Shown one piece after another: positions 1 through 64,000 of a stretch of DNA of 64,000 nt. Within the stretch, counting starts at the first letter, position 1. Every line of letters begins with the position of its first letter. The DNA lies in the NCBI RefSeq assembly GCF_964355755.1, contig NC_092674.1, positions 11,718,001 to 11,782,000 of the forward strand, in the 5' to 3' direction. The DNA is from Antedon mediterranea (Eukaryota > Animalia > Echinodermata). The notes beneath the pieces were generated by a model. It had not been told where the DNA came from. It was given only the letters and a program-made list of their open reading frames with translations, and did not search any database. The position numbers and the translations under genes were made by a program.

Positions 1-14
1 TTTTTTAAGGGACC

Positions 15-18
<4 letters not shown>

Positions 19-50
<32 letters not shown>
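19..50. repeat. (TC)n microsatellite
   Basis: Perfect TC dinucleotide run. Confidence 0.95.
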
Positions 51-54
<4 letters not shown>

Positions 55-310
55 GGGGCCACTATGGCACGCCAGGACGGACAAAACCATTTCAAATGCC
101 AATCCCTAGCTGTTGAGTTTACAAATCCCTACTAGTCAACATCGACTAGACACATACCTATCGGTCGAGTTTACCACACAGCACTAGTTAATGACAAACT
201 ATACACATCACTAATGGTCGAGATTTACACATCTTGCTACCGGTCGAGTTTTAAACACACATCGCTACCGGTCGAGTTGTTTTTATACACACATCGCTAG
301 TTGTTGAGAA
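55..310. mobile_element. possible DNA-transposon end with subterminal repeats (Kolobok-like)
   Basis: TTAA followed by GGGG, then repeated units such as ggtcgagttt...acacacatcgcta. The other end was not found. Confidence 0.3.
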
Positions 311-720
311 TTATTTTAGTAGACATGCGCAGTAAGGGTTTGTAGTTCAGAAAAGTTAAATATACTTGTTGCGCCTAGACAAAAACCAGAGTAGGATCAT
401 TTTTGGTGTTCGCAGCAAAATGACGGATCGTAATTTACGTGAAATATTTGACCAATGTAAACAAAAAAAATATTAGGCCTTTATATAGGCCAGGCCTAGC
501 CTAGGCCAGGCCTAGCCTATGCCTAGTAAAAGTAGGCTAGAGGCCTCCTTTATGATATAGTTAAGCCTTTTTTTAGTTGCGCCTTAATTATGAATTAGAC
601 AATGCCTCAACATAGTTAATACTCTAGGATAGCCATAATAATACATATATAGATAGATTGAGGTAAAACATTATCTTACCTAAACAACCTTTCAATTTCT
701 TGTTCCCTTAAACTTTCGCG

Positions 721-756
<36 letters not shown>

Positions 757-759
<3 letters not shown>

Positions 760-981
760 ACATTAGGCAATGAACATTAATTCGAAACCGCCCGGTGATA
801 TACTGAAATTTAATTAATTAATTTGAAACGATAAAGATGAGGAAATCTGTGAGAATGAGAAAAAGTCGCCCCAACCGAGACTCGAACTCGGACCGCCTGC
901 TTGATATGCAGATGTCCTAACCATTAGACCATGGTATTGTTCAAACTCGATTGGATAGCGACTCTTTAACATTCTCGGCGT

Positions 982-983
<2 letters not shown>
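757..983 (-). mobile_element. tRNA(Glu/Asp-like)-derived cassette embedded in (TA)n
   Basis: Minus strand reads TGGTCTAATGG (A box), CCGAG-TTCGAGT-CTCGG (T arm/B box), then TTTTT and about 100 bp of body. (TA)n on both sides; near-identical inverted copy at 1396-1573. Confidence 0.7.

Positions 984-1040
<57 letters not shown>
984..1040. repeat. (TA)n microsatellite
   Basis: Perfect TA run; further runs at about 724-756, 1253-1264 and 1574-1583. Confidence 0.95.
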
Positions 1041-1043
<3 letters not shown>

Positions 1044-1252
1044 CAATGATGTTGCGTAGCACTGTGTAAATTATATATAAATCATACTGCAAATTATAGA
1101 AACAGTGCTCATATTCGGAACATGATCTCATAATCGCGTCGAGCATAGCTCATTGGCGAAAGTTCCGTATTTTTTAGTTGTATGAAAAAATGTCTCTGGC
1201 GGGATTCGAACCTGCAACCTCTCGCTTACAGGGCGAGTATCATACCACTAGA
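1041..1252 (-). mobile_element. tRNA(Pro-like)-derived cassette embedded in (TA)n
   Basis: Minus strand TCTAGTGGTATGATACTCGC-CCTGTAA-GCGAGAGGTTGCAGGTTCGAATCCCGCC resembles the eukaryotic tRNA-Pro scaffold with an altered anticodon loop. It is 5'-truncated and followed by TTTTTT. Confidence 0.65.
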
Positions 1253-1395
1253 ATATATATATATCGTATATCCAAAGGCAAATTACTGAAAAAAATGACA
1301 ATGCTGTGGGTATCAGTGGCTGGATCTCAATGGAGATACAACAAAAAAAGCGAAAAGCTAAATCAAAACGATAAAGTAAAACAGCCACATATATA

Positions 1396-1573
1396 GACCG
1401 AGTGGTCTAATGGTTAGGACATCTGCATATCAAGCAGGCGGTCCGAGTTCGAGTCTCGGTTGGGGCGACTTTTTCTCATTCTCACTGATTTCCTCATCTT
1501 TATCGTTTCAAATTAATTAAATTTCAGTATATCACCGGGCGGTTTCGAATTAATGTTCATTGCCTAATGTGTT
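1396..1573 (+). mobile_element. tRNA(Glu/Asp-like)-derived cassette, inverted copy of 757-932
   Basis: GTGGTCTAATGGTTAGGACATCTGCATATCAAGCAGGCGGTCCGAGTTCGAGTCTCGGTTGGGGCGACTTTTT plus the same body; flanked by TA repeats. Confidence 0.7.
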
Positions 1574-1794
1574 TATATATATATGAGATAAAATAATGTT
1601 GCAAACAACTAACTATACTAGATAAAACTATGAATTATTATATGAATATAATAGTAGAAGATAATGTTACATAAGAAGCAAAGCATTATTAAAGTAGAAA
1701 TATACATTCATAAAGAAAATTATATGTGTATATTAACAATTTATACTTAAATTCAATGTGTATAAAATATAATACCATAAGAAAATTATAATTA

Positions 1795-3077
1795 CTAGAG
1801 GGTGAGCTCGCTTCGCTCGCTCCCCCTCTAGGAAGTGTAGACGATGGTTCTCGGAATGATAAAACTGTTCTCCTTGTAAGTTTTCTGTCGGTTACCATTA
1901 TTAAAAATGCTTGACTTTCGTAAAACTAAACTACTCTGTTTCACAGTGTTTTAGATGATTAATAACATTTTAAAGTATAGTATTTATTGTTTTGTAGGGT
2001 CCTTTGGGGAGGCGGAATTCATTTGAGAGAGGTGCTTATTCGAGGGATATATGTTAATTTTTTTAGTTTTAATAATATGGTAACATTTCTAATCAAATGA
2101 AATCCTCTAATAGATATGAAAAGTAGTAAAAAAGAATTACAAATGCTTGGTAAATTGTAGATAACAGTGCGATGAATTCTACTACAAATAGTATAATGAT
2201 TATTATTCAAAGTGATGTTTTATTGGAGAGCCGTTTATTCAAATAAATACTATCCTAATAATTATTAATACATTATTTAATTTAAACATCTTTTGAAACT
2301 AACTGCCGTGACAGAGTGGCCCAAGAAAGAAGACATTACGGCTTGCAACATGGGCAGACATCTCGGTCCTAACGGGACACAGATAGCCTACAGTTATTCC
2401 TGTCAGCTAATACTCAATCAACTATCAGGATTTCACTCGATTTTAAACAAAATATCTTATCATCAAATCTCCCTATGTAATTTTATAATACTATTTCCCA
2501 CAATATATTCCGATTCTTTATGGCGTATATTTAATTTGATTTTTATTAATTTGCAGTATAATTTTTATATTTTAACTACTGTACCTTCACACACGCGCTG
2601 TCCGTTCCTAAAATAAACAAAAAACTGAAATGGCTATGCAATTTAAGTTAGAGTCCTACTATCGGTTTTTTTCTTCCTTCTTCCAAAGGGACACTGTATT
2701 GATTGATGGAAAGTACCAGTTACCTTTAGGGTCAAAACTATTATTTTAACTGCTCCCTTGTGTATAAAAGAGAGAAAATAGCTGAAACCAGGTTGTTGCA
2801 AGATGAACCCGGAAATTACTTTGATCCGGGAAGAATTGAAATTGAGTTGAAAATCTACTGTGGAAATCATAAATTGTGTTAAAAAACTCATTATAATATC
2901 TTCCTAAGGTAGCAATATGGAAAAATAGCGTCGATGTGAAAACCAATGTTATCAAATCTACGTTTCGCGGTACATCTGAGATAGATAAGGTAGGTATCCA
3001 AGGCGGAGATTTGTACCGAAGTTTTTGCATTGTGCTCGCCTATTATATGTCAGAATTAACCATAATTTATATATAGA
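1795..3077 (-). mobile_element. non-autonomous Helitron family 1, unit 1
   Basis: On the minus strand it starts TCTATATATAAAT and ends in a hairpin plus CTAG. The paralogous empty site A41521|T41522 shows insertion between A and T with no TSD. Confidence 0.9.
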
Positions 3078-4455
3078 CTAGAGGGTGAGCTCGCTTCGCT
3101 CGCTACCCCTCTAGGAAGTGTAGACGATGGTTTTCGGGATGATAATGTTCTCCTTATACGTTTTCTGTCGGTTACCATTATTGAAAATGCTTGACATTCG
3201 TAAAACTAAACTACTTTGTTTCACAGTGCTTTAGATGATTAATAACATTTTAAAGTACAGTTTTTATTGTTTGGTAGGGCCCTTTGGGGAGGCGGAGGTC
3301 ATTTGAGGGAGGTGCTTATTCGAGGGATATGTTAAATTTTGTAGTTTTAATAATATGGTAACATTTATAATCAAATGAAATCCTCTAATAGATATGAAAA
3401 GTGCTAAAAAAGAATAACAAATGCTTGGTAAATTGTAGATAACAGTGCGGTGAATTCTACTACAAATAGTACCGTATAATTGTGTTGTTATAAATATGTG
3501 GATGGACGTTTATTAGATAGTTGGGTTGGGGGGGGGGGGGGGTTATTATTCAAAGTGATGTTTTATTGGAGAGGCGTTTATTCAAATGAATACCATCCTA
3601 ATAATTATTAATACATTATTTAATTTAATCATCTTTTGAAACTAACTGCCGTGACAGAGTGGGCCCAAGAAAGAAGATATTATGGTAGGGCTTGCAACAT
3701 GGGCAGACATCTCGGTCCTAACGGGACACAGGAAGATAGCCTACAGTTATTCCTGCAAGCTTACTCAATAAAACTCAGCTAGCTATCGGGATTTCACTCG
3801 ATCGAAAAATGTCTTATCATCAAATCTCCCTATGTAATTTTATAATACTATTCCCCACAATATATTCTGATTCTTTATGGCGTATATTTAATTTGATCTT
3901 TATTAATTTGCAGTATAATTCCTATTATTTAACTACTGTACCTTCACACACGCATGGTATGTTTTAAAATAAACAAAAAACTGAAATGGCTATGATTAAT
4001 GGCCAACTTAAGCTCCAGTCCTACTATATCTGATTTTTTTTTCGTCTTCCAAAGGAACACTGTATTGATTGATGGAAAGTGCCTGTTTCCAGTCACCTTT
4101 AGGGTCAAATCTATTATTTTAACTGCTCCCTTGTGTATAAAAGAGAGAAAATATTTGAAACCAGGTTGTTGCAAGGTGAACTTATCTTAAACCCGGAAAT
4201 TACTTTGACCGGGAAGAATTGAAATTGAGATGAAAATCTAATGTTGAAATCATAAATTGTGTTAAAAAACTCTTTATAATATCTTCCTAAGATAGAAATA
4301 TGGAACAATAGCGTCGCTGTGAACACTAATGTTATCAAATCTACGTTTCGCGGTACATCTGAGATAGATAAGGTAGGTATCCAAGGCGGAGATTTGTACC
4401 GAAGTTTTTGCATTGTGCTCGCCTATGTCAGAATTAACCATAATTTATATATAGA
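3078..4455 (-). mobile_element. non-autonomous Helitron family 1, unit 2 (head-to-tail with unit 1)
   Basis: Same termini; CTAG|TC junction at 3077/3078; diverged from unit 1 by substitutions and indels. Confidence 0.9.
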
Positions 4456-6307
4456 TGTTCGTGTAAAAAGAAGGTGTTAAAGAAACGCTATGAACATGTT
4501 TAAATTATAATTGTAATTAATAATTGGTATTAATTAAAATTATAATTGTTTTTTCATGGCTATCTGAGTAATAAATACTTGTAAATAGTTATGAAAATAT
4601 AATTTTGTTTTATAATTATTATTATTATAATTATTATATCTTAATGTCTGTATAAGTAAAAATTAAAAACATCTGTATTAATTGAGTAGAGTAAAGAAAC
4701 AAATATTAATGAAAATTTTGCATATAAAGATAAATATTATTTACAAAAATATGCATTTTTATAAAAAATAAAAGAGAGAAAAGAATTAAGATTATGGATG
4801 CCGTCTTGTTCCCCCATAAGTACGTTCACATTCTAATTAAATATTCATCATGCAACTGGTTTAATTCCTTAGGCTAAAAATTCATTTATGAATTGAAAAT
4901 GACGCACTGTTTTTGTTTGAACTACGACTAAACTTCGACGTAAGGTTAATTGTGCTATTGTTACATTATTAGTTTTCTTATATTCAAAGTATTTTCCATG
5001 ACTTGTATTTGGTAAAATACAACAATAGAGCATTTCCAACAAATAGTAGGCTTACTAAACAAACAGGCGATGAGAGAAAGCCACTACGAATAATACTGTG
5101 TCTTAAAGTAGAGTTGATCACGCCATAACGTTGATGTTATTGCTGTTCGATTTATAAAGCGCTTAGCCTATACAATCGAAAGATTGTCACAAAGCGCTGA
5201 GAGAAAAAACAGAAAGAAATTACAGAGAAAAAAGATAGATTTTTAAGAGTGTTTTGAAAACTATGATAGAGGATGCATTTTTAATAGTTTTTTATAATAA
5301 TAAAATAATTAATAATAATAATCAAATTTTCTTTTCCCAAAGTCATTGGCAACAGGCCATACCATATTACTATTTAAAATGGATAACTGACATGATAAAT
5401 ATTTGGCAAACCCAACATTTATTTGAGCGAGCAGCTCCTGAAATTGAAAAGCAAAACTGGGACAAAATTATAAAAAAAAATTGTAATGGATTTTCATTTA
5501 CATCCACATGCACATGTTATAGGCCAGACTCTTAACCATACGTATGCCCTAGAGTATAGTTATCGTAGAACTGTGAAATATCGTCTGATTTCAGTGTATT
5601 TCGTTTATTCTCAAAATACGAAAATCCTAATATATTCTAATTTTCGAAGGAAATGTTCTTTGAGTCAATTTTATTACTTTACTAGTGGTATAGATTTGTT
5701 TTCCTTCAGAGACAACATAATCTACAAAATAGTAATAATATCCTTGCGCTGTACACAAACACGATTAATGATACATTAGTCGCATACTATACTTTGTTCT
5801 ACAGATTGGTATTACGATTTCTAACACGAAGTTAATTCATACATTCATATTCCAGGCAATGCTGCCTGCCTTTAATTATAATTATATTTAGGCCACGGGC
5901 ACGTAGATTCACAAATATATTACAGTACATACCGGTATGTGGATTCTCTTATTTAACGATACAAATAAATGCTTTGACAGATAAACGTAAGCACAATAAT
6001 TTGTTAGTAACTTAAATAACTTTGAAAAAGAAGGATTGCGCTAATATAGGGACTCAGTAAGGTTTCCCATTCTGTCTTATAAGCCAGACATACAAGACAA
6101 GCGTGATGTGCCTACTCGTCATTCAATGACTCATCATTAATGTTTACATTACAATACAATACTCACATAGATATATTGAATTCTTCTACAATACACCGGC
6201 GCCATTACAAATTTACGTAGAGACTGTAGAAATAAACAATGGATATTTACAAAAATAGTGACAACTCATCAACAAAATAAACGAATATAGGCCCCTATAC
6301 GTTACCT

Positions 6308-6830
6308 AGATAAGATAAGATAAGATAACTTTTATTGATCCTCAAAAAGGAAATTCATTGCTCGTCATAATAACAAAGAAAACACTATAAAATCAAATAT
6401 AGCATAAAACCATTCATATAAAAACATCTAAAAAAATTACAATATAAAATTATCTTCTTGACTTCCTGCTGTACTGGATGATACCGGAGGGAATAAAAGA
6501 TTTAGCAAATCGATTTGTTTTCACACTGAGGAGCCTCAATCTACCACTTGGATTAAGTTGGTCTATGATCACTTTGTGGAGAGGATGAGAGGCATCCGAC
6601 TCAATGCGTTCGAAATCTTTCTCGAGGTGTTCTAGGTGCACATCGGTAAAGGAAGGCAGTTCCAGACCAATCATTTTACCAGCCCGACGGATGACAGTTT
6701 CAAGGCGTCCTTTATTCCCTCCGGTAACATTACCAGCCCAACAGGAGAGGCAATACGTCCAAACACTACATATAACGGATCTATAGAACGAAAGTAACAT
6801 CAAATCACAGGAGTTAAATTTATATAAAGT
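6308..6830 (-). mobile_element. 5'-truncated LINE, Rex1/Babar-like 3' end
   Basis: ORF 6450-6803 (FYRSVICSVWTYCLSCWAGN...HPLH...KTNRFAKSFIP) is an RT C-terminus. AATAAA plus (TTATC)n tail; absent from the paralog. Confidence 0.8.
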
Positions 6831-7388
6831 TCTCTATTTTGTATCATAGTATTATATCAAATTAACAATAAACTGTTACCTCTAAAACCGAAAATACAGT
6901 GGACTCATTACCTTTACCTATCTTGATCTTGGTGTGTGTTAACTATACGTCATAAGACGTTTCGTCAGTCGGAAAATTATTCACTTTGTTCGGAAGCTTA
7001 TTGACTTTGTGAAGTCATGTCTTTCAAATAAATTATACGGAGGCATGTTAGTGACATATTCGTCAACACATTCTTCATACTATAATATTTTTTTAACTGT
7101 TGCAATTGCCATAATCCATTATTTTTTTTTAATTCTAGGGTTAAAAACCGTCAGTACAGTACTGTTTTTATTGTAGTATAGTCATTAATGTATGGTCCTT
7201 GAATAGTTATTGTGTAAATAACAACGCAGAATAATTACATTTACAGATTTGGCATTTTCCAAAAAAAATCCAATAATAATATAAATTGATCTGTCCCTGC
7301 ACTAATTTACGGAAGCGTTAAAGTGCCATTCACTTGGCGACTTGTCGAGATATTTTATCTTGTCAAGTCGACATAAATGTATGACTAT

Positions 7389-8082
7389 TGTGTTGCTCCT
7401 ATTTTAGCTGCATCTTGCCTTTCCGAGAGAGGGCGTATGTAATTAGGATCCATGTTATAAGTTTCGCATTGACTACATGTGTTCTAGAATTCGGCTTCTA
7501 AATGTCTTATTGTGCCGAGATAGTGTGTAATTTACTAAACTAGTAGGCCGCACATTGCTTGTAAGTTGTTAGAGTATTATATTACAATAATTAGAATTAT
7601 ATAAACCACAGTAGTGGCCTAGATTATTAATGCTATACTACATTGTCGTAGGCCTATGCCTGCGTAGATTGATTTATGAATCGTATACGATCGCTCGAAC
7701 AGCATGGCGATAAACACGAGTCTCCGTGTAGAGGGCGGTGTTCTATTTTGTATGCCGTATCTATAGAAGTAGTCACGTCCATATGAGAGCGCTGTTGATT
7801 ATTTGATATCTTTATTTACTATGTTCTTTAGGCATGTACACCTCCGTAAGAGGGCGCTACGTTTGATCTGTTTTGCAGATAGTTTTATATTTATGTTATG
7901 TTTATTATTACTATTTGGAGCTGGATTTAAGTATGCTTAATTTCAGTTCACCCTGTTTATGGCTGAATTTGCTGTATTAAAGAGTCAGTCAACAAGTGAT
8001 TGTGTTGCAGTATTTTTTGTCGTGGATTGGGTTTATCTACTGAATAGCGAGTTTGACGGTTCAAGCTTGTGAGGTCAGCACA
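7389..8082 (+). repeat. 5' LTR of the BEL/Pao element
   Basis: Direct repeat of 13943-14642; I counted about 5 substitutions and two 3-bp indels. Confidence 0.97.
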
Positions 8083-8092
8083 GTGAAAAGCA

Positions 8093-11000
8093 ATGTCGAC
8101 TTCTAGTAGAAGACGTGATGGTGCGAGAGATGAAGCAAGATCAATAGGGTCAAGGAGCCATAGATCGAAGGCTTCATCGCAGTCAGTGTCATCATTAGAG
8201 GTATCTGCTGCACAAGCTCGTGCTGATGCTGCTGTAGCAAAGGCTCGTGTTACATTTGCAAAGAAGAAGAGTGCCGCCAAGTTAGAGGCGTTGAAAGCTG
8301 AAATGGAAGCAGCTAAAGCCATGTTAGACATAGACGAATAGAGAAAGAAGAAGAAATGGCTGCAGCACAGGCTAGAGCCAATGTCCCTCAAGCAGAATTG
8401 CAACATATGTCTTTTGAAGATATTGAGGAAGAGCTTTCACAGTTAGAAAGCAATAATCAGATGGAAGATGTGCAAGGCGCACCCCAAGATACAGTACCCA
8501 GTCAAAGAATGGCAGAGGTGCTAAAAGAACTTCCTAAGATGGAACCCAGTCAGCGGATAGAGAATTATCTAAACAATGCTGTAGAGGTACCAATGTCTAC
8601 TCTTAATCCTGGAGCTAGACCTTACGAACCAAATCATATGCAGGAGTACATTCGAATACTGGCACGTCAGCGATTACCCTTGCAAGAACCGGATATTTAC
8701 TCTGGGGATCCTATAATGTTTCTACCGTGGAAAAGATCCTTTGAAGCTATGGTGAAAACAGCCTGTGTGGACACTGTTGAAAAGCTGTCATTCCTGTGTA
8801 AATATACTACTGGCGAAGCAAAAGTTTTGGTTGATCGATTCAGACTAAGGCATGTTGAAGATGTTGACAAGGCCTATCATGAGGCCTGGACTGAGCTAGA
8901 AGACAGGTTCGGGAACCAAACCTTAATATCAGCTGAAATCATCCTGAGACTTACCAAATACAGAAGATTCAAAACAGGTGATTTGACCGCACTCCAAGAA
9001 CTGGCTGATTTGTGTGGAGACGCAGTTGCTCAAATGCAGGAGCTACCCCATCTGATTACGTTAAACACTCCTCATGGTATTAAACCAATTGTAAAGAAGT
9101 TACCACACTTCATAATAAATGGAGAGAAAAGGTCGCAAAACACAAAAGCAAAATGAAAACGTTCCCAAATTTCAGCATTTTCACAGAGTTTCTAAGTGAG
9201 ATGGCTCACATTCAACGTGATCCTGATGTCCCAAGAGGAACTGTCGATGAGGTCAAAACTGATACACCTGGAAATTACCGTACACAGACAGGTTACCGTC
9301 CTAAGGCCACGCAACGTTCAACTGTAAATGTGAGAATGACTGAGGTGAATAAATCTGAAGGGATGTGTCCGCTACACAATGGTCAGCATCCGTTGGTAGA
9401 CTGTAGAAACTTTCTGGCCAAGACTTATGCTGCCAAGAAGTCATTCCTTAAGGAAAACCAAGTATGTTTCCGATGTCTCTCATCTACATCACACATGGCT
9501 AGGAATTGTGATAGAAATTTCAGGTGTGGAGAATGCGGTAGTGATCGTCACCCGACTGCATTCCATGGTGACCGTCCGCAGAAGGCGAATGGCGGGGAAC
9601 AAGTAAAAGCGGAGCAAAAGGCGAATGGCGGGGAGCAAGCAAATGTGGAGCAAAATAAGGCGAAAGGCGAGGAGCAAATGGAAGTACAGCAGAAGGAAAA
9701 TGTCGGGGAGCAGGGGAAAGAGTCGCTGAAGGCGAAGGATAAAAATAAAGTAGTAAGTACTACAGGTACGGATGTCTGCGGTGGAATTGGGCTGAGCCGA
9801 TCGTGTGCTAAAATTTGTTTAGCAAAAATATATTTAGAAGACAATCCTAACACTTTCATAAAAACCTACATTATACTAGACGACCAAAGCAATCGCTCGT
9901 TGGCCAAGAGTGAGGTATTCGACCTTTTTAACATCAATGCAAGACTTACATCGTATACTTTGAAGACCTGTTCGGGAGCGGCTGAAGTTCAAGGCCGAAA
10001 ACTGGAGAAGCTGATAATTGAGTCCATGGATGGTAAAACAAGAATAGCAGCCCCATTGCTACTTGAATGTAATGACATACCTGGGAACAAGGCAGAAATT
10101 CCCACTCCAGAGACAGCCAGCAATTTTCCTCACTTGAAGGATATTGCGGACAAGATACCACCCTTGGATGAGAATGCAAATATTACCATACTGCTGGGCC
10201 GAGATGCTGCTCAAGCTCATAAAGTCCGAGAAGTACGCAATGGACCAAATAACTCTCCATGGGGCCAACGACTTGATCTAGGCTGGATGGTTATTGGCGA
10301 CGTCTGCTTAGGGGGAGCCCACCAAAAGAATGTTGTCACCACCAACAGAAACCATATAAAGGTTTTGAGAAATGGTAGGCCATCCGCCATGTTTACAACT
10401 TGTAAAGGAATGATCAGTGCGAAGGAAATAACCCTGCAACGCAGCTGTGACGTACTCGGTGGTAATGTATTCCAACAGAAAGAAGATGACGAGCAGTATG
10501 GAATGTCCAGAGAAAATGTGGAGTTCGTGCAACTTATGGGAAAAGAGATGAAACGAGGTGAACAAGGAAATTGGATAGCCCCACTTCCTTTTCGAGAAGA
10601 AAGAAAAAGGTTACCCAACAACAAGCAGCAAGCATTGAATCGTATGCAGTCTCTTATTCGCACACTGGATAAGAAGCCAGAGATGAAAGCTCACTACTTA
10701 GCGTTCATGGAGAAAGTATTCTCAAAGCAACATGCTGAGCTCGTCGAAGATGAAAGTCATGATGAAGAGTGCTGGTATTTACCACACTTTGGTGTGTACC
10801 ATCCACAAAAGCCAGGGAAGATCCGGGTGCTTTTTGATTCCAGTGCGCAATAATTCCAAGATACATCACTTAACAACGTGTTAATGAGTGGACCAGATCT
10901 GGTATATGGGTTGCTTGGTGTATTGATACGGTTCAGGCAGGATCTTGTGGCGTTTGTAGCAGACATTGAGCAAATGTTCTACTCATTTCAAGTCGTGGAA

Positions 11001-13826
11001 GAACACATAGATTATCTTCGGTTCCTGTGGTTCGAAAAAACAACGACCCCAGCAAAGTATTGAGAACGTACCGGATGAAAGTTCACATCTTCGGAAACAA
11101 ACCTTCTCCAGCTGTTGCTACGCTAGGACTGAGAAAGACTGCACAAGAAAGAGAGAGCGAGTTTGGCGCAGATGCAAGAGAGTTCGTGGAGAAGAATTTG
11201 TATGTCGATGATGGGCTGAAGTCTTTAGCTACTTCAGATGAGACGATCGACCTGCTCAAGCGCACACAAGCCATATTAGCCACAGCTAATTTACGGTTAC
11301 ACAAGATTGTCTCAAACGATGCAAAAGTGATAGCTGCTTTCTCACCTCAAAATGTAGCAAGTAACATGTGCAACCTCGATCTCGGATCTGACACCCCTCT
11401 TATGCAAAGGTCATTAGGGGTACTGTGGGATGTCAAGTCAGATGCTTTTAATTTCTCTATTACGGAGGTTAGCAGCAAGGCATTCACTAAGCGAGAAGTG
11501 CTGTCAGAAATCAACAGCATATATGACCCAATTGGCTTTGCGTCACCCGTCATTATAGAGGGAAGAAGGCTGTTAAGGGAAATGACAAGAGATCAATTCA
11601 TAGATTGGGATGAGCCATTACCGAAACAGCTACATGATTCATGGCAGAAGTGGCGGAGCTCCATAGTTCAACTGTCAGATGTTCTGATCCCTCGTCCTTA
11701 TACATCATTTCCATCAAACCAGTCCATCCAGAGAGAACTCCACACATTCTCTGATGCTTCTAACACAGCCATTGGCGCTGTGTCTTACCTCAGAATTACT
11801 GTTAAAGTGGGAGAAGTTCACTTGAGTTTTGTTGTTGGAAAGGCAAAGCTAGCACCTAAAGCTGCGACATCAATACCTCGCTTAGAGTTGTGCGGAGCAG
11901 TACTTGCCGCAGAAGTCGCAACATGTGTTAAGACTGAATTGGATTTTAACTTGGATGCCACACATTTTTACACCGATAGCAAGGTCGTTCTCGGTTATAT
12001 CAGAAATAAAACCCATAGGTTCTACATGTACGTGGCGAACAGAGTGGAACAGATTCTTCAGTCGACCAAACCAGAACAATGGAAATATGTTAAAACAGAC
12101 ATAAACCCAACCGATCAAGCTACAAGATCCATCAAGGCTAAAGACTTACAGAACTCGGCATGGATTCAAGGACCAAGATTCTTACTTAATACGAACTCGT
12201 GTGAGAGAAACACAACGGTCTGGGACATCAGTGAAATTGAAGAGGATCCTGAAGTAAGACCTGTCGTAGCTGCCAGTGCTACAGAAGTTCAGTCAGCCAA
12301 ATCATTGGGATCCGAGCGATTTAGCAGATTTTCAAATTGGGGAAATCTTGTGCGAGCAATTGGGAAGTCTTGTGCATATTGCTTGTACATTCATAGAAAC
12401 CGAGAAAAAAGACTGTAGTGGGTGGCATGTATGCATGATTCCACCACCTGTATTGATCAAGGCAAAACAGATTGTAGTAAAATGTACTGAACTTGATGAA
12501 TTCACAGATGAAATCAATCACATAAAGAATGGGATGCATCTTCCTAAGACAAGTACGCTAGTAAAGCTTACACCCTATTTGGATAACGAGGGAGTTCTGC
12601 GAGTTGGAGGACGTTTAGGAATTGTACTAGCCGAAGAAAGAGCGCATCCCATGATTCTTCCTAAACATCACCATGTCACAACATTAATCATCCGCCACTA
12701 CCACCAACAAGTTCAACACCAAGGCAGACACCTAACACATGGCAGAATACGTAGTGAAGGCTTCTGGATAATTGGTGGCAAGAGGTCAATCTCAAAGGAG
12801 ATTGGAAAATGTGTAGTTTGCAAGAAACAAAGAGGAAAGCAAGAGACGCAGAAAATGGCTGATCTACCCAAGGAACGCTTAACATCAGCTCCCCCATTCA
12901 CATATGTAGGGCTTGACGTATTCGGTCCTTGGATGGTACGAACACGGCGCACAAGGGGTGGACAAGCAAACGGAAACGATGGGCCATTTTGTTTACTTGC
13001 ATATGTAGTCGGGCTGTCCATATAGAGGTGATAGAGTGTATGGATACCTCAAGCTGCTTGAACGCCCTTAGAAGATTCTTTACGAAAAGAGGTCCTGCGA
13101 AACAACCACGGTCAGATTGTGGGACGAATTTTGTTGGTGCGTGCAATATCTTGGGTGAAAGTATTCAGAAAGAAGGACAAGATAAAATTAAACGCTATCG
13201 ATTGACCCGTGAATGTGAGTGGGTGTTCAACCCGCCTCATGCTTCCCATATGGGAGGAAGTTGGGAACGTATGATTGGAGTAGCAAGGAAGATTATAGAT
13301 GGTATGTTTAGAGATCTTGGAGAAACCAAGTTAACCCACGAAGTCCTGGTAACACTAATGGAAGAAGTATCAGGAATTATTAATGCACGACCCTTAGTAG
13401 AAGTCTCTACTGATCCTGAATCACCACAAATAATATCAACAAACACTCTACTTACTCAAAAGTCTCAACCATTCGCAGCACCTCCTGGAGCGTTTTTTTA
13501 ATGCTGATTTGTATGGTAAGCAGTGGCGAACGGTACAGCACTTGGCTAACAAATTTTGGTCAAAATGGAAAAGAGACTATATCCCTACACTTCAGAACAG
13601 GAGCAAGTGGCAACAGGAAAAGAGGAATATAAAGGAAGGAGATATTGTTCTTCTAAAGGAGAAAGACACCGTCAGAAATGATTGGCCTATGGGACGAATC
13701 GTTAAAGCAATTGAAGGATCAGACGGACGAGTTAGGAGAGTAGAAGTGACTGTTTATAGAGGTGGAGAACTGAAAACCTTTGCAAGACCGATCAGTGAAT
13801 TGGTGCTGATAATGCCGACTCATTAA
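8093..13826 (+). pseudogene. BEL/Pao gag-pol broken by stops and frameshifts
   Basis: Consecutive ORF pieces 8093-8341, 8356-9156, 9153-10853, 10878-11063, 11027-12418, 12276-13025, 12929-13501 and 13509-13826 carry the domains in BEL order. Confidence 0.95.
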
Positions 13827-13942
13827 GACTGTTACATTGAACATTTTTGTTATAATGATTATTAATTATGTCATATTATTTTGTATTCTTTATGTTTTAA
13901 CTTTTTGATATAAATGGTATCTTTTAGATACCAGACGGGGAG

Positions 13943-14642
13943 TGTGTTGCTCCTATTTTAGCTGCATCTTGCCTTTCCGAGAGAGGGCGTATGTAATTAG
14001 GATCCATGTTATAAGTTTCGCATTGACTACATGTGTTCTAGAGTTCGGCTTCTAAATGTCTTATTGTGCCGAGATAGTGTGTAATTTACTAAACTAGAAG
14101 GCCGCACATTGCTTGTAAGTTGTTAGAGTATTATATTATTACAATAATTAGAATTATATAAACCACAGTAGTGGCCTAGATTATTAATGCTATACTACAT
14201 TGTGGTCGTAGGCCTATGCCTGCGTAGATTGATTTATGAATCGTATACGATCGCGCGAACAGCATGGCGATAAACACGAGTCTCCGTGTAGAGGGCGGTG
14301 TTCTATTTTGTATGCCGTATCTATAGAAGTAGTCACGTCCATATGAGGGCGCTGTTGATTATTTGATATCTTTATTTACTATGTTCTTTAGGCATGTACA
14401 CCTCCGTAAGAGGGCGCTACGTTTGATCTGTTTTGCAGATAGTTTTATATTTATGTTATGTTTATTATTACTATTTGGAGCTGGATTTAAGTATGCTTAA
14501 TTTCAGTTCACCCTGTTTATGGCTGAATTTGCTGTATTAAAGAGTCAGTCAACAAGTGATTGTGTTGCAGTATTTTTTGTCGTGGATTGGGTTTATCTAC
14601 TGAATAGCGAGTTTGACGGTTCAAGCTCGTGAGGTCAGCACA
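13943..14642 (+). repeat. 3' LTR of the BEL/Pao element
   Basis: Follows the PPT, ends in CA and is followed by TSD ACTAT. Confidence 0.97.
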
Positions 14643-14647
14643 ACTAT

Positions 14648-15050
14648 TATGTCGACATAGTAACCATTATATGTCTATATGGCGAGATAGTTTATCTTGC
14701 CAAGTTGACTTCCTAATAACTACATGTTGACTAGACTAGATAGATTAACTTGCCAAGTTGACTATACTTCGACGCTTGGAGCGTCCAAGTGCCATTCATT
14801 TCGCGACTTGTCGAGATCATTTATCTTGTCAAGTCGACATAAATGTATGGCTATTATGTCGACATAATAACCATTATATGTCGACATGACGAGATACATT
14901 ATCTTGCCAAGTTGATTTCCTCATAAATACATGTCCACATGACGACTACTACATTATCTTACCAAGTTGACTTTTCCAAAGAGTTTATGTCGACATGACA
15001 TGCTAGACAATCTTGCTAAGTCGACTTCACACAAGAGTGTATATCGACAT
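14648..15050. repeat. GTCGACAT / TTGCCAAGTTGAC-rich tandem repeat hosting the BEL insertion
   Basis: Continues from 7309-7388; the uninterrupted unit reappears at about 14785-14880. Confidence 0.75.
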
Positions 15051-15182
15051 AGGTATAGAAACAACAGCAGAATAAAGATACATTGCCGCCTGCCAGGCAG
15101 AACATGTCTTGGCAAGTTGATGCTCAACGCGCGACACACGTGGGGAAATATTTTTACTCGCCACCACATTGACAACCAACCA

Positions 15183-18100
15183 GGGTGTGTAGAAAGCGAC
15201 GACCTCGAATTGGACGACCCCAACGACCCGGGCGACCTCGAATTGGACGACCTAGAATTGGACGACCCATAACACGAAACCGACGACCCCTATAATAGCC
15301 TAGCCTAGCCTAGGCCTAAGTATGGTATAACATCCCGAAGCCGAACATAACCAAAGATCTTTAAACCATACCTTATATAATACTCGCAAGCAAGCAATTG
15401 ATTGAAAAAATACAGAAATATCGCCATTTGATACTGAATGTGTCGACACGAACAAACGAACAGATATGGAACGCCAAGAGTGCATCATTAAAACTGCATT
15501 CGACTCGATTAGCACACGAAATATCATAAACATGGCAAACCAGGCCCCTTTTTCAGCGGCAGGTAAGGTTTGACCATGGAGGTACTCCATGGTTTGACCA
15601 GCTCCATGGTTTGACCATGGAGGTATAAAAATATTTTTATACCTCCATGGTTTGACCGTATACAATGCATGTGTGAAAACGTTATTTTCTATGGAACGCC
15701 AAATGCTTACTTTCGCCGGTGCTCGTTTCTATTTAATAGAAGTTCTATTTATATTAATTATTAGATATAACGATGTATATTCCAAAGTTTATATATCAAG
15801 GTTTTTAGTATATATTATTAAATATTATAATTAAAGAGAAATAATTATGAATATCTGACTTGTAGATTCCAAAATATAAGGCCTAAAACATGACCGAAAA
15901 TGATCGTTTTTAGCCAAAAATGACGTAAACATGTTGCCCCCTCAGGCGGCAGTTGAAGTAAAATAATTGCATAAAATCACCGTTTTTTAGTAAAATATTT
16001 TGTGTATTAATTACGGGATTAATTAACATTGTAAAATTCAATAAAATATGATATTAAAAGATAGTAAATAAAAAATAATAATTATTTAACCTCATTCGAA
16101 GAATATCAATACTCTATTAGTCCTGAGAGACAACGTGATTTTACGTGGTAGGCATACACGCGAGAAAAATATTATGGAGTGCACTGCATTTTTACCTTGA
16201 AAGATTAAAAACAATTAAATTATTAAATATGACTACTTTCCTTTGCTGTTTCAAACCAACAAAATTGTAGTACTGTAATTATTATTTATTTTCATGACAC
16301 AATAAACCTAAAGACCATGAACTTATGTAGGGCCTACTAGGACACCACTCTATCACTACGCGAAATATCGTAAAAGACGCACTGGCCGTTTCATAGAAAT
16401 TACCGGCGGCTCAACTTGTCGGCGGCCCAACCGGTCATATCCCCACATGCACATGTTACACATCCACGTCAAACAGCGAAAATGGGACATTAAGTGTTCC
16501 GAGAGCCGTTTTCATTGTTTAAGTTAGCCGGAGCCTTTTTCGATTGGCTATAAATAGAAAGTTACCGAGCATTTCGAGCGACGCGAGTTCTGACTTCCGT
16601 GTTTTATAGGCTGTCTAAATTTCCCTTTTAACGGGTTTATATTAAATTATATTGTTGTTTGATTTATTTCTGTTTATAAAGAACATTTATATTAAACAAA
16701 AACCACAACAATAGCAATTTTAGTTGATTATGGATTAATTTATTCGAATTCTAAGATAAACGTCTAAGCCAAGTGTAAACGTAAACAAAGCGAGTCATAC
16801 GGCGAAAACAAAAAAGTGAAAACTAACTAATTTGTTAAAATAGCTAACATTAATTTGCAATTTTTAAATGAAATTCTGAAAACGCTATAATATAGTCTTA
16901 TATGCATTTTCAAAGATTTCCAAATATAAGCTTGGGGTTATTTTTCAAACAAATTCTATAAGGAGTTGAAGATAGTGTATTTTGAGCGAAAGTGCGGTGC
17001 GCGTAGGCCTAGGAAGACACGGCAGGGCTGGAATACTCGTTTCCTTAGGCGACGAGAACGACGGAAGATGCGCTCCATCACTGTGCTCTCAATTTTAGTT
17101 CTTGTTAAGTGGATGATGCAGAATCTTATAATATGGGCTTATAAATTTTAAAATAAAGTGCTCAACTTTCATTTTTCTTAAAATTATGAAGATTAGTGTG
17201 AAGTGGGGACTGTCTGCATGCCTGAACAGCTGACTTGGTAAAATACTGAAAAATCAGTCAATTAGTTAGGCCTAGGCTAATTAATTAATGTACAGTATAT
17301 AATGTCATATTTTTATGAATAGAGCTAAATCTACTAGTAGGCTTACTAGTAATCTCATAATAAATCTGTTAATGTCACCTGTCACTAACATATGATTGAT
17401 TTAAGTATATGCTGAAAATGTTTACTTTTTATCGGAGCTAAAATGAAATTTCGCAGTTCCCTGCTTTTTATTATAATAATGGAGCAATAAATGAAATACA
17501 AATACACACCAATTAACATTTTAACTTTTAATATTATCACAAATTTCACCTTAAAAATCAGACAAGTTTTCTACATCAACTTAGCTAACATTTGTACTAA
17601 GCCTAATCTTCAATAGATTTACTATTACTGTAGTAGGCCTATTACCATTATTTATTTGCCAATTTGAAATGTACATTTAAACTTTATTAAACTACTGCAC
17701 AACAACCAACTGCCACTTGAACCTTTAAATAAGTAAATTAGGATAAGTTAAAGTTTTTACAAAATAAATGTCTTTTTGGCAATACATCTATAGATATCCA
17801 TAATTACAGTATTAATAGTGCTTTTTCAAATTATATGCCAGAAGTAAATTAATATGACTCATAAGAAATTGTTGTTGATTTAATGCTATTTGTATTGAAG
17901 TATGTAGAACAATCCTCTGTGGTCTGTAAAAAAACAACAACATTCAATTAATAATAATCATTATTTAATTATATTTGTATATTTATTCTTATTTTCTTAG
18001 GCCTATAAACAACACGCGCCTGACAATGAACACGCGCCAATAATGCACGCACTACCCCACTATTATAGGCTAAAGCCTGGCTCTCCTACTGTACTACTAG

Positions 18101-19202
18101 GCCTAGACTATATTGATTTATAAATAAAACAAAGAGGCTTTGTAGAGTTTTATGATTTAAAACAGCTTTCCTATATATTATATGTTTCCCTTATTAATTT
18201 ACAAAACCACATTTCTTATCTTATGGCGTAAAAAATGATTTTAGCTACAACCATGTGTTCCATTTTCGATAGTGAAATACCCAAGAAGGCACATGTTTAA
18301 GCAGCCATTAAAAAAAAATAAAAAATAACCCCAACGAGATTTTTTTATTAACTACTATTGAAAAATCAAATATTCAGAAACTATAAAACCCACCTTCTCA
18401 AAAAATTGCGTTGTTTTATTACAGCCTCAACAAATTAGACGAAATTTTAACATTCGAATAGCCTAAAATTGTTTAAAAAACATCGGTGTAATTCACCCTT
18501 GTTTCATAAAAATATAATGGGTTCGTCGATTAAAAAACAATATCACGTGGTTCGTAGATGCCTTGTCAAAGGTTTTCATGAATTATTCATTAGTAAATAA
18601 ATCCAAAAGTTCCAATTGGCCAGTTTGCAAAAACCTAAGATTTACTTTTCAAAACAAAGTTGCTTCCGGGTAATTGTCAACGCTGTCTCGTGTGCAAAAA
18701 CGATTCGCTGCCGATAGAGGGCTCACTACTTTTTGTCCCTGGTGAATTGAGTGTGGTTACGCTGCTTGGTAGGCCTATAGTGTTCGTTATAAGACTTAGA
18801 CGAGATGTAATTATACGTCCATGGTTTAACCATGTACAGTATTGTATAATATTTATTTCTTTTTAATTTATTTTTAATATGTCGAATGCAGTTTTAATGA
18901 TGCACTCTTGGCGTTCCATATCTTTTCGTTTGTTCGTGTCGACACAATCCGTATCAAATGGCGATTTTTCTGTATTTTTTCAATCAATTGCTTGCTTGCG
19001 AGTATTATATAATAAGGTATAGTTTAAAGATCGTTGGCTATGTTCGGCTTTGGGATGTTATACCACACTTAGGCCTAGGCTAGGCTAGGCTATAGGGGTC
19101 GTCGGTTTCGTGTTATGGGTCGTTCAATTCGAGGTCGTTCAATTCGAGGTCGCCCGGGTCGTTGGGGTCGTCCAATTCGAGGTCGTCGCTTTCTACACAC
19201 CC
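15183..19202. mobile_element. long-TIR non-autonomous DNA element (Mutator/Foldback-like)
   Basis: About 320-bp inverted repeats (15183-15504, 18881-19202) starting GGGTGTGTAGAAAGCGACGACC with internal gacgacc subrepeats. No transposase and no TSD. Confidence 0.8.
15568..15656. other. stack of three P/Galileo-type excision footprints
   Basis: GTTTGAC x4 separated by CATGGAGGTACTCCATG, CAGCTCCATG and the 34-bp palindrome CATGGAGGTATAAAAAT-ATTTTTATACCTCCATG. Confidence 0.75.
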
Positions 19203-19553
19203 AAATTCAAACGTATCCGTATACGTGTTGTGACACTGATAGGTATTCGTATACGTGAGTTTGCCCAAACTCTCTAGCAATAATATTATTAGGTATACAC
19301 ATGGAGAATTCTCCATGGTATACAGATATCCGTGAATGGTTGGAAATAAAATGGCCCTATTAGGACTTTCGTCTTCGAAGCAACACAGCTAATATTGGAA
19401 CGTAATACATCAACACTATTTATTATAGTTCATAATCGTATTGTGTGAACATTGTTATTTGAATAGTGATTAGAAGTATAATGGACAAGTGCTAAAACAC
19501 TTCTAGATTATGGACTTATCAGTCTCGGTAGTGTGTTACCTGCACAAATCTTC
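19203..19553 (-). pseudogene. sialyltransferase copy C remnant (intron plus last bases of the sialylmotif-S exon)
   Basis: Matches about 45910-46232, including the donor/exon end TTACCTGCAnAAATCTTC. Confidence 0.85.
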
Positions 19554-19779
19554 TTGTTTAGTAAGCCTACTATTTGTTGGAAATGGTCTATTGTTGTATT
19601 TTACAAAAGACAAGTCATGGAAAATACTTTTGAATTTAAGACAACGAATACTGTATTCATAGCACAAAGACCAAATATTGTTTGATTTCTTTCCAAATCT
19701 CTAAAAAAACAGGTGCGGATCCCGGATTTTTAAATAGGTGGCCCAGATACTAAGTATTTGAGGCCACAGAGGTTGTGGT

Positions 19780-20180
19780 CTCTTAAAAAAGGTGGTCACT
19801 TACGAGAGGTGTGGTCGTTAAAAGAGGTGGTCGCTTACGAGAGATGGTCGATTATGACAAGCGATCCCTTACGAGAGTCGTTGATCCTTTAAAAGAGGTG
19901 TTCACTTACGAGAGGTGTGGTCGTTAAGAAAGGTGGTCGCTTACGAGAGGTTATCGATTATGAGAAGCGGTTCCTTATGAGAGTAGGTGATCACTAACGA
20001 GAGGTGGTCGCTTACGAGAGATGGTCGATTATGAAAAGCGATCCCTTACGAGTGTTGGTGGTCCTTTACAAGAGGTGGTCACTTACGAGAGGTGGTCGAT
20101 TATGAAAAGCGGTCCCTTACAAGAGTTTGGTTGTCCTTCAAAAGAGGTGGTCACTTAAGAGAGGTGGTCCTTTAAAGAAG
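19780..20180. repeat. GAGGTGGTCGCTTACGAGA-type tandem repeats
   Basis: Many degenerate ~19-20-bp units, typical of MITE interiors. Confidence 0.8.
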
Positions 20181-21229
20181 TAGTAACTGGAAACTCACGT
20201 TTTGTATATCAATATCGTTGTTAAATCGTATATGAATGCTAATTCCAGGTAAATATTATTCGTAAAATCCACAATGTAATAGTATATTTTAGTAATTTTA
20301 GTCTGGACTTTCTAGGGAAATTTAAAATACGTTCAAGCTTGACGCCACCAACGACCAAGTTGGTGCAATGGTGCATGAAAAAGCCATCACGAATAATACT
20401 GCTTGTGACAAATGGTTCTCACAAAAACACAGAAATGAATATAGTGTCAAATGTCATTTTATTCAATAATGACGCAAAATAGGGAAGCACCCAATTCTAA
20501 ATTACATCTAAAAATATGAGAGTATTGTGCCGTCCCTACAAAAGGCGAGTCACTCTCTACATTAACATAGTACAATATAATAATAATAATAATCCTAAAA
20601 CCAACCATAGGTGCAATGCTACAAAAGTGAACCATAGTGGGATTTTTCGAATTCTCGTGTTTTAAGGCACACTATAAAACTTAATTGAATATTTTTTGAT
20701 AAAAATGAAATCATTCGACACTATGCACACATTTTCAGCAATAACTTTAGATTCAGCATTAGAATCAGAAAAGATAATTTTATAATTCACCTTAAGGGTT
20801 TCTCCATAAGGAAAACCAAGCACTAAACCATACATAGGGGTAACTTCTTATATTTCACCTTATGGGAGAATATATGAAATATAATTGCTAAGTGGAAATT
20901 ATATGATTTTTATCAGAAATCAGTTGTCAATCTTTCCAGAATAAGCTATTGAGATACCATAGACAGTAACTGGGTCTACCAACCAGACATTTAGCACACG
21001 TTCAAACTTCCTGAGTTTACCTAGAGTATGGCATGTGAGAGAACAGTGCAGTAGTGGTTTTTTAGAATCACAATAAAGTTAGAACAGTTTAAACATTTTT
21101 GTTGTTTTTTTATTCTTTGAACAATATTATTTTTGTTAATACTTTGGTGAGAAACATTATCCATGGCAATATTATACACAATTATATTACGCATTCATTT
21201 ATGATATTAATGTGTTTGTTCTTTATTAA

Positions 21230-21550
21230 TATGTTTAGGCGAAATGACCTCTTTTTAAGTACAAGTAGTACTTGTAAACATGTAACATTATTACAATACA
21301 ACTTTAATTAAATATGACTTCAACTAATTCATATTGAATTGTATTTCAATTAAATCATAATGATTAACTCTTTCAACATTAATGTGTTAGATCGAATGAC
21401 CTCTTTAAGTACAAGCAGTACTTGTAAACACTTACCATTATTACAATACAATTTTAATTCAATATGATTTCAACAAAATCATATTGAATTAAAATTGTAT
21501 TTCAACTAAATCATAATGATAAACTCTTTCAACATTAATGTGTTAGACCA
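21230..21550. repeat. ~155-bp tandem duplication
   Basis: gaatgacctctttaagtacaag...aactctttcaacattaatgtgttaga occurs twice. Confidence 0.8.
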
Positions 21551-22126
21551 AATGCACTTGTATATAGGCTATCCGCCAAAAGTACTGATCAACATTGCAT
21601 GCGTTCAATGAAATAAAGGACTACATACGATGTTTAGCATTTACATTTGTTACTCATTGGATCATGAATTGTATATGTAGGCCTATGCGAATTATAGACA
21701 TTACGTGTGTTCAATAACTGACCTCTATAGTACTAAAAATTAGTAGATATCCGTGGTACAAACATGTCTACATCCATCCACTAGCAGCGCAAGAACTGAT
21801 GTGTGTGCTCGGACAATAGTTATCCACCCAAAGAACCGATTACCAGTAGATTTATTTTGTATGAATACATGGATTTCTATAGGAATCATGTAAATCCTAT
21901 TTTATATAGGAACCAAAATACGTTTTCATAAATATAAGTAATTTTATCTCAATCCATTATTAGGAATTTGGTTAACTCCTATTTCTTTAGAAGTGGTATG
22001 CAATGTGTTTTATGTGCTTTTTGGTGTCACATTAATGTACTTAAAAAAAAATCATCACTTTACCTTTTAGATAGAAAATACCCATTGTAACCTCTCAAAA
22101 ACGTATACTACCAGATTGCAAATTAA

Positions 22127-25100
22127 TGTAATATAACGATATACTTTTATATTTAAGAAATTGACCTTTGTATTGGAATTCAAATAGGTTCACAAACTTG
22201 ACCCAGAAAGTCCAGAGGAGAGTTTGTCCAGATGTTTTAATGACCATTTAGTTTATAATAGAATCCCTAAAGAAAACACTTAGCTTAACTTTGTGACTGT
22301 TCCCATCGTAAAACAATTAGATATTGACAGTTTTTAGCAGAGATTCGACAGGGCCAATTCATCATTGTAACCTCCCCAGATAAGATCAATCACTCCCACT
22401 TAAACACCCCTGGATCAACTTAGGACCAATCGTTACCCTCACAGATTACGTAGTGACATATGCAAATGAACCGAGGGCCAATATACTCCCAAGTTTCAGA
22501 AGGAACATCTACACCTTACAGCCACCTCACGGAGCACACACCTCACAGCCACTTCACGGAGCACACACCTCACAGCCACTTCTTCAGAAGAACATCTACA
22601 CCTCACAGCCACTTCTTCAGAAGAACATCTACACCTTACAGCCACTTCTCCAGAAGCAGACCTACACACTTCACACCTCACCGACAGCATCACTGATCCT
22701 CTGTATCCTTATCCTAATGGTATATTGTACCGAATCATTATTGTACTGAAGTATTATACTGAATAAACAATATATGTGTTACGACAGTTAAGCGAGTAAG
22801 AGTCTTTCATTAGTACAACAACGAAACATTATATTACATGGTGGAAGACCCGAATTTATAAGGAACAGAGTGAGAAAACAGAATAACAAGAAAACAAGAA
22901 ATAAACACTTAACAAGACACGAAGACGAAGACAAAATAACCATATTTGTTTGAAAGGAGAAAACCAGAAATTTACTTTGACTCAAAAGACAAGCTGAAAT
23001 TATATTTGAATGAGATCGAGACAAGCAGAAATTTTATCAAATTATTACCATTGGATGAAGACAACGAAGATAATCGAGGAAGACACAAAAAAAACAAGCT
23101 GAAATTATATTTGGATGAGATCGAGACAAGCAGAAATTTTATCAAATTATAACCATTGGATACAGACAAAGAAGATAATCGAGGAAGACCCAAGAAGAAT
23201 CAAAACAGAAGCAAGCGGACAAGAACTGTTTCGTTTGGACACTTTCAACTTCACGCCGTTTTTTTTTTCGATCGTTTTTTTTAACATTTACTTTTTTGAC
23301 CATTTTGAACATTGATGAACACTTTTAACATTTTTTTTAATTCGTTGTTTGAACATTTAAACATTTTTGAACACTTTTTGCATTCCTTTAATTCATTTTA
23401 ATTGGATCCGAAGCATATGATAGGACACCCACCCAATTGCAATCAGATACCCTTACACATCCAACTAAAGTAGAACCCCTTAACTTGCAACCTTACGTTG
23501 ACTGTGTAGAGAATAACATGGGATTAGCAGCCCCATTCCAAATGAAAGAAGAACAAATAAAGGAACAAACTAATTTAATTATGACAGCACCTAATGATTC
23601 AAATATGACATTAAACCGAGGTAGATTTAAAGCAGGACATTTCCAAGTTTTAGTTTCGTATTCTAAACCGACTTCAGCCAAACGCAACACCGATAAAACA
23701 AAACACGAATCTAATGATCGCAAATTTTGGTGGAATATTGACAGATATAACGATACAGATAAATTAATTAAAGAGATCATTAATGATAAACAGATACCGA
23801 TAAGTGGATCGCCAAAACGATTCATAAAACGTTTGTATAATGCAACGAATTACTGATTTATTTTTTTTTGGAAGATTATTTTTAAATTACGACATTTGCT
23901 AAATTAATGATAGCATAGTCTACGTATTTGATGAGATTTGTTTAGTAATGATGTGATTTCAGTTAAAAGAGAATTGAATTTATGTTTAAGTATTGATTTG
24001 TAACGAGTTTTTTTTTTTGATAAAGATTAATTTTGAATTTTGATGATCGATATATTGAGATATTGAAAAGAACGACAATCATTTTGTAACAAATATTTTG
24101 TTTAACCTTTGAGTCGTTAATCTCAAGCATTAATTAATTGATATACAATAACAGGAGAGTACAAAAGTCGAATTTGTCGACCGATTGAAATCGTAATTAC
24201 CTGTGAATATAAATGCTTAAATCGATAAAGTTGTGACGATAACGATATATTGTGGATAAGTTTGTGTCAACGGGACATACACATTTGTTTCTTTAAAGCT
24301 TTAAGTGATTAAGTTTGATATTTCGATTTTAGACTTATGAGCCACAGTTTCTTGAGTTTTATGTTTTAATTTGATTGATTTATATTTGAAGACCATTAGA
24401 ACGCGATGAGTGTATGTTCAATGTAACATACTATTTTTAAGTTTTGTATTTTTATTTTCAACTGATTTATGTTTGATTTACGCGAATTTTATACCAAATT
24501 CATTCTTAATTTCATTTTTTTAAGAGAGAGAAGAGAGAGAGTGAAAGTGATAAGGTTACACTTCAGAGTCAATGGTTTTGGCTAACTCAATTTTTGCTTA
24601 TATGTATAATAATTTTTTTTTTCTTTTATATAACTTTAATTTTGCATGCCACTATTATAACCATTTTTATATTTAAAATAGATTAGAAGAAAAAAAAAAG
24701 GGAAACAGAGGGATGTAATATAACGATATACTTTTATATTTAAGAAATTGACCTTTGTATCGGAATTCAAATAGGTTCACAAACTTGACCCAGAAAGTCC
24801 AGAGGAGAGTTTGTCCAGATGTTTTAATGACCATTTAGTTTATAATAGAATCCATAAAGAAAACACTTAGCTTAACTTTGTGACTGTTCCCATCGTAAAA
24901 CAATTAGATATTGACAGTTTTTAGCAGAGATTTGACAGGGCCAATTCATCATTGTAACCTCCCCAGATAAGATCAATCACTCCCACTTAAACACCCCTGG
25001 ATCAACTTAGGACCAATCGTTACCCTCACAGATTACGTAGTGACATATGCAAATGAACCAAGGGCCAATATACTCCCAAGTTTCAGAAGGAACATCTACA

Positions 25101-25260
25101 CCTTACAGCCACCTCACGGAGCACACACCTCACAGCCACTTCACGGAGCACACACCTCACAGCCACTTCTTCAGAAGAACATCTACACCTCACAGCCACT
25201 TCTTCAGAAGAACATCTACACCTTACAGCCACTTCTCCAGAAGCAGACCTACACACTTCA
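22127..25260 (+). mobile_element. non-autonomous LTR retrotransposon (no gag/RT), 3' LTR truncated
   Basis: 5' LTR 22127-22838 (TGTAATATAA...TTATATTACA), PBS TGGTGGAAGACCCG at 22839, purine tract before 24714, 3' LTR 24714-25260 with about 4 differences over 547 bp. Confidence 0.9.
23437..23856 (+). CDS. internal ORF of the LTR element, possible integrase C-terminal chromodomain-like remnant
   Basis: LNRGRFKAGHFQVLVSY...KFWWNID loosely resembles a chromo-like pattern; resemblance by eye only. Confidence 0.3.
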   Translation: MQSDTLTHPTKVEPLNLQPYVDCVENNMGLAAPFQMKEEQIKEQTNLIMTAPNDSNMTLNRGRFKAGHFQVLVSYSKPTSAKRNTDKTKHESNDRKFWWNIDRYNDTDKLIKEIINDKQIPISGSPKRFIKRLYNATNY

Positions 25261-25439
25261 TACCTAGAGCTCAGTACCTACCTGTAAAAACAAATATTAG
25301 AGGTTTAATATCAGTTTTTTGTTTTGAGAGAATTGAATTTTGATTTTAAAAAAATGTATAGCAGTGTTTAATTTTCTTTCCAATTATCCATGCTTTTTAT
25401 TTGCTGCCTGTCTCTTTTCATGACTTTGTTCATTTTACT

Positions 25440-27040
25440 TGTTTACTTGTTTCCCGTACACTTTCGTCTACGGGATCGAGGCAAAACACTTGGTGCTTAA
25501 AAGCCCCTCTTAGCGATAAAATCATATTCAATATAAGGTGAAAACTTCAGCGGGTGGTTGGACCATGCGAAGTTAAGTTTCGCTTTGAACGAGTTCACCG
25601 TGGCACATGAAACTACTGTACATCCGTAGGCAGAGCATTCCGTAAGAGAATAACTCTCCTGGAGAACGTGTCCCGGCCCTCCTAATATTAAGACGAGAGC
25701 TTTTAAACTTGAGTTTATATGGGTGTCCACGGGTCCTAGATTCTAGATCAAATTAAAAAAATCAAAAAATCCTAAAAACTTGGATAATATCCGCTCTCTG
25801 CCTACAATATCTCATGGTAGGAAGACCAAGAATTCTCAAACGTTGTTCATAAGGGATGTTACGGTACCCAGGAATCAATCTTGTTGCTCTTTGCTGAACC
25901 TTCTCTATTAAATCCTGATCTCGCTTTCTAATAGGATTATAAACAGTATTACAATATTCAAGCGTTGGCCTGACAATAGACTTATATAGCTTCAAAAATC
26001 ATCTTTATTCAAGAATTGAAATGATCTATAAATCATTCCTAATTTCTTATTAGCCCTTTTACAAATATCCGCTACATGCAAATTAAAGATTAAACCAGGA
26101 TCAAAGGTCACCTAGATCTTTCTCCTGCTTTACCTCATATAATAAATTACCAGCCACTGAATACAAGAAATTGGGATTATCACGACCATAATGAAATACC
26201 TTACACTTAGTGTCATTAAATGGCAATTGCCAAAAATTAGACCAATGGGAAGCACTGTCAATGTCCCTCTGAAATAAATCCGCATCATCAATGTTATTGA
26301 CCACTCTATACAACTTTGTGTCGTCAGCAAATAAACGAATACTAGACTCAACAAAATCAGGTAAATCGTTAATGAAGATTGAGAATAAAATTGGGCACAC
26401 AGCACTACCCTGTGGAATTCCACTTAATACTGGAGCCTGTGATGATAATTGATCATTAACACTAACTCGTTGTGTTCTATTCGACAAATAATTAGAGAAT
26501 CAACCTAGTAGATTTCCCGTAATACCAAAACCTTTCAATGGTGTGGCAAACTATCAAAAGCCTTTTTATAGTGTAAATAGACACAATTAAAACTATCAAG
26601 GTTATCCAAGTTAGTAGTACAATTCTCAAGGACATCAAGTAGTTGTAATGCACATACCTTGTCTGAATCCAAATTGTTCGTTGCACAAAAGACCATTACT
26701 CTCAAGATACATTACAAGTTTATTCCTAATAATCCTTTCCATCATTTTCCCTATAACTGACGTTAAACTAACCGGTCTGTAGTTAGCCGGGTCCTTCTTT
26801 TTACCTTTTTAAAAGATAGGTATTACAGTTGCCACCTTCCATGATAGAGCAATTTGATCCTTTAATTCAATCAAAACCCGTGGGTGACAGCCATCAGGGC
26901 CAGCTTACTTATCCATAACTAATTTAGACAACAGCTTTTTAATATCTTAAACTCAATATCTGACAAAGAAGCCTCAATCTTTTTATCAAGATTCATAACT
27001 TTTATGTGAACCGTTTTCCAGTTGTTTCGAAAATCTGTGT
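25440..27040 (-). mobile_element. CR1 LINE RT fragment, degenerate
   Basis: RTQRVSVN, SGIPQGS, FADDTKLY, LYKSIVRPTLEYC and IEKVQQRATRLI in broken ORFs. Confidence 0.92.
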
Positions 27041-27094
27041 TTTGAGTACTGATGAATTCCTCCACTTCCTTCTTTCCTGCAATAAAAAAAAAGT

Positions 27095-27660
27095 AGTCAT
27101 GTTAAATTTAGCTGTTTTTAATTTTATATTTGACTTGTTGTTACTTAAAAGTCAAGTTATAAGCCAAAATACGTTTAAAATGGCGGCCATCTTGGATTTC
27201 AACATGGCGGCTGAAATAGAATATTTACAACTTCTTAATAACAAGATATTTAGAATCCTCAGTATCACAAACATAGGTATAGAGATCATTTTTAACTTGC
27301 TATGTTACTTAAAAGTCAATTTAATAAGCCAAAATATGTTTTTAAATGGCGGCCATCTTGGATTTCAACATGGCGGCTGAAAAAGAATATTTACAACTTT
27401 AATAACAATATATTTGGAATCCTCAGTATCACAAACATAGGTATAGAAACCATTTTTAACTTGCTATGTCACTTAAAAGTCAAGTTATAAACCAAAATAC
27501 GTTTCAAATGGCAGCCGAAATAGAATATTTGCAACTTTAATAACCATATATTTGGAATCTTCACTATCACAAACATAGGTATAGACACCATTTTTAACTT
27601 GCTACGTCATTTAAAAGTCAAGTTATAAGCCAAAATAAGGCTGAAATGGCGGCCATTTTG
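27095..27660. repeat. ~165-bp tandem repeat with ATGGCGGCCATCTTGGATT motifs
   Basis: About three units; likely interior of a DNA transposon. Confidence 0.8.
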
Positions 27661-28158
27661 TTTTTCACATTTTAAGAGTGAAGATCTAAAAATTGAGCCG
27701 GGTAAACAGCAGATTTGAATTCAGCACCCCAAAATTCCCTAAAACACCTGTTTTTTCACTTTAACACGAAATGCCTACAGCATTTCATTTTTCTCAAATC
27801 TGGACCAGTATAGTCTATTACAAGAGCGAGACGCGAAACTTTAAGATACTTAATTCTATTTGGTCTAGCATATTTTCAGGCGCAGCTATTGATAGTAAAC
27901 CAAATTGATTATACAGTGCTAACCCTAACCCCTCCATACAATGCTAAATAACACCCCCCCCCCCAATTTGACTACTGTAAAGTGTAACATTGTATGGGGC
28001 AGATGCAATAAACATCTAAATCATAAACTTCAAGTGCTTCAAAATAGGGCAGCAACATTAAAACCCAAATTCACATTCCAGTTTTGAATCTTAACCACAA
28101 CTTCAAGTTAATTCCTGTTGACATCTGTAACCTTCTTCGGAGGTTTTAAGAATACACT

Positions 28159-29914
28159 TCTATATATAAATTTACGTAAGGGCAAAATTCGGTAAATCGC
28201 GCCTTACTTTTAGAATTTTTACTCGATGGTATGTAAAGTTGGTTCGTACTTTCGGTACTGATTTTAACAACCTGATGTAACCCTGTTTACTAATTAAATT
28301 AAGTTAGATAATTAGTTATTGACGATTAAAACGAATTTAGGTTCAACGATTTTCCCCAGATAGGGGTGTTTTCCGATCGTGGTATACACTGTCTAATGGA
28401 TGTCCATCTTGAAAAATACCCGCCACAAAAATGCGAGGAGGTTTCGCATTTTCCTATCTCCTCCTACGATAATTGTTTTTAATAGCTGAAAACCGGTTGA
28501 ACAGCTCGAGTACAGTATCATAATTACTCTAGTAGCTAGATCAACTTTCGTATGCACTTTGAGGTCCAGAGAATTTGACTTCAGAAATTGGTTTAGGGCG
28601 GTCAAACAATCATTTTTGGCTTGGTTACAAATTTTGAAAATGTGGCGAAAGGTCAAAAGGTCAGGGTGAAAGGTCATAAGACCAAACACCAATATGTCCT
28701 TAAATCTCAACAACCAGTGGTCAGAGCGAAGTAATTTTGATTTGCGATGAATGGAACATTCCAATTTCTGTGTCGTTCCACAAGTGTCTATTCCCTCAGG
28801 CGTCGTAAAGGAAAGTACTGTTGTCATATTATTTATGTTGTGATTCTCTGTGTTTAGAGAAGGATGCTTTAGACCAGGTCCGCCTTATTATTAGCCAATC
28901 AAAATTGTATAATTTTTGGAGGGAAAATGTTATCCTCCTCTGAAGCCTAAAATTTGCATATCCAGTATAAAAGTAGAATGTAATAGATATTAGAAGAGAA
29001 GAGAGAATAAGATCAAAGTAGATGTACGGAAAGATGATAAAGAAAATATTAAAGCTTGACTGGTAGTGGTAGAAAGATGTATTAATCGAATTACAAGGAA
29101 TAAAAGTTCTAGTTGAGTTAAATATACTTTTTGTATGAGTTATCATTCAGTGACAGCAGTGTACGTCGCGTGGAAATATATACGCCTGAGAAAGCTCGGA
29201 ACCAACTAAGATAAATTCACTACAACTGTATACTCATAACAGAAATTTGATCCATTTTTTTTTCAATCTGTGCTGCAGAGGTTGGATATAATTTTTTTTA
29301 AACGGATAATGAGCTAGCGTTTTCAGTCGCCGTAATATTTATTACCGATTAAATCGAATTTATGATTTGCCCCGAATAGAGGTGGTTTTCACAAATTGTT
29401 TAACATTATATATAAACATACGTCGTAGTGTATCGTTACATGTAGGCCTACTGCACTATATCAATCGACTACGACGGTGATAGTTTCAACAAAGTATTAC
29501 ATCGCAATGTTTTACTGTGTTTAGTGGTATATTATTTGTAAAACATGTTAATTAAAATTTCGTTACAAAATAAAGAATATATTTTAAAATGTTTCCTCTT
29601 TGCACCCATCCTCTTCCCCATCTCTCAACCATAATGTTACATACAAAACACAAATTAAGTTTGTTTAAATTTGACTTAAACAATTGGTCTCATTGACAAC
29701 TTTCTCTTTCGGAAGTAATTCCCAGTGTGCTAATTTTAGTTGAGTACATAAATCACAGTGTCTATAATCGTTCCTGTAAACGACATATATTATTGTCCTG
29801 CATTATTGTACATTTGAAATCGCCAGTTTTTTAACGCTGAAATTACTGTGTATTCGAGAACCATCTGTGGGCACGACCTAGATGGTACGCGAGCGAAGCG
29901 AGCGTACCATCTAG
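28159..29914 (+). mobile_element. non-autonomous Helitron family 2
   Basis: Starts TCTATATATAAATTTACG and ends CTAGATGGTACGC-GAGCGAAGCGA-GCGTACCATCTAG|T; several sister copies in the window. Confidence 0.88.
28822..29224 (+). mobile_element. solo LTR inside the Helitron
   Basis: TG...CA, 5-bp TSD ACTGT (28817-28821, 29225-29229), AATAAA; absent from the sister copy near 53650. Confidence 0.8.
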
Positions 29915-30049
29915 TCTTAATAAATTTTGTTTATTCAACTTTATTAAAAATGGTATTTGAGAAACTATACTTATAAATATTATATTTGAATTAATATTTT
30001 AAATTATTGGGAAAGTTAGTTTAATGTTTGTGTATAAGCACAGATATGT

Positions 30050-31090
30050 ATGCAAAATGGGTCCCATATATTATACATCAGCTTGCCAATATGTTCAGCA
30101 GATGGGAACAATTATATGAACTTGTCTATTATGTATTTTAGCCCAGATGTTTGGCAGATGGAACCCATATAGATTAGATATGGGCTTACTCATTATGTAT
30201 TAGCCCAGATGTTTGGCAGCTGGGTCCCATATAGATCATATATGAGCTTGCCCATATGTATTACCCCAGATTTTTGGCAGATGGGTCCCATATAGATTAT
30301 GTATGAGCTTGCCCATATTTTTGGTAGATGGGTCCCATATATATTAGATATGGGCTTACCCATATGTATTAGCCTAGATTTGTGGCAGCTGGGTCCCATC
30401 TAGATTAGGTACGGGCTTGCCCTTATATATTACCCCAGATGTTTGGCAGATGGGTCCCATATTATTATTATTATTATTATTCTTTATTTCATATAAAACA
30501 TCAAAAACATTAGACACCACCATGCCACAAGTTACCACTAGTGGCCAAAGGCCAGATTGTGGGTAACTTTTACATGCATGTACTTAGACCAATAAAAATA
30601 TACAAAATTGAAACATACAAAATAATAAATTATACAAAAATGAGTGAAAATCAGGCGTTAAGCAGGCGGATAAAATAAGGGATTGGGCTGTTACTGAAAC
30701 GGGCGGTTCTGGATGGTAATTGTGAAATGTTATTACTATTACGGAGCAACCTCCCATGACTTTCAAACCGTGTCACCGGTAAAAGATCAGCAGAATGAAC
30801 CGTCTGAGATATTCCCTTGGCAAATTTGAGACTGTGAGCTATTCTCCTTTCAGTAAGGGATGAGATGTTACAGACCTTTAGAGCTTTGTCATAGATTTTA
30901 TGGGCTTGCCCGTATGTATTACCCCAGATGTTTGGCAGATGGGTCGCATATAGAATATATATAGGCTTGCCCATATGTATCAGTCCAGATTTTTGGCAGA
31001 TGGGTGCCACATGGGTTTATCATGGGGAAAACCCATCTGGGATATCCCATAAGGGGTCTTTATTTTTTGAAATATGGGATGGCCCAGATA
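30050..31090. repeat. ~58-bp tandem repeat (CCCAGATGTTTGGCAGATGGGTCCCATAT...)
   Basis: Multiple units interrupted by a LINE fragment. Confidence 0.85.
30461..30893 (-). mobile_element. 5'-truncated LINE 3' end (CR1/L2 group)
   Basis: SLTERR...RTARFSNSPIPYFIRLLN C-terminus; AATAAA plus (TAA)n tail. Confidence 0.8.
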
Positions 31091-31199
31091 TTTAAGTCAT
31101 GGGCCCCATGGGCCTGTCTTTGGGATCGGTATAAACAGGCAACATTTTGTGATTAAAACATTCAAATGAATATTCCACCCACCCTTATGTCTTATAATG

Positions 31200-31700
31200 T
31201 AAAATTCTTCTTTCTGAAACAAGAATTCTATACAAATAAAATCCGTAAATCCTTACTTATTTTAAGAAAAATATTGCTTAAAATAAGAATTTTATTAAAA
31301 CAAAAATTGAAAATTTTTAATTATTTAAAGAAAAATATTGCTTGAAATAAAAATTCTATAAAACAAAAATCGATAATTTTATACCTATTTTAAGAAAAAT
31401 ATTGCTTAAAAATATAATTCAATAAAATAAAAATGGTAAATTTTTACTTATTTTAAGAAAAATAAGGCTTGAAACAAGAATTCTATAAAACAAAAATCTG
31501 ATTTTGTAACTTATTTTAAGAAAGTTTTGCTTGAAACAAGAATTCTATAAAATAAAATCGGCAAATTCTTTCTTATTTCAAGAAAAATATTGCTTGAAAT
31601 AAGAATTTAAATAAACAATTAAATTCTTGGTAAGAATAATTTTCTTGATAAGAATGTTTGCGATTCTTGGTAAGAATTTTACGATTCTTGGTAAGCCAAA
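31200..31700. repeat. AT-rich ~60-bp tandem repeat
   Basis: ttattttaagaaaaatattgcttgaaataagaattctataaaac units. Confidence 0.8.
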
Positions 31701-32026
31701 AAGTATTGAAATACGGACGACCAATTAGGGTACTCGCACCCAACGAGCGCATGTTTTGAAAATGAAAATAAAAGAATCAATAAAAATAAGAAAACATGGT
31801 AACACTATGAACAAAGACCCAAAATTGTACAACAACTTACTAAAGAGGAGGCCCCGACAATCCCATTTGGGAAAACCTGAACGATCTATAGATGGCGCTA
31901 TACCATATACGAGATCTAATGGTAACAAGTTCAAGTCACAGAGACTCACTCATGATTAAGCTGCGTCGTTGACCAGCGAAAGCTAGAGTAAAAAACGTAA
32001 GTTTACGAATTTTATTCGACTTTGGA

Positions 32027-33005
32027 TCATCCAAAAGAAAATTTACTATTTAATATAATAGAATTATCTTTAACAACACAACTATTAAAAAGAAGACAAA
32101 TACGTGAGATAAATCCATTATTGGTAGCATTGACACGACAATACGGCACATAAAGAAGATTACATTTAGAATTACGAGTACGATAACCAACAGCTTTAAC
32201 ATGAAAGGAAAACAAGGAGATAACATTAAAATTGAAACGTGAATTCATACATTTATACAAAAACTGAAGATCGAACATGGAACGACGAGAGACAAGAGAA
32301 GGGAGAGAGACAGATAAAGGAGGGCAGTGACAAGAAGAATACACAAGACGGGTACTATGAGCAGACGTAAACGAATTAGACACGCCAGGATAGTGTTCTG
32401 CGCTTTTTCTCTGCTTGTTGTTGTTCTATGTAATTTATGCTTTTTGTATTGTTTTTGTTTTATTTTTTCTGGATAATAAATGAATATGAATATGAATATA
32501 ACACTACAGTATTCAAGATGGGGACGGACAAGTGAAACATATAAATGAATTAAAGTATTAGAATTTTTAAAACACCAGCAATTACGACGAATCATGCCCA
32601 ACATTATGTTTGCTTTATCAGCAGCATCAACTTGAGGAATAACATTTAAGTTACAGTAGATAATAATACCAAGATCTTTATGACGGTCAATTCTTTCCAA
32701 AACATGATTATTAATGCTGTAATCATATTTGATATATTGTCTTTTCTTTATAATCGTCATAATTTTGCATTTTGGTAAGTTTAAACTCAGCTTCCAGGTG
32801 GTGGTCCATCTGAAGAGAGTACAAAGGTCATATTGAAGGGAAACAGTATCATTAGGGCCATTGATAGTATTAAAGAGTTTAAGGTCATCCGCAAAAAGTA
32901 AGTAAGAAGAAGAAAGATTAGAAGGGAGGTCATTGATAAAGATATTAAATAATACGGTACAAGGATCGAGCTCTGGGGGACTCCAGACAAAACAGCTAGT
33001 AACAC
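32027..33005 (-). mobile_element. CR1/Jockey-group LINE RT fragment with a nested retroposon tail (about 32385-32498)
   Basis: SGVPQ, FADDLKLF, LYVSLVRPHLEYCSV; the nested plus-strand piece ends AATAAA (TGAATA)n. Confidence 0.88.
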
Positions 33006-33149
33006 AATGCTTGTAATTTTGTATCAAAATTCAGCGGCTTCGAGTTGAGCTCATTTTGTTATGTGTTACTGTATATTTAACATTATTCTATAATGTCATA
33101 GAAAAATGTTCAATACTATTTATTAGTATTGTTTACAATCTATGCTTGG

Positions 33150-33471
33150 TTACTGGTGCTTTTCCTTCTTTCTTGTTCCTGTTATGTGTTTAAGATTAGT
33201 ACCATGTTGTTTTCTGCGCCGCCACTTAGATCCCCGACGTCTTCTCATTTTATCCAAAAATGTTGTATGTACTGTTCCATTTTCTATTTTTCTTTCTGGC
33301 CATGTTGGGTATCTAAAAGTAATGTTTCTGTAGGTTGACCACCGACGGAAAATAGCCTTTTCAGTAATAAAGAGATGACCACCATGCTTTCTGTACTCAC
33401 TAATATTATAATAGCTGCATTCTAGCGTACTATCCTCATAATAGTGATATGGCACACTAGAGTTTGTAGAA
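33150..33471 (-). CDS. ST6GALNAC: sialyltransferase copy A, last exon (motif III and sialylmotif VS)
   Basis: AG acceptor; VPYHYYE...GGHLFITEKAIFRRW...FRYPTWP followed by a basic tail. Confidence 0.9.
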
Positions 33472-33865
33472 CTAAATTAGAAAATATGTATACAATTTTA
33501 GAATTTGTATTTTTAACATAATGCAGTACCACATTTCAAACCATTTTAAAAGTTATCTGTAACACAACTCACATGAATGGGTATGTAAAATGTATTAAAG
33601 AGGAGAATAAAAATGAATGAAGCTTATGATAGCCACACTGCTATTTACGATGCTATTATTTATGTACTGATTGATATTTATGTATTGTCTGTATGTATGT
33701 ATGTATGTATTATTATTATTGTTGTTGTTGTTGTTGTTTAACATATAATTATTTCAGAGCTTCTACTCTTTACACATTACTAAGACGATAATACGATGGC
33801 ATTAAATAATGAAAACGCACAGAAAACTAGTGTTTTCCAATGAAATGTTTGCTGTATTGCGTTAC

Positions 33866-33973
33866 CTGCAAAAATCCTCATATGCCATCCCGTATACAGT
33901 CATACTAGGGCAGAATTCCATAGCATGCACCATTGTATACCATCCGGTTGTCAGCATAGTTTGAGATTCTTCT
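33866..33973 (-). CDS. ST6GALNAC: sialyltransferase copy A, sialylmotif S exon
   Basis: AG/GT bounded, 108 bp: EESQTMLTTGWYTMVHAMEFCPSMTVYGMAYEDFC; phases match the neighbouring exons. Confidence 0.9.
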
Positions 33974-34672
33974 CTGTTGTAACAACAATAATATTATTGA
34001 TGATTAAAAATATTGATGATAATTAAATAATAATACAAATGATAGGTAGAAAATAGCAAGAACTGGCTTTTGAAATCAAGAGAATCCACAGAGCAAAAGT
34101 TAGAGTGGTCTTGGAACAATTTAAAAAAAATGCAAAACCATGGCATGAAAAGTTAAATGTACCAGACATTGTATATAGGGAGCGCTCAAATGTCGGCCAT
34201 CCTGGGACCAGCACACATATTGAGGAAGGTGTTATGTCTCTAAGCTGTGGGAAGCGGCAACAACAACAACAAAACACTGGGCATAAACAAAATCAAATTA
34301 AAATATTCATACAAACATCTCTTAGGCCTAATGTTCTAAAGTAAACTTGATTAATCCTATGCTTCCATATTGAATCAATGTCGATTAGGTGAGAGGCAAA
34401 ATGCCAGTGGCTCGGTTATATATGGCGCATTATATTATACAGTACAGGCTTTTTTTTAAACAAGCAAAAGTCATCAACCATATTTCTCAAAGTGCTTACA
34501 AAAAGTTGAACGTATAATAGAACCATTTTAATATAACAATTAAACGTTTGTCATGCAGTAGAACTAATACTTTACTTACATGATACACACTTAACCACAC
34601 AGTAAGGACACATTATGTAGAAGTAATAGTAATAATAATTTTGCCATTTTTTTGCCAGTAATAATGTAGTAC

Positions 34673-35100
34673 CTTGTAAATCCCGTTTCTTGTTTAAATA
34701 GGTCTTCAGCTAAAACCATTCTGGCGGGTAGAGCAGAGTATATTTTAACATTTTGGTAAAGGTTGGCTAGAAGAAAGGCGTAGCGGTATTCTTCGTTTGT
34801 GAGCTTCGGGACTTCTTCAGTCATACTCATCCAACTAATGATACTCATCTGAGTTCGAGTTGTGTTGTTTACTAAGAGCTCTCGCCGTACGGTCTCACTG
34901 CTCAGACCCTTGTTAAAGTTACGGTGGCCCACAACCCTGATGGTCGTGCGAGTGCCCACATCATGTTCAAAGCCAACCACAGAGGCTAGATTCATTCGTA
35001 TGACACAGTGATGTTGATCAATCTCTCTTCCAGCGTTTGATCCTAATAAATGACCAGAGCTTGTCACAACAGCACAGTCATTGCAAATAAGGCGAAGACT
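34673..35100 (-). CDS. ST6GALNAC: sialyltransferase copy A, sialylmotif L exon
   Basis: AG/GT bounded, 428 bp: [54 protein letters not shown], as in ST6GalNAc III-VI. Confidence 0.92.
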
Positions 35101-35507
35101 CTAAGAATAATGATCAATAATTAATATTAAATTTAATTTATTATGTTTAATTATTTCGGGTTTTAATCTTCAAAACTTCAATTTCAATTTAATTTATATC
35201 CACAATATAATAACATATAATTATACAGGATAATAAAAGCAATGAAGTAATGTTTTGAAATGTTTTATATCCGGAAGTATGTTAATGACATGAATCACAT
35301 GAGGAAAGTAGGTTAGTGTGGGATCAAACTCTGCCTACAAACAGAGAACATGATCTGTTATAAGATGGTGATGTAGTTTGAAGGTTTTCATGGCGAAATC
35401 AACATGTTGAGATAAAGTTTGAGGTAAAAAAAACTGTTGAGTTTCTCAAATTTATATATTTCCTTATAAGTAGCCAGATAACATCATAAACAATTACCAA
35501 TTAATAC

Positions 35508-35663
35508 CTTATTAGCAGCTAGACTAACATATCCAGGAAATTTTTTACTTATGAGTGATTTTACTCCGAGGGTTAACGTACCATTAAAGAAAGTTAACGT
35601 AAACAACGCCGTCATCACACATGAGTAACAGATTACAAGCAGAAATGGTATTGTTGAATGTTT
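35508..35663 (-). CDS. ST6GALNAC: sialyltransferase copy A, transmembrane/stem exon
   Basis: AG/GT bounded, 156 bp: KHSTIPFLLVICYSCVMTALFTLTFF...FPGYVSLAANK. The upstream ATG exon was not located. Confidence 0.8.
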
Positions 35664-36041
35664 CTAGTAGAAATATAATGATAATAATAATCAGTTCTTC
35701 AAAAAAGATGAGTAAATATAATCGATATCGAATATTTATAACATTCTGTTTCTACTACTTCCATCTTCTTTCTATACAATAACATAATTATATATTATTA
35801 AATGGTATGCTCGCTTCGCTCGCGTACCAGGGGTCTCCACAGATGGTTCTCGAATTCAATAGAACCCACGGGGATATTATTGGGACACTAAACAAAAACG
35901 GAAGTGTCCCCTTAATTGGGGTATTCGGAAATAAAGACAAAATAACGAATACTGGATACCATAAAGAACAATTCATTGATGTGGACGAAACTTGGAGAAA
36001 TTGAGGAGAAATGGAAATTTAACTACGGGGATTGGGCGGTA

Positions 36042-36379
36042 CGCGAAATTTTCTTTACTCGTCAGAAAAGGCAGAAATCATGAATAATTCATTACCTTAA
36101 TTATTTTCTATTATAAAGAATTGCAAGATAGCTGATCTACTTCCTAAATATACTAAACCTAACCCTCTAAATAATCTCTCTCAACTATTTAAAAAAAACA
36201 TGTTCTTGAAAGACCTCGAAACGAGGGCTCCAGCGTAATAGGTTAAAGCCTTTACCACTAGACCAAACATTTCGGTTGGCAAACGCTGTTTACACAAATT
36301 ATTTAATATCTCTGCAAGCTTATATAGCGCCCTCTCTAATGTGGCATATTATTATCTGACGAGTAAAGAAAATTTCGCG
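36042..36379. mobile_element. MITE-like segment with perfect 25-bp inverted repeats
   Basis: CGCGAAATTTTCTTTACTCGTCAGA (36042-36066) and its reverse complement (36355-36379); no clear TSD. Confidence 0.55.
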
Positions 36380-37069
36380 GGCGGCACGGGGTGGTGATGA
36401 TGGAACCGCAGTCATAAAGTTGATTGTATTTATACAGTATAAGAGAACCACACTAAATAAATACAGTAAGACATTCGACGATCGGAGCATGTTTATGTTA
36501 TGTTGTGTTCCGTTATGTTTTCACCATTGGCAGCCATTGGAGTGGAGATGTATCATGGAGGTTGGTGTTTGCCTTCCAATCCCAAGGTCCGGAGTTCAAT
36601 CTTGACTTAGTGCCATATATGGTTATAACTCACACTCTTTCATCTGCACTTTCCTAAGCCTCAAATGAGACTTAGTTTAACTGCATGATGCCTATTATAT
36701 ACTCTACGATAGAACCATTTGATTTCATAAATTTTTATTTGATGTTGTATGAGTAGGTCTAATAAAGTGTATTTTGTATTCTTGTTAGTGTAACCATGTA
36801 CACATCAGTAGGCCTTATAATTCGCTGGTTGGATGGTGACCGAAAACGTGAGCTATAGCCGCAAAAATGACCTAGTTTAGTTCTTATAAGCCTAACTACA
36901 CTCCCAGTTCGATGAATCTTCATGAATCGGTCGTGGATCTAAAATTATCCGAAAGCCACTCTTAGTGTTAAATAAGTTTACTGTTCTGTATACAACACCC
37001 GACACTATTTCTAATCTAAGCATTTGTCGAAATAATGCTCCCTCTATTTACCAAGCAATTTGAAGCTTC

Positions 37070-37717
37070 AAATACAGATTGGAATATGTTCCATTCATCG
37101 CAAATCAATACATTTGTATAAACGTATATTAAATTTGAAACCAAATTTTCGTTTATATTGAAGGACAAAACTACGTTGAAACTTACTCAACGTTTCATGC
37201 ATTTTCACCGCACTTTTTCAAGGTAGTGATGTCAGCTTGTTTTGCCCACACTGATCATGGCATAGTCACGTGATGTTATTGTGACATGCGCCCTCTATTA
37301 ACGTATATTAAATCTATCAAAAGGGTACTTTTTTTTTAGAAAATCGGCATGTCTTCAACATTATGATGCTGTACTCGAGCGGTTCAACCAGTTTTCAGCT
37401 ATTAAAAACAATTATTGTAGGAGGAGATAGGAAAATGCGAAGCATCCTCGCATTATTGTGTGCGGGTATTTTTCAATTGTATTAGGCAATGTATACCACG
37501 ATCGAAAAACACCCTATTTGGGGCAAATCGTTGAATCTAAATTCGTTTAAATTGTCAATAACTAATTATCTATCTCAATTTAATTAGTAAACAGGGTTAC
37601 ATCAGGTGGTTAAAATCATTACCCAAAGTACGAACCAACTTTATATACCATCGAGTAAAAATTCTAGAAGTAAGGCATGATTTACCGAATTTTCCCTAAC
37701 GTAAATGTATATATAGA
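37070..37717 (-). mobile_element. Helitron family 2, 5' portion
   Basis: Homologous to 28159-28770. A degraded 3' hairpin lies at about 35802-35828 but its linkage to this copy is uncertain. Confidence 0.75.
37135..37299 (-). mobile_element. short insertion with 14-bp TSD, Penelope pseudo-LTR-like
   Basis: AACGTATATTAAAT at 37121-37134 and 37300-37313; minus strand carries a TTGAAAA...GAAACGTT hammerhead-like variant. Confidence 0.5.
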
Positions 37718-38745
37718 CTAGATGGACATTCTCGAATAAACAGTAATTTCAGCGAAACAAAACTGGCGATTTCAAATGTACGTACCGCAGGACTATAATA
37801 CATTGTCGTTAACAGAAACGAATAAATAGACACGATGATGTATGCAGTCAACTAAAATTAGTACCCTGGGAATTACTTACCGAAAGAGAAACCAAATTTT
37901 TGATTTTTGGACTCATTTAAACAAACCCAATTTGTGTTTTGTATGTAACATTAAGGTTGAGGGAAGGTACAAAGAGGAACAATTTTTAAACATATTCTTT
38001 TTCCACTCAGCAACGAAATATTTTTGTTCATGTTTTATAGGCCTATAAATAATATACCACTAAATACAGTAAAATATTTGCGATTTAACACTTTGTTAAA
38101 ACTGTCATAGTCGATTGAAAGAGTAAAGTACGTTTATATTTTTTTGTAATTACTAATTAATACAAACGTTGAGAAGCAACTGTTAGTAATATAGTTTATT
38201 TGTATATTATGTGTTTATAATCTAACAGTAGGGCTTCCCACACTCACAGTAATACAGTTTATTTGTATATATGTTGATATTATATCTAACAGTACAAACA
38301 CTCACAGTAAGAAATTTGCGATTCAAATGGCGACCAAAAGTGGTTAATAAGTATTTACAGTATTGTATAGTATTGCAATACTCTATCTTTTGGTTTTAAG
38401 TTTATTCTCTAAGGGACTATAGATTTACCTACCTTTGTTAAACCATGGAGGTATACCTCCATTAAACCGAATAAGTTGGAATGTTTTTCAGCCATTAAAA
38501 ACAATTATCGTAGGAGGAGATAGGAAAATGCGAAGCATCCTCGTATTATTGTGTGCGGGTATTTTTCAAGATGGACATCCATTAGAGAGTGTATACCACG
38601 ATCGGAAAACACACCTATCTGGGGCAAATCGGGTGGTTAAAATCAGTACTGAAAGTACGAACCAACTTTATATACCATCGAGTAAACATAATAGAAATAA
38701 CGCGCGATTTACCGAATTTTGCCCTTACGTAAATTTATATATAGA
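37718..38745 (-). mobile_element. Helitron family 2, internally deleted, head-to-tail with the previous copy
   Basis: A|TC start at 38745, CTAG end at 37718, CTAG|TC junction; hairpin largely deleted. Confidence 0.82.
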
Positions 38746-39139
38746 TTATCTCCTTCCTTATTTCTAATTATATCCCAGTGCCAGATTTAGTATGCCCGTA
38801 GACCTACTAATAATTTTCTAAAGTTTTGATATTATTGTTTAGTTTTGTTTTCTCTTTTGTAGCTTGAACCAACACTTTTTTCATTTATTTTTCATTCAAT
38901 CACTTAAGTGTTAATCAGTAATATTTTTGAGTTGTTAAAAATCTAGGTTTTTCATAACTTTCGTATATAACTTTTATATATATTATAACGAACCTTATGT
39001 AAAAGAAACAAATATCAAATTGTTTAGTATAATTAAGATCCAGATAATTACAAAATGATCGGGCTCAAACTACATTTAAATGTTACTCAATCTCTTTCAT
39101 AAAATATGAATTAGCTGATTTACAAAAAAGAGGCATAAT

Positions 39140-39740
39140 ATCATTAATTATTAAGAACAATTGGAGACCAATTAAATATCTATTATAAAATCATTGCTAA
39201 TGCTGTTGCAAACAGATTAAAACCCAGAATTGGTAAATTAATAGATACAGACCAAAAAGGTGTACATCAAAGGGAGATTTGCCGGAGAGAATGTTCGGCT
39301 TGTTGAAGACATTTCAGAATATACACTGATAAGCAGAATAAGGAAGGGGTTCTTGCTTTTTTAGATTTTTCGAAGGCATTCGATTCAATTGATAAATATT
39401 TTTTAATGAAGTAATTGTCAAAATTTGGTTGTGGTAAAGATGGGTGAAAACCCTATATTGTAAAAGTAAGTCTATTACTACAAATAATGACTGGTTATCA
39501 AACGTTTTAATACGAATAGTCGGATTAGAAAAGGATGTCTTCTATCTTCATTACTTTTTTATTAGCTGTTGTTCTAATGACATAGTGAGCTATTGGGTTG
39601 AAAAGGTAAATATGTTTGAAAAAATTAAAAAAAAAAAAAAGAAAAGAAATCTAACTCTATTTGGTAAAGTAACCGTAACAAAAATATAGCATTGTTAAAA
39701 TGAATCTATATAATGCCAGCATTATTGACGTTCCAAAGCA
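39140..39740 (+). mobile_element. L1/Tx1-clade LINE RT fragment, degenerate
   Basis: Hand translation gives NNWRPI, YKIIANAVANRLK, IKGRFAGENVRLVEDI, FLDFSKAFDSID and KRNLTLFGKVTV. Confidence 0.8.
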
Positions 39741-39744
39741 TAAT

Positions 39745-41065
39745 ATAATTTACGTCAGGGCAAAATTCGGTAAATTGCGCGTTACTTCTAGAATGTTTAT
39801 TCGATGGTATATAAAGTTGGTTCCTACTTTCGGTGCTGATTTTAAACACCTGATGTAGCCCTGTTTACTAATAAAATTGAGTTAGATAGTTATTGACAAC
39901 TGAAACGAATTTAGGTTCAACGATTTGCCCTAAATAGGGGTGTTTTTCGATCGTGGTATACATTGTCTAATGGATGTCAATCTTGACAAATACCCGCACA
40001 CAATAATACGAGGATGCTTCGCATTTATCTATCTCTTCTACGATAATTGTGTTTAATAGCTCAAAACCGATTGAACAGCTCGAGTACAGCATCATAATGT
40101 TGAACACTATTTTGATAGATTTAATATATACATTTATACAAATGTATTGATTTGCGATGAATGGAATATTCCAATCTCTCAGTCTCTCCTAGTATAATTA
40201 TTTGGTTTAACACAAGCCCTTGGAGGATACAAATAAAACCTTTATATAATATATAGTATTTCAATACTGTAAATACGTATTAACCATTTTTGGTCGCCAT
40301 TTCAATCGCACATTTCTTACTGTGAGTGTGGGTAGATGTAAACACATATACAAATAAATGTATTACAGTGAGTGTGGATACTGTAATCACCTGTAATCAC
40401 CTGTCTTGTCGGGCTCGTAAGTAGACCATACATTTCTGTATGGTACATGTCATGCCCTCCCAATTTCATCAAGTCATCACTGCATGGTTTGTTTTTTTTT
40501 TGGTTTGTTTTTTTTTTTCATTCGTTTCCTTGATTTAAATTCTTATGCAATACACTTTATCCCATAAAAGTAAATTTGTTGTATTTTCTTTCAATGAATT
40601 TATCAAGTTTATTTTTAAAGGCGTTTACTGTGGTGGTGTTAACGGCTTCCTCTGGTAGACTATTCCATAGGTTAACAATTCTGTAAGAAAAATTGTACTT
40701 GCGGATATCCAGTTTAGGTCGTCGCTTATATATGGTGTATCTATGTCTTCTTAGGTTTCTCTCGTATGTTTTCATAGGGAAGAAGTTACGCATTCCACTA
40801 CCACTTAGGCCTGTCACCATTTTAAAAACTTGAATCATATCTCCTCGTAATCTTCTAAAGGCCAATGTTGGTAGATTTAGTCGTTTTAGGCGTTCTGTAT
40901 AATCCAAGTCTTTTAATGATACTGATAGATGTATAAAGGCATAATATACAAATGAACTTTATTACTGACAGTTGCTTCTCAACGCTTGTATTAATTAATA
41001 ATTACTCAAAATATAAACGTCGTAGTGGTGTATCTTTACATGTACTTTACTATTTCAATCGAGTA
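39745..41065 (+). mobile_element. Helitron family 2, degraded copy interrupted by CR1
   Basis: Homologous to 28165-28520 and to other copies; termini eroded. Confidence 0.75.
40400..40920 (-). mobile_element. CR1 LINE 3' fragment
   Basis: ORF 40557-40907: YTERLKRLNLPTLAFRRLRGDMIQVFK...FSYRIVNLWNSLP...FKNKLDK. Confidence 0.9.
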
Positions 41066-43289
41066 ACTGACACGTGCCACTTTTTCGTATTCACGTACAG
41101 CAATTTTTATGAAAATAAGGAATAATTAACTTAAAACTAGTTGCATCTATCATTCCGTCGGATCAATTTTTCCATTGAAATATACATCCAACCAATCGTG
41201 ATCAATGCATCTAGCGCGCACATTTCGAACAGCCGGGGCCGGTATTGTCTTCTTACGCCAAGATATAGTTACAAGTTCTTTTGTGCGTTTGAGTGTTAGT
41301 TTTGTGGTATGATGTCTCCCGCGTGATTATGGATGATCGGGCATGTTATAAACGCTATTGTAGTAAACGCCAGCAATGTCGAAACAACTGCAGTAATTCA
41401 CCAGTAATGTAGTAAAACATCCAGCTAATGTAGAAACACCAACAGCTTATGTAGTAAATAACATGGCCACAATTTATACTTAATGTGTATAAAATATAAT
41501 ACCATAAGAAAATTATAATTATGTTCGTGTAAAAAGAAAGTGTTAAAGAAATGCTATGAACATATTTAAAGTATAATTGTCATTAATAATTGGTATTAAT
41601 TAAAATTATAATTGGTTTGTTATGGCTATTTGAGTATTAAATACTTGTAAATAGTTATGAAAATGTAATTTTGTTTTATAATTATTATTATTATAATTAT
41701 TATATCTTAATGTATGTATAAGTAAAAATTATAAACATCTGTATTAATTGAGTAGAGTAGAGAAACAAGTATTAATGAAAACTGTGCATATAAAGATAAA
41801 TATTATTTAAGAAATAAAAGTGGGTAAAATCCCCACAAAAGAGTGAAAAGAAATAAGATTATGAATTTGAATGAATTTAACCCATAAGTACGTTTACATG
41901 CTAATTAAAAATCCATCATGCAACTGGTTTCCCTAGGCTAAAAATTCATTTATGAATTGAAAATGACGCACAGTTTTTGTTTGAACTACGACTAAAGTTT
42001 GACGTAAGGTTAATTGTGCTATGTTACATTATTCGTTTTCTTATATTCAAAAGTATTTTCCATGACTTGTCTTTTGTAAAATACAACAATAGAGCATTTC
42101 CAACAAACAGTAGGCTTACTAAACAAACAGGCGTATACAATGAGAAAAAGACACCACGAATAATACGGTGTATTAAAGTAGAGTTGATGTTATTGTTGTT
42201 CGATTTATAAAGCGCTTATACAATCGAAAGATTGTCCCAAAGCGCTGAGAAAAAAAAAAGAAAGAAATTACAAAGAAAAAAGATGGGTTTTTAAGAGTGT
42301 TTTGAAAACTATGGTAGAGGATGCATTTTTAATATTTTTTTTAAAATAATAAAATAATTAATAATAATAATCAACTTTTCTTTTCCCAAAGTCATTGGCA
42401 ACCGGCCATACCCATATTACTATTTACAATGGATAACTGACATGATAAATATTTGGCAAACCAAAAATTTATTTGAGCGAGCAGTTCCTGAAATTGAAAA
42501 GCAAACCGGGACAAAAGTATGAAGAAAAAGTGTAATAGATTTTCATTTAGATCCACATGCACATATTATAGGCCAGACTTTTAACCATACGTATGCCCTA
42601 CAGTATAGTTATTGTAGAATTGTGAAATATCGTCTGATTTAAGTGTATTTCGTTTATTCTCAAAATACGAAACTCCTAATATATTCTAATTTCCGAAGGA
42701 AATATTCTTTGAGTCAATTTTATTACTTTACTAGTGGTATAGATTTGTTTTCATTCAGAGACAACAGAATGTACAAAATAATAATAATATCTTTGCGCTG
42801 TACACAAACACGATCAAGTGATGCATTAGTCCCATACTATACTTTGTTCTACAGATTGGGATTTCTAACACGAAGTAAATTCCTACATTCGTATTCCAGG
42901 CAATGCCTGCCTTTAATTATAATTATATTTAGGCCACAGGCACATAGATTCACAAATATATTACAGTACATACCGGTACGTGGATTCACTTATTCAACGA
43001 TACAAAATAAATGCTTTGAGAGATTAACGTAAGCACATTAATTTGTTAGTAACTTTGAAAAATAGGGATTGCGCTAATATTAAGGACTCAGTAAGGTTTT
43101 GTCTTATAAGTCAGACAAACAAGACAAATATTTACATTACAATAGTGAATAGATATACTCACATATGTATTTTGAATTCTTCTACAATACACCGGCGCCA
43201 TTGCAAAGTTACGTAAAGACTGTAGAAACAAACAATGGATATTTACAAAAATAGTGATAACTCATCAACAAAATAAACGAATATATACC

Positions 43290-43725
43290 TTGATATATGT
43301 AGTTCTTTGAGAGTAAACCAGTTATGTAAATAAAACTTACGTTTGCAAGACAGTTTCGTCTAGCTGTCAGCTTGACTTCCTCAGTTGCTATGCGTTATGA
43401 CGTGGATTTATCTCCTTTCCATCTACTGGATGTTTTTGGTGTATAGGGGACCAGTTGTCGTCAGTAGCTGATCATAAATATGAGATAGTTGGTGCGCGCC
43501 TTCGTCTCTATTCATCTTTTTATTTTTATTTTGCTTTCTTATACTGATGCTTTCTTTAATTTACATCTATATTATCCCAGTTCGGTATGTGATTATGTTT
43601 GATCATAATATGGTCCGTGATCGCTGATTTATGTACAATGGAGGACGAAACTTTCCGCGATGCGCGTGTCTGGATGTTCTGTGTGTTTTCCTCAACATAT
43701 TTCTTGTGTTCTTTAATTCTGGTTA
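43290..43725 (-). mobile_element. Penelope-like element 3' fragment (GIY-YIG C-terminus plus pseudo-LTR)
   Basis: Hand translation gives TRIKEH...HKSAITDH...NWDN...MNRDEGAHQLSHIYD; absent from the paralog. Confidence 0.82.
43345..43388 (-). ncRNA. minimal type I hammerhead ribozyme
   Basis: Minus strand GCAA-CTGAGGA-AGTCAAGCTGACAGCTAGAC-GAAAC-T-GTC-TTGC: conserved core, stem I GCAA/TTGC and stem II. Confidence 0.75.
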
Positions 43726-43872
43726 ATTAATTCATTATTAACAATAAACTATTTAGGCTAAATGTTACCTCTAAAATCGAAAATACAGTGGGCTCATTAC
43801 CTTTATCTTGAGGTCAAGTATACTTGGTGTGTATTAACCATACGGCATAATAAGTTTAATCGTCAGTCGGAA

Positions 43873-43977
43873 CATAGAGATGTGCACCCGATTCTCGTAC
43901 TGTACTGTGTCTAGAGACAATAAACTGCATGGCTGTTTAGCGTTAAGTGATTATAGTCCCACTATAATATCCCTATG
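43873..43977. mobile_element. P-superfamily-like miniature element or filled footprint
   Basis: Termini CATAGAGAT...ATCCCTATG; 7-bp TSD GTCGGAA/GTCAGAA. Confidence 0.6.
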
Positions 43978-44942
43978 GTCAGAAGCTTATTGACTTTGTG
44001 TAGTCATGCCTTTCAAATAATTTATACGGAGGCCTGTTAGTGCCATATTCGACTACACATTCTTCATACTATAATATTTTGTTAACTGTTTCACAAGTGC
44101 CATATTCAGTTATTTTTTTCAAATTATGGGGCTATAGTTAAACATTGACTCTACATCAAATTTAAGTAATTAAATTATCACATCTGACTGAGTACAGTAA
44201 GACAATGTTTGTACTGTAGTATAGTCATTACTGTAGGTCCATGAATAGTTATTGTGTAAATAACACGCAGACTGAGTAATTACATTTATAGATTTGGCAT
44301 TTTCCCAAAAAAATTCAAAAAATAATATAAATTGATCTGTCCCTGCACTAATTACAATATAAAACGAAACAAATAGTTTAAAAAGCTTTATTCAAATACT
44401 AGAGTATAATAAATAGTGCATAGAAAACGATAATGTGAATAAGAAAGACAGATTGATAATGTTATTTCTTCTTTCGTATCAACCTGTTTATAAATAGGGA
44501 CAGTAGTAACACAATTAAATTAAATTTTATTATAGGACCTACTACTAAAATATACTTGTTTCCCCAATCTCGAAAGGCTGTTCCAAACTTAAAAGCTCCA
44601 GTGTACTGTCCATGTGGCTCGTGTTAACCCAGTTCATCTGGGGGTTACGCTAGTGTATTGGTCCATCTCAGCCCATGTCGTTGTGGACAGCAGACGAACG
44701 AGCGCCGTTTGATGGAAACAAATTCGTCTTGTGGAAAATCGACTTTAGGGGAGAAGAAAGTTGTTGTTCACAAGTCGCAGGTTATTCACTCAACAATCGT
44801 TGCATTAAATCAAATAACATGCTAAAAACACGTAGTCTTGTTTGCCTCGATATGTTCTCATTTGCCAATACAGATACCATTATTATTAAACATGGACATT
44901 CTATTATGAAGTTCAGGCGTAAATACATAGCTAAATTCTAAA

Positions 44943-47900
44943 TTAAGTATTTCTTATATTACCCTTTCTCGTCAGTCTTTTTTTTTTACGTTTTTTCTTT
45001 AATTTATTATTTACCGAAACATTATGCTGCTGTTTAGATAATAAGATATTGCTTTGTAAATTATTACTTTGTTTATATTCATTCAAAGCAGGCCAATGTT
45101 CAAGACTTAAATTTTCTTCGGTAATATTGCTTAACGGCTTATGTCCTTTAACTCTAGTTTTATTCCTTTTACCTTGTTTTTTTAATATTTGACGATTTAC
45201 ACCATGTTGATCTGTTACCTTTTTCCGATGTTGACTTAACTCTTTTCTTTTGGAGTTAAACTTGTCCAAAAACGGAGTATGTAAAGTTCCATTTTCCTTC
45301 TTAACTTTCTTTGGCCACACAGGATGTCTAAAAGTAATGTTTTTGTAGGTTGACCACCGACGAAAAATTGCCTTCTCAGTGATGAAGAGATGGCCACCCC
45401 GTTGTTTATTTTCACTCTTATTATAATAGGTACATTCTGATATTGTCTTATCGTAATAGTGATATGGGACCCGAGTATTCGTAGAACTATAAGATATCAA
45501 AATAAATAATAATGATTATTATTAACATTGAGTTTCTAAGCGTGTTTTGAAGCGGTGAAGGCAGTTTGGGCAACTGCCGTATCCGTATACGTATATGGGT
45601 AAAACGTGTGTACTACGTCACACATTCTATGTAGCTTGACATCATACCGTACGTACATGAAACCGGTTTTTGATGCCTTCGACGTGCGGATTGCACACGT
45701 TTATTCATTGAACATTTATTTGTTAAACGTGGCACAGTATGATCACATTTTTACCAGCAACACTTAAACATAAATTATTCAAGAAATTCAGAGTTTTGAT
45801 TTAAAAATGTTCCAAGAAAACGAAAACAAAAAAATGTTGGCTATGCTTACATTCCTTTAGCCCTGTAACGATACGTAAAATGATTTTGTCCAAATAAAAA
45901 CAACGCTATAAATTCAAACGTATCTGTATACGTGTTGTGACACTGATAGGTATTCGTATACGTGAGTTTGCCCAAACTCTCTAGCAGTAATATTATTAGG
46001 TATGCAGATATCTGTGAATGGATGGAAATAAAATGACCCTATTAGAACTTTCGTCTTCGAAGCAACACAGCTAATATTGGAACGTAATACATCAACACTA
46101 TTTATTATAGTTCATAATCTTATTGTGTCAACATTGTTTTTTTAATAGTGATTAGAAGTATAATGGACAAGTGTTAAAACACTTCTAGATCATGGACTTA
46201 TCAGTCTCGGTGTGTTACCTGCAAAAATCTTCATATACCATCCAGTATACAGTCATACTAGGACAGAATTCCATAGCATGCACCATTGTATACCATCCGG
46301 TTGTCAACATTGTGCTTACCTCTTTTCTGTTAAATTATAATACATATTATTATCTATAAGATTAATCATTTCGATGGTTGATTGTAAGCAACCTTTGAAA
46401 TTCAAACGAGATAGGTTTTAGATATTTTTTATAAATAAATAAAGCAGTAACAAGAATTCGTATGGTCGATAATAGATTATTTTACTACACGATTAATTAG
46501 AAATAATTTAAAATAAGCCGATACCACAAAACAACAACAACAGGCCTATACCAAGAATGCACTGGTAAGACATTACATAACCTGTTATATTAACCTGCCA
46601 TTTTAACCCCAATAATAACAATTCCGGTAGTACTGGAAAAATGATTACTAAAATCTACCAAAAATATAAAATTATGACGTGGTCACCATTAGAATTCGAT
46701 AATAATTATAAGATCTACTGTATATATTAAAACCATTTTTTCCGATTATGAAGCACTAACACGGTCCTGATAACAAAACAAACACACACACCCACACACA
46801 CAAAACCCAAAATCAAAGGAGGTCTGAGTTACAGGCCAACACTAATTAAATTAGTATTGTTTTTTAGAAGCCTAATATTTAAGTAAACGCACACATATGC
46901 TTGTGTTAACTTGTATAACCAGTTTGGTTTTTAAAGAGGTCCTCAGCTAACACTATTCGGTCTGGTAGAGATGAGTATATTGGAACATCTTTGTAAATGT
47001 TTCCTAGAAGAAAGGCGTAGCGGTATTCTTCATTGGTTAACTTAGGAACCTGTTTGATTATATTCATCCAACTGATAATAATCATTTCTGTCCGTGTTTT
47101 TTTTGTTTACAAGGACCTCTCGTAGCACACTCTTTTTACTTAGACCTTTGTTAAAGTTCCGATGGCCCACGACTCGTATAGTCGTGCGAGTGCCAACATC
47201 ATGTTCAAAGCCAACCACAGAGGCTAGATTCATTCGTATGACACAGTGGTGTTGATCAATCTCTCTTCCAGCATTTGATCCTAATAAGTGTCCAGAGCTT
47301 GCCACAACAGTACAGTCATTGCACGCAAGATGGAGTTTCTTAAAAGAATATTATTTATAATGAATTATTTAAAAAAAGAAAATGCTTTAATGTATTTGTT
47401 TTTAATACATTATTTCAGATGAAATAACAAGCGCAGTAGAGCCCCTATTAATAAGACATATTCTGGACCCAACACATTGTCCCATTAATATGGGTTTTTG
47501 TGGGAAACATATATACCAAAATAAACAATTTCAGATATTTTTACCACCTGTTAGATTTTTATTAATAATATAAATGTACATAATTATTTTGTATTACATG
47601 TTGTTTTTGAGATGAAGTAAATAATTATTTTGATTTGATTTGATTGAATCAACCATTGGCACACTCAAACTTGTCTTTTTCCCCTTAATATGGGTGTCCC
47701 CTGAGTAGGGAGTTCACCTTAGCGTTAAAACATGTATTGCCCCTCGTTTCACAAGAAAGTGCCCTTTAAAGGAGTGCCCGCTAAACGGGGATGTCCCAAA
47801 AAGGGATTCTACTGTATTTTATTTGCTAACGACATTGATATTTTTATGCAATTAAAATGTGAAATTGTGAATGCTTTTAATTTTCCTTTTCTTTCTTTGT

Positions 47901-48183
47901 AGGTTCATTTTTATAATCTGTAAAAGATTGATATTGTTACATAAAATGATAATAACTTGTTGGTTGCCAGGCTAACGTATCCAGGAAATAGACCAACGTC
48001 GTCATCATCATTCGCCCTGAATGTGATTGGTTGTCTTGATGTTGGATTCTAAACGTCACGTGTTGGTATTGGCGTTGTATTTCTAATTGTTCGTTTGATA
48101 GTGGTGTTACCAAATTTGAAGATGAGCACGAAAGTTAACACGGAGGAGTAAATAATTGTCAGCCAGAATGCCTTTGAAATATT
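44943..48183 (-). pseudogene. ST6GALNAC: sialyltransferase copy B (ST6GalNAc III-VI-like) pseudogene; exons 47956-48183, 46910-47338, 46219-46326, 44943-45486
   Basis: Same exon structure as copy A, but with an in-frame TAG (48049-48051), two donors reading TT instead of GT, a +1 frameshift in an A run (about 47097-47104) and YGM changed to YWM in sialylmotif S. Confidence 0.85.
47434..47814. mobile_element. Tc1/mariner(pogo)-type MITE
   Basis: CAGTAGAGCCCCT ... AGGGATTCTACTG|TA imperfect TIRs. Confidence 0.55.
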
Positions 48184-48282
48184 CTAGTAGTAAAATAGAG
48201 AGACAACTTTATTTACGATTTTGTTTGACCTATAACAACATTACATAACAACTGTCCCTATATTACTAATAGTAGTAGTAAT

Positions 48283-48771
48283 AGGGAGGTTTTGCAATCT
48301 TACGAATACAATAACGAAAACGGATACGTCACGCACACGTATTCGTTTTTGTAAGCCAGTAAAAATCTGTTTCGCATGGCAAAGAACTATTGAGGGCGCC
48401 GTCCAAAATATGACTGCGGTAAATTTGAGCGAAGCGCAGGTACGTGTTGCTTGGTGCTTGGCTGCCTAGGCCTAGCGTAACATCAAAGCGAGTGAGGACT
48501 TTAAAAACTATGAAAATTGACCTGGCATTTTAGTAAATTACTTTCAGTAAAAGTATAATTATATTATAATCATGAATCATTCCTGAATCAAATGCAAAAT
48601 GTGCAAAATACATCAAAAACTATACTCATTTTGTAGTTACGAATATGACTGGTGATATTCGTCAACACGAATACGCTTAAAGAATATGAAATGGGGATCA
48701 GCTCAAAAGTTTCACAAATTTGTGACGTATCCGTTTTCGTTATCGTATTCGTAAGGTTGCGAAACCTCCCT
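48283..48771. mobile_element. MITE with ~50-bp TIRs (PIF/Harbinger-like)
   Basis: AGGGAGGTTTTGCAATCTTACGAATAC...GTATTCGTAAGGTTGCGAAACCTCCCT, flanked by AAT/AAT. Confidence 0.8.
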
Positions 48772-49549
48772 AATAACAACTGGTGGAGATACGTTTTACA
48801 TAATGGTAACGGTATCGGTAAAAAAGAAAAACATATTTCAGAGTTAAAACGTAAAGCCTACAGTTTTCCATATAATCGCCACGATTTCACAAATTGCTCT
48901 ATAAGTGTTAGCGTCGCCGACGCCGATTTGCCGCAGACAAAAAAAATCAACAAAGCTGTATGGTAATTAGATACACAATGATATCTATGCATTATATAAT
49001 AAATCCAATAGTTCGAATGTCGATCATGTAGGCCAAAATTGTAAGTATCTACAACTCATTAGCTCTCATTTATTCTAAAAAGTATTATCCTTGTTTTTTG
49101 TTGTTTTACAAATTTTTTCAACATTAGCTCAATATTTTAAATTTGCAGTGAATAGAATTTATTGCATAGGGTATTAAAAAATCACACCGAAATTACACTG
49201 AGCTGTTGTATAGCTTTGTAGTTCATAATTATTTTCCATAAGAGATTTCTTTACAGTTCTTTTTTTTTCTTGCAACATGTGAAAATTATAGTTGCATAGG
49301 ACAACTCCGTCATTATGACTGATAATACTTCTCCCAATGAAGTGGTTCACTACTTGGGGGTCAAAGCAAACATACTTAATTGTATTTTAATGTCAGCATA
49401 CGTTGTGTGCCAGATAACATTATTTTATTCCACCTTATCATCACTTAAAAGAGTTATCAAATAGACGAATATAACACGAGCTAATAACATAGTACTGTAA
49501 TTCATATGGAAGTATTTCTAACGCATATTTTTTTTTTCAATGTAAAAGA

Positions 49550-51250
49550 CATTTATTTACGTCCAAAAGACAAAAAAAAAAAAAAAAAAACAGTAATGAC
49601 AGATTGAGATTGTAGGAAAAATAGACGAAGGCGGGATCCCAAAAAATATGAAAATCTTGATTGCCTTGACAAATTAATAATTGATAATATGAAAAATATA
49701 AATAATAAATAAATTAAAAATAATGATATTTAAAAATAAAAACTGTTATACCAGTAGATAAAACTTTAAAAAATAAAGTAAATCTGATGAGCTGCTGATA
49801 GGAGGGCATAACGAATAAGATGACGAAATTAATCAATTAATCTAGCTAGTCACGAAACATGAAACAACGACCATATCGAACACAGCGATTTAGTAACGTG
49901 ACCAAAAGTGGTTTTTAAATTTTCTTGGAGAATGAGTAGTGGGTGGTAGTACAAGAAATTGAAGGGGGTAAATTGTTATACATGATTGGCCCAGAATATC
50001 TAATACTATGTTGAAAATAGTTGGTTTTGTGGTTGAAAATATAAATGTTATTTATTTTTTTAATGTCATATTTATGAACGATATTATTCGGAGCGAAGAG
50101 GTCGTTAAGATGGCATGGGACAATAGACGGGGTAGCCGAAAAAACAAAAACACCTTTCCGGGAATGTCCGTAAGTTTGTAAAATAAATGGGAGGAATGTG
50201 TCAGTGGATGAGCGCCAGTTATAGTCCTGATGGCTTTTTTGTAGAATAGAGAGTTTATTGATGTTTGTTGGGTAAGTGTTGGCCCAGACAAAATTACCAT
50301 AGCTCATTTAAGAAAGAATGAGAGTTCTATATTGGGTTTTGAGAATACTAATTGGATTCTTGGACACTTTGTTGTCAGTTTCTTGGATATGGGGTGTCAA
50401 TGGTAACGCCAAGAAATGTAATAGTCTTTACAGAGGGGATTTCATGATTATCAATAAAGATAAAGAAGTGGGGACACATCAATACCTTAATACCTCAGTC
50501 AACTGTGGGGTTCCAATGATGTAGCTAAATTTTTTTGATTGAGGTTGAGCTAGTTTGTCAGCAGCAAAGTATTGGGACAAGGGGATAACGTTGGTATTAA
50601 AGGTGTAAAAAAGAATATTTTTGATGGCATAACAAGCTGTAGTGTCATCAGCATAAAGGAACATATTTAGAAAGTTTGAGGTACGGTGGACAACATTAAT
50701 GTAAAGTGTGAACAGCTCAGGAGAGGGCCAAGTAAAGGAGCCCTGGGAGACGTCAACAATTGGAAATAGAGTTCAAATACTTAGTGCATTGGGAGCGAGA
50801 AGTGAGATAGCCTTAAAACGTTTAATGCGGGCCCTCGGATTCCATAATGAGAACATTTAAACATTAGAATAATTATTAAGGTCAATGGTGTCAAAAGCCT
50901 TGGAAAGATCGACGAAAATTACGATTCCAAATTGATGAATTTTGAATGCATGAATAATATTGCTAGTAAGATTGGTCAGCGCCATGAATGTGTTATGTCC
51001 TTTTCTAAAGCCATATTGCCTCTTGAAGAGAATGTTTGTTGATTAATGAAAATGTATCATAAATCTATAATAAAAAAGGCGTTCGAGAATATTGACAGGA
51101 TGGAAATAGGACCGTAGGGCAATATTTGTAAAGGGTAACGCGCGCCATCTTGAACTTATTTGAAAAACATCTTTGCAGAGGATTTTGATAGCGAAGTTAA
51201 GTTTATTACGGTAGGCTTATATTTAATTTCATTGGCAGGAGAAGGGCGGT
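49550..51250 (-). mobile_element. degenerate L2/Crack-group LINE
   Basis: FVDLSKAFDTID, FLYADDTT, YGNFVWANTY and SGPIMYNNLP fragments. Confidence 0.85.
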
Positions 51251-52137
51251 AAAGAAACTGATTTGAATTGGGTCGAAAGATAATTAAAACACGTCGAATC
51301 AATTCAGAAAATAACACTATTATTGCTGTCGACAATTCGTGATTTATTGAATACAAAACAACCTCAAAGTCATTCTTTTAGAGTTATTGTGGTCTATTGG
51401 ATTTACATTGTGGTTTTGCTTTGGACGTAGAACAAAGACCGAATCGATATGTTTTGAACAGATTTTTGGAAGGACCAATATAACTTACAAAGACACAAGA
51501 AACTCTGTCGAACAAGTACACACTTCACATAATTTGAACTTTCCTGTACATAAATGTAAATTTGTAAACTTCTAACTATATTCTTTGTAGACAACATATT
51601 ATAAAGATTATGACGTTATTTTGAATCTTAAAAGCATATTGTATGACCAATTCATTAACAATAATAATGATAACATTTAATAAGTAGCCTAAATTATATG
51701 CAGTTTTTCGAAACTTTTATTTAAACCGACAATCACGATTTATTTCAATTCAATTGCCTAACATTACCCTGCCCTCCTTACTCAATATTTGGTAATACAG
51801 AATTTCATATTATATGTATCACATGTGGTGCCTGAATCAACTCCCATAATATTTTCACCAAGCAAAATAAAGTTTAGGTTATGGAATATAATAATTTGAG
51901 ATACATATTACTATGAGACTAAACAAATCTAGATACAGTACCGATAATCATGTGCACTTCATGTTAACGATCGATTAATGTTGTAATGACCCCAATGCTA
52001 CCTTGTGGTACGTACGCCTGCGCTAGTATTGCAAACCTAGGATAAATCTACGTGTTTAAACATAACATTGGTACGTATACTTCCTGTAGGCTAGGCCTAT
52101 TACAGTTCATAAATAACTTAAGTCTTAGTATACTTAC

Positions 52138-52164
52138 GGAATGTAAACGCCCATAGCAACTCAT
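52138..52164 (-). CDS. candidate first coding exon of the sialyltransferase (MSCYGRLHS)
   Basis: ATG, 9 codons, phase-0 strong donor GTAAGT compatible with the phase-0 TM exons; no homology support. Confidence 0.4.
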
Positions 52165-52392
52165 TTAGGGTATTTCGTATTGTGTTAGACGGCGGCAATG
52201 CAATGATGCTTCTTGCTTTCGTCGGTAGCATAAAAGGCCATGGAGAAAAAGAATATGGTATTTCTTCAGTCAAGTTATATATTATTATACGTTGAAGAAC
52301 ACAGATCTACTTACGCAATGTTGAATTGAACTTTACGAAGTCATCATTCGTGCTGTGCCGTATCATTATGTAAACAGATAAAGTTATAGATA

Positions 52393-54515
52393 CTAGATGG
52401 TACGCTCGCTTCGCTCGCGTACCATCTAGGTCGTTCCCACAGATGGGTCTCGAATACATAATAATTTCAGCGTTAAAAAACTGGAGATTTCAAATGTACG
52501 TACCGCAGAATAATACATGTCGTTTACAGCCTACAGGAACGAATAAATAGACACTGTGATTTATGTACTCAACTAAAATTAGCACCATGGGAATTACTTC
52601 CGAAAGAGAAACTTGTCACAAAATGAGACCAATTGTTTAAGACAAATTTAAACAAACTTAAATTTGTGTTTTGTATGTAACATTAGGGTTGAGGGATGGA
52701 GAAGAGGAGGGATGGGGAAGAGGATGGGTGCAAAGAAGAACAATTTTTAAATATTATTCTTTATCCATTTAGTAACGAAATATTAATTGAACTTATTCAA
52801 CCTTATGTTCCTAAGCAGTCTCTGAGATCTAGATCTGAGTCTCTTCTTGCCCATATATTTCATCCTTCCACTAAGTTTTATGGAAATCGTTCATTTTCTT
52901 CGGCATCCGTTTCTCTATGGAATGCGTTGCCTATTGAAATCCGTCAGTCTACTTCCACCAGTGTCTTCAAATCTCTCCTCAAAACCCACTTTTTAATTTG
53001 TAAATTTCTAAATTGTTCTGTCTTTGTAAAGCGCATTGAGGCTTTCAGCATAATGCGATATATCAAGTACCAGTTATTATTATTATTATTGTTTTCATGT
53101 TTTACAAATAATATAGGCCTACCACTAAACACAGTCAAACATTGCGATGTAATACTTTGTTGAAACTATCACCGTCCTAGTCGATTGAAATAGTACAGTA
53201 CATGTAACGATACATCACTACGACGTGTATATGTTTATATAATGTAAAACAATTTGTGAAAACCACCTCTATTCGGAGAAAATCATAAATTCGATTTAAT
53301 CGTCAATAAATATTAAATTATCTAACTCAACTTAATTAGTAGGCCTAATGGTTTTCAATTGTTTCTTAGAGCCAATTCATACTTAAGTTGGTTCCTACCC
53401 TACCCACCAAAGTTGTTCTGCGTTTAGGGCATGTGATGTACCGTAGGCCTATCCTCTACTGGTTTTACAACGCTACTCATGCCAGTGAGGGAAGGGTGAT
53501 GATGTGGGTGGTTTAACTGCAATAATAAAGATTTATACATAGTATACGGCGAGTGAAAACGCTAGCTCTTTATCCGTTAAAAAAAATGTATATCCAACCT
53601 CTGCAGCACAGATTGAAAAAAAAAATGGATCGAATTTCTGTTATGAGTATACAGTACTTGCCTTTACGACGCCTGAGGGAATAGACACTTGTGGAACAGA
53701 GATGGGAATATTCCATTCATCGCAAATCAATACATTTGTAAAAACGTACGACGTTTATATATTTTTAAATTATTAATTAATACAAACGTTGAGAAGCAAC
53801 TGTCAGTAATAACGTTTATTTATTTGTATATTATATGTTTATAATCTAACAGTAGGGCCTACCCACACTCACAGTAATAAAGTTTATTTGTATATTTGTT
53901 TATATCATATCTAACAGTACCAAGACTCACAGTAAGAAATTTGCGATTCAAATAGCGATCAAAAGTGGTTAATACCTTAACAGTATTGTACAGCATTGCA
54001 ATACTATTTATGTTTATTCTCCAAGGGGGCCCATGGTTAAACCAAATAATTTGGAATGTTCCATTCATCACAAATCGATACATTTGTAAAAACGTATATT
54101 ACATGTATCAAAATAGCATTTTTTAAAGAAAATCGGCCTGTCTTCAACATTATGATGCTGTACTCGAACTGTTCAACCGGTTTTCAGCTATTAAAAACAA
54201 TTATCGTAGGAGGAGATAGGAAAATGCGAAGTGTCCTCGTTTTATTGTGTGCGGGTATTCTTCTAATTGGACATCCATTAGACAGTGTATACCACGATCG
54301 GAAAACACCCCTATTTGGGGCAAATCGTTGAACCTAAATTCGTTTTAATCGTCAATAACTAATTATCGAATTCAATTTAATTAGTAAACAGGGTTACATC
54401 AGGTGGTTAAAATCAGTACCGAAAGTACGAACCAACTTTACATACCATCGAGTAAACATTCTAGAAATAACGCGTGATTTACCGAATTTTGCCCTTACGT
54501 AAATTTATATATAGA
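52393..54515 (-). mobile_element. non-autonomous Helitron family 2, both termini intact
   Basis: A|TCTATATATAAAT start, perfect hairpin plus CTAG|T end. Confidence 0.9.
52780..53090 (+). mobile_element. L2 LINE 3' fragment inside the Helitron
   Basis: YGNRSFS...LWNALP...FKSLLKTH, AAGCGCATTGAG stem-loop and (TTA)n tail. Confidence 0.85.
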
Positions 54516-55959
54516 TACAGTTTATATAAAACAAACATATTTAAGCCAGTATTAAACTACAATATGTATTCTGTGTTGTTACGCCTGTTATTAGATCAAG
54601 CTATTACATTCAATTAAATATAAAGCAGAAAATAGTTATCCTTTTTTGATTTTCGTCGAATAGATCGAAGCGGAAGTGCTTCGGTCATGGTCCGCAAATT
54701 ATATGATACGCCTTGTGTGCCAAAATGTTTTTACTGCTTTTAGTTGAATCCCCGCGTGTACAGTTAAAACCAATAGATTGTGCTGCAGTGCAGATTGTCT
54801 GTACAGTAATGTGGGCTGTCTGCTTGGGGGTCTGTCTATCAAGGTACAACATTTCAACGAAGCCAATTTAATATTTTCATTCTGTTTTAATATCTGTAGA
54901 ATGCGTTGTCATTTATTCTGAAGCTTATACTGTAGGGCTATATACCGTAATCAGGCGGTATTATTAAGGCTAGCTCACGTACAGCAGAATTCACGTAGAA
55001 TTATGTGGTGTTGTTGCTTGATTGTAAATTGCCCAGATTCTTCATTAGAAAAGAACTGATCAATTTGAATTGAATTAAGGTTAATTCTAGAACTGATATA
55101 AGGAGTCTTTAGAACAGATATTAAGATGTCCTCTATAAACGGAGTCCTCACAAACTCATATAAGAGGTCCTCTTGTAAAATCAGGTTCTCGTCGAATTTA
55201 TTTTAGATAAGTAACTATATTATCATGGATTTCGTACCCCCCATTCCATCGATAGCTTTTTTTTTCTCTTTTGTGGCGCAAACACCACTTTTATCCACAT
55301 TAATAATATTATTATCTCATATCATTACATAAAATCATATTACTTAACACATTTGTTAATTCCCAATGTCGTTACAATTCATTAGTAACATTTTTACATT
55401 TATGAATTCCGTATTGCCTCCTATTTTCATTAATGTTCTTCGTTTTAAAATATTTTACACATAAAGAATATGTGAGATTTTCAATTGTTTGTTTTAATTT
55501 TACAACCCGGATTATACAATGTATTTATACAAGATAAAACGAATTAAATCAGATCAGCACCACCTGTAACTCGTATCACAGTGAATTCTTTTCTGATAAT
55601 CGAGCAAATTAGAATTTATATTAACATAATAGTATTTCTTAAAGCTACCCATTTTTCTATACTTGTTTCTTTATTTTTATATCTTTTACATTCAATGTTA
55701 AGCTTATTGCTTTCCCTTTGAATGAATTCCATAAAGATTTACCCACTGGCTTATTTAATGCTGATTTATTCTATAAATAGTGAAGGCTGCAAATGTGTAA
55801 ATATAGGCCTAATCTACTATTCCATCGATATAGCTAATTAAATTACTGTATGTCAATAAATAAAAAATATTAACTTACAGTAGCATCCCATTCTCATCAC
55901 CCCACAAAGTATAAAAGTGCATGCATGTTCCATATTATGTACGACGTATGAATTGATGG

Positions 55960-56620
55960 AACGAACAATCGAGATGAAAATAACGCATGCAATCTCCATT
56001 GCAAAATTAGGTTCCATTTAAGTATAAATTCTAATATTCCCGACCTCAAAATAATTAGTGTTATAACTTCCTAGAATTTCGTCCACCCCTCCGAACATGT
56101 TTTCAACATCGTATGAACAAACAAGGTGACCGACTTCATTGCAAAATTAGGTTCCATTGCATTATTGCGAATTTAAGGTTGTTTCCGACTTCGAAGTAAT
56201 ACTTACTTAGAATTTCGCTCACCACCCCATTCCCATCCAAACTTGTTTCCCACATCGTAATATGAACAAACGAGATGACGACTTTATTGCAAAATTACGT
56301 TCAATTATTTGCGTATTCACGTTGTGTTCCAAACCTTAAAATAACTGTATCATGTATTTAGCTTGCTTAGAATTTCGCTCACCACATTCCCATCCAAACT
56401 GTTTCTCACATCGATATGAACAAATGAGATGACAACTTCATTGCACAATTATGATCCATTATTGCGAATTTATGTTCAAATGTTTCCGACATCAAGGTAA
56501 AAAGTACCAGCTGAATAAAATATCTAACATATTGCAAAATTAGTCTCTATATTATTGGGAATGTTTCCGACATCAAATATTGTTCAAACTTGATGAAAAT
56601 GCTGAACTAATTAGGTACCA
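55960..56620. repeat. ~125-bp degenerate tandem repeat
   Basis: ttagaatttcgctcaccac...tatgaacaaacgagatgacgactttattgcaaaatta units. Confidence 0.75.
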
Positions 56621-56724
56621 TTATTTATTTATTGTGATATGCATGTTCAACTGTTACATTCTATTACGGTACGTGACATGAAAAGATTGATAACAAAAGA
56701 GAACAAGGCAATATCTCATCTTTT

Positions 56725-56797
56725 AACATTTAGATAATGGAACCAAATTTTGCAATAAAGACTTTATTGCAAAATTTGGTTCCATTATCTAAATGTT
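56725..56797. repeat. perfect 73-bp palindrome
   Basis: 36-bp arms with a 1-nt spacer at 56761. Confidence 0.95.
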
Positions 56798-59700
56798 TCC
56801 GACCTTATGAGTTATTGTTTTGATAAAACAATTTGATGAATTTCCCCTCGACTACCTTTAGGCCTACCATCCATTATTTATTTATTATAGGTCACACACA
56901 CATGTGTAACAAATGAGATGATGAAATTATAACGAATATCCAACTAACAATTTGCGACTTAGGTTCGCCATAGTATTGCAAATTTATGTTTTAATGTTTC
57001 AGACATCAAAGGAAATATAGTGTTATACTGTAGGTATAATAAGTGACAAAAATGTGATCATGTAACTAATATTTTTAAAGAACTTATAAATAAAAAACAT
57101 AGGCCTAAATAACATTGGTCATATACATTTAAAAAAACGGAATTGATTAAATAGTAAGCAATGTTAAACAAAAAAATATATATAATAATCAGTAAAATAA
57201 CAGGATACATTCATATTCAACAAATAATCATTTTAATTTGAAAACATAAACATAGAAATTCATAAAACCGAACAAAATAATAACGGGAATCATGTACCGA
57301 CGAAAGGAACGTCAAATCAAAATATTACTAGAAAATAATGCAGCAATAGCGTCCCATAACTCAAACACTAAACGCTTTAGCGCCAAAGGCAAATTGTCCC
57401 AGACCATGTCCGCATAACATGCAGACGTGACTTCAGACACTTTCCTTTGGCGCTAAAACGAGTAGTCTTCTTTTCCAGCTGCTTAGAAAGGGGTCGGTAG
57501 GCTTCCCATCATGCATTTCAAGTTTTCTAGATTTTTCGATGAACAGTGCCTTTCGTTTTTTACACTAAAATAGTAAATTTTCGTCGTATGTTTCAGTTAT
57601 AATGGTTTAATTTCATACAATGAGTAAAGGTTATTAGGTTAGAAATACTCCGGTTAATAATTTTCAGTTTGTGTTTATTTGGAAATAAGTAATATCAATA
57701 TTTATAACACGATTAGCTCGCCAGAAACGTGCTGCCAAATTAAGTGACCTAGCCTTGTGCGATACAGGCCATGCGAACCTCATTTGGCAATGTCACTTCA
57801 TTTGGCGTTACAGGGCTAACAATATTAAACATAACATTCCATTAAAACGTATAGTTTTTAACTCCCGAACCTCCCAACACTCCTGAAAAAGGAAATCTCG
57901 ATAGAGCCTATAAACATTTATAATTTCTACTACTCTTGATAGAGAACAGAAAACATACAAATAGTGATCTGTAAGATGTTTATAATCAATGCGTTGTTTA
58001 ATAATTGAAATGAGTTGGCGCCACAATGCCCGCCTTGGTAATATATTATATAATTATATATTATATAATATTTATAGATTTCTTTTAATAGCGCCCTCCT
58101 AGTTTAATATTGTTTTGTATAGCGCCCTCTTTAGTTTGGATAAGCTTTCATACAAAACCTCCCGATATTTTATTTTCCGATTTGGTCTGTTACGTTTAAA
58201 TGTTGGTAAAACGTTTGTTTAAATTGTCCATGTGCAAGCAATCGTCCCATTTAACAATTACCGGGGGTTACCTTGGTAAAATGTACTTGAACTAAACAAA
58301 GATTAATGCATGAAAAAAGAAAGTAAAATAAAAGTAAAGTTTAATTAAGTTAGATTGGTATACACATAATTGTGCTATTGCTAAATAATATTTCGAAATA
58401 AAAATTAGATGTATAGAATTAAGATACACCTTGAGAAATGTTAAGCTATTAATTTTATGATATGTTTAAAAAAAAATAAAAAAAGGTGATTAATGAAGTA
58501 ATAATACACCTGAAGAGTAAGCAATGAATTTAAAAAAATTATAATTAAAAAAATAAAATAAATACTAATAAAAAGTGTAGAGACAGATTTTTGAAACAAA
58601 AAATATATAAAATTGTTATTATTATTAAGTAATGTTGTAAGATTATAAAATATAAATAAAGAAAATTTAGTTTTTGAGTTTTAGTTAGATGCTAGTAGCA
58701 TACTAGCCGAATTTTATATATTATAAGGGAATTTTACAATTTTAATGCTGTTTTCTTCCTCAATATTTTATCTATTGTGTCAGGTATACACTACACAGCA
58801 CACTGCAATTAAAAAAACAAACTTCAAAATATTTCTTCACATTGAGTTTTAATAATACAAAAATCCAATTCTTTCCTTAATAGTAACTATACATAGATTT
58901 AATTAAGATTTTAAATAATAATGTACACCAAGAATGATTTGTCGACTTCCCACATGTCTGAAATCTAAGCATATTATTGCTAACCCCCTATCACAGTCTA
59001 ATACTATTTGTCTCGATTCCACTGCGTATTACCAGGTAAGAGTGAAATATCTTCCTTGGTAGGCCGATTACACAGTTAGCAAATAATATAAATATTATGA
59101 AGTATTATAGTCCAAGCTATTTTTTAAACGTTTAACAACTAAACTTGTTTTTAATTAATTAATTAATTGTTATTAATTGTTTAAAAGTCTCAAATAATAA
59201 GTAGGCACAATATTATTATTTTCAATGGCTAAATTGTTACAAAGTAATAATGATACAAATAAAACGAAAGTATTTTTACAAACTTGAGCCTGATGATTTT
59301 GAGTAAGATAAGTCGAATTGGTTAATTTTCTATAAGTGAGGGAGACATTGTGTTACACCAGATCATACAATTACTAATCAGGAAAATGAATATGTTTGCA
59401 CCCCTGACCCAAGGGGCATGTTAGGCTGACATTATTTAAACAAAAATAGAAATATCACAAACATTCTAACCACTTTTCAATACATTCCGAGTTAGTCCTC
59501 GAAACTCTATATGACTGATCATATACTTTATAATTATGGTACTAAGATATTACATGTTGTGCAATTAATACGTTTCTCTTAGAATTTTGTGCAATTTGTA
59601 CATTTGTTTTAACATTTTGATTTTTCTTAGTAATAAAGTTTGATTGAAATCAGCCCAATCGTTATAATGAGAAGACTTTTACTCCAATGATCAATCACTA

Positions 59701-60419
59701 ACCCTTATCATTTAAAATTCTCACAAAATATGATCTTGGTTAACATCACTGTGGAAATGATAATGCTATTACCATGGTATTATGTTATCAAGTCAATTAT
59801 AACTACTACCGAACTCTTTTGAGATGATCTAGGTGAAGCAATTCCGTTTTCGATTTTTTTTCTTTGATTACTATAATTATTTCAATCTTTTAGAATAAAC
59901 CAAATCACTTAACATACTTGTTGTTATATTTTTAGTATCAGTTCATTGATGATTGAAACAAGAATAAATAATATGCATTATGAACAAGATAACATTTTAA
60001 CATTACAATTAACATTGTCATTTATATAGCGTCTTTATAATGATCAAAGACCTTTACAATAACCGATCATCTGGTGTATATTATTTATAGGAAAACAGTG
60101 TGTTTTTAATTTTTTTGTTAAATGTGTCACTGTGTCACTGTGTCACTAGTAAGAGTAAGATTATTCCACATGTTAGGGCCTAGATTTGAAAACAAACATA
60201 AAGTTTAGAAACACACCTAAGACCAGTACGTTTACAATATTGCACTTACTGACTAGCTCACATATTAGACAGGCGCAAGGCCATTTACCACAATTATAAA
60301 TTAAACCAAAAGTTTACTCTTTGCAAAACTGGCAACCAATGTAATTCCTTCAAAAGGGGACTACTGTAGTATGAGTACTCCATGGTACACCGAATACAAA
60401 TCTTGCAGAACGATTTTGA

Positions 60420-63302
60420 AGGTTTTTAATATTAATATTTTCTTTGGACACTCTGGCAATGAGTGAATGGCAGTTAAAACAAAAGAGCAGCATTGAACAT
60501 CTATTTTTTCTTCCATGTACTTACGAATTTCCATGAAGGTACACCGAGCTCAGTAATATCAAAACGTTCCTCAAAAAGTTTCCGAGCATATTTGATAGAA
60601 TTGATGATGATGAATTAACATGTGTAATGCAAATGATTAATCTAGAAAAAAAGAAAGCTTACCTTGTGGGAGACTATAACATAAACTTACTCCAACAATC
60701 TACCGACAACACTATCCAATCACACTTAGACACAATATTTTCTCAGTCATTTCAGCCAATCATAAAAAGTCCTACTAGAATATCCGATAATTGTGCTTCA
60801 ATAATTGATAACATTTATTGCAACATCGATTCTTTTACTACGTCCCTTAAAAGTGGAATACTTATTACTGATATTTCTGATCACTTCCCAATATTCTGTG
60901 TAGATACTTTGGAAAAACATAATAAGCAATATCCTTGATTTGTATACAAACGACAATACTCTCCTCAACAAACGGAGTATTTTTTGCAAGAATTACAAAG
61001 TAATCAGTGGAATGATGTGCTATTCTCAAATAATGCGAATGTTGCTTATCAAAATTTTACAAACACTTTAAATAAAACAATTGATAATTGTTTCCCTTTA
61101 AAACGAATTAGAAATAAGGCGAACAAGTTAAAATCTCCTTGGATCACAGCTGAAATTGCCAGAGCTATCTCTCAAAAACATAAATTATATAAAAAGTACA
61201 AACAAAATAACACCACTACTAATAAAAGTACGTACATAAATTTTAGAAACAAGTTAACCACTACTATTAGAAATCGGAAAAAAGAATATTATATGGTCCA
61301 GTTTGAACGAAATAAACAAGATATTAAAAAAACGTGGACAATCCTAAATGATATAATGGGTAGGAAAAAGACTACCAATTTGCCTACAAAAATAAAATTG
61401 GGTACTGAGACTTTCTCTGATAATGATGAGAAAGCTGATGCATTCAACTCTTTTTTTATTAATATTGGAGAAAAACTAAATAATAAATTTAGGCATGAAC
61501 CTCAAAATGAAGAAATCACCCACAGAACTTTCTTAAAGGGAAATTTTACCTCTTCAATGTTTTTTAAGCCTGTTACTGAACATGAACTTAACCACTATAT
61601 TAAAAACACAAAGAATACTTCTCCTGGCCATGATGGTATAAGTGCCCAACTCATAAAATCTGCTTCCCCGTTTATTTTAAAACCTTTATTGCATATTATT
61701 AATACGTCATTATCATCGGGCTGTGTCCCGGCTGATATAAAAATTGCTAAAGTTATCCCGGTATTTAAGAATGGTGACATCTCCGATATAAATAATTATC
61801 GGCCTATTTCCATTTTACCCTTTTTTTCCAAAATATTTGAGAGGATTGTGTATGATCAAACGATTTGTTACCTCTCAAAATATAACGTACTGAGTAAAAC
61901 ACAGTATGGATTTAGACAACACCATTCAACTAGTCATGCTTTAATACAATCGATTGAAAAAATCACAAACGCTATTGAGAATAAAGAGTTCACACTAGGA
62001 GTTTTCCTTGATTTATCAAAAGCGTTTGATACAATCGATCATGATATATTATTAGATAAGTTAAGATTTTATGGTATAAGAGGAGTTCCGCTAAACTGGT
62101 TCTCAAACTATCTTAAAAAAAGACTACAATACACATTAATTGTTAATACTGCATCTAGTAAAATGACAGTAAACACTGGAGTTCCTCAGGGATCCATATT
62201 GGGTCCATTATTATTTCTTATATTCATTAATGATATTAGTCTAGCATGTAACCATGTAGACATGATTATGTATGCAGATGACACAAATGTGTTTTATAGT
62301 CACAATGATGTTACTCAAGCTTTTGATACAATGAACCAGGAGTTATCTATACTTTCGGACTGGTTTATTGCTAACAAATTAACGCTAAATGTAAACAAAT
62401 CAAAATATGTTATATTTAAGGCTAGAAATAAGTCAGCTGACACTACCTCACTAGAATTGAGGATGGGAAATGAATGTATAGTAAAAGCTACTGAAGTTAA
62501 ATTTCTAGGCTTATTTCTGGATGAAACTTTATCGTTTAATTTTCATGTAAATGAGGTAGCAAACAGTATTTCTAGAATAATTGGTGTCTTAAACAAAGTG
62601 AAGTCTATGTTATCAAGTAAAATCTTGTTAACGGTATACAATGCACTTATATTACCTAGAATAACGTATGCTATCACAGTATGGGGTGCTACTTCTGCTA
62701 CAAACTTAAACCGTATACATATTCTCCAGAAAAAAGCACTTAGAAATATTTGTCATGTTCATTTTATGCATCCTTCTCATCCACTTTTTATTTCAACCCA
62801 AACATTAAATATTTTTGACCTTTATACGAAACACACTGCTATATTTATGTATCAATATAAACATAATCTATTACCTGAATCATTTAATAACTTATTTAGT
62901 ACATCTGCCTCATTCCATAATTACTCAACTAGAAACAGGTCAAACTACTGTCCACAACTAAAACGCACCAAAGTCGGACAGCAATGTATTTCCTACCAAG
63001 GAACACATATTTGGAACAATTTAACAGACTATATAAAACAATCCCCCACTTTAAGTTTGTTTAAACAGAGATTAAAGCAATATTATAACAATAGAAATAT
63101 TTAAGTTAAGTAAATCACATTATGTTATTTTGGTTTGTTCTTTTTGTTTGTACTAATTGTTTGATCTTTTTGTTAGGGTTACATGCTTAAAGCACTTGTG
63201 CTTATTTTGTATCCCATTCCATTATCTTATTATTTGTATTGTATTTGTATATGTTTTTATTTTGATTATGGAATAAAAATGTCGATGAATTGAATTGAAT
63301 TG
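60420..63302 (+). mobile_element. L2/Crack/Daphne-group LINE, 5'-truncated, young
   Basis: APE C-terminus (VGDYNIN, ITDISDHFPIF) at 60627-60938, long RT ORF, AATAAA plus (GAATT)n tail. Confidence 0.93.
60984..63104 (+). CDS. LINE ORF2 reverse transcriptase portion
   Basis: 706-aa open frame with NYRPIS, QYGFR, FLDLSKAFDTIDH, GVPQGSILGP and YADDT; out of frame with the endonuclease part. Confidence 0.9.
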   Translation: MQELQSNQWNDVLFSNNANVAYQNFTNTLNKTIDNCFPLKRIRNKANKLKSPWITAEIARAISQKHKLYKKYKQNNTTTNKSTYINFRNKLTTTIRNRKKEYYMVQFERNKQDIKKTWTILNDIMGRKKTTNLPTKIKLGTETFSDNDEKADAFNSFFINIGEKLNNKFRHEPQNEEITHRTFLKGNFTSSMFFKPVTEHELNHYIKNTKNTSPGHDGISAQLIKSASPFILKPLLHIINTSLSSGCVPADIKIAKVIPVFKNGDISDINNYRPISILPFFSKIFERIVYDQTICYLSKYNVLSKTQYGFRQHHSTSHALIQSIEKITNAIENKEFTLGVFLDLSKAFDTIDHDILLDKLRFYGIRGVPLNWFSNYLKKRLQYTLIVNTASSKMTVNTGVPQGSILGPLLFLIFINDISLACNHVDMIMYADDTNVFYSHNDVTQAFDTMNQELSILSDWFIANKLTLNVNKSKYVIFKARNKSADTTSLELRMGNECIVKATEVKFLGLFLDETLSFNFHVNEVANSISRIIGVLNKVKSMLSSKILLTVYNALILPRITYAITVWGATSATNLNRIHILQKKALRNICHVHFMHPSHPLFISTQTLNIFDLYTKHTAIFMYQYKHNLLPESFNNLFSTSASFHNYSTRNRSNYCPQLKRTKVGQQCISYQGTHIWNNLTDYIKQSPTLSLFKQRLKQYYNNRNI

Positions 63303-64000
63303 TTTCATTGCAGGACCATATTGAAAAAACAGATATTTTGTGATCTTTTATTTTCTGAATTATGTTATCCTGCCTAAATATGTTTTAATAAATAAATAAA
63401 TAATAGTCAACATCCGGATGTAATTTTCCATATATTACGAAAGGTTACGCAAAATAAAAGACATTGTCCTGTATGACTATACAGAGCTAAACAGATAAAC
63501 ACGTATGTATTAATCATAAATGAACTAAATGAATGCAACATCGCGACAGGAGAGTCTTGGGTTAATGCGCTCATCGGTTTCGGGATATTGTTGAACATCC
63601 ACGATAATTAACGTCAATTCTTAGAAATGAACGCACAGTCACCCCTGGTCTGGTGTATTCTGTGGCTAATATTGCGGATAATACAATGGTTAAATGTCTG
63701 TTATTAGTCGCGTACAAACGTAACTCTATAGCTTACTATGTCAGTCAGAATTGGTCGGTCGGTCGGTAAAAACCAACTAAAATTTGCGCACGCGACTGGG
63801 CCAGCCATATATATGGCCTTGTTATTGATGATTAAAGGTACAGCTATTTTGTGTTCATAAAATTTGAATAATTTTTATTCTTTCTAATTTCATAACTCTA
63901 CATTTAATGACACATGTATAATACTATCTCACAGTCAAGATTATTATAATGTATACAGATTACTTGATTGTACGTTTCTGGTAATGTTCAACATAAAACT

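What the first reader, a model, noticed from the sequence alone, without database searches (positions are those of the whole stretch)
15568..15656. Triple-stacked P/Galileo-type excision scars, one an exact 17+17 nt palindrome
Seen: four copies of GTTTGAC separated by 17-, 10- and 34-bp fillers that all begin CA and end CTCCATG. The 34-mer is a perfect palindrome of two 17-nt halves. Established: Drosophila P transposase makes staggered cuts leaving 17-nt TIR overhangs at the donor site, and Galileo (P superfamily) makes 7-bp TSDs with a palindromic GTAGTAC-like consensus. Inference: a CATGGAGGTATAAAAAT-ended family inserted into and excised from the same heptamer three times, each round adding one TSD and one scar. 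This gives a self-extending record of transposition and suggests the 17-nt cut geometry is conserved outside insects.
Basis: partly seen in the sequence, partly recalled or inferred. Interest (0 to 1): 0.85.

Follow-up and report, generated by a model that had tools for sequence, protein, structure and literature searches.

The report
Stacked P-type transposon excision scars
An 82-base insert made of three tiny mirror-ended pieces, missing from other copies of the same repeat, is likely a pile of repair scars left when relatives of the fruit-fly P element landed on and left one 7-base site; such scars are known from flies, and their lengths here do not show the fly's 17-base cut and fit 18-19 bases at least as well.

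Summary
Observation confirmed: four GTTTGAC copies with 17-, 10- and 34-bp fillers, the last a perfect palindrome. The array lies in a non-coding 4-kb TIR element of an invertebrate. Other copies of that host carry one heptamer, exactly 82 bp shorter. The same palindrome sits at dozens of unrelated loci in two organisms and a few in a third, with targets leaning to GTTNAAC, the 1360/Hoppel motif. Best reading: stacked end-joining scars of a P-superfamily transposon whose CATG ends restore the target; made once, then copied with the host. Two corrections. (1) The 34-mer does not fix a 17-nt cut: it also reads as 18+18 or 19+19 with microhomology; 0 of 66 fly junctions are blunt 17+17, and 5 of 16 scars here exceed 34 bp. 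(2) Scars 1 and 2 may be one event, so two or three rounds. No full-length element or transposase was found; no genome was available. Each ingredient is published for Drosophila, and this scan noted the same kind of scar, also stacked, in other animal genomes.

The parts
15568..15574 (+). target heptamer, copy 1 (outer left)
   Evidence: single in empty host copies
15575..15591 (.). scar 1, 17 bp: 10 nt of left element end + 7 nt of right end
15592..15598 (+). target heptamer, copy 2
15599..15608 (.). scar 2, 10 bp: 2 nt + 1 extra base + 7 nt; may be a decayed duplicate of scar 1
   Evidence: +8-letter variant of this part (X2 record 15)
15609..15615 (+). target heptamer, copy 3, flanked by CATG on both sides (6 of 7 pairs of a 15-bp palindrome)
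15616..15649 (.). scar 3, 34-bp perfect palindrome; reads as 17+17 blunt, 18+18 with 2-nt overlap or 19+19 with 4-nt overlap
   Evidence: family at other loci
15650..15656 (+). target heptamer, copy 4 (outer right)
15183..19202 (.). host: non-coding 4.0-kb element with about 322-bp terminal inverted repeats (15183-15504 / 18881-19202, 94%), multi-copy; superfamily not determined
   Evidence: no Pfam hit in its ORFs of 75 aa or more; no Rfam hit; covered end to end by many contigs
19293..19324 (.). separate scar of a sister subfamily: 7-bp duplication + 18-bp perfect palindrome; absent (25-bp gap) from the paralogue near 45990
38437..38467 (.). separate scar of the same family on a GTTAAAC target, right end and first base of the duplication lost; one paralogue empty, one with a half scar

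Best explanation
The array is an 82-bp addition to one heptamer inside a multi-copy non-coding TIR element, and it is likely a stack of two or three donor-site repair scars of a P-superfamily cut-and-paste transposon with a 7-bp target duplication. Inferred steps: the transposase inserts at a GTTNRAC-like site and duplicates 7 bp; on excision it cuts flush on one strand and deep inside the terminal repeat on the other, so each flank keeps a long single-stranded piece of the element end; end joining trims or anneals the two pieces and leaves heptamer-short inverted repeat-heptamer. Because the ends read CATG, each heptamer copy next to a scar becomes a better palindromic target, which would draw the next insertion. 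The stack likely formed once in one host copy of this species' lineage and was then copied with the host. The cut depth is at least 17 nt and more likely 18-19 nt; it is not shown.
For: Shown: empty site, joint 15566->15649 skipping exactly 82 bp = 3x7 + 61 (X10, organism C), the same with a 5-letter local difference in X2, and two X1 contigs that run from heptamer 1 straight into the right flank. Shown: contigs carrying the palindrome with unrelated flanks on both sides (loose-end rows of 3-18 contigs each in X1, X2, X6, agreement 0.42-0.61; single contigs in X10), many ending exactly at 15616 and 15649, i.e. at the CATG boundaries. Shown: flanks after the palindrome run GTT/GTTT then AAC or GAAC in consensus, matching the 1360 motif GTTNAAC (PMC3276498 Table 4). 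Shown: two more scars in the window with empty paralogues; 3 of 119 metagenome hits have the same anatomy with exact 7- or 8-bp duplications (L117, L055, L054). Shown: variable filler length, 26-42 bp in 16 displayed records. Published: P leaves 17-nt 3' tails at the donor site and junctions of this form (PMC7776569; PMC2895639 Table 1); P ends restore and improve the target (PMC2577343); P inserts twice at one site (PMC5932611). Copying with the host: array-bearing contigs have depth 1388-9333 in X2 against 156 and 272 for two unique-flank contigs; in organism B summed depth falls from 55320 to 671 across scars 1-2.
Against: No full-length element with these ends and no THAP/P transposase was found (0 of 96 window ORFs; 0 of 25 ORFs from low-coding metagenome loci; no inverted partner with matching duplication beyond scar size among 119 loci); no genome could be searched. 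The empty-site joints have short sides (22-24 letters), below the 31 the tool asks for. No one- or two-scar intermediate appeared in the rows shown (45 indel rows and 287 pieces were not shown). Scars 1 and 2 share the same 7-nt right arm. Contig depth is only a rough guide to copy number. Contigs are not independent events.
Confidence: 0.75

Rival explanations
1. The inserts are extreme internal-deletion remnants of a TIR element of another superfamily (for example a 9-bp-duplication MULE, or any element shortened by aborted gap repair or by recombination between its ends), not products of a deep staggered cut.
For: At this locus the direct repeat is 9 bp. No transposase was found. Fillers above 34 bp exist.
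Against: At other loci the shared sequence stops at the CATG ends (15616 and 15649), so the outer C and G belong to the element; the 19293 scar is 7 bp (8 at most) against its empty paralogue; L117 is 7 bp, L055 and L054 are 8 bp, the P range. Displayed lengths cluster at 26-42 bp, though the display favours matches near 34.
Confidence: 0.12
2. The roughly 34-bp palindromes are themselves tiny mobile units that insert directly, and the stack records three direct insertions with no large element ever present.
For: Many loci carry near-full palindromes; 5 of 16 displayed records are 34 bp; no long element was seen.
Against: Centres differ from locus to locus by microhomology-like losses and small additions (table 4), arms are asymmetric (10+7, 2+7; half scars at 54030 and L054), which fits repair, not copying of one unit. 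P transposase needs binding sites internal to the terminal repeat (PMC7776569 figure 4 legend), which a 34-mer lacks.
Confidence: 0.07
3. One insertion event or none, followed by replication slippage of a single unit, built the whole array.
For: Scars 1 and 2 share a 7-nt right arm plus heptamer; host copies show later edits inside the array (an 11-letter loss in scar 3 at depth 4900 and an 8-letter gain in the left part at depth 1388 in X2).
Against: Units are 24, 17 and 41 bp; the 21-bp A/T core of scar 3 is in neither other unit nor the nearby flanks but is shared with scars at unrelated loci. Slippage can account for scar 2 at most; that milder version (two events plus one duplication) is included in the best explanation.
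Confidence: 0.06

Closest known systems
Drosophila melanogaster P element donor-site end-joining junctions (PMC2895639, passages and section 7 with Table 1 read; PMC7776569, passages and section 8 read)
   Same: duplication + left end piece + right end piece + duplication; CATG termini; asymmetric trimming, microhomology joins and small insertions
   Different: 7-bp not 8-bp duplication; different terminal sequence after CATG; natural and fixed, not induced; stacked; 34-bp perfect palindrome, which was 0 of 66 fly junctions (30 bp in 14, 32 bp in 5)
1360/Hoppel, P superfamily (PMC3276498, passages with Tables 3-4)
   Same: 7-bp duplication, target motif GTTNAAC (window targets GTTAAAC, GTTTGAC; contig consensus GTTTAAC/GTTGAAC)
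   Different: no transposase here to place the family; no donor-cut data for 1360 seen in what I read
Galileo (PMC4168063, passages)
   Same: 7-bp duplication (a few 8 bp), palindromic target that extends beyond it
   Different: consensus GTANTAC/GTATTAC, not GTTNAAC; long foldback TIRs not testable from scars
Repeated P insertion at one site (PMC2577343, passages; PMC5932611, passages)
   Same: element ends restore and improve the target, so neighbours end up one duplication apart
   Different: described for intact elements in tandem; here only scars remain

Membership tests
transposon insertion/excision footprint | empty site with a single copy of the duplicated word | tested here: met
   (X1, X2, X10; short sides of 14-24 letters); for the 19293 scar
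transposon insertion/excision footprint | same ends at unrelated loci, each with its own duplication | tested here: met
P superfamily | termini CAT...ATG | tested here: met
   conservation of the first 3 nt stated in PMC2577343
P superfamily | 7- or 8-bp target duplication with palindromic preference | tested here: met
   compared with PMC3276498
P superfamily | THAP/P-type DDE transposase encoded between these ends | tested here: inconclusive
   none in 96 window ORFs or 25 locus ORFs; no full-length copy in collection scans; genome not held
P superfamily | 17-nt staggered donor cut | tested here: inconclusive
   arms of at least 17 nt are retained, but 17, 18 and 19 all fit the 34-mer; recurrent variants fit 18-19 with fewer inserted bases (partly circular)
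P superfamily | GTP-dependent transposase, internal binding sites | not testable with these tools
   needs the element and biochemistry
Galileo | target consensus GTANTAC | tested here: not met
   targets of this family lean to GTTNAAC; small, unweighted sample
Galileo | long internally repetitive TIRs | not testable with these tools
   only the outer 17-19 nt survive in scars
MULE (9-bp duplication) | 9-bp duplication at all insertions | tested here: not met
   9 bp only at this locus; 7 bp at 19293 and L117; shared sequence stops at the CATG ends elsewhere. The 9-bp rule is recalled, not from a call

The most novel reading that the evidence does not exclude
A 7-bp-duplication (1360-like) P clade in a non-insect invertebrate cuts its donor ends 18-19 nt deep, at a short TAT motif rather than at the fly's fixed 17 nt, and its scars act as self-improving landing pads, so genomes hold a countable fossil record of cut position and of repeat visits to one site; a host transposon then spread one three-scar stack to tens of loci.
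Probability: 0.35. Interest if true: 0.55.

Novelty: new member of a known kind. Interest (0 to 1): 0.38.

Why it matters
The deep staggered donor cut is described as peculiar to P and, in the papers I read, measured only for the fly element. Natural scars give a way to read the cut depth of unstudied P-type families straight from genomes, including the 7-bp clade, and the stack is a compact example of the predicted feedback in which element ends improve the target. The sequence itself has no sign of a host function: it lies in a non-coding repeat. The mechanism is known, so the value is as data for a genome-wide count, not as a new system.

Tried and rejected
Viral contigs: 28 loci for the 17-nt end, 26 of 28 followed by G, i.e. 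a ribosome-binding site before an ATG, none with a duplication; 0 and 8 loci for two calibration patterns; 2 loci (one contig) for a scar pattern, of which L156 was read and is a longer hairpin without duplication. Prokaryote genomes: 0 loci in two scans. Metagenome scan: 119 loci of about 240 estimated, 39 with about 600 bp or less; 3 scars kept; L077 (exact 8-bp repeat, filler not ending CATG), L044 and L062 (1 mismatch) set aside as ambiguous; L114 (distant partner, 4 mismatches) rejected. Pfam: no transposase of any DNA-transposon family in 96 window ORFs or 25 locus ORFs. Rfam: 0 hits in 14600-19700. Host target duplication: not identifiable; the paralogue of the right neighbour does not share the left flank. 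Homology between the array site and the CATG-flanked heptamer at 18824: weak, 7 of 300 shuffles reach the score. No RNA holder listed; expression not addressed. Literature: eight searches listed no paper on natural scars of this family; Repbase, Dfam and most subscription papers are not in the library, and no supplements were opened.

Full report
Observation. The window holds four copies of GTTTGAC at 15568, 15592, 15609 and 15650, separated by fillers of 17, 10 and 34 bp that start CA and end CTCCATG; the 34-mer is a perfect palindrome. The strict pattern (7-mer, CATG..CATG, same 7-mer) occurs 3 times in the window and 0 times in 200 shuffles; the loose CA..TG pattern occurs 4 times against 1.4 per shuffle. 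At this locus the repeat extends to 9 bp, so duplication length has to come from other loci.

Setting. The window is repeat-rich animal DNA (about 33% G+C) with a BEL/Pao-type LTR element, LINE fragments and sialyltransferase exons. Earlier notes on the same genome call it a feather star (not tested). The array lies 64 bp inside the left terminal repeat of a 4.0-kb element (15183-19202) with about 322-bp inverted repeats, no Pfam hit in its ORFs and no Rfam hit. No whole genome was held, so I laid contigs of 4 of the 19 listed public runs (X1, X2 organism A; X6 organism B; X10 organism C) on the region twice.

The array is an insertion into a single heptamer. In X10 one contig joins 15566 to 15649, skipping exactly 82 bp, which is three heptamers plus the three fillers; in X2 a contig of depth 1945 makes the same jump with a 5-letter local difference; in X1 two contigs leave the window after heptamer 1 and continue with 14 letters of the right flank. 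The sides are short (14-24 letters), below the tool's 31-letter bar, but they agree across three samples and two organisms. In organism B the summed depth drops from 55320 just left of the site to 671 over scars 1-2. In organism A the array itself lies on short, deep contigs (1388-9333 in X2, against 156 and 272 for two unique-flank contigs; 55-147 against 6-14 in X1, one diverged piece at 8), which suggests, roughly, tens of host copies carrying the stack. About half of that depth has an 11-letter loss in scar 3 and a part has an 8-letter gain in the left half. I infer that the stack formed once and was then copied and edited with the host. No one- or two-scar intermediate was in the rows shown; 45 indel rows and 287 pieces were not shown.

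The insert family is dispersed. Many contigs match only the palindrome and continue into unrelated flanks on both sides: loose-end rows of 3-18 contigs each in X1, X2 and X6 with agreement of 0.42-0.61, and single contigs in X10. Large rows end exactly at 15616 and 15649, which puts the element ends at CATG and argues against a 9-bp duplication. Where the match runs on through GTT or GTTT, the consensus continues GAAC or AAC, i.e. GTTNAAC, the published target motif of the 7-bp P-superfamily element 1360 (PMC3276498, passages), not Galileo's GTANTAC (PMC4168063, passages). In the window a sister-subfamily scar at 19293-19324 is a clean 25-bp insertion against its paralogue, and a scar on a GTTAAAC target at 38437 has one empty paralogue and one with a half scar. 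Of 119 metagenome loci with the end motif, 3 have the same anatomy: L117 (37 bp, 7-bp duplication), L055 (30 bp, 8 bp) and L054 (21-bp half scar, 8 bp).

Mechanism. P transposase cuts the 3' end flush and the other strand 17 bp inside the terminal repeat (PMC7776569, passages and section 8); end joining of the donor site gives duplication + end piece + end piece + duplication, with trimming, microhomology and small insertions (PMC2895639, section 7 and Table 1). Scar 1 (10+7), scar 2 (2+1+7) and the half scars have direct counterparts in that table. P ends restore and improve the palindromic target, and repeat insertions are predicted to lie one duplication apart (PMC2577343, passages); tandem P elements separated by one duplication are common in wild flies (PMC5932611, passages). 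Here the inner heptamer copy 3 has 6 of 7 palindromic pairs over 15 bp against 4 for the outer copies. These steps are inferred by analogy; elements may also have piled up first and left later, which gives the same end product.

The 17-nt claim does not follow. The centre of the 34-mer is self-complementary, so it reads equally as 17+17 blunt, 18+18 with a 2-nt overlap or 19+19 with a 4-nt overlap. In the fly table, 0 of 66 junctions are blunt 17+17; the perfect palindromes are 30 bp (14 isolates) and 32 bp (5). By that analogy a 34-bp palindrome points to arms of 18 or more. Among the 29 records displayed I dropped 13 (11 from the host site, the empty-site record and one aligned to scar 1) and computed filler lengths for 16: 26, 27, 27, 30, 30, 32, five of 34, 35, 36, 36, 38, 42; the display favours long matches and four of the 34s have 5-7 mismatches. 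Two mirror-image 35-bp forms recur (6 and 7 contigs in X6; 3 and 7 in X2, one of the latter being the 38-bp form) and need one and the same inserted base under a 17/17 cut but none under 18/18 or 19/18. That test is partly circular, since the longer arms were read from the variants themselves, table rows can co-occur in one contig, A-run slippage can mimic some rows, and contigs need not be independent events. So: at least 17, likely 18-19, not shown. Earlier AI notes reported 18-20-nt edges for such scars in other animals; I saw them before making this argument and did not test them.

Number of events. Scar 3 has an A/T core absent from the other units and the near flanks, so it is not a slippage product. 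Scars 1 and 2 share their right arm and could be one event plus a decayed duplicate; the unseen 8-letter variant would decide. Two or three events.

What is missing. No full-length element and no transposase were found in the window (0 of 96 ORFs), in low-coding metagenome loci (0 of 25 ORFs), or in scans of viral and prokaryote collections. Membership in the P superfamily therefore rests on ends, duplication length, target motif and scar anatomy. In passages of a zebrafish THAP9 preprint (10.1101/2024.03.22.586318) I saw no cut position for a non-fly element. Eight literature searches listed no description of natural scars of this family; repeat databases were not searchable and supplements were not opened.

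Verdict. A real feature, most likely stacked P-type excision scars (0.75): a new member of a known kind, already noted by this scan in other animals, including a stack. Interest 0.38; higher only if a genome-wide arm count with the full element shows a cut depth that differs from the fly's.

Noticed in passing
window 18820-18834: A perfect GTTNAAC heptamer flanked by CATG on both sides (7 of 7 palindromic pairs) about 50 bp inside the host's right terminal repeat; the sequence to its left resembles a right element end (1 mismatch in 12). Possibly a second hit site in the host; alignment to the left-arm site was weak.
   Followed up: partly
X10 record 9: A 358-bp contig in organism C matches 15543 onward twice in opposite orientation, suggesting a short MITE-like version of the host whose inverted repeats reach the target heptamer.
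   Followed up: no
window 7389-14642: BEL/Pao-type LTR retrotransposon with 700-bp LTRs 98.4% alike (7389-8082, 13943-14642) and a frameshifted gag-pol.
   Followed up: no
window 34594-35100 and 47045-47350, minus strand: Two sialyltransferase (PF00777) exons, 82% alike over about 417 bp, i.e. a local gene duplication.
   Followed up: no
window 22126-22678 and 24713-25265: 553-bp direct repeats 99% alike around a 2-kb interior, possibly a small LTR element.
   Followed up: no
window 60365-60395: A right-end-like motif followed by GTACACC without a clear left duplication; maybe a decayed scar of another subfamily; no paralogue in the window.
   Followed up: partly
window 60939-63104: 721-aa open frame with a reverse transcriptase domain (LINE-like), preceded by an in-frame stop.
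   Followed up: no
L054 1060-1096, L055 2290-2335: Scars with nearly the same ends but 8-bp duplications in other animal-like contigs: closely similar terminal repeats go with both 7- and 8-bp duplications.
   Followed up: partly
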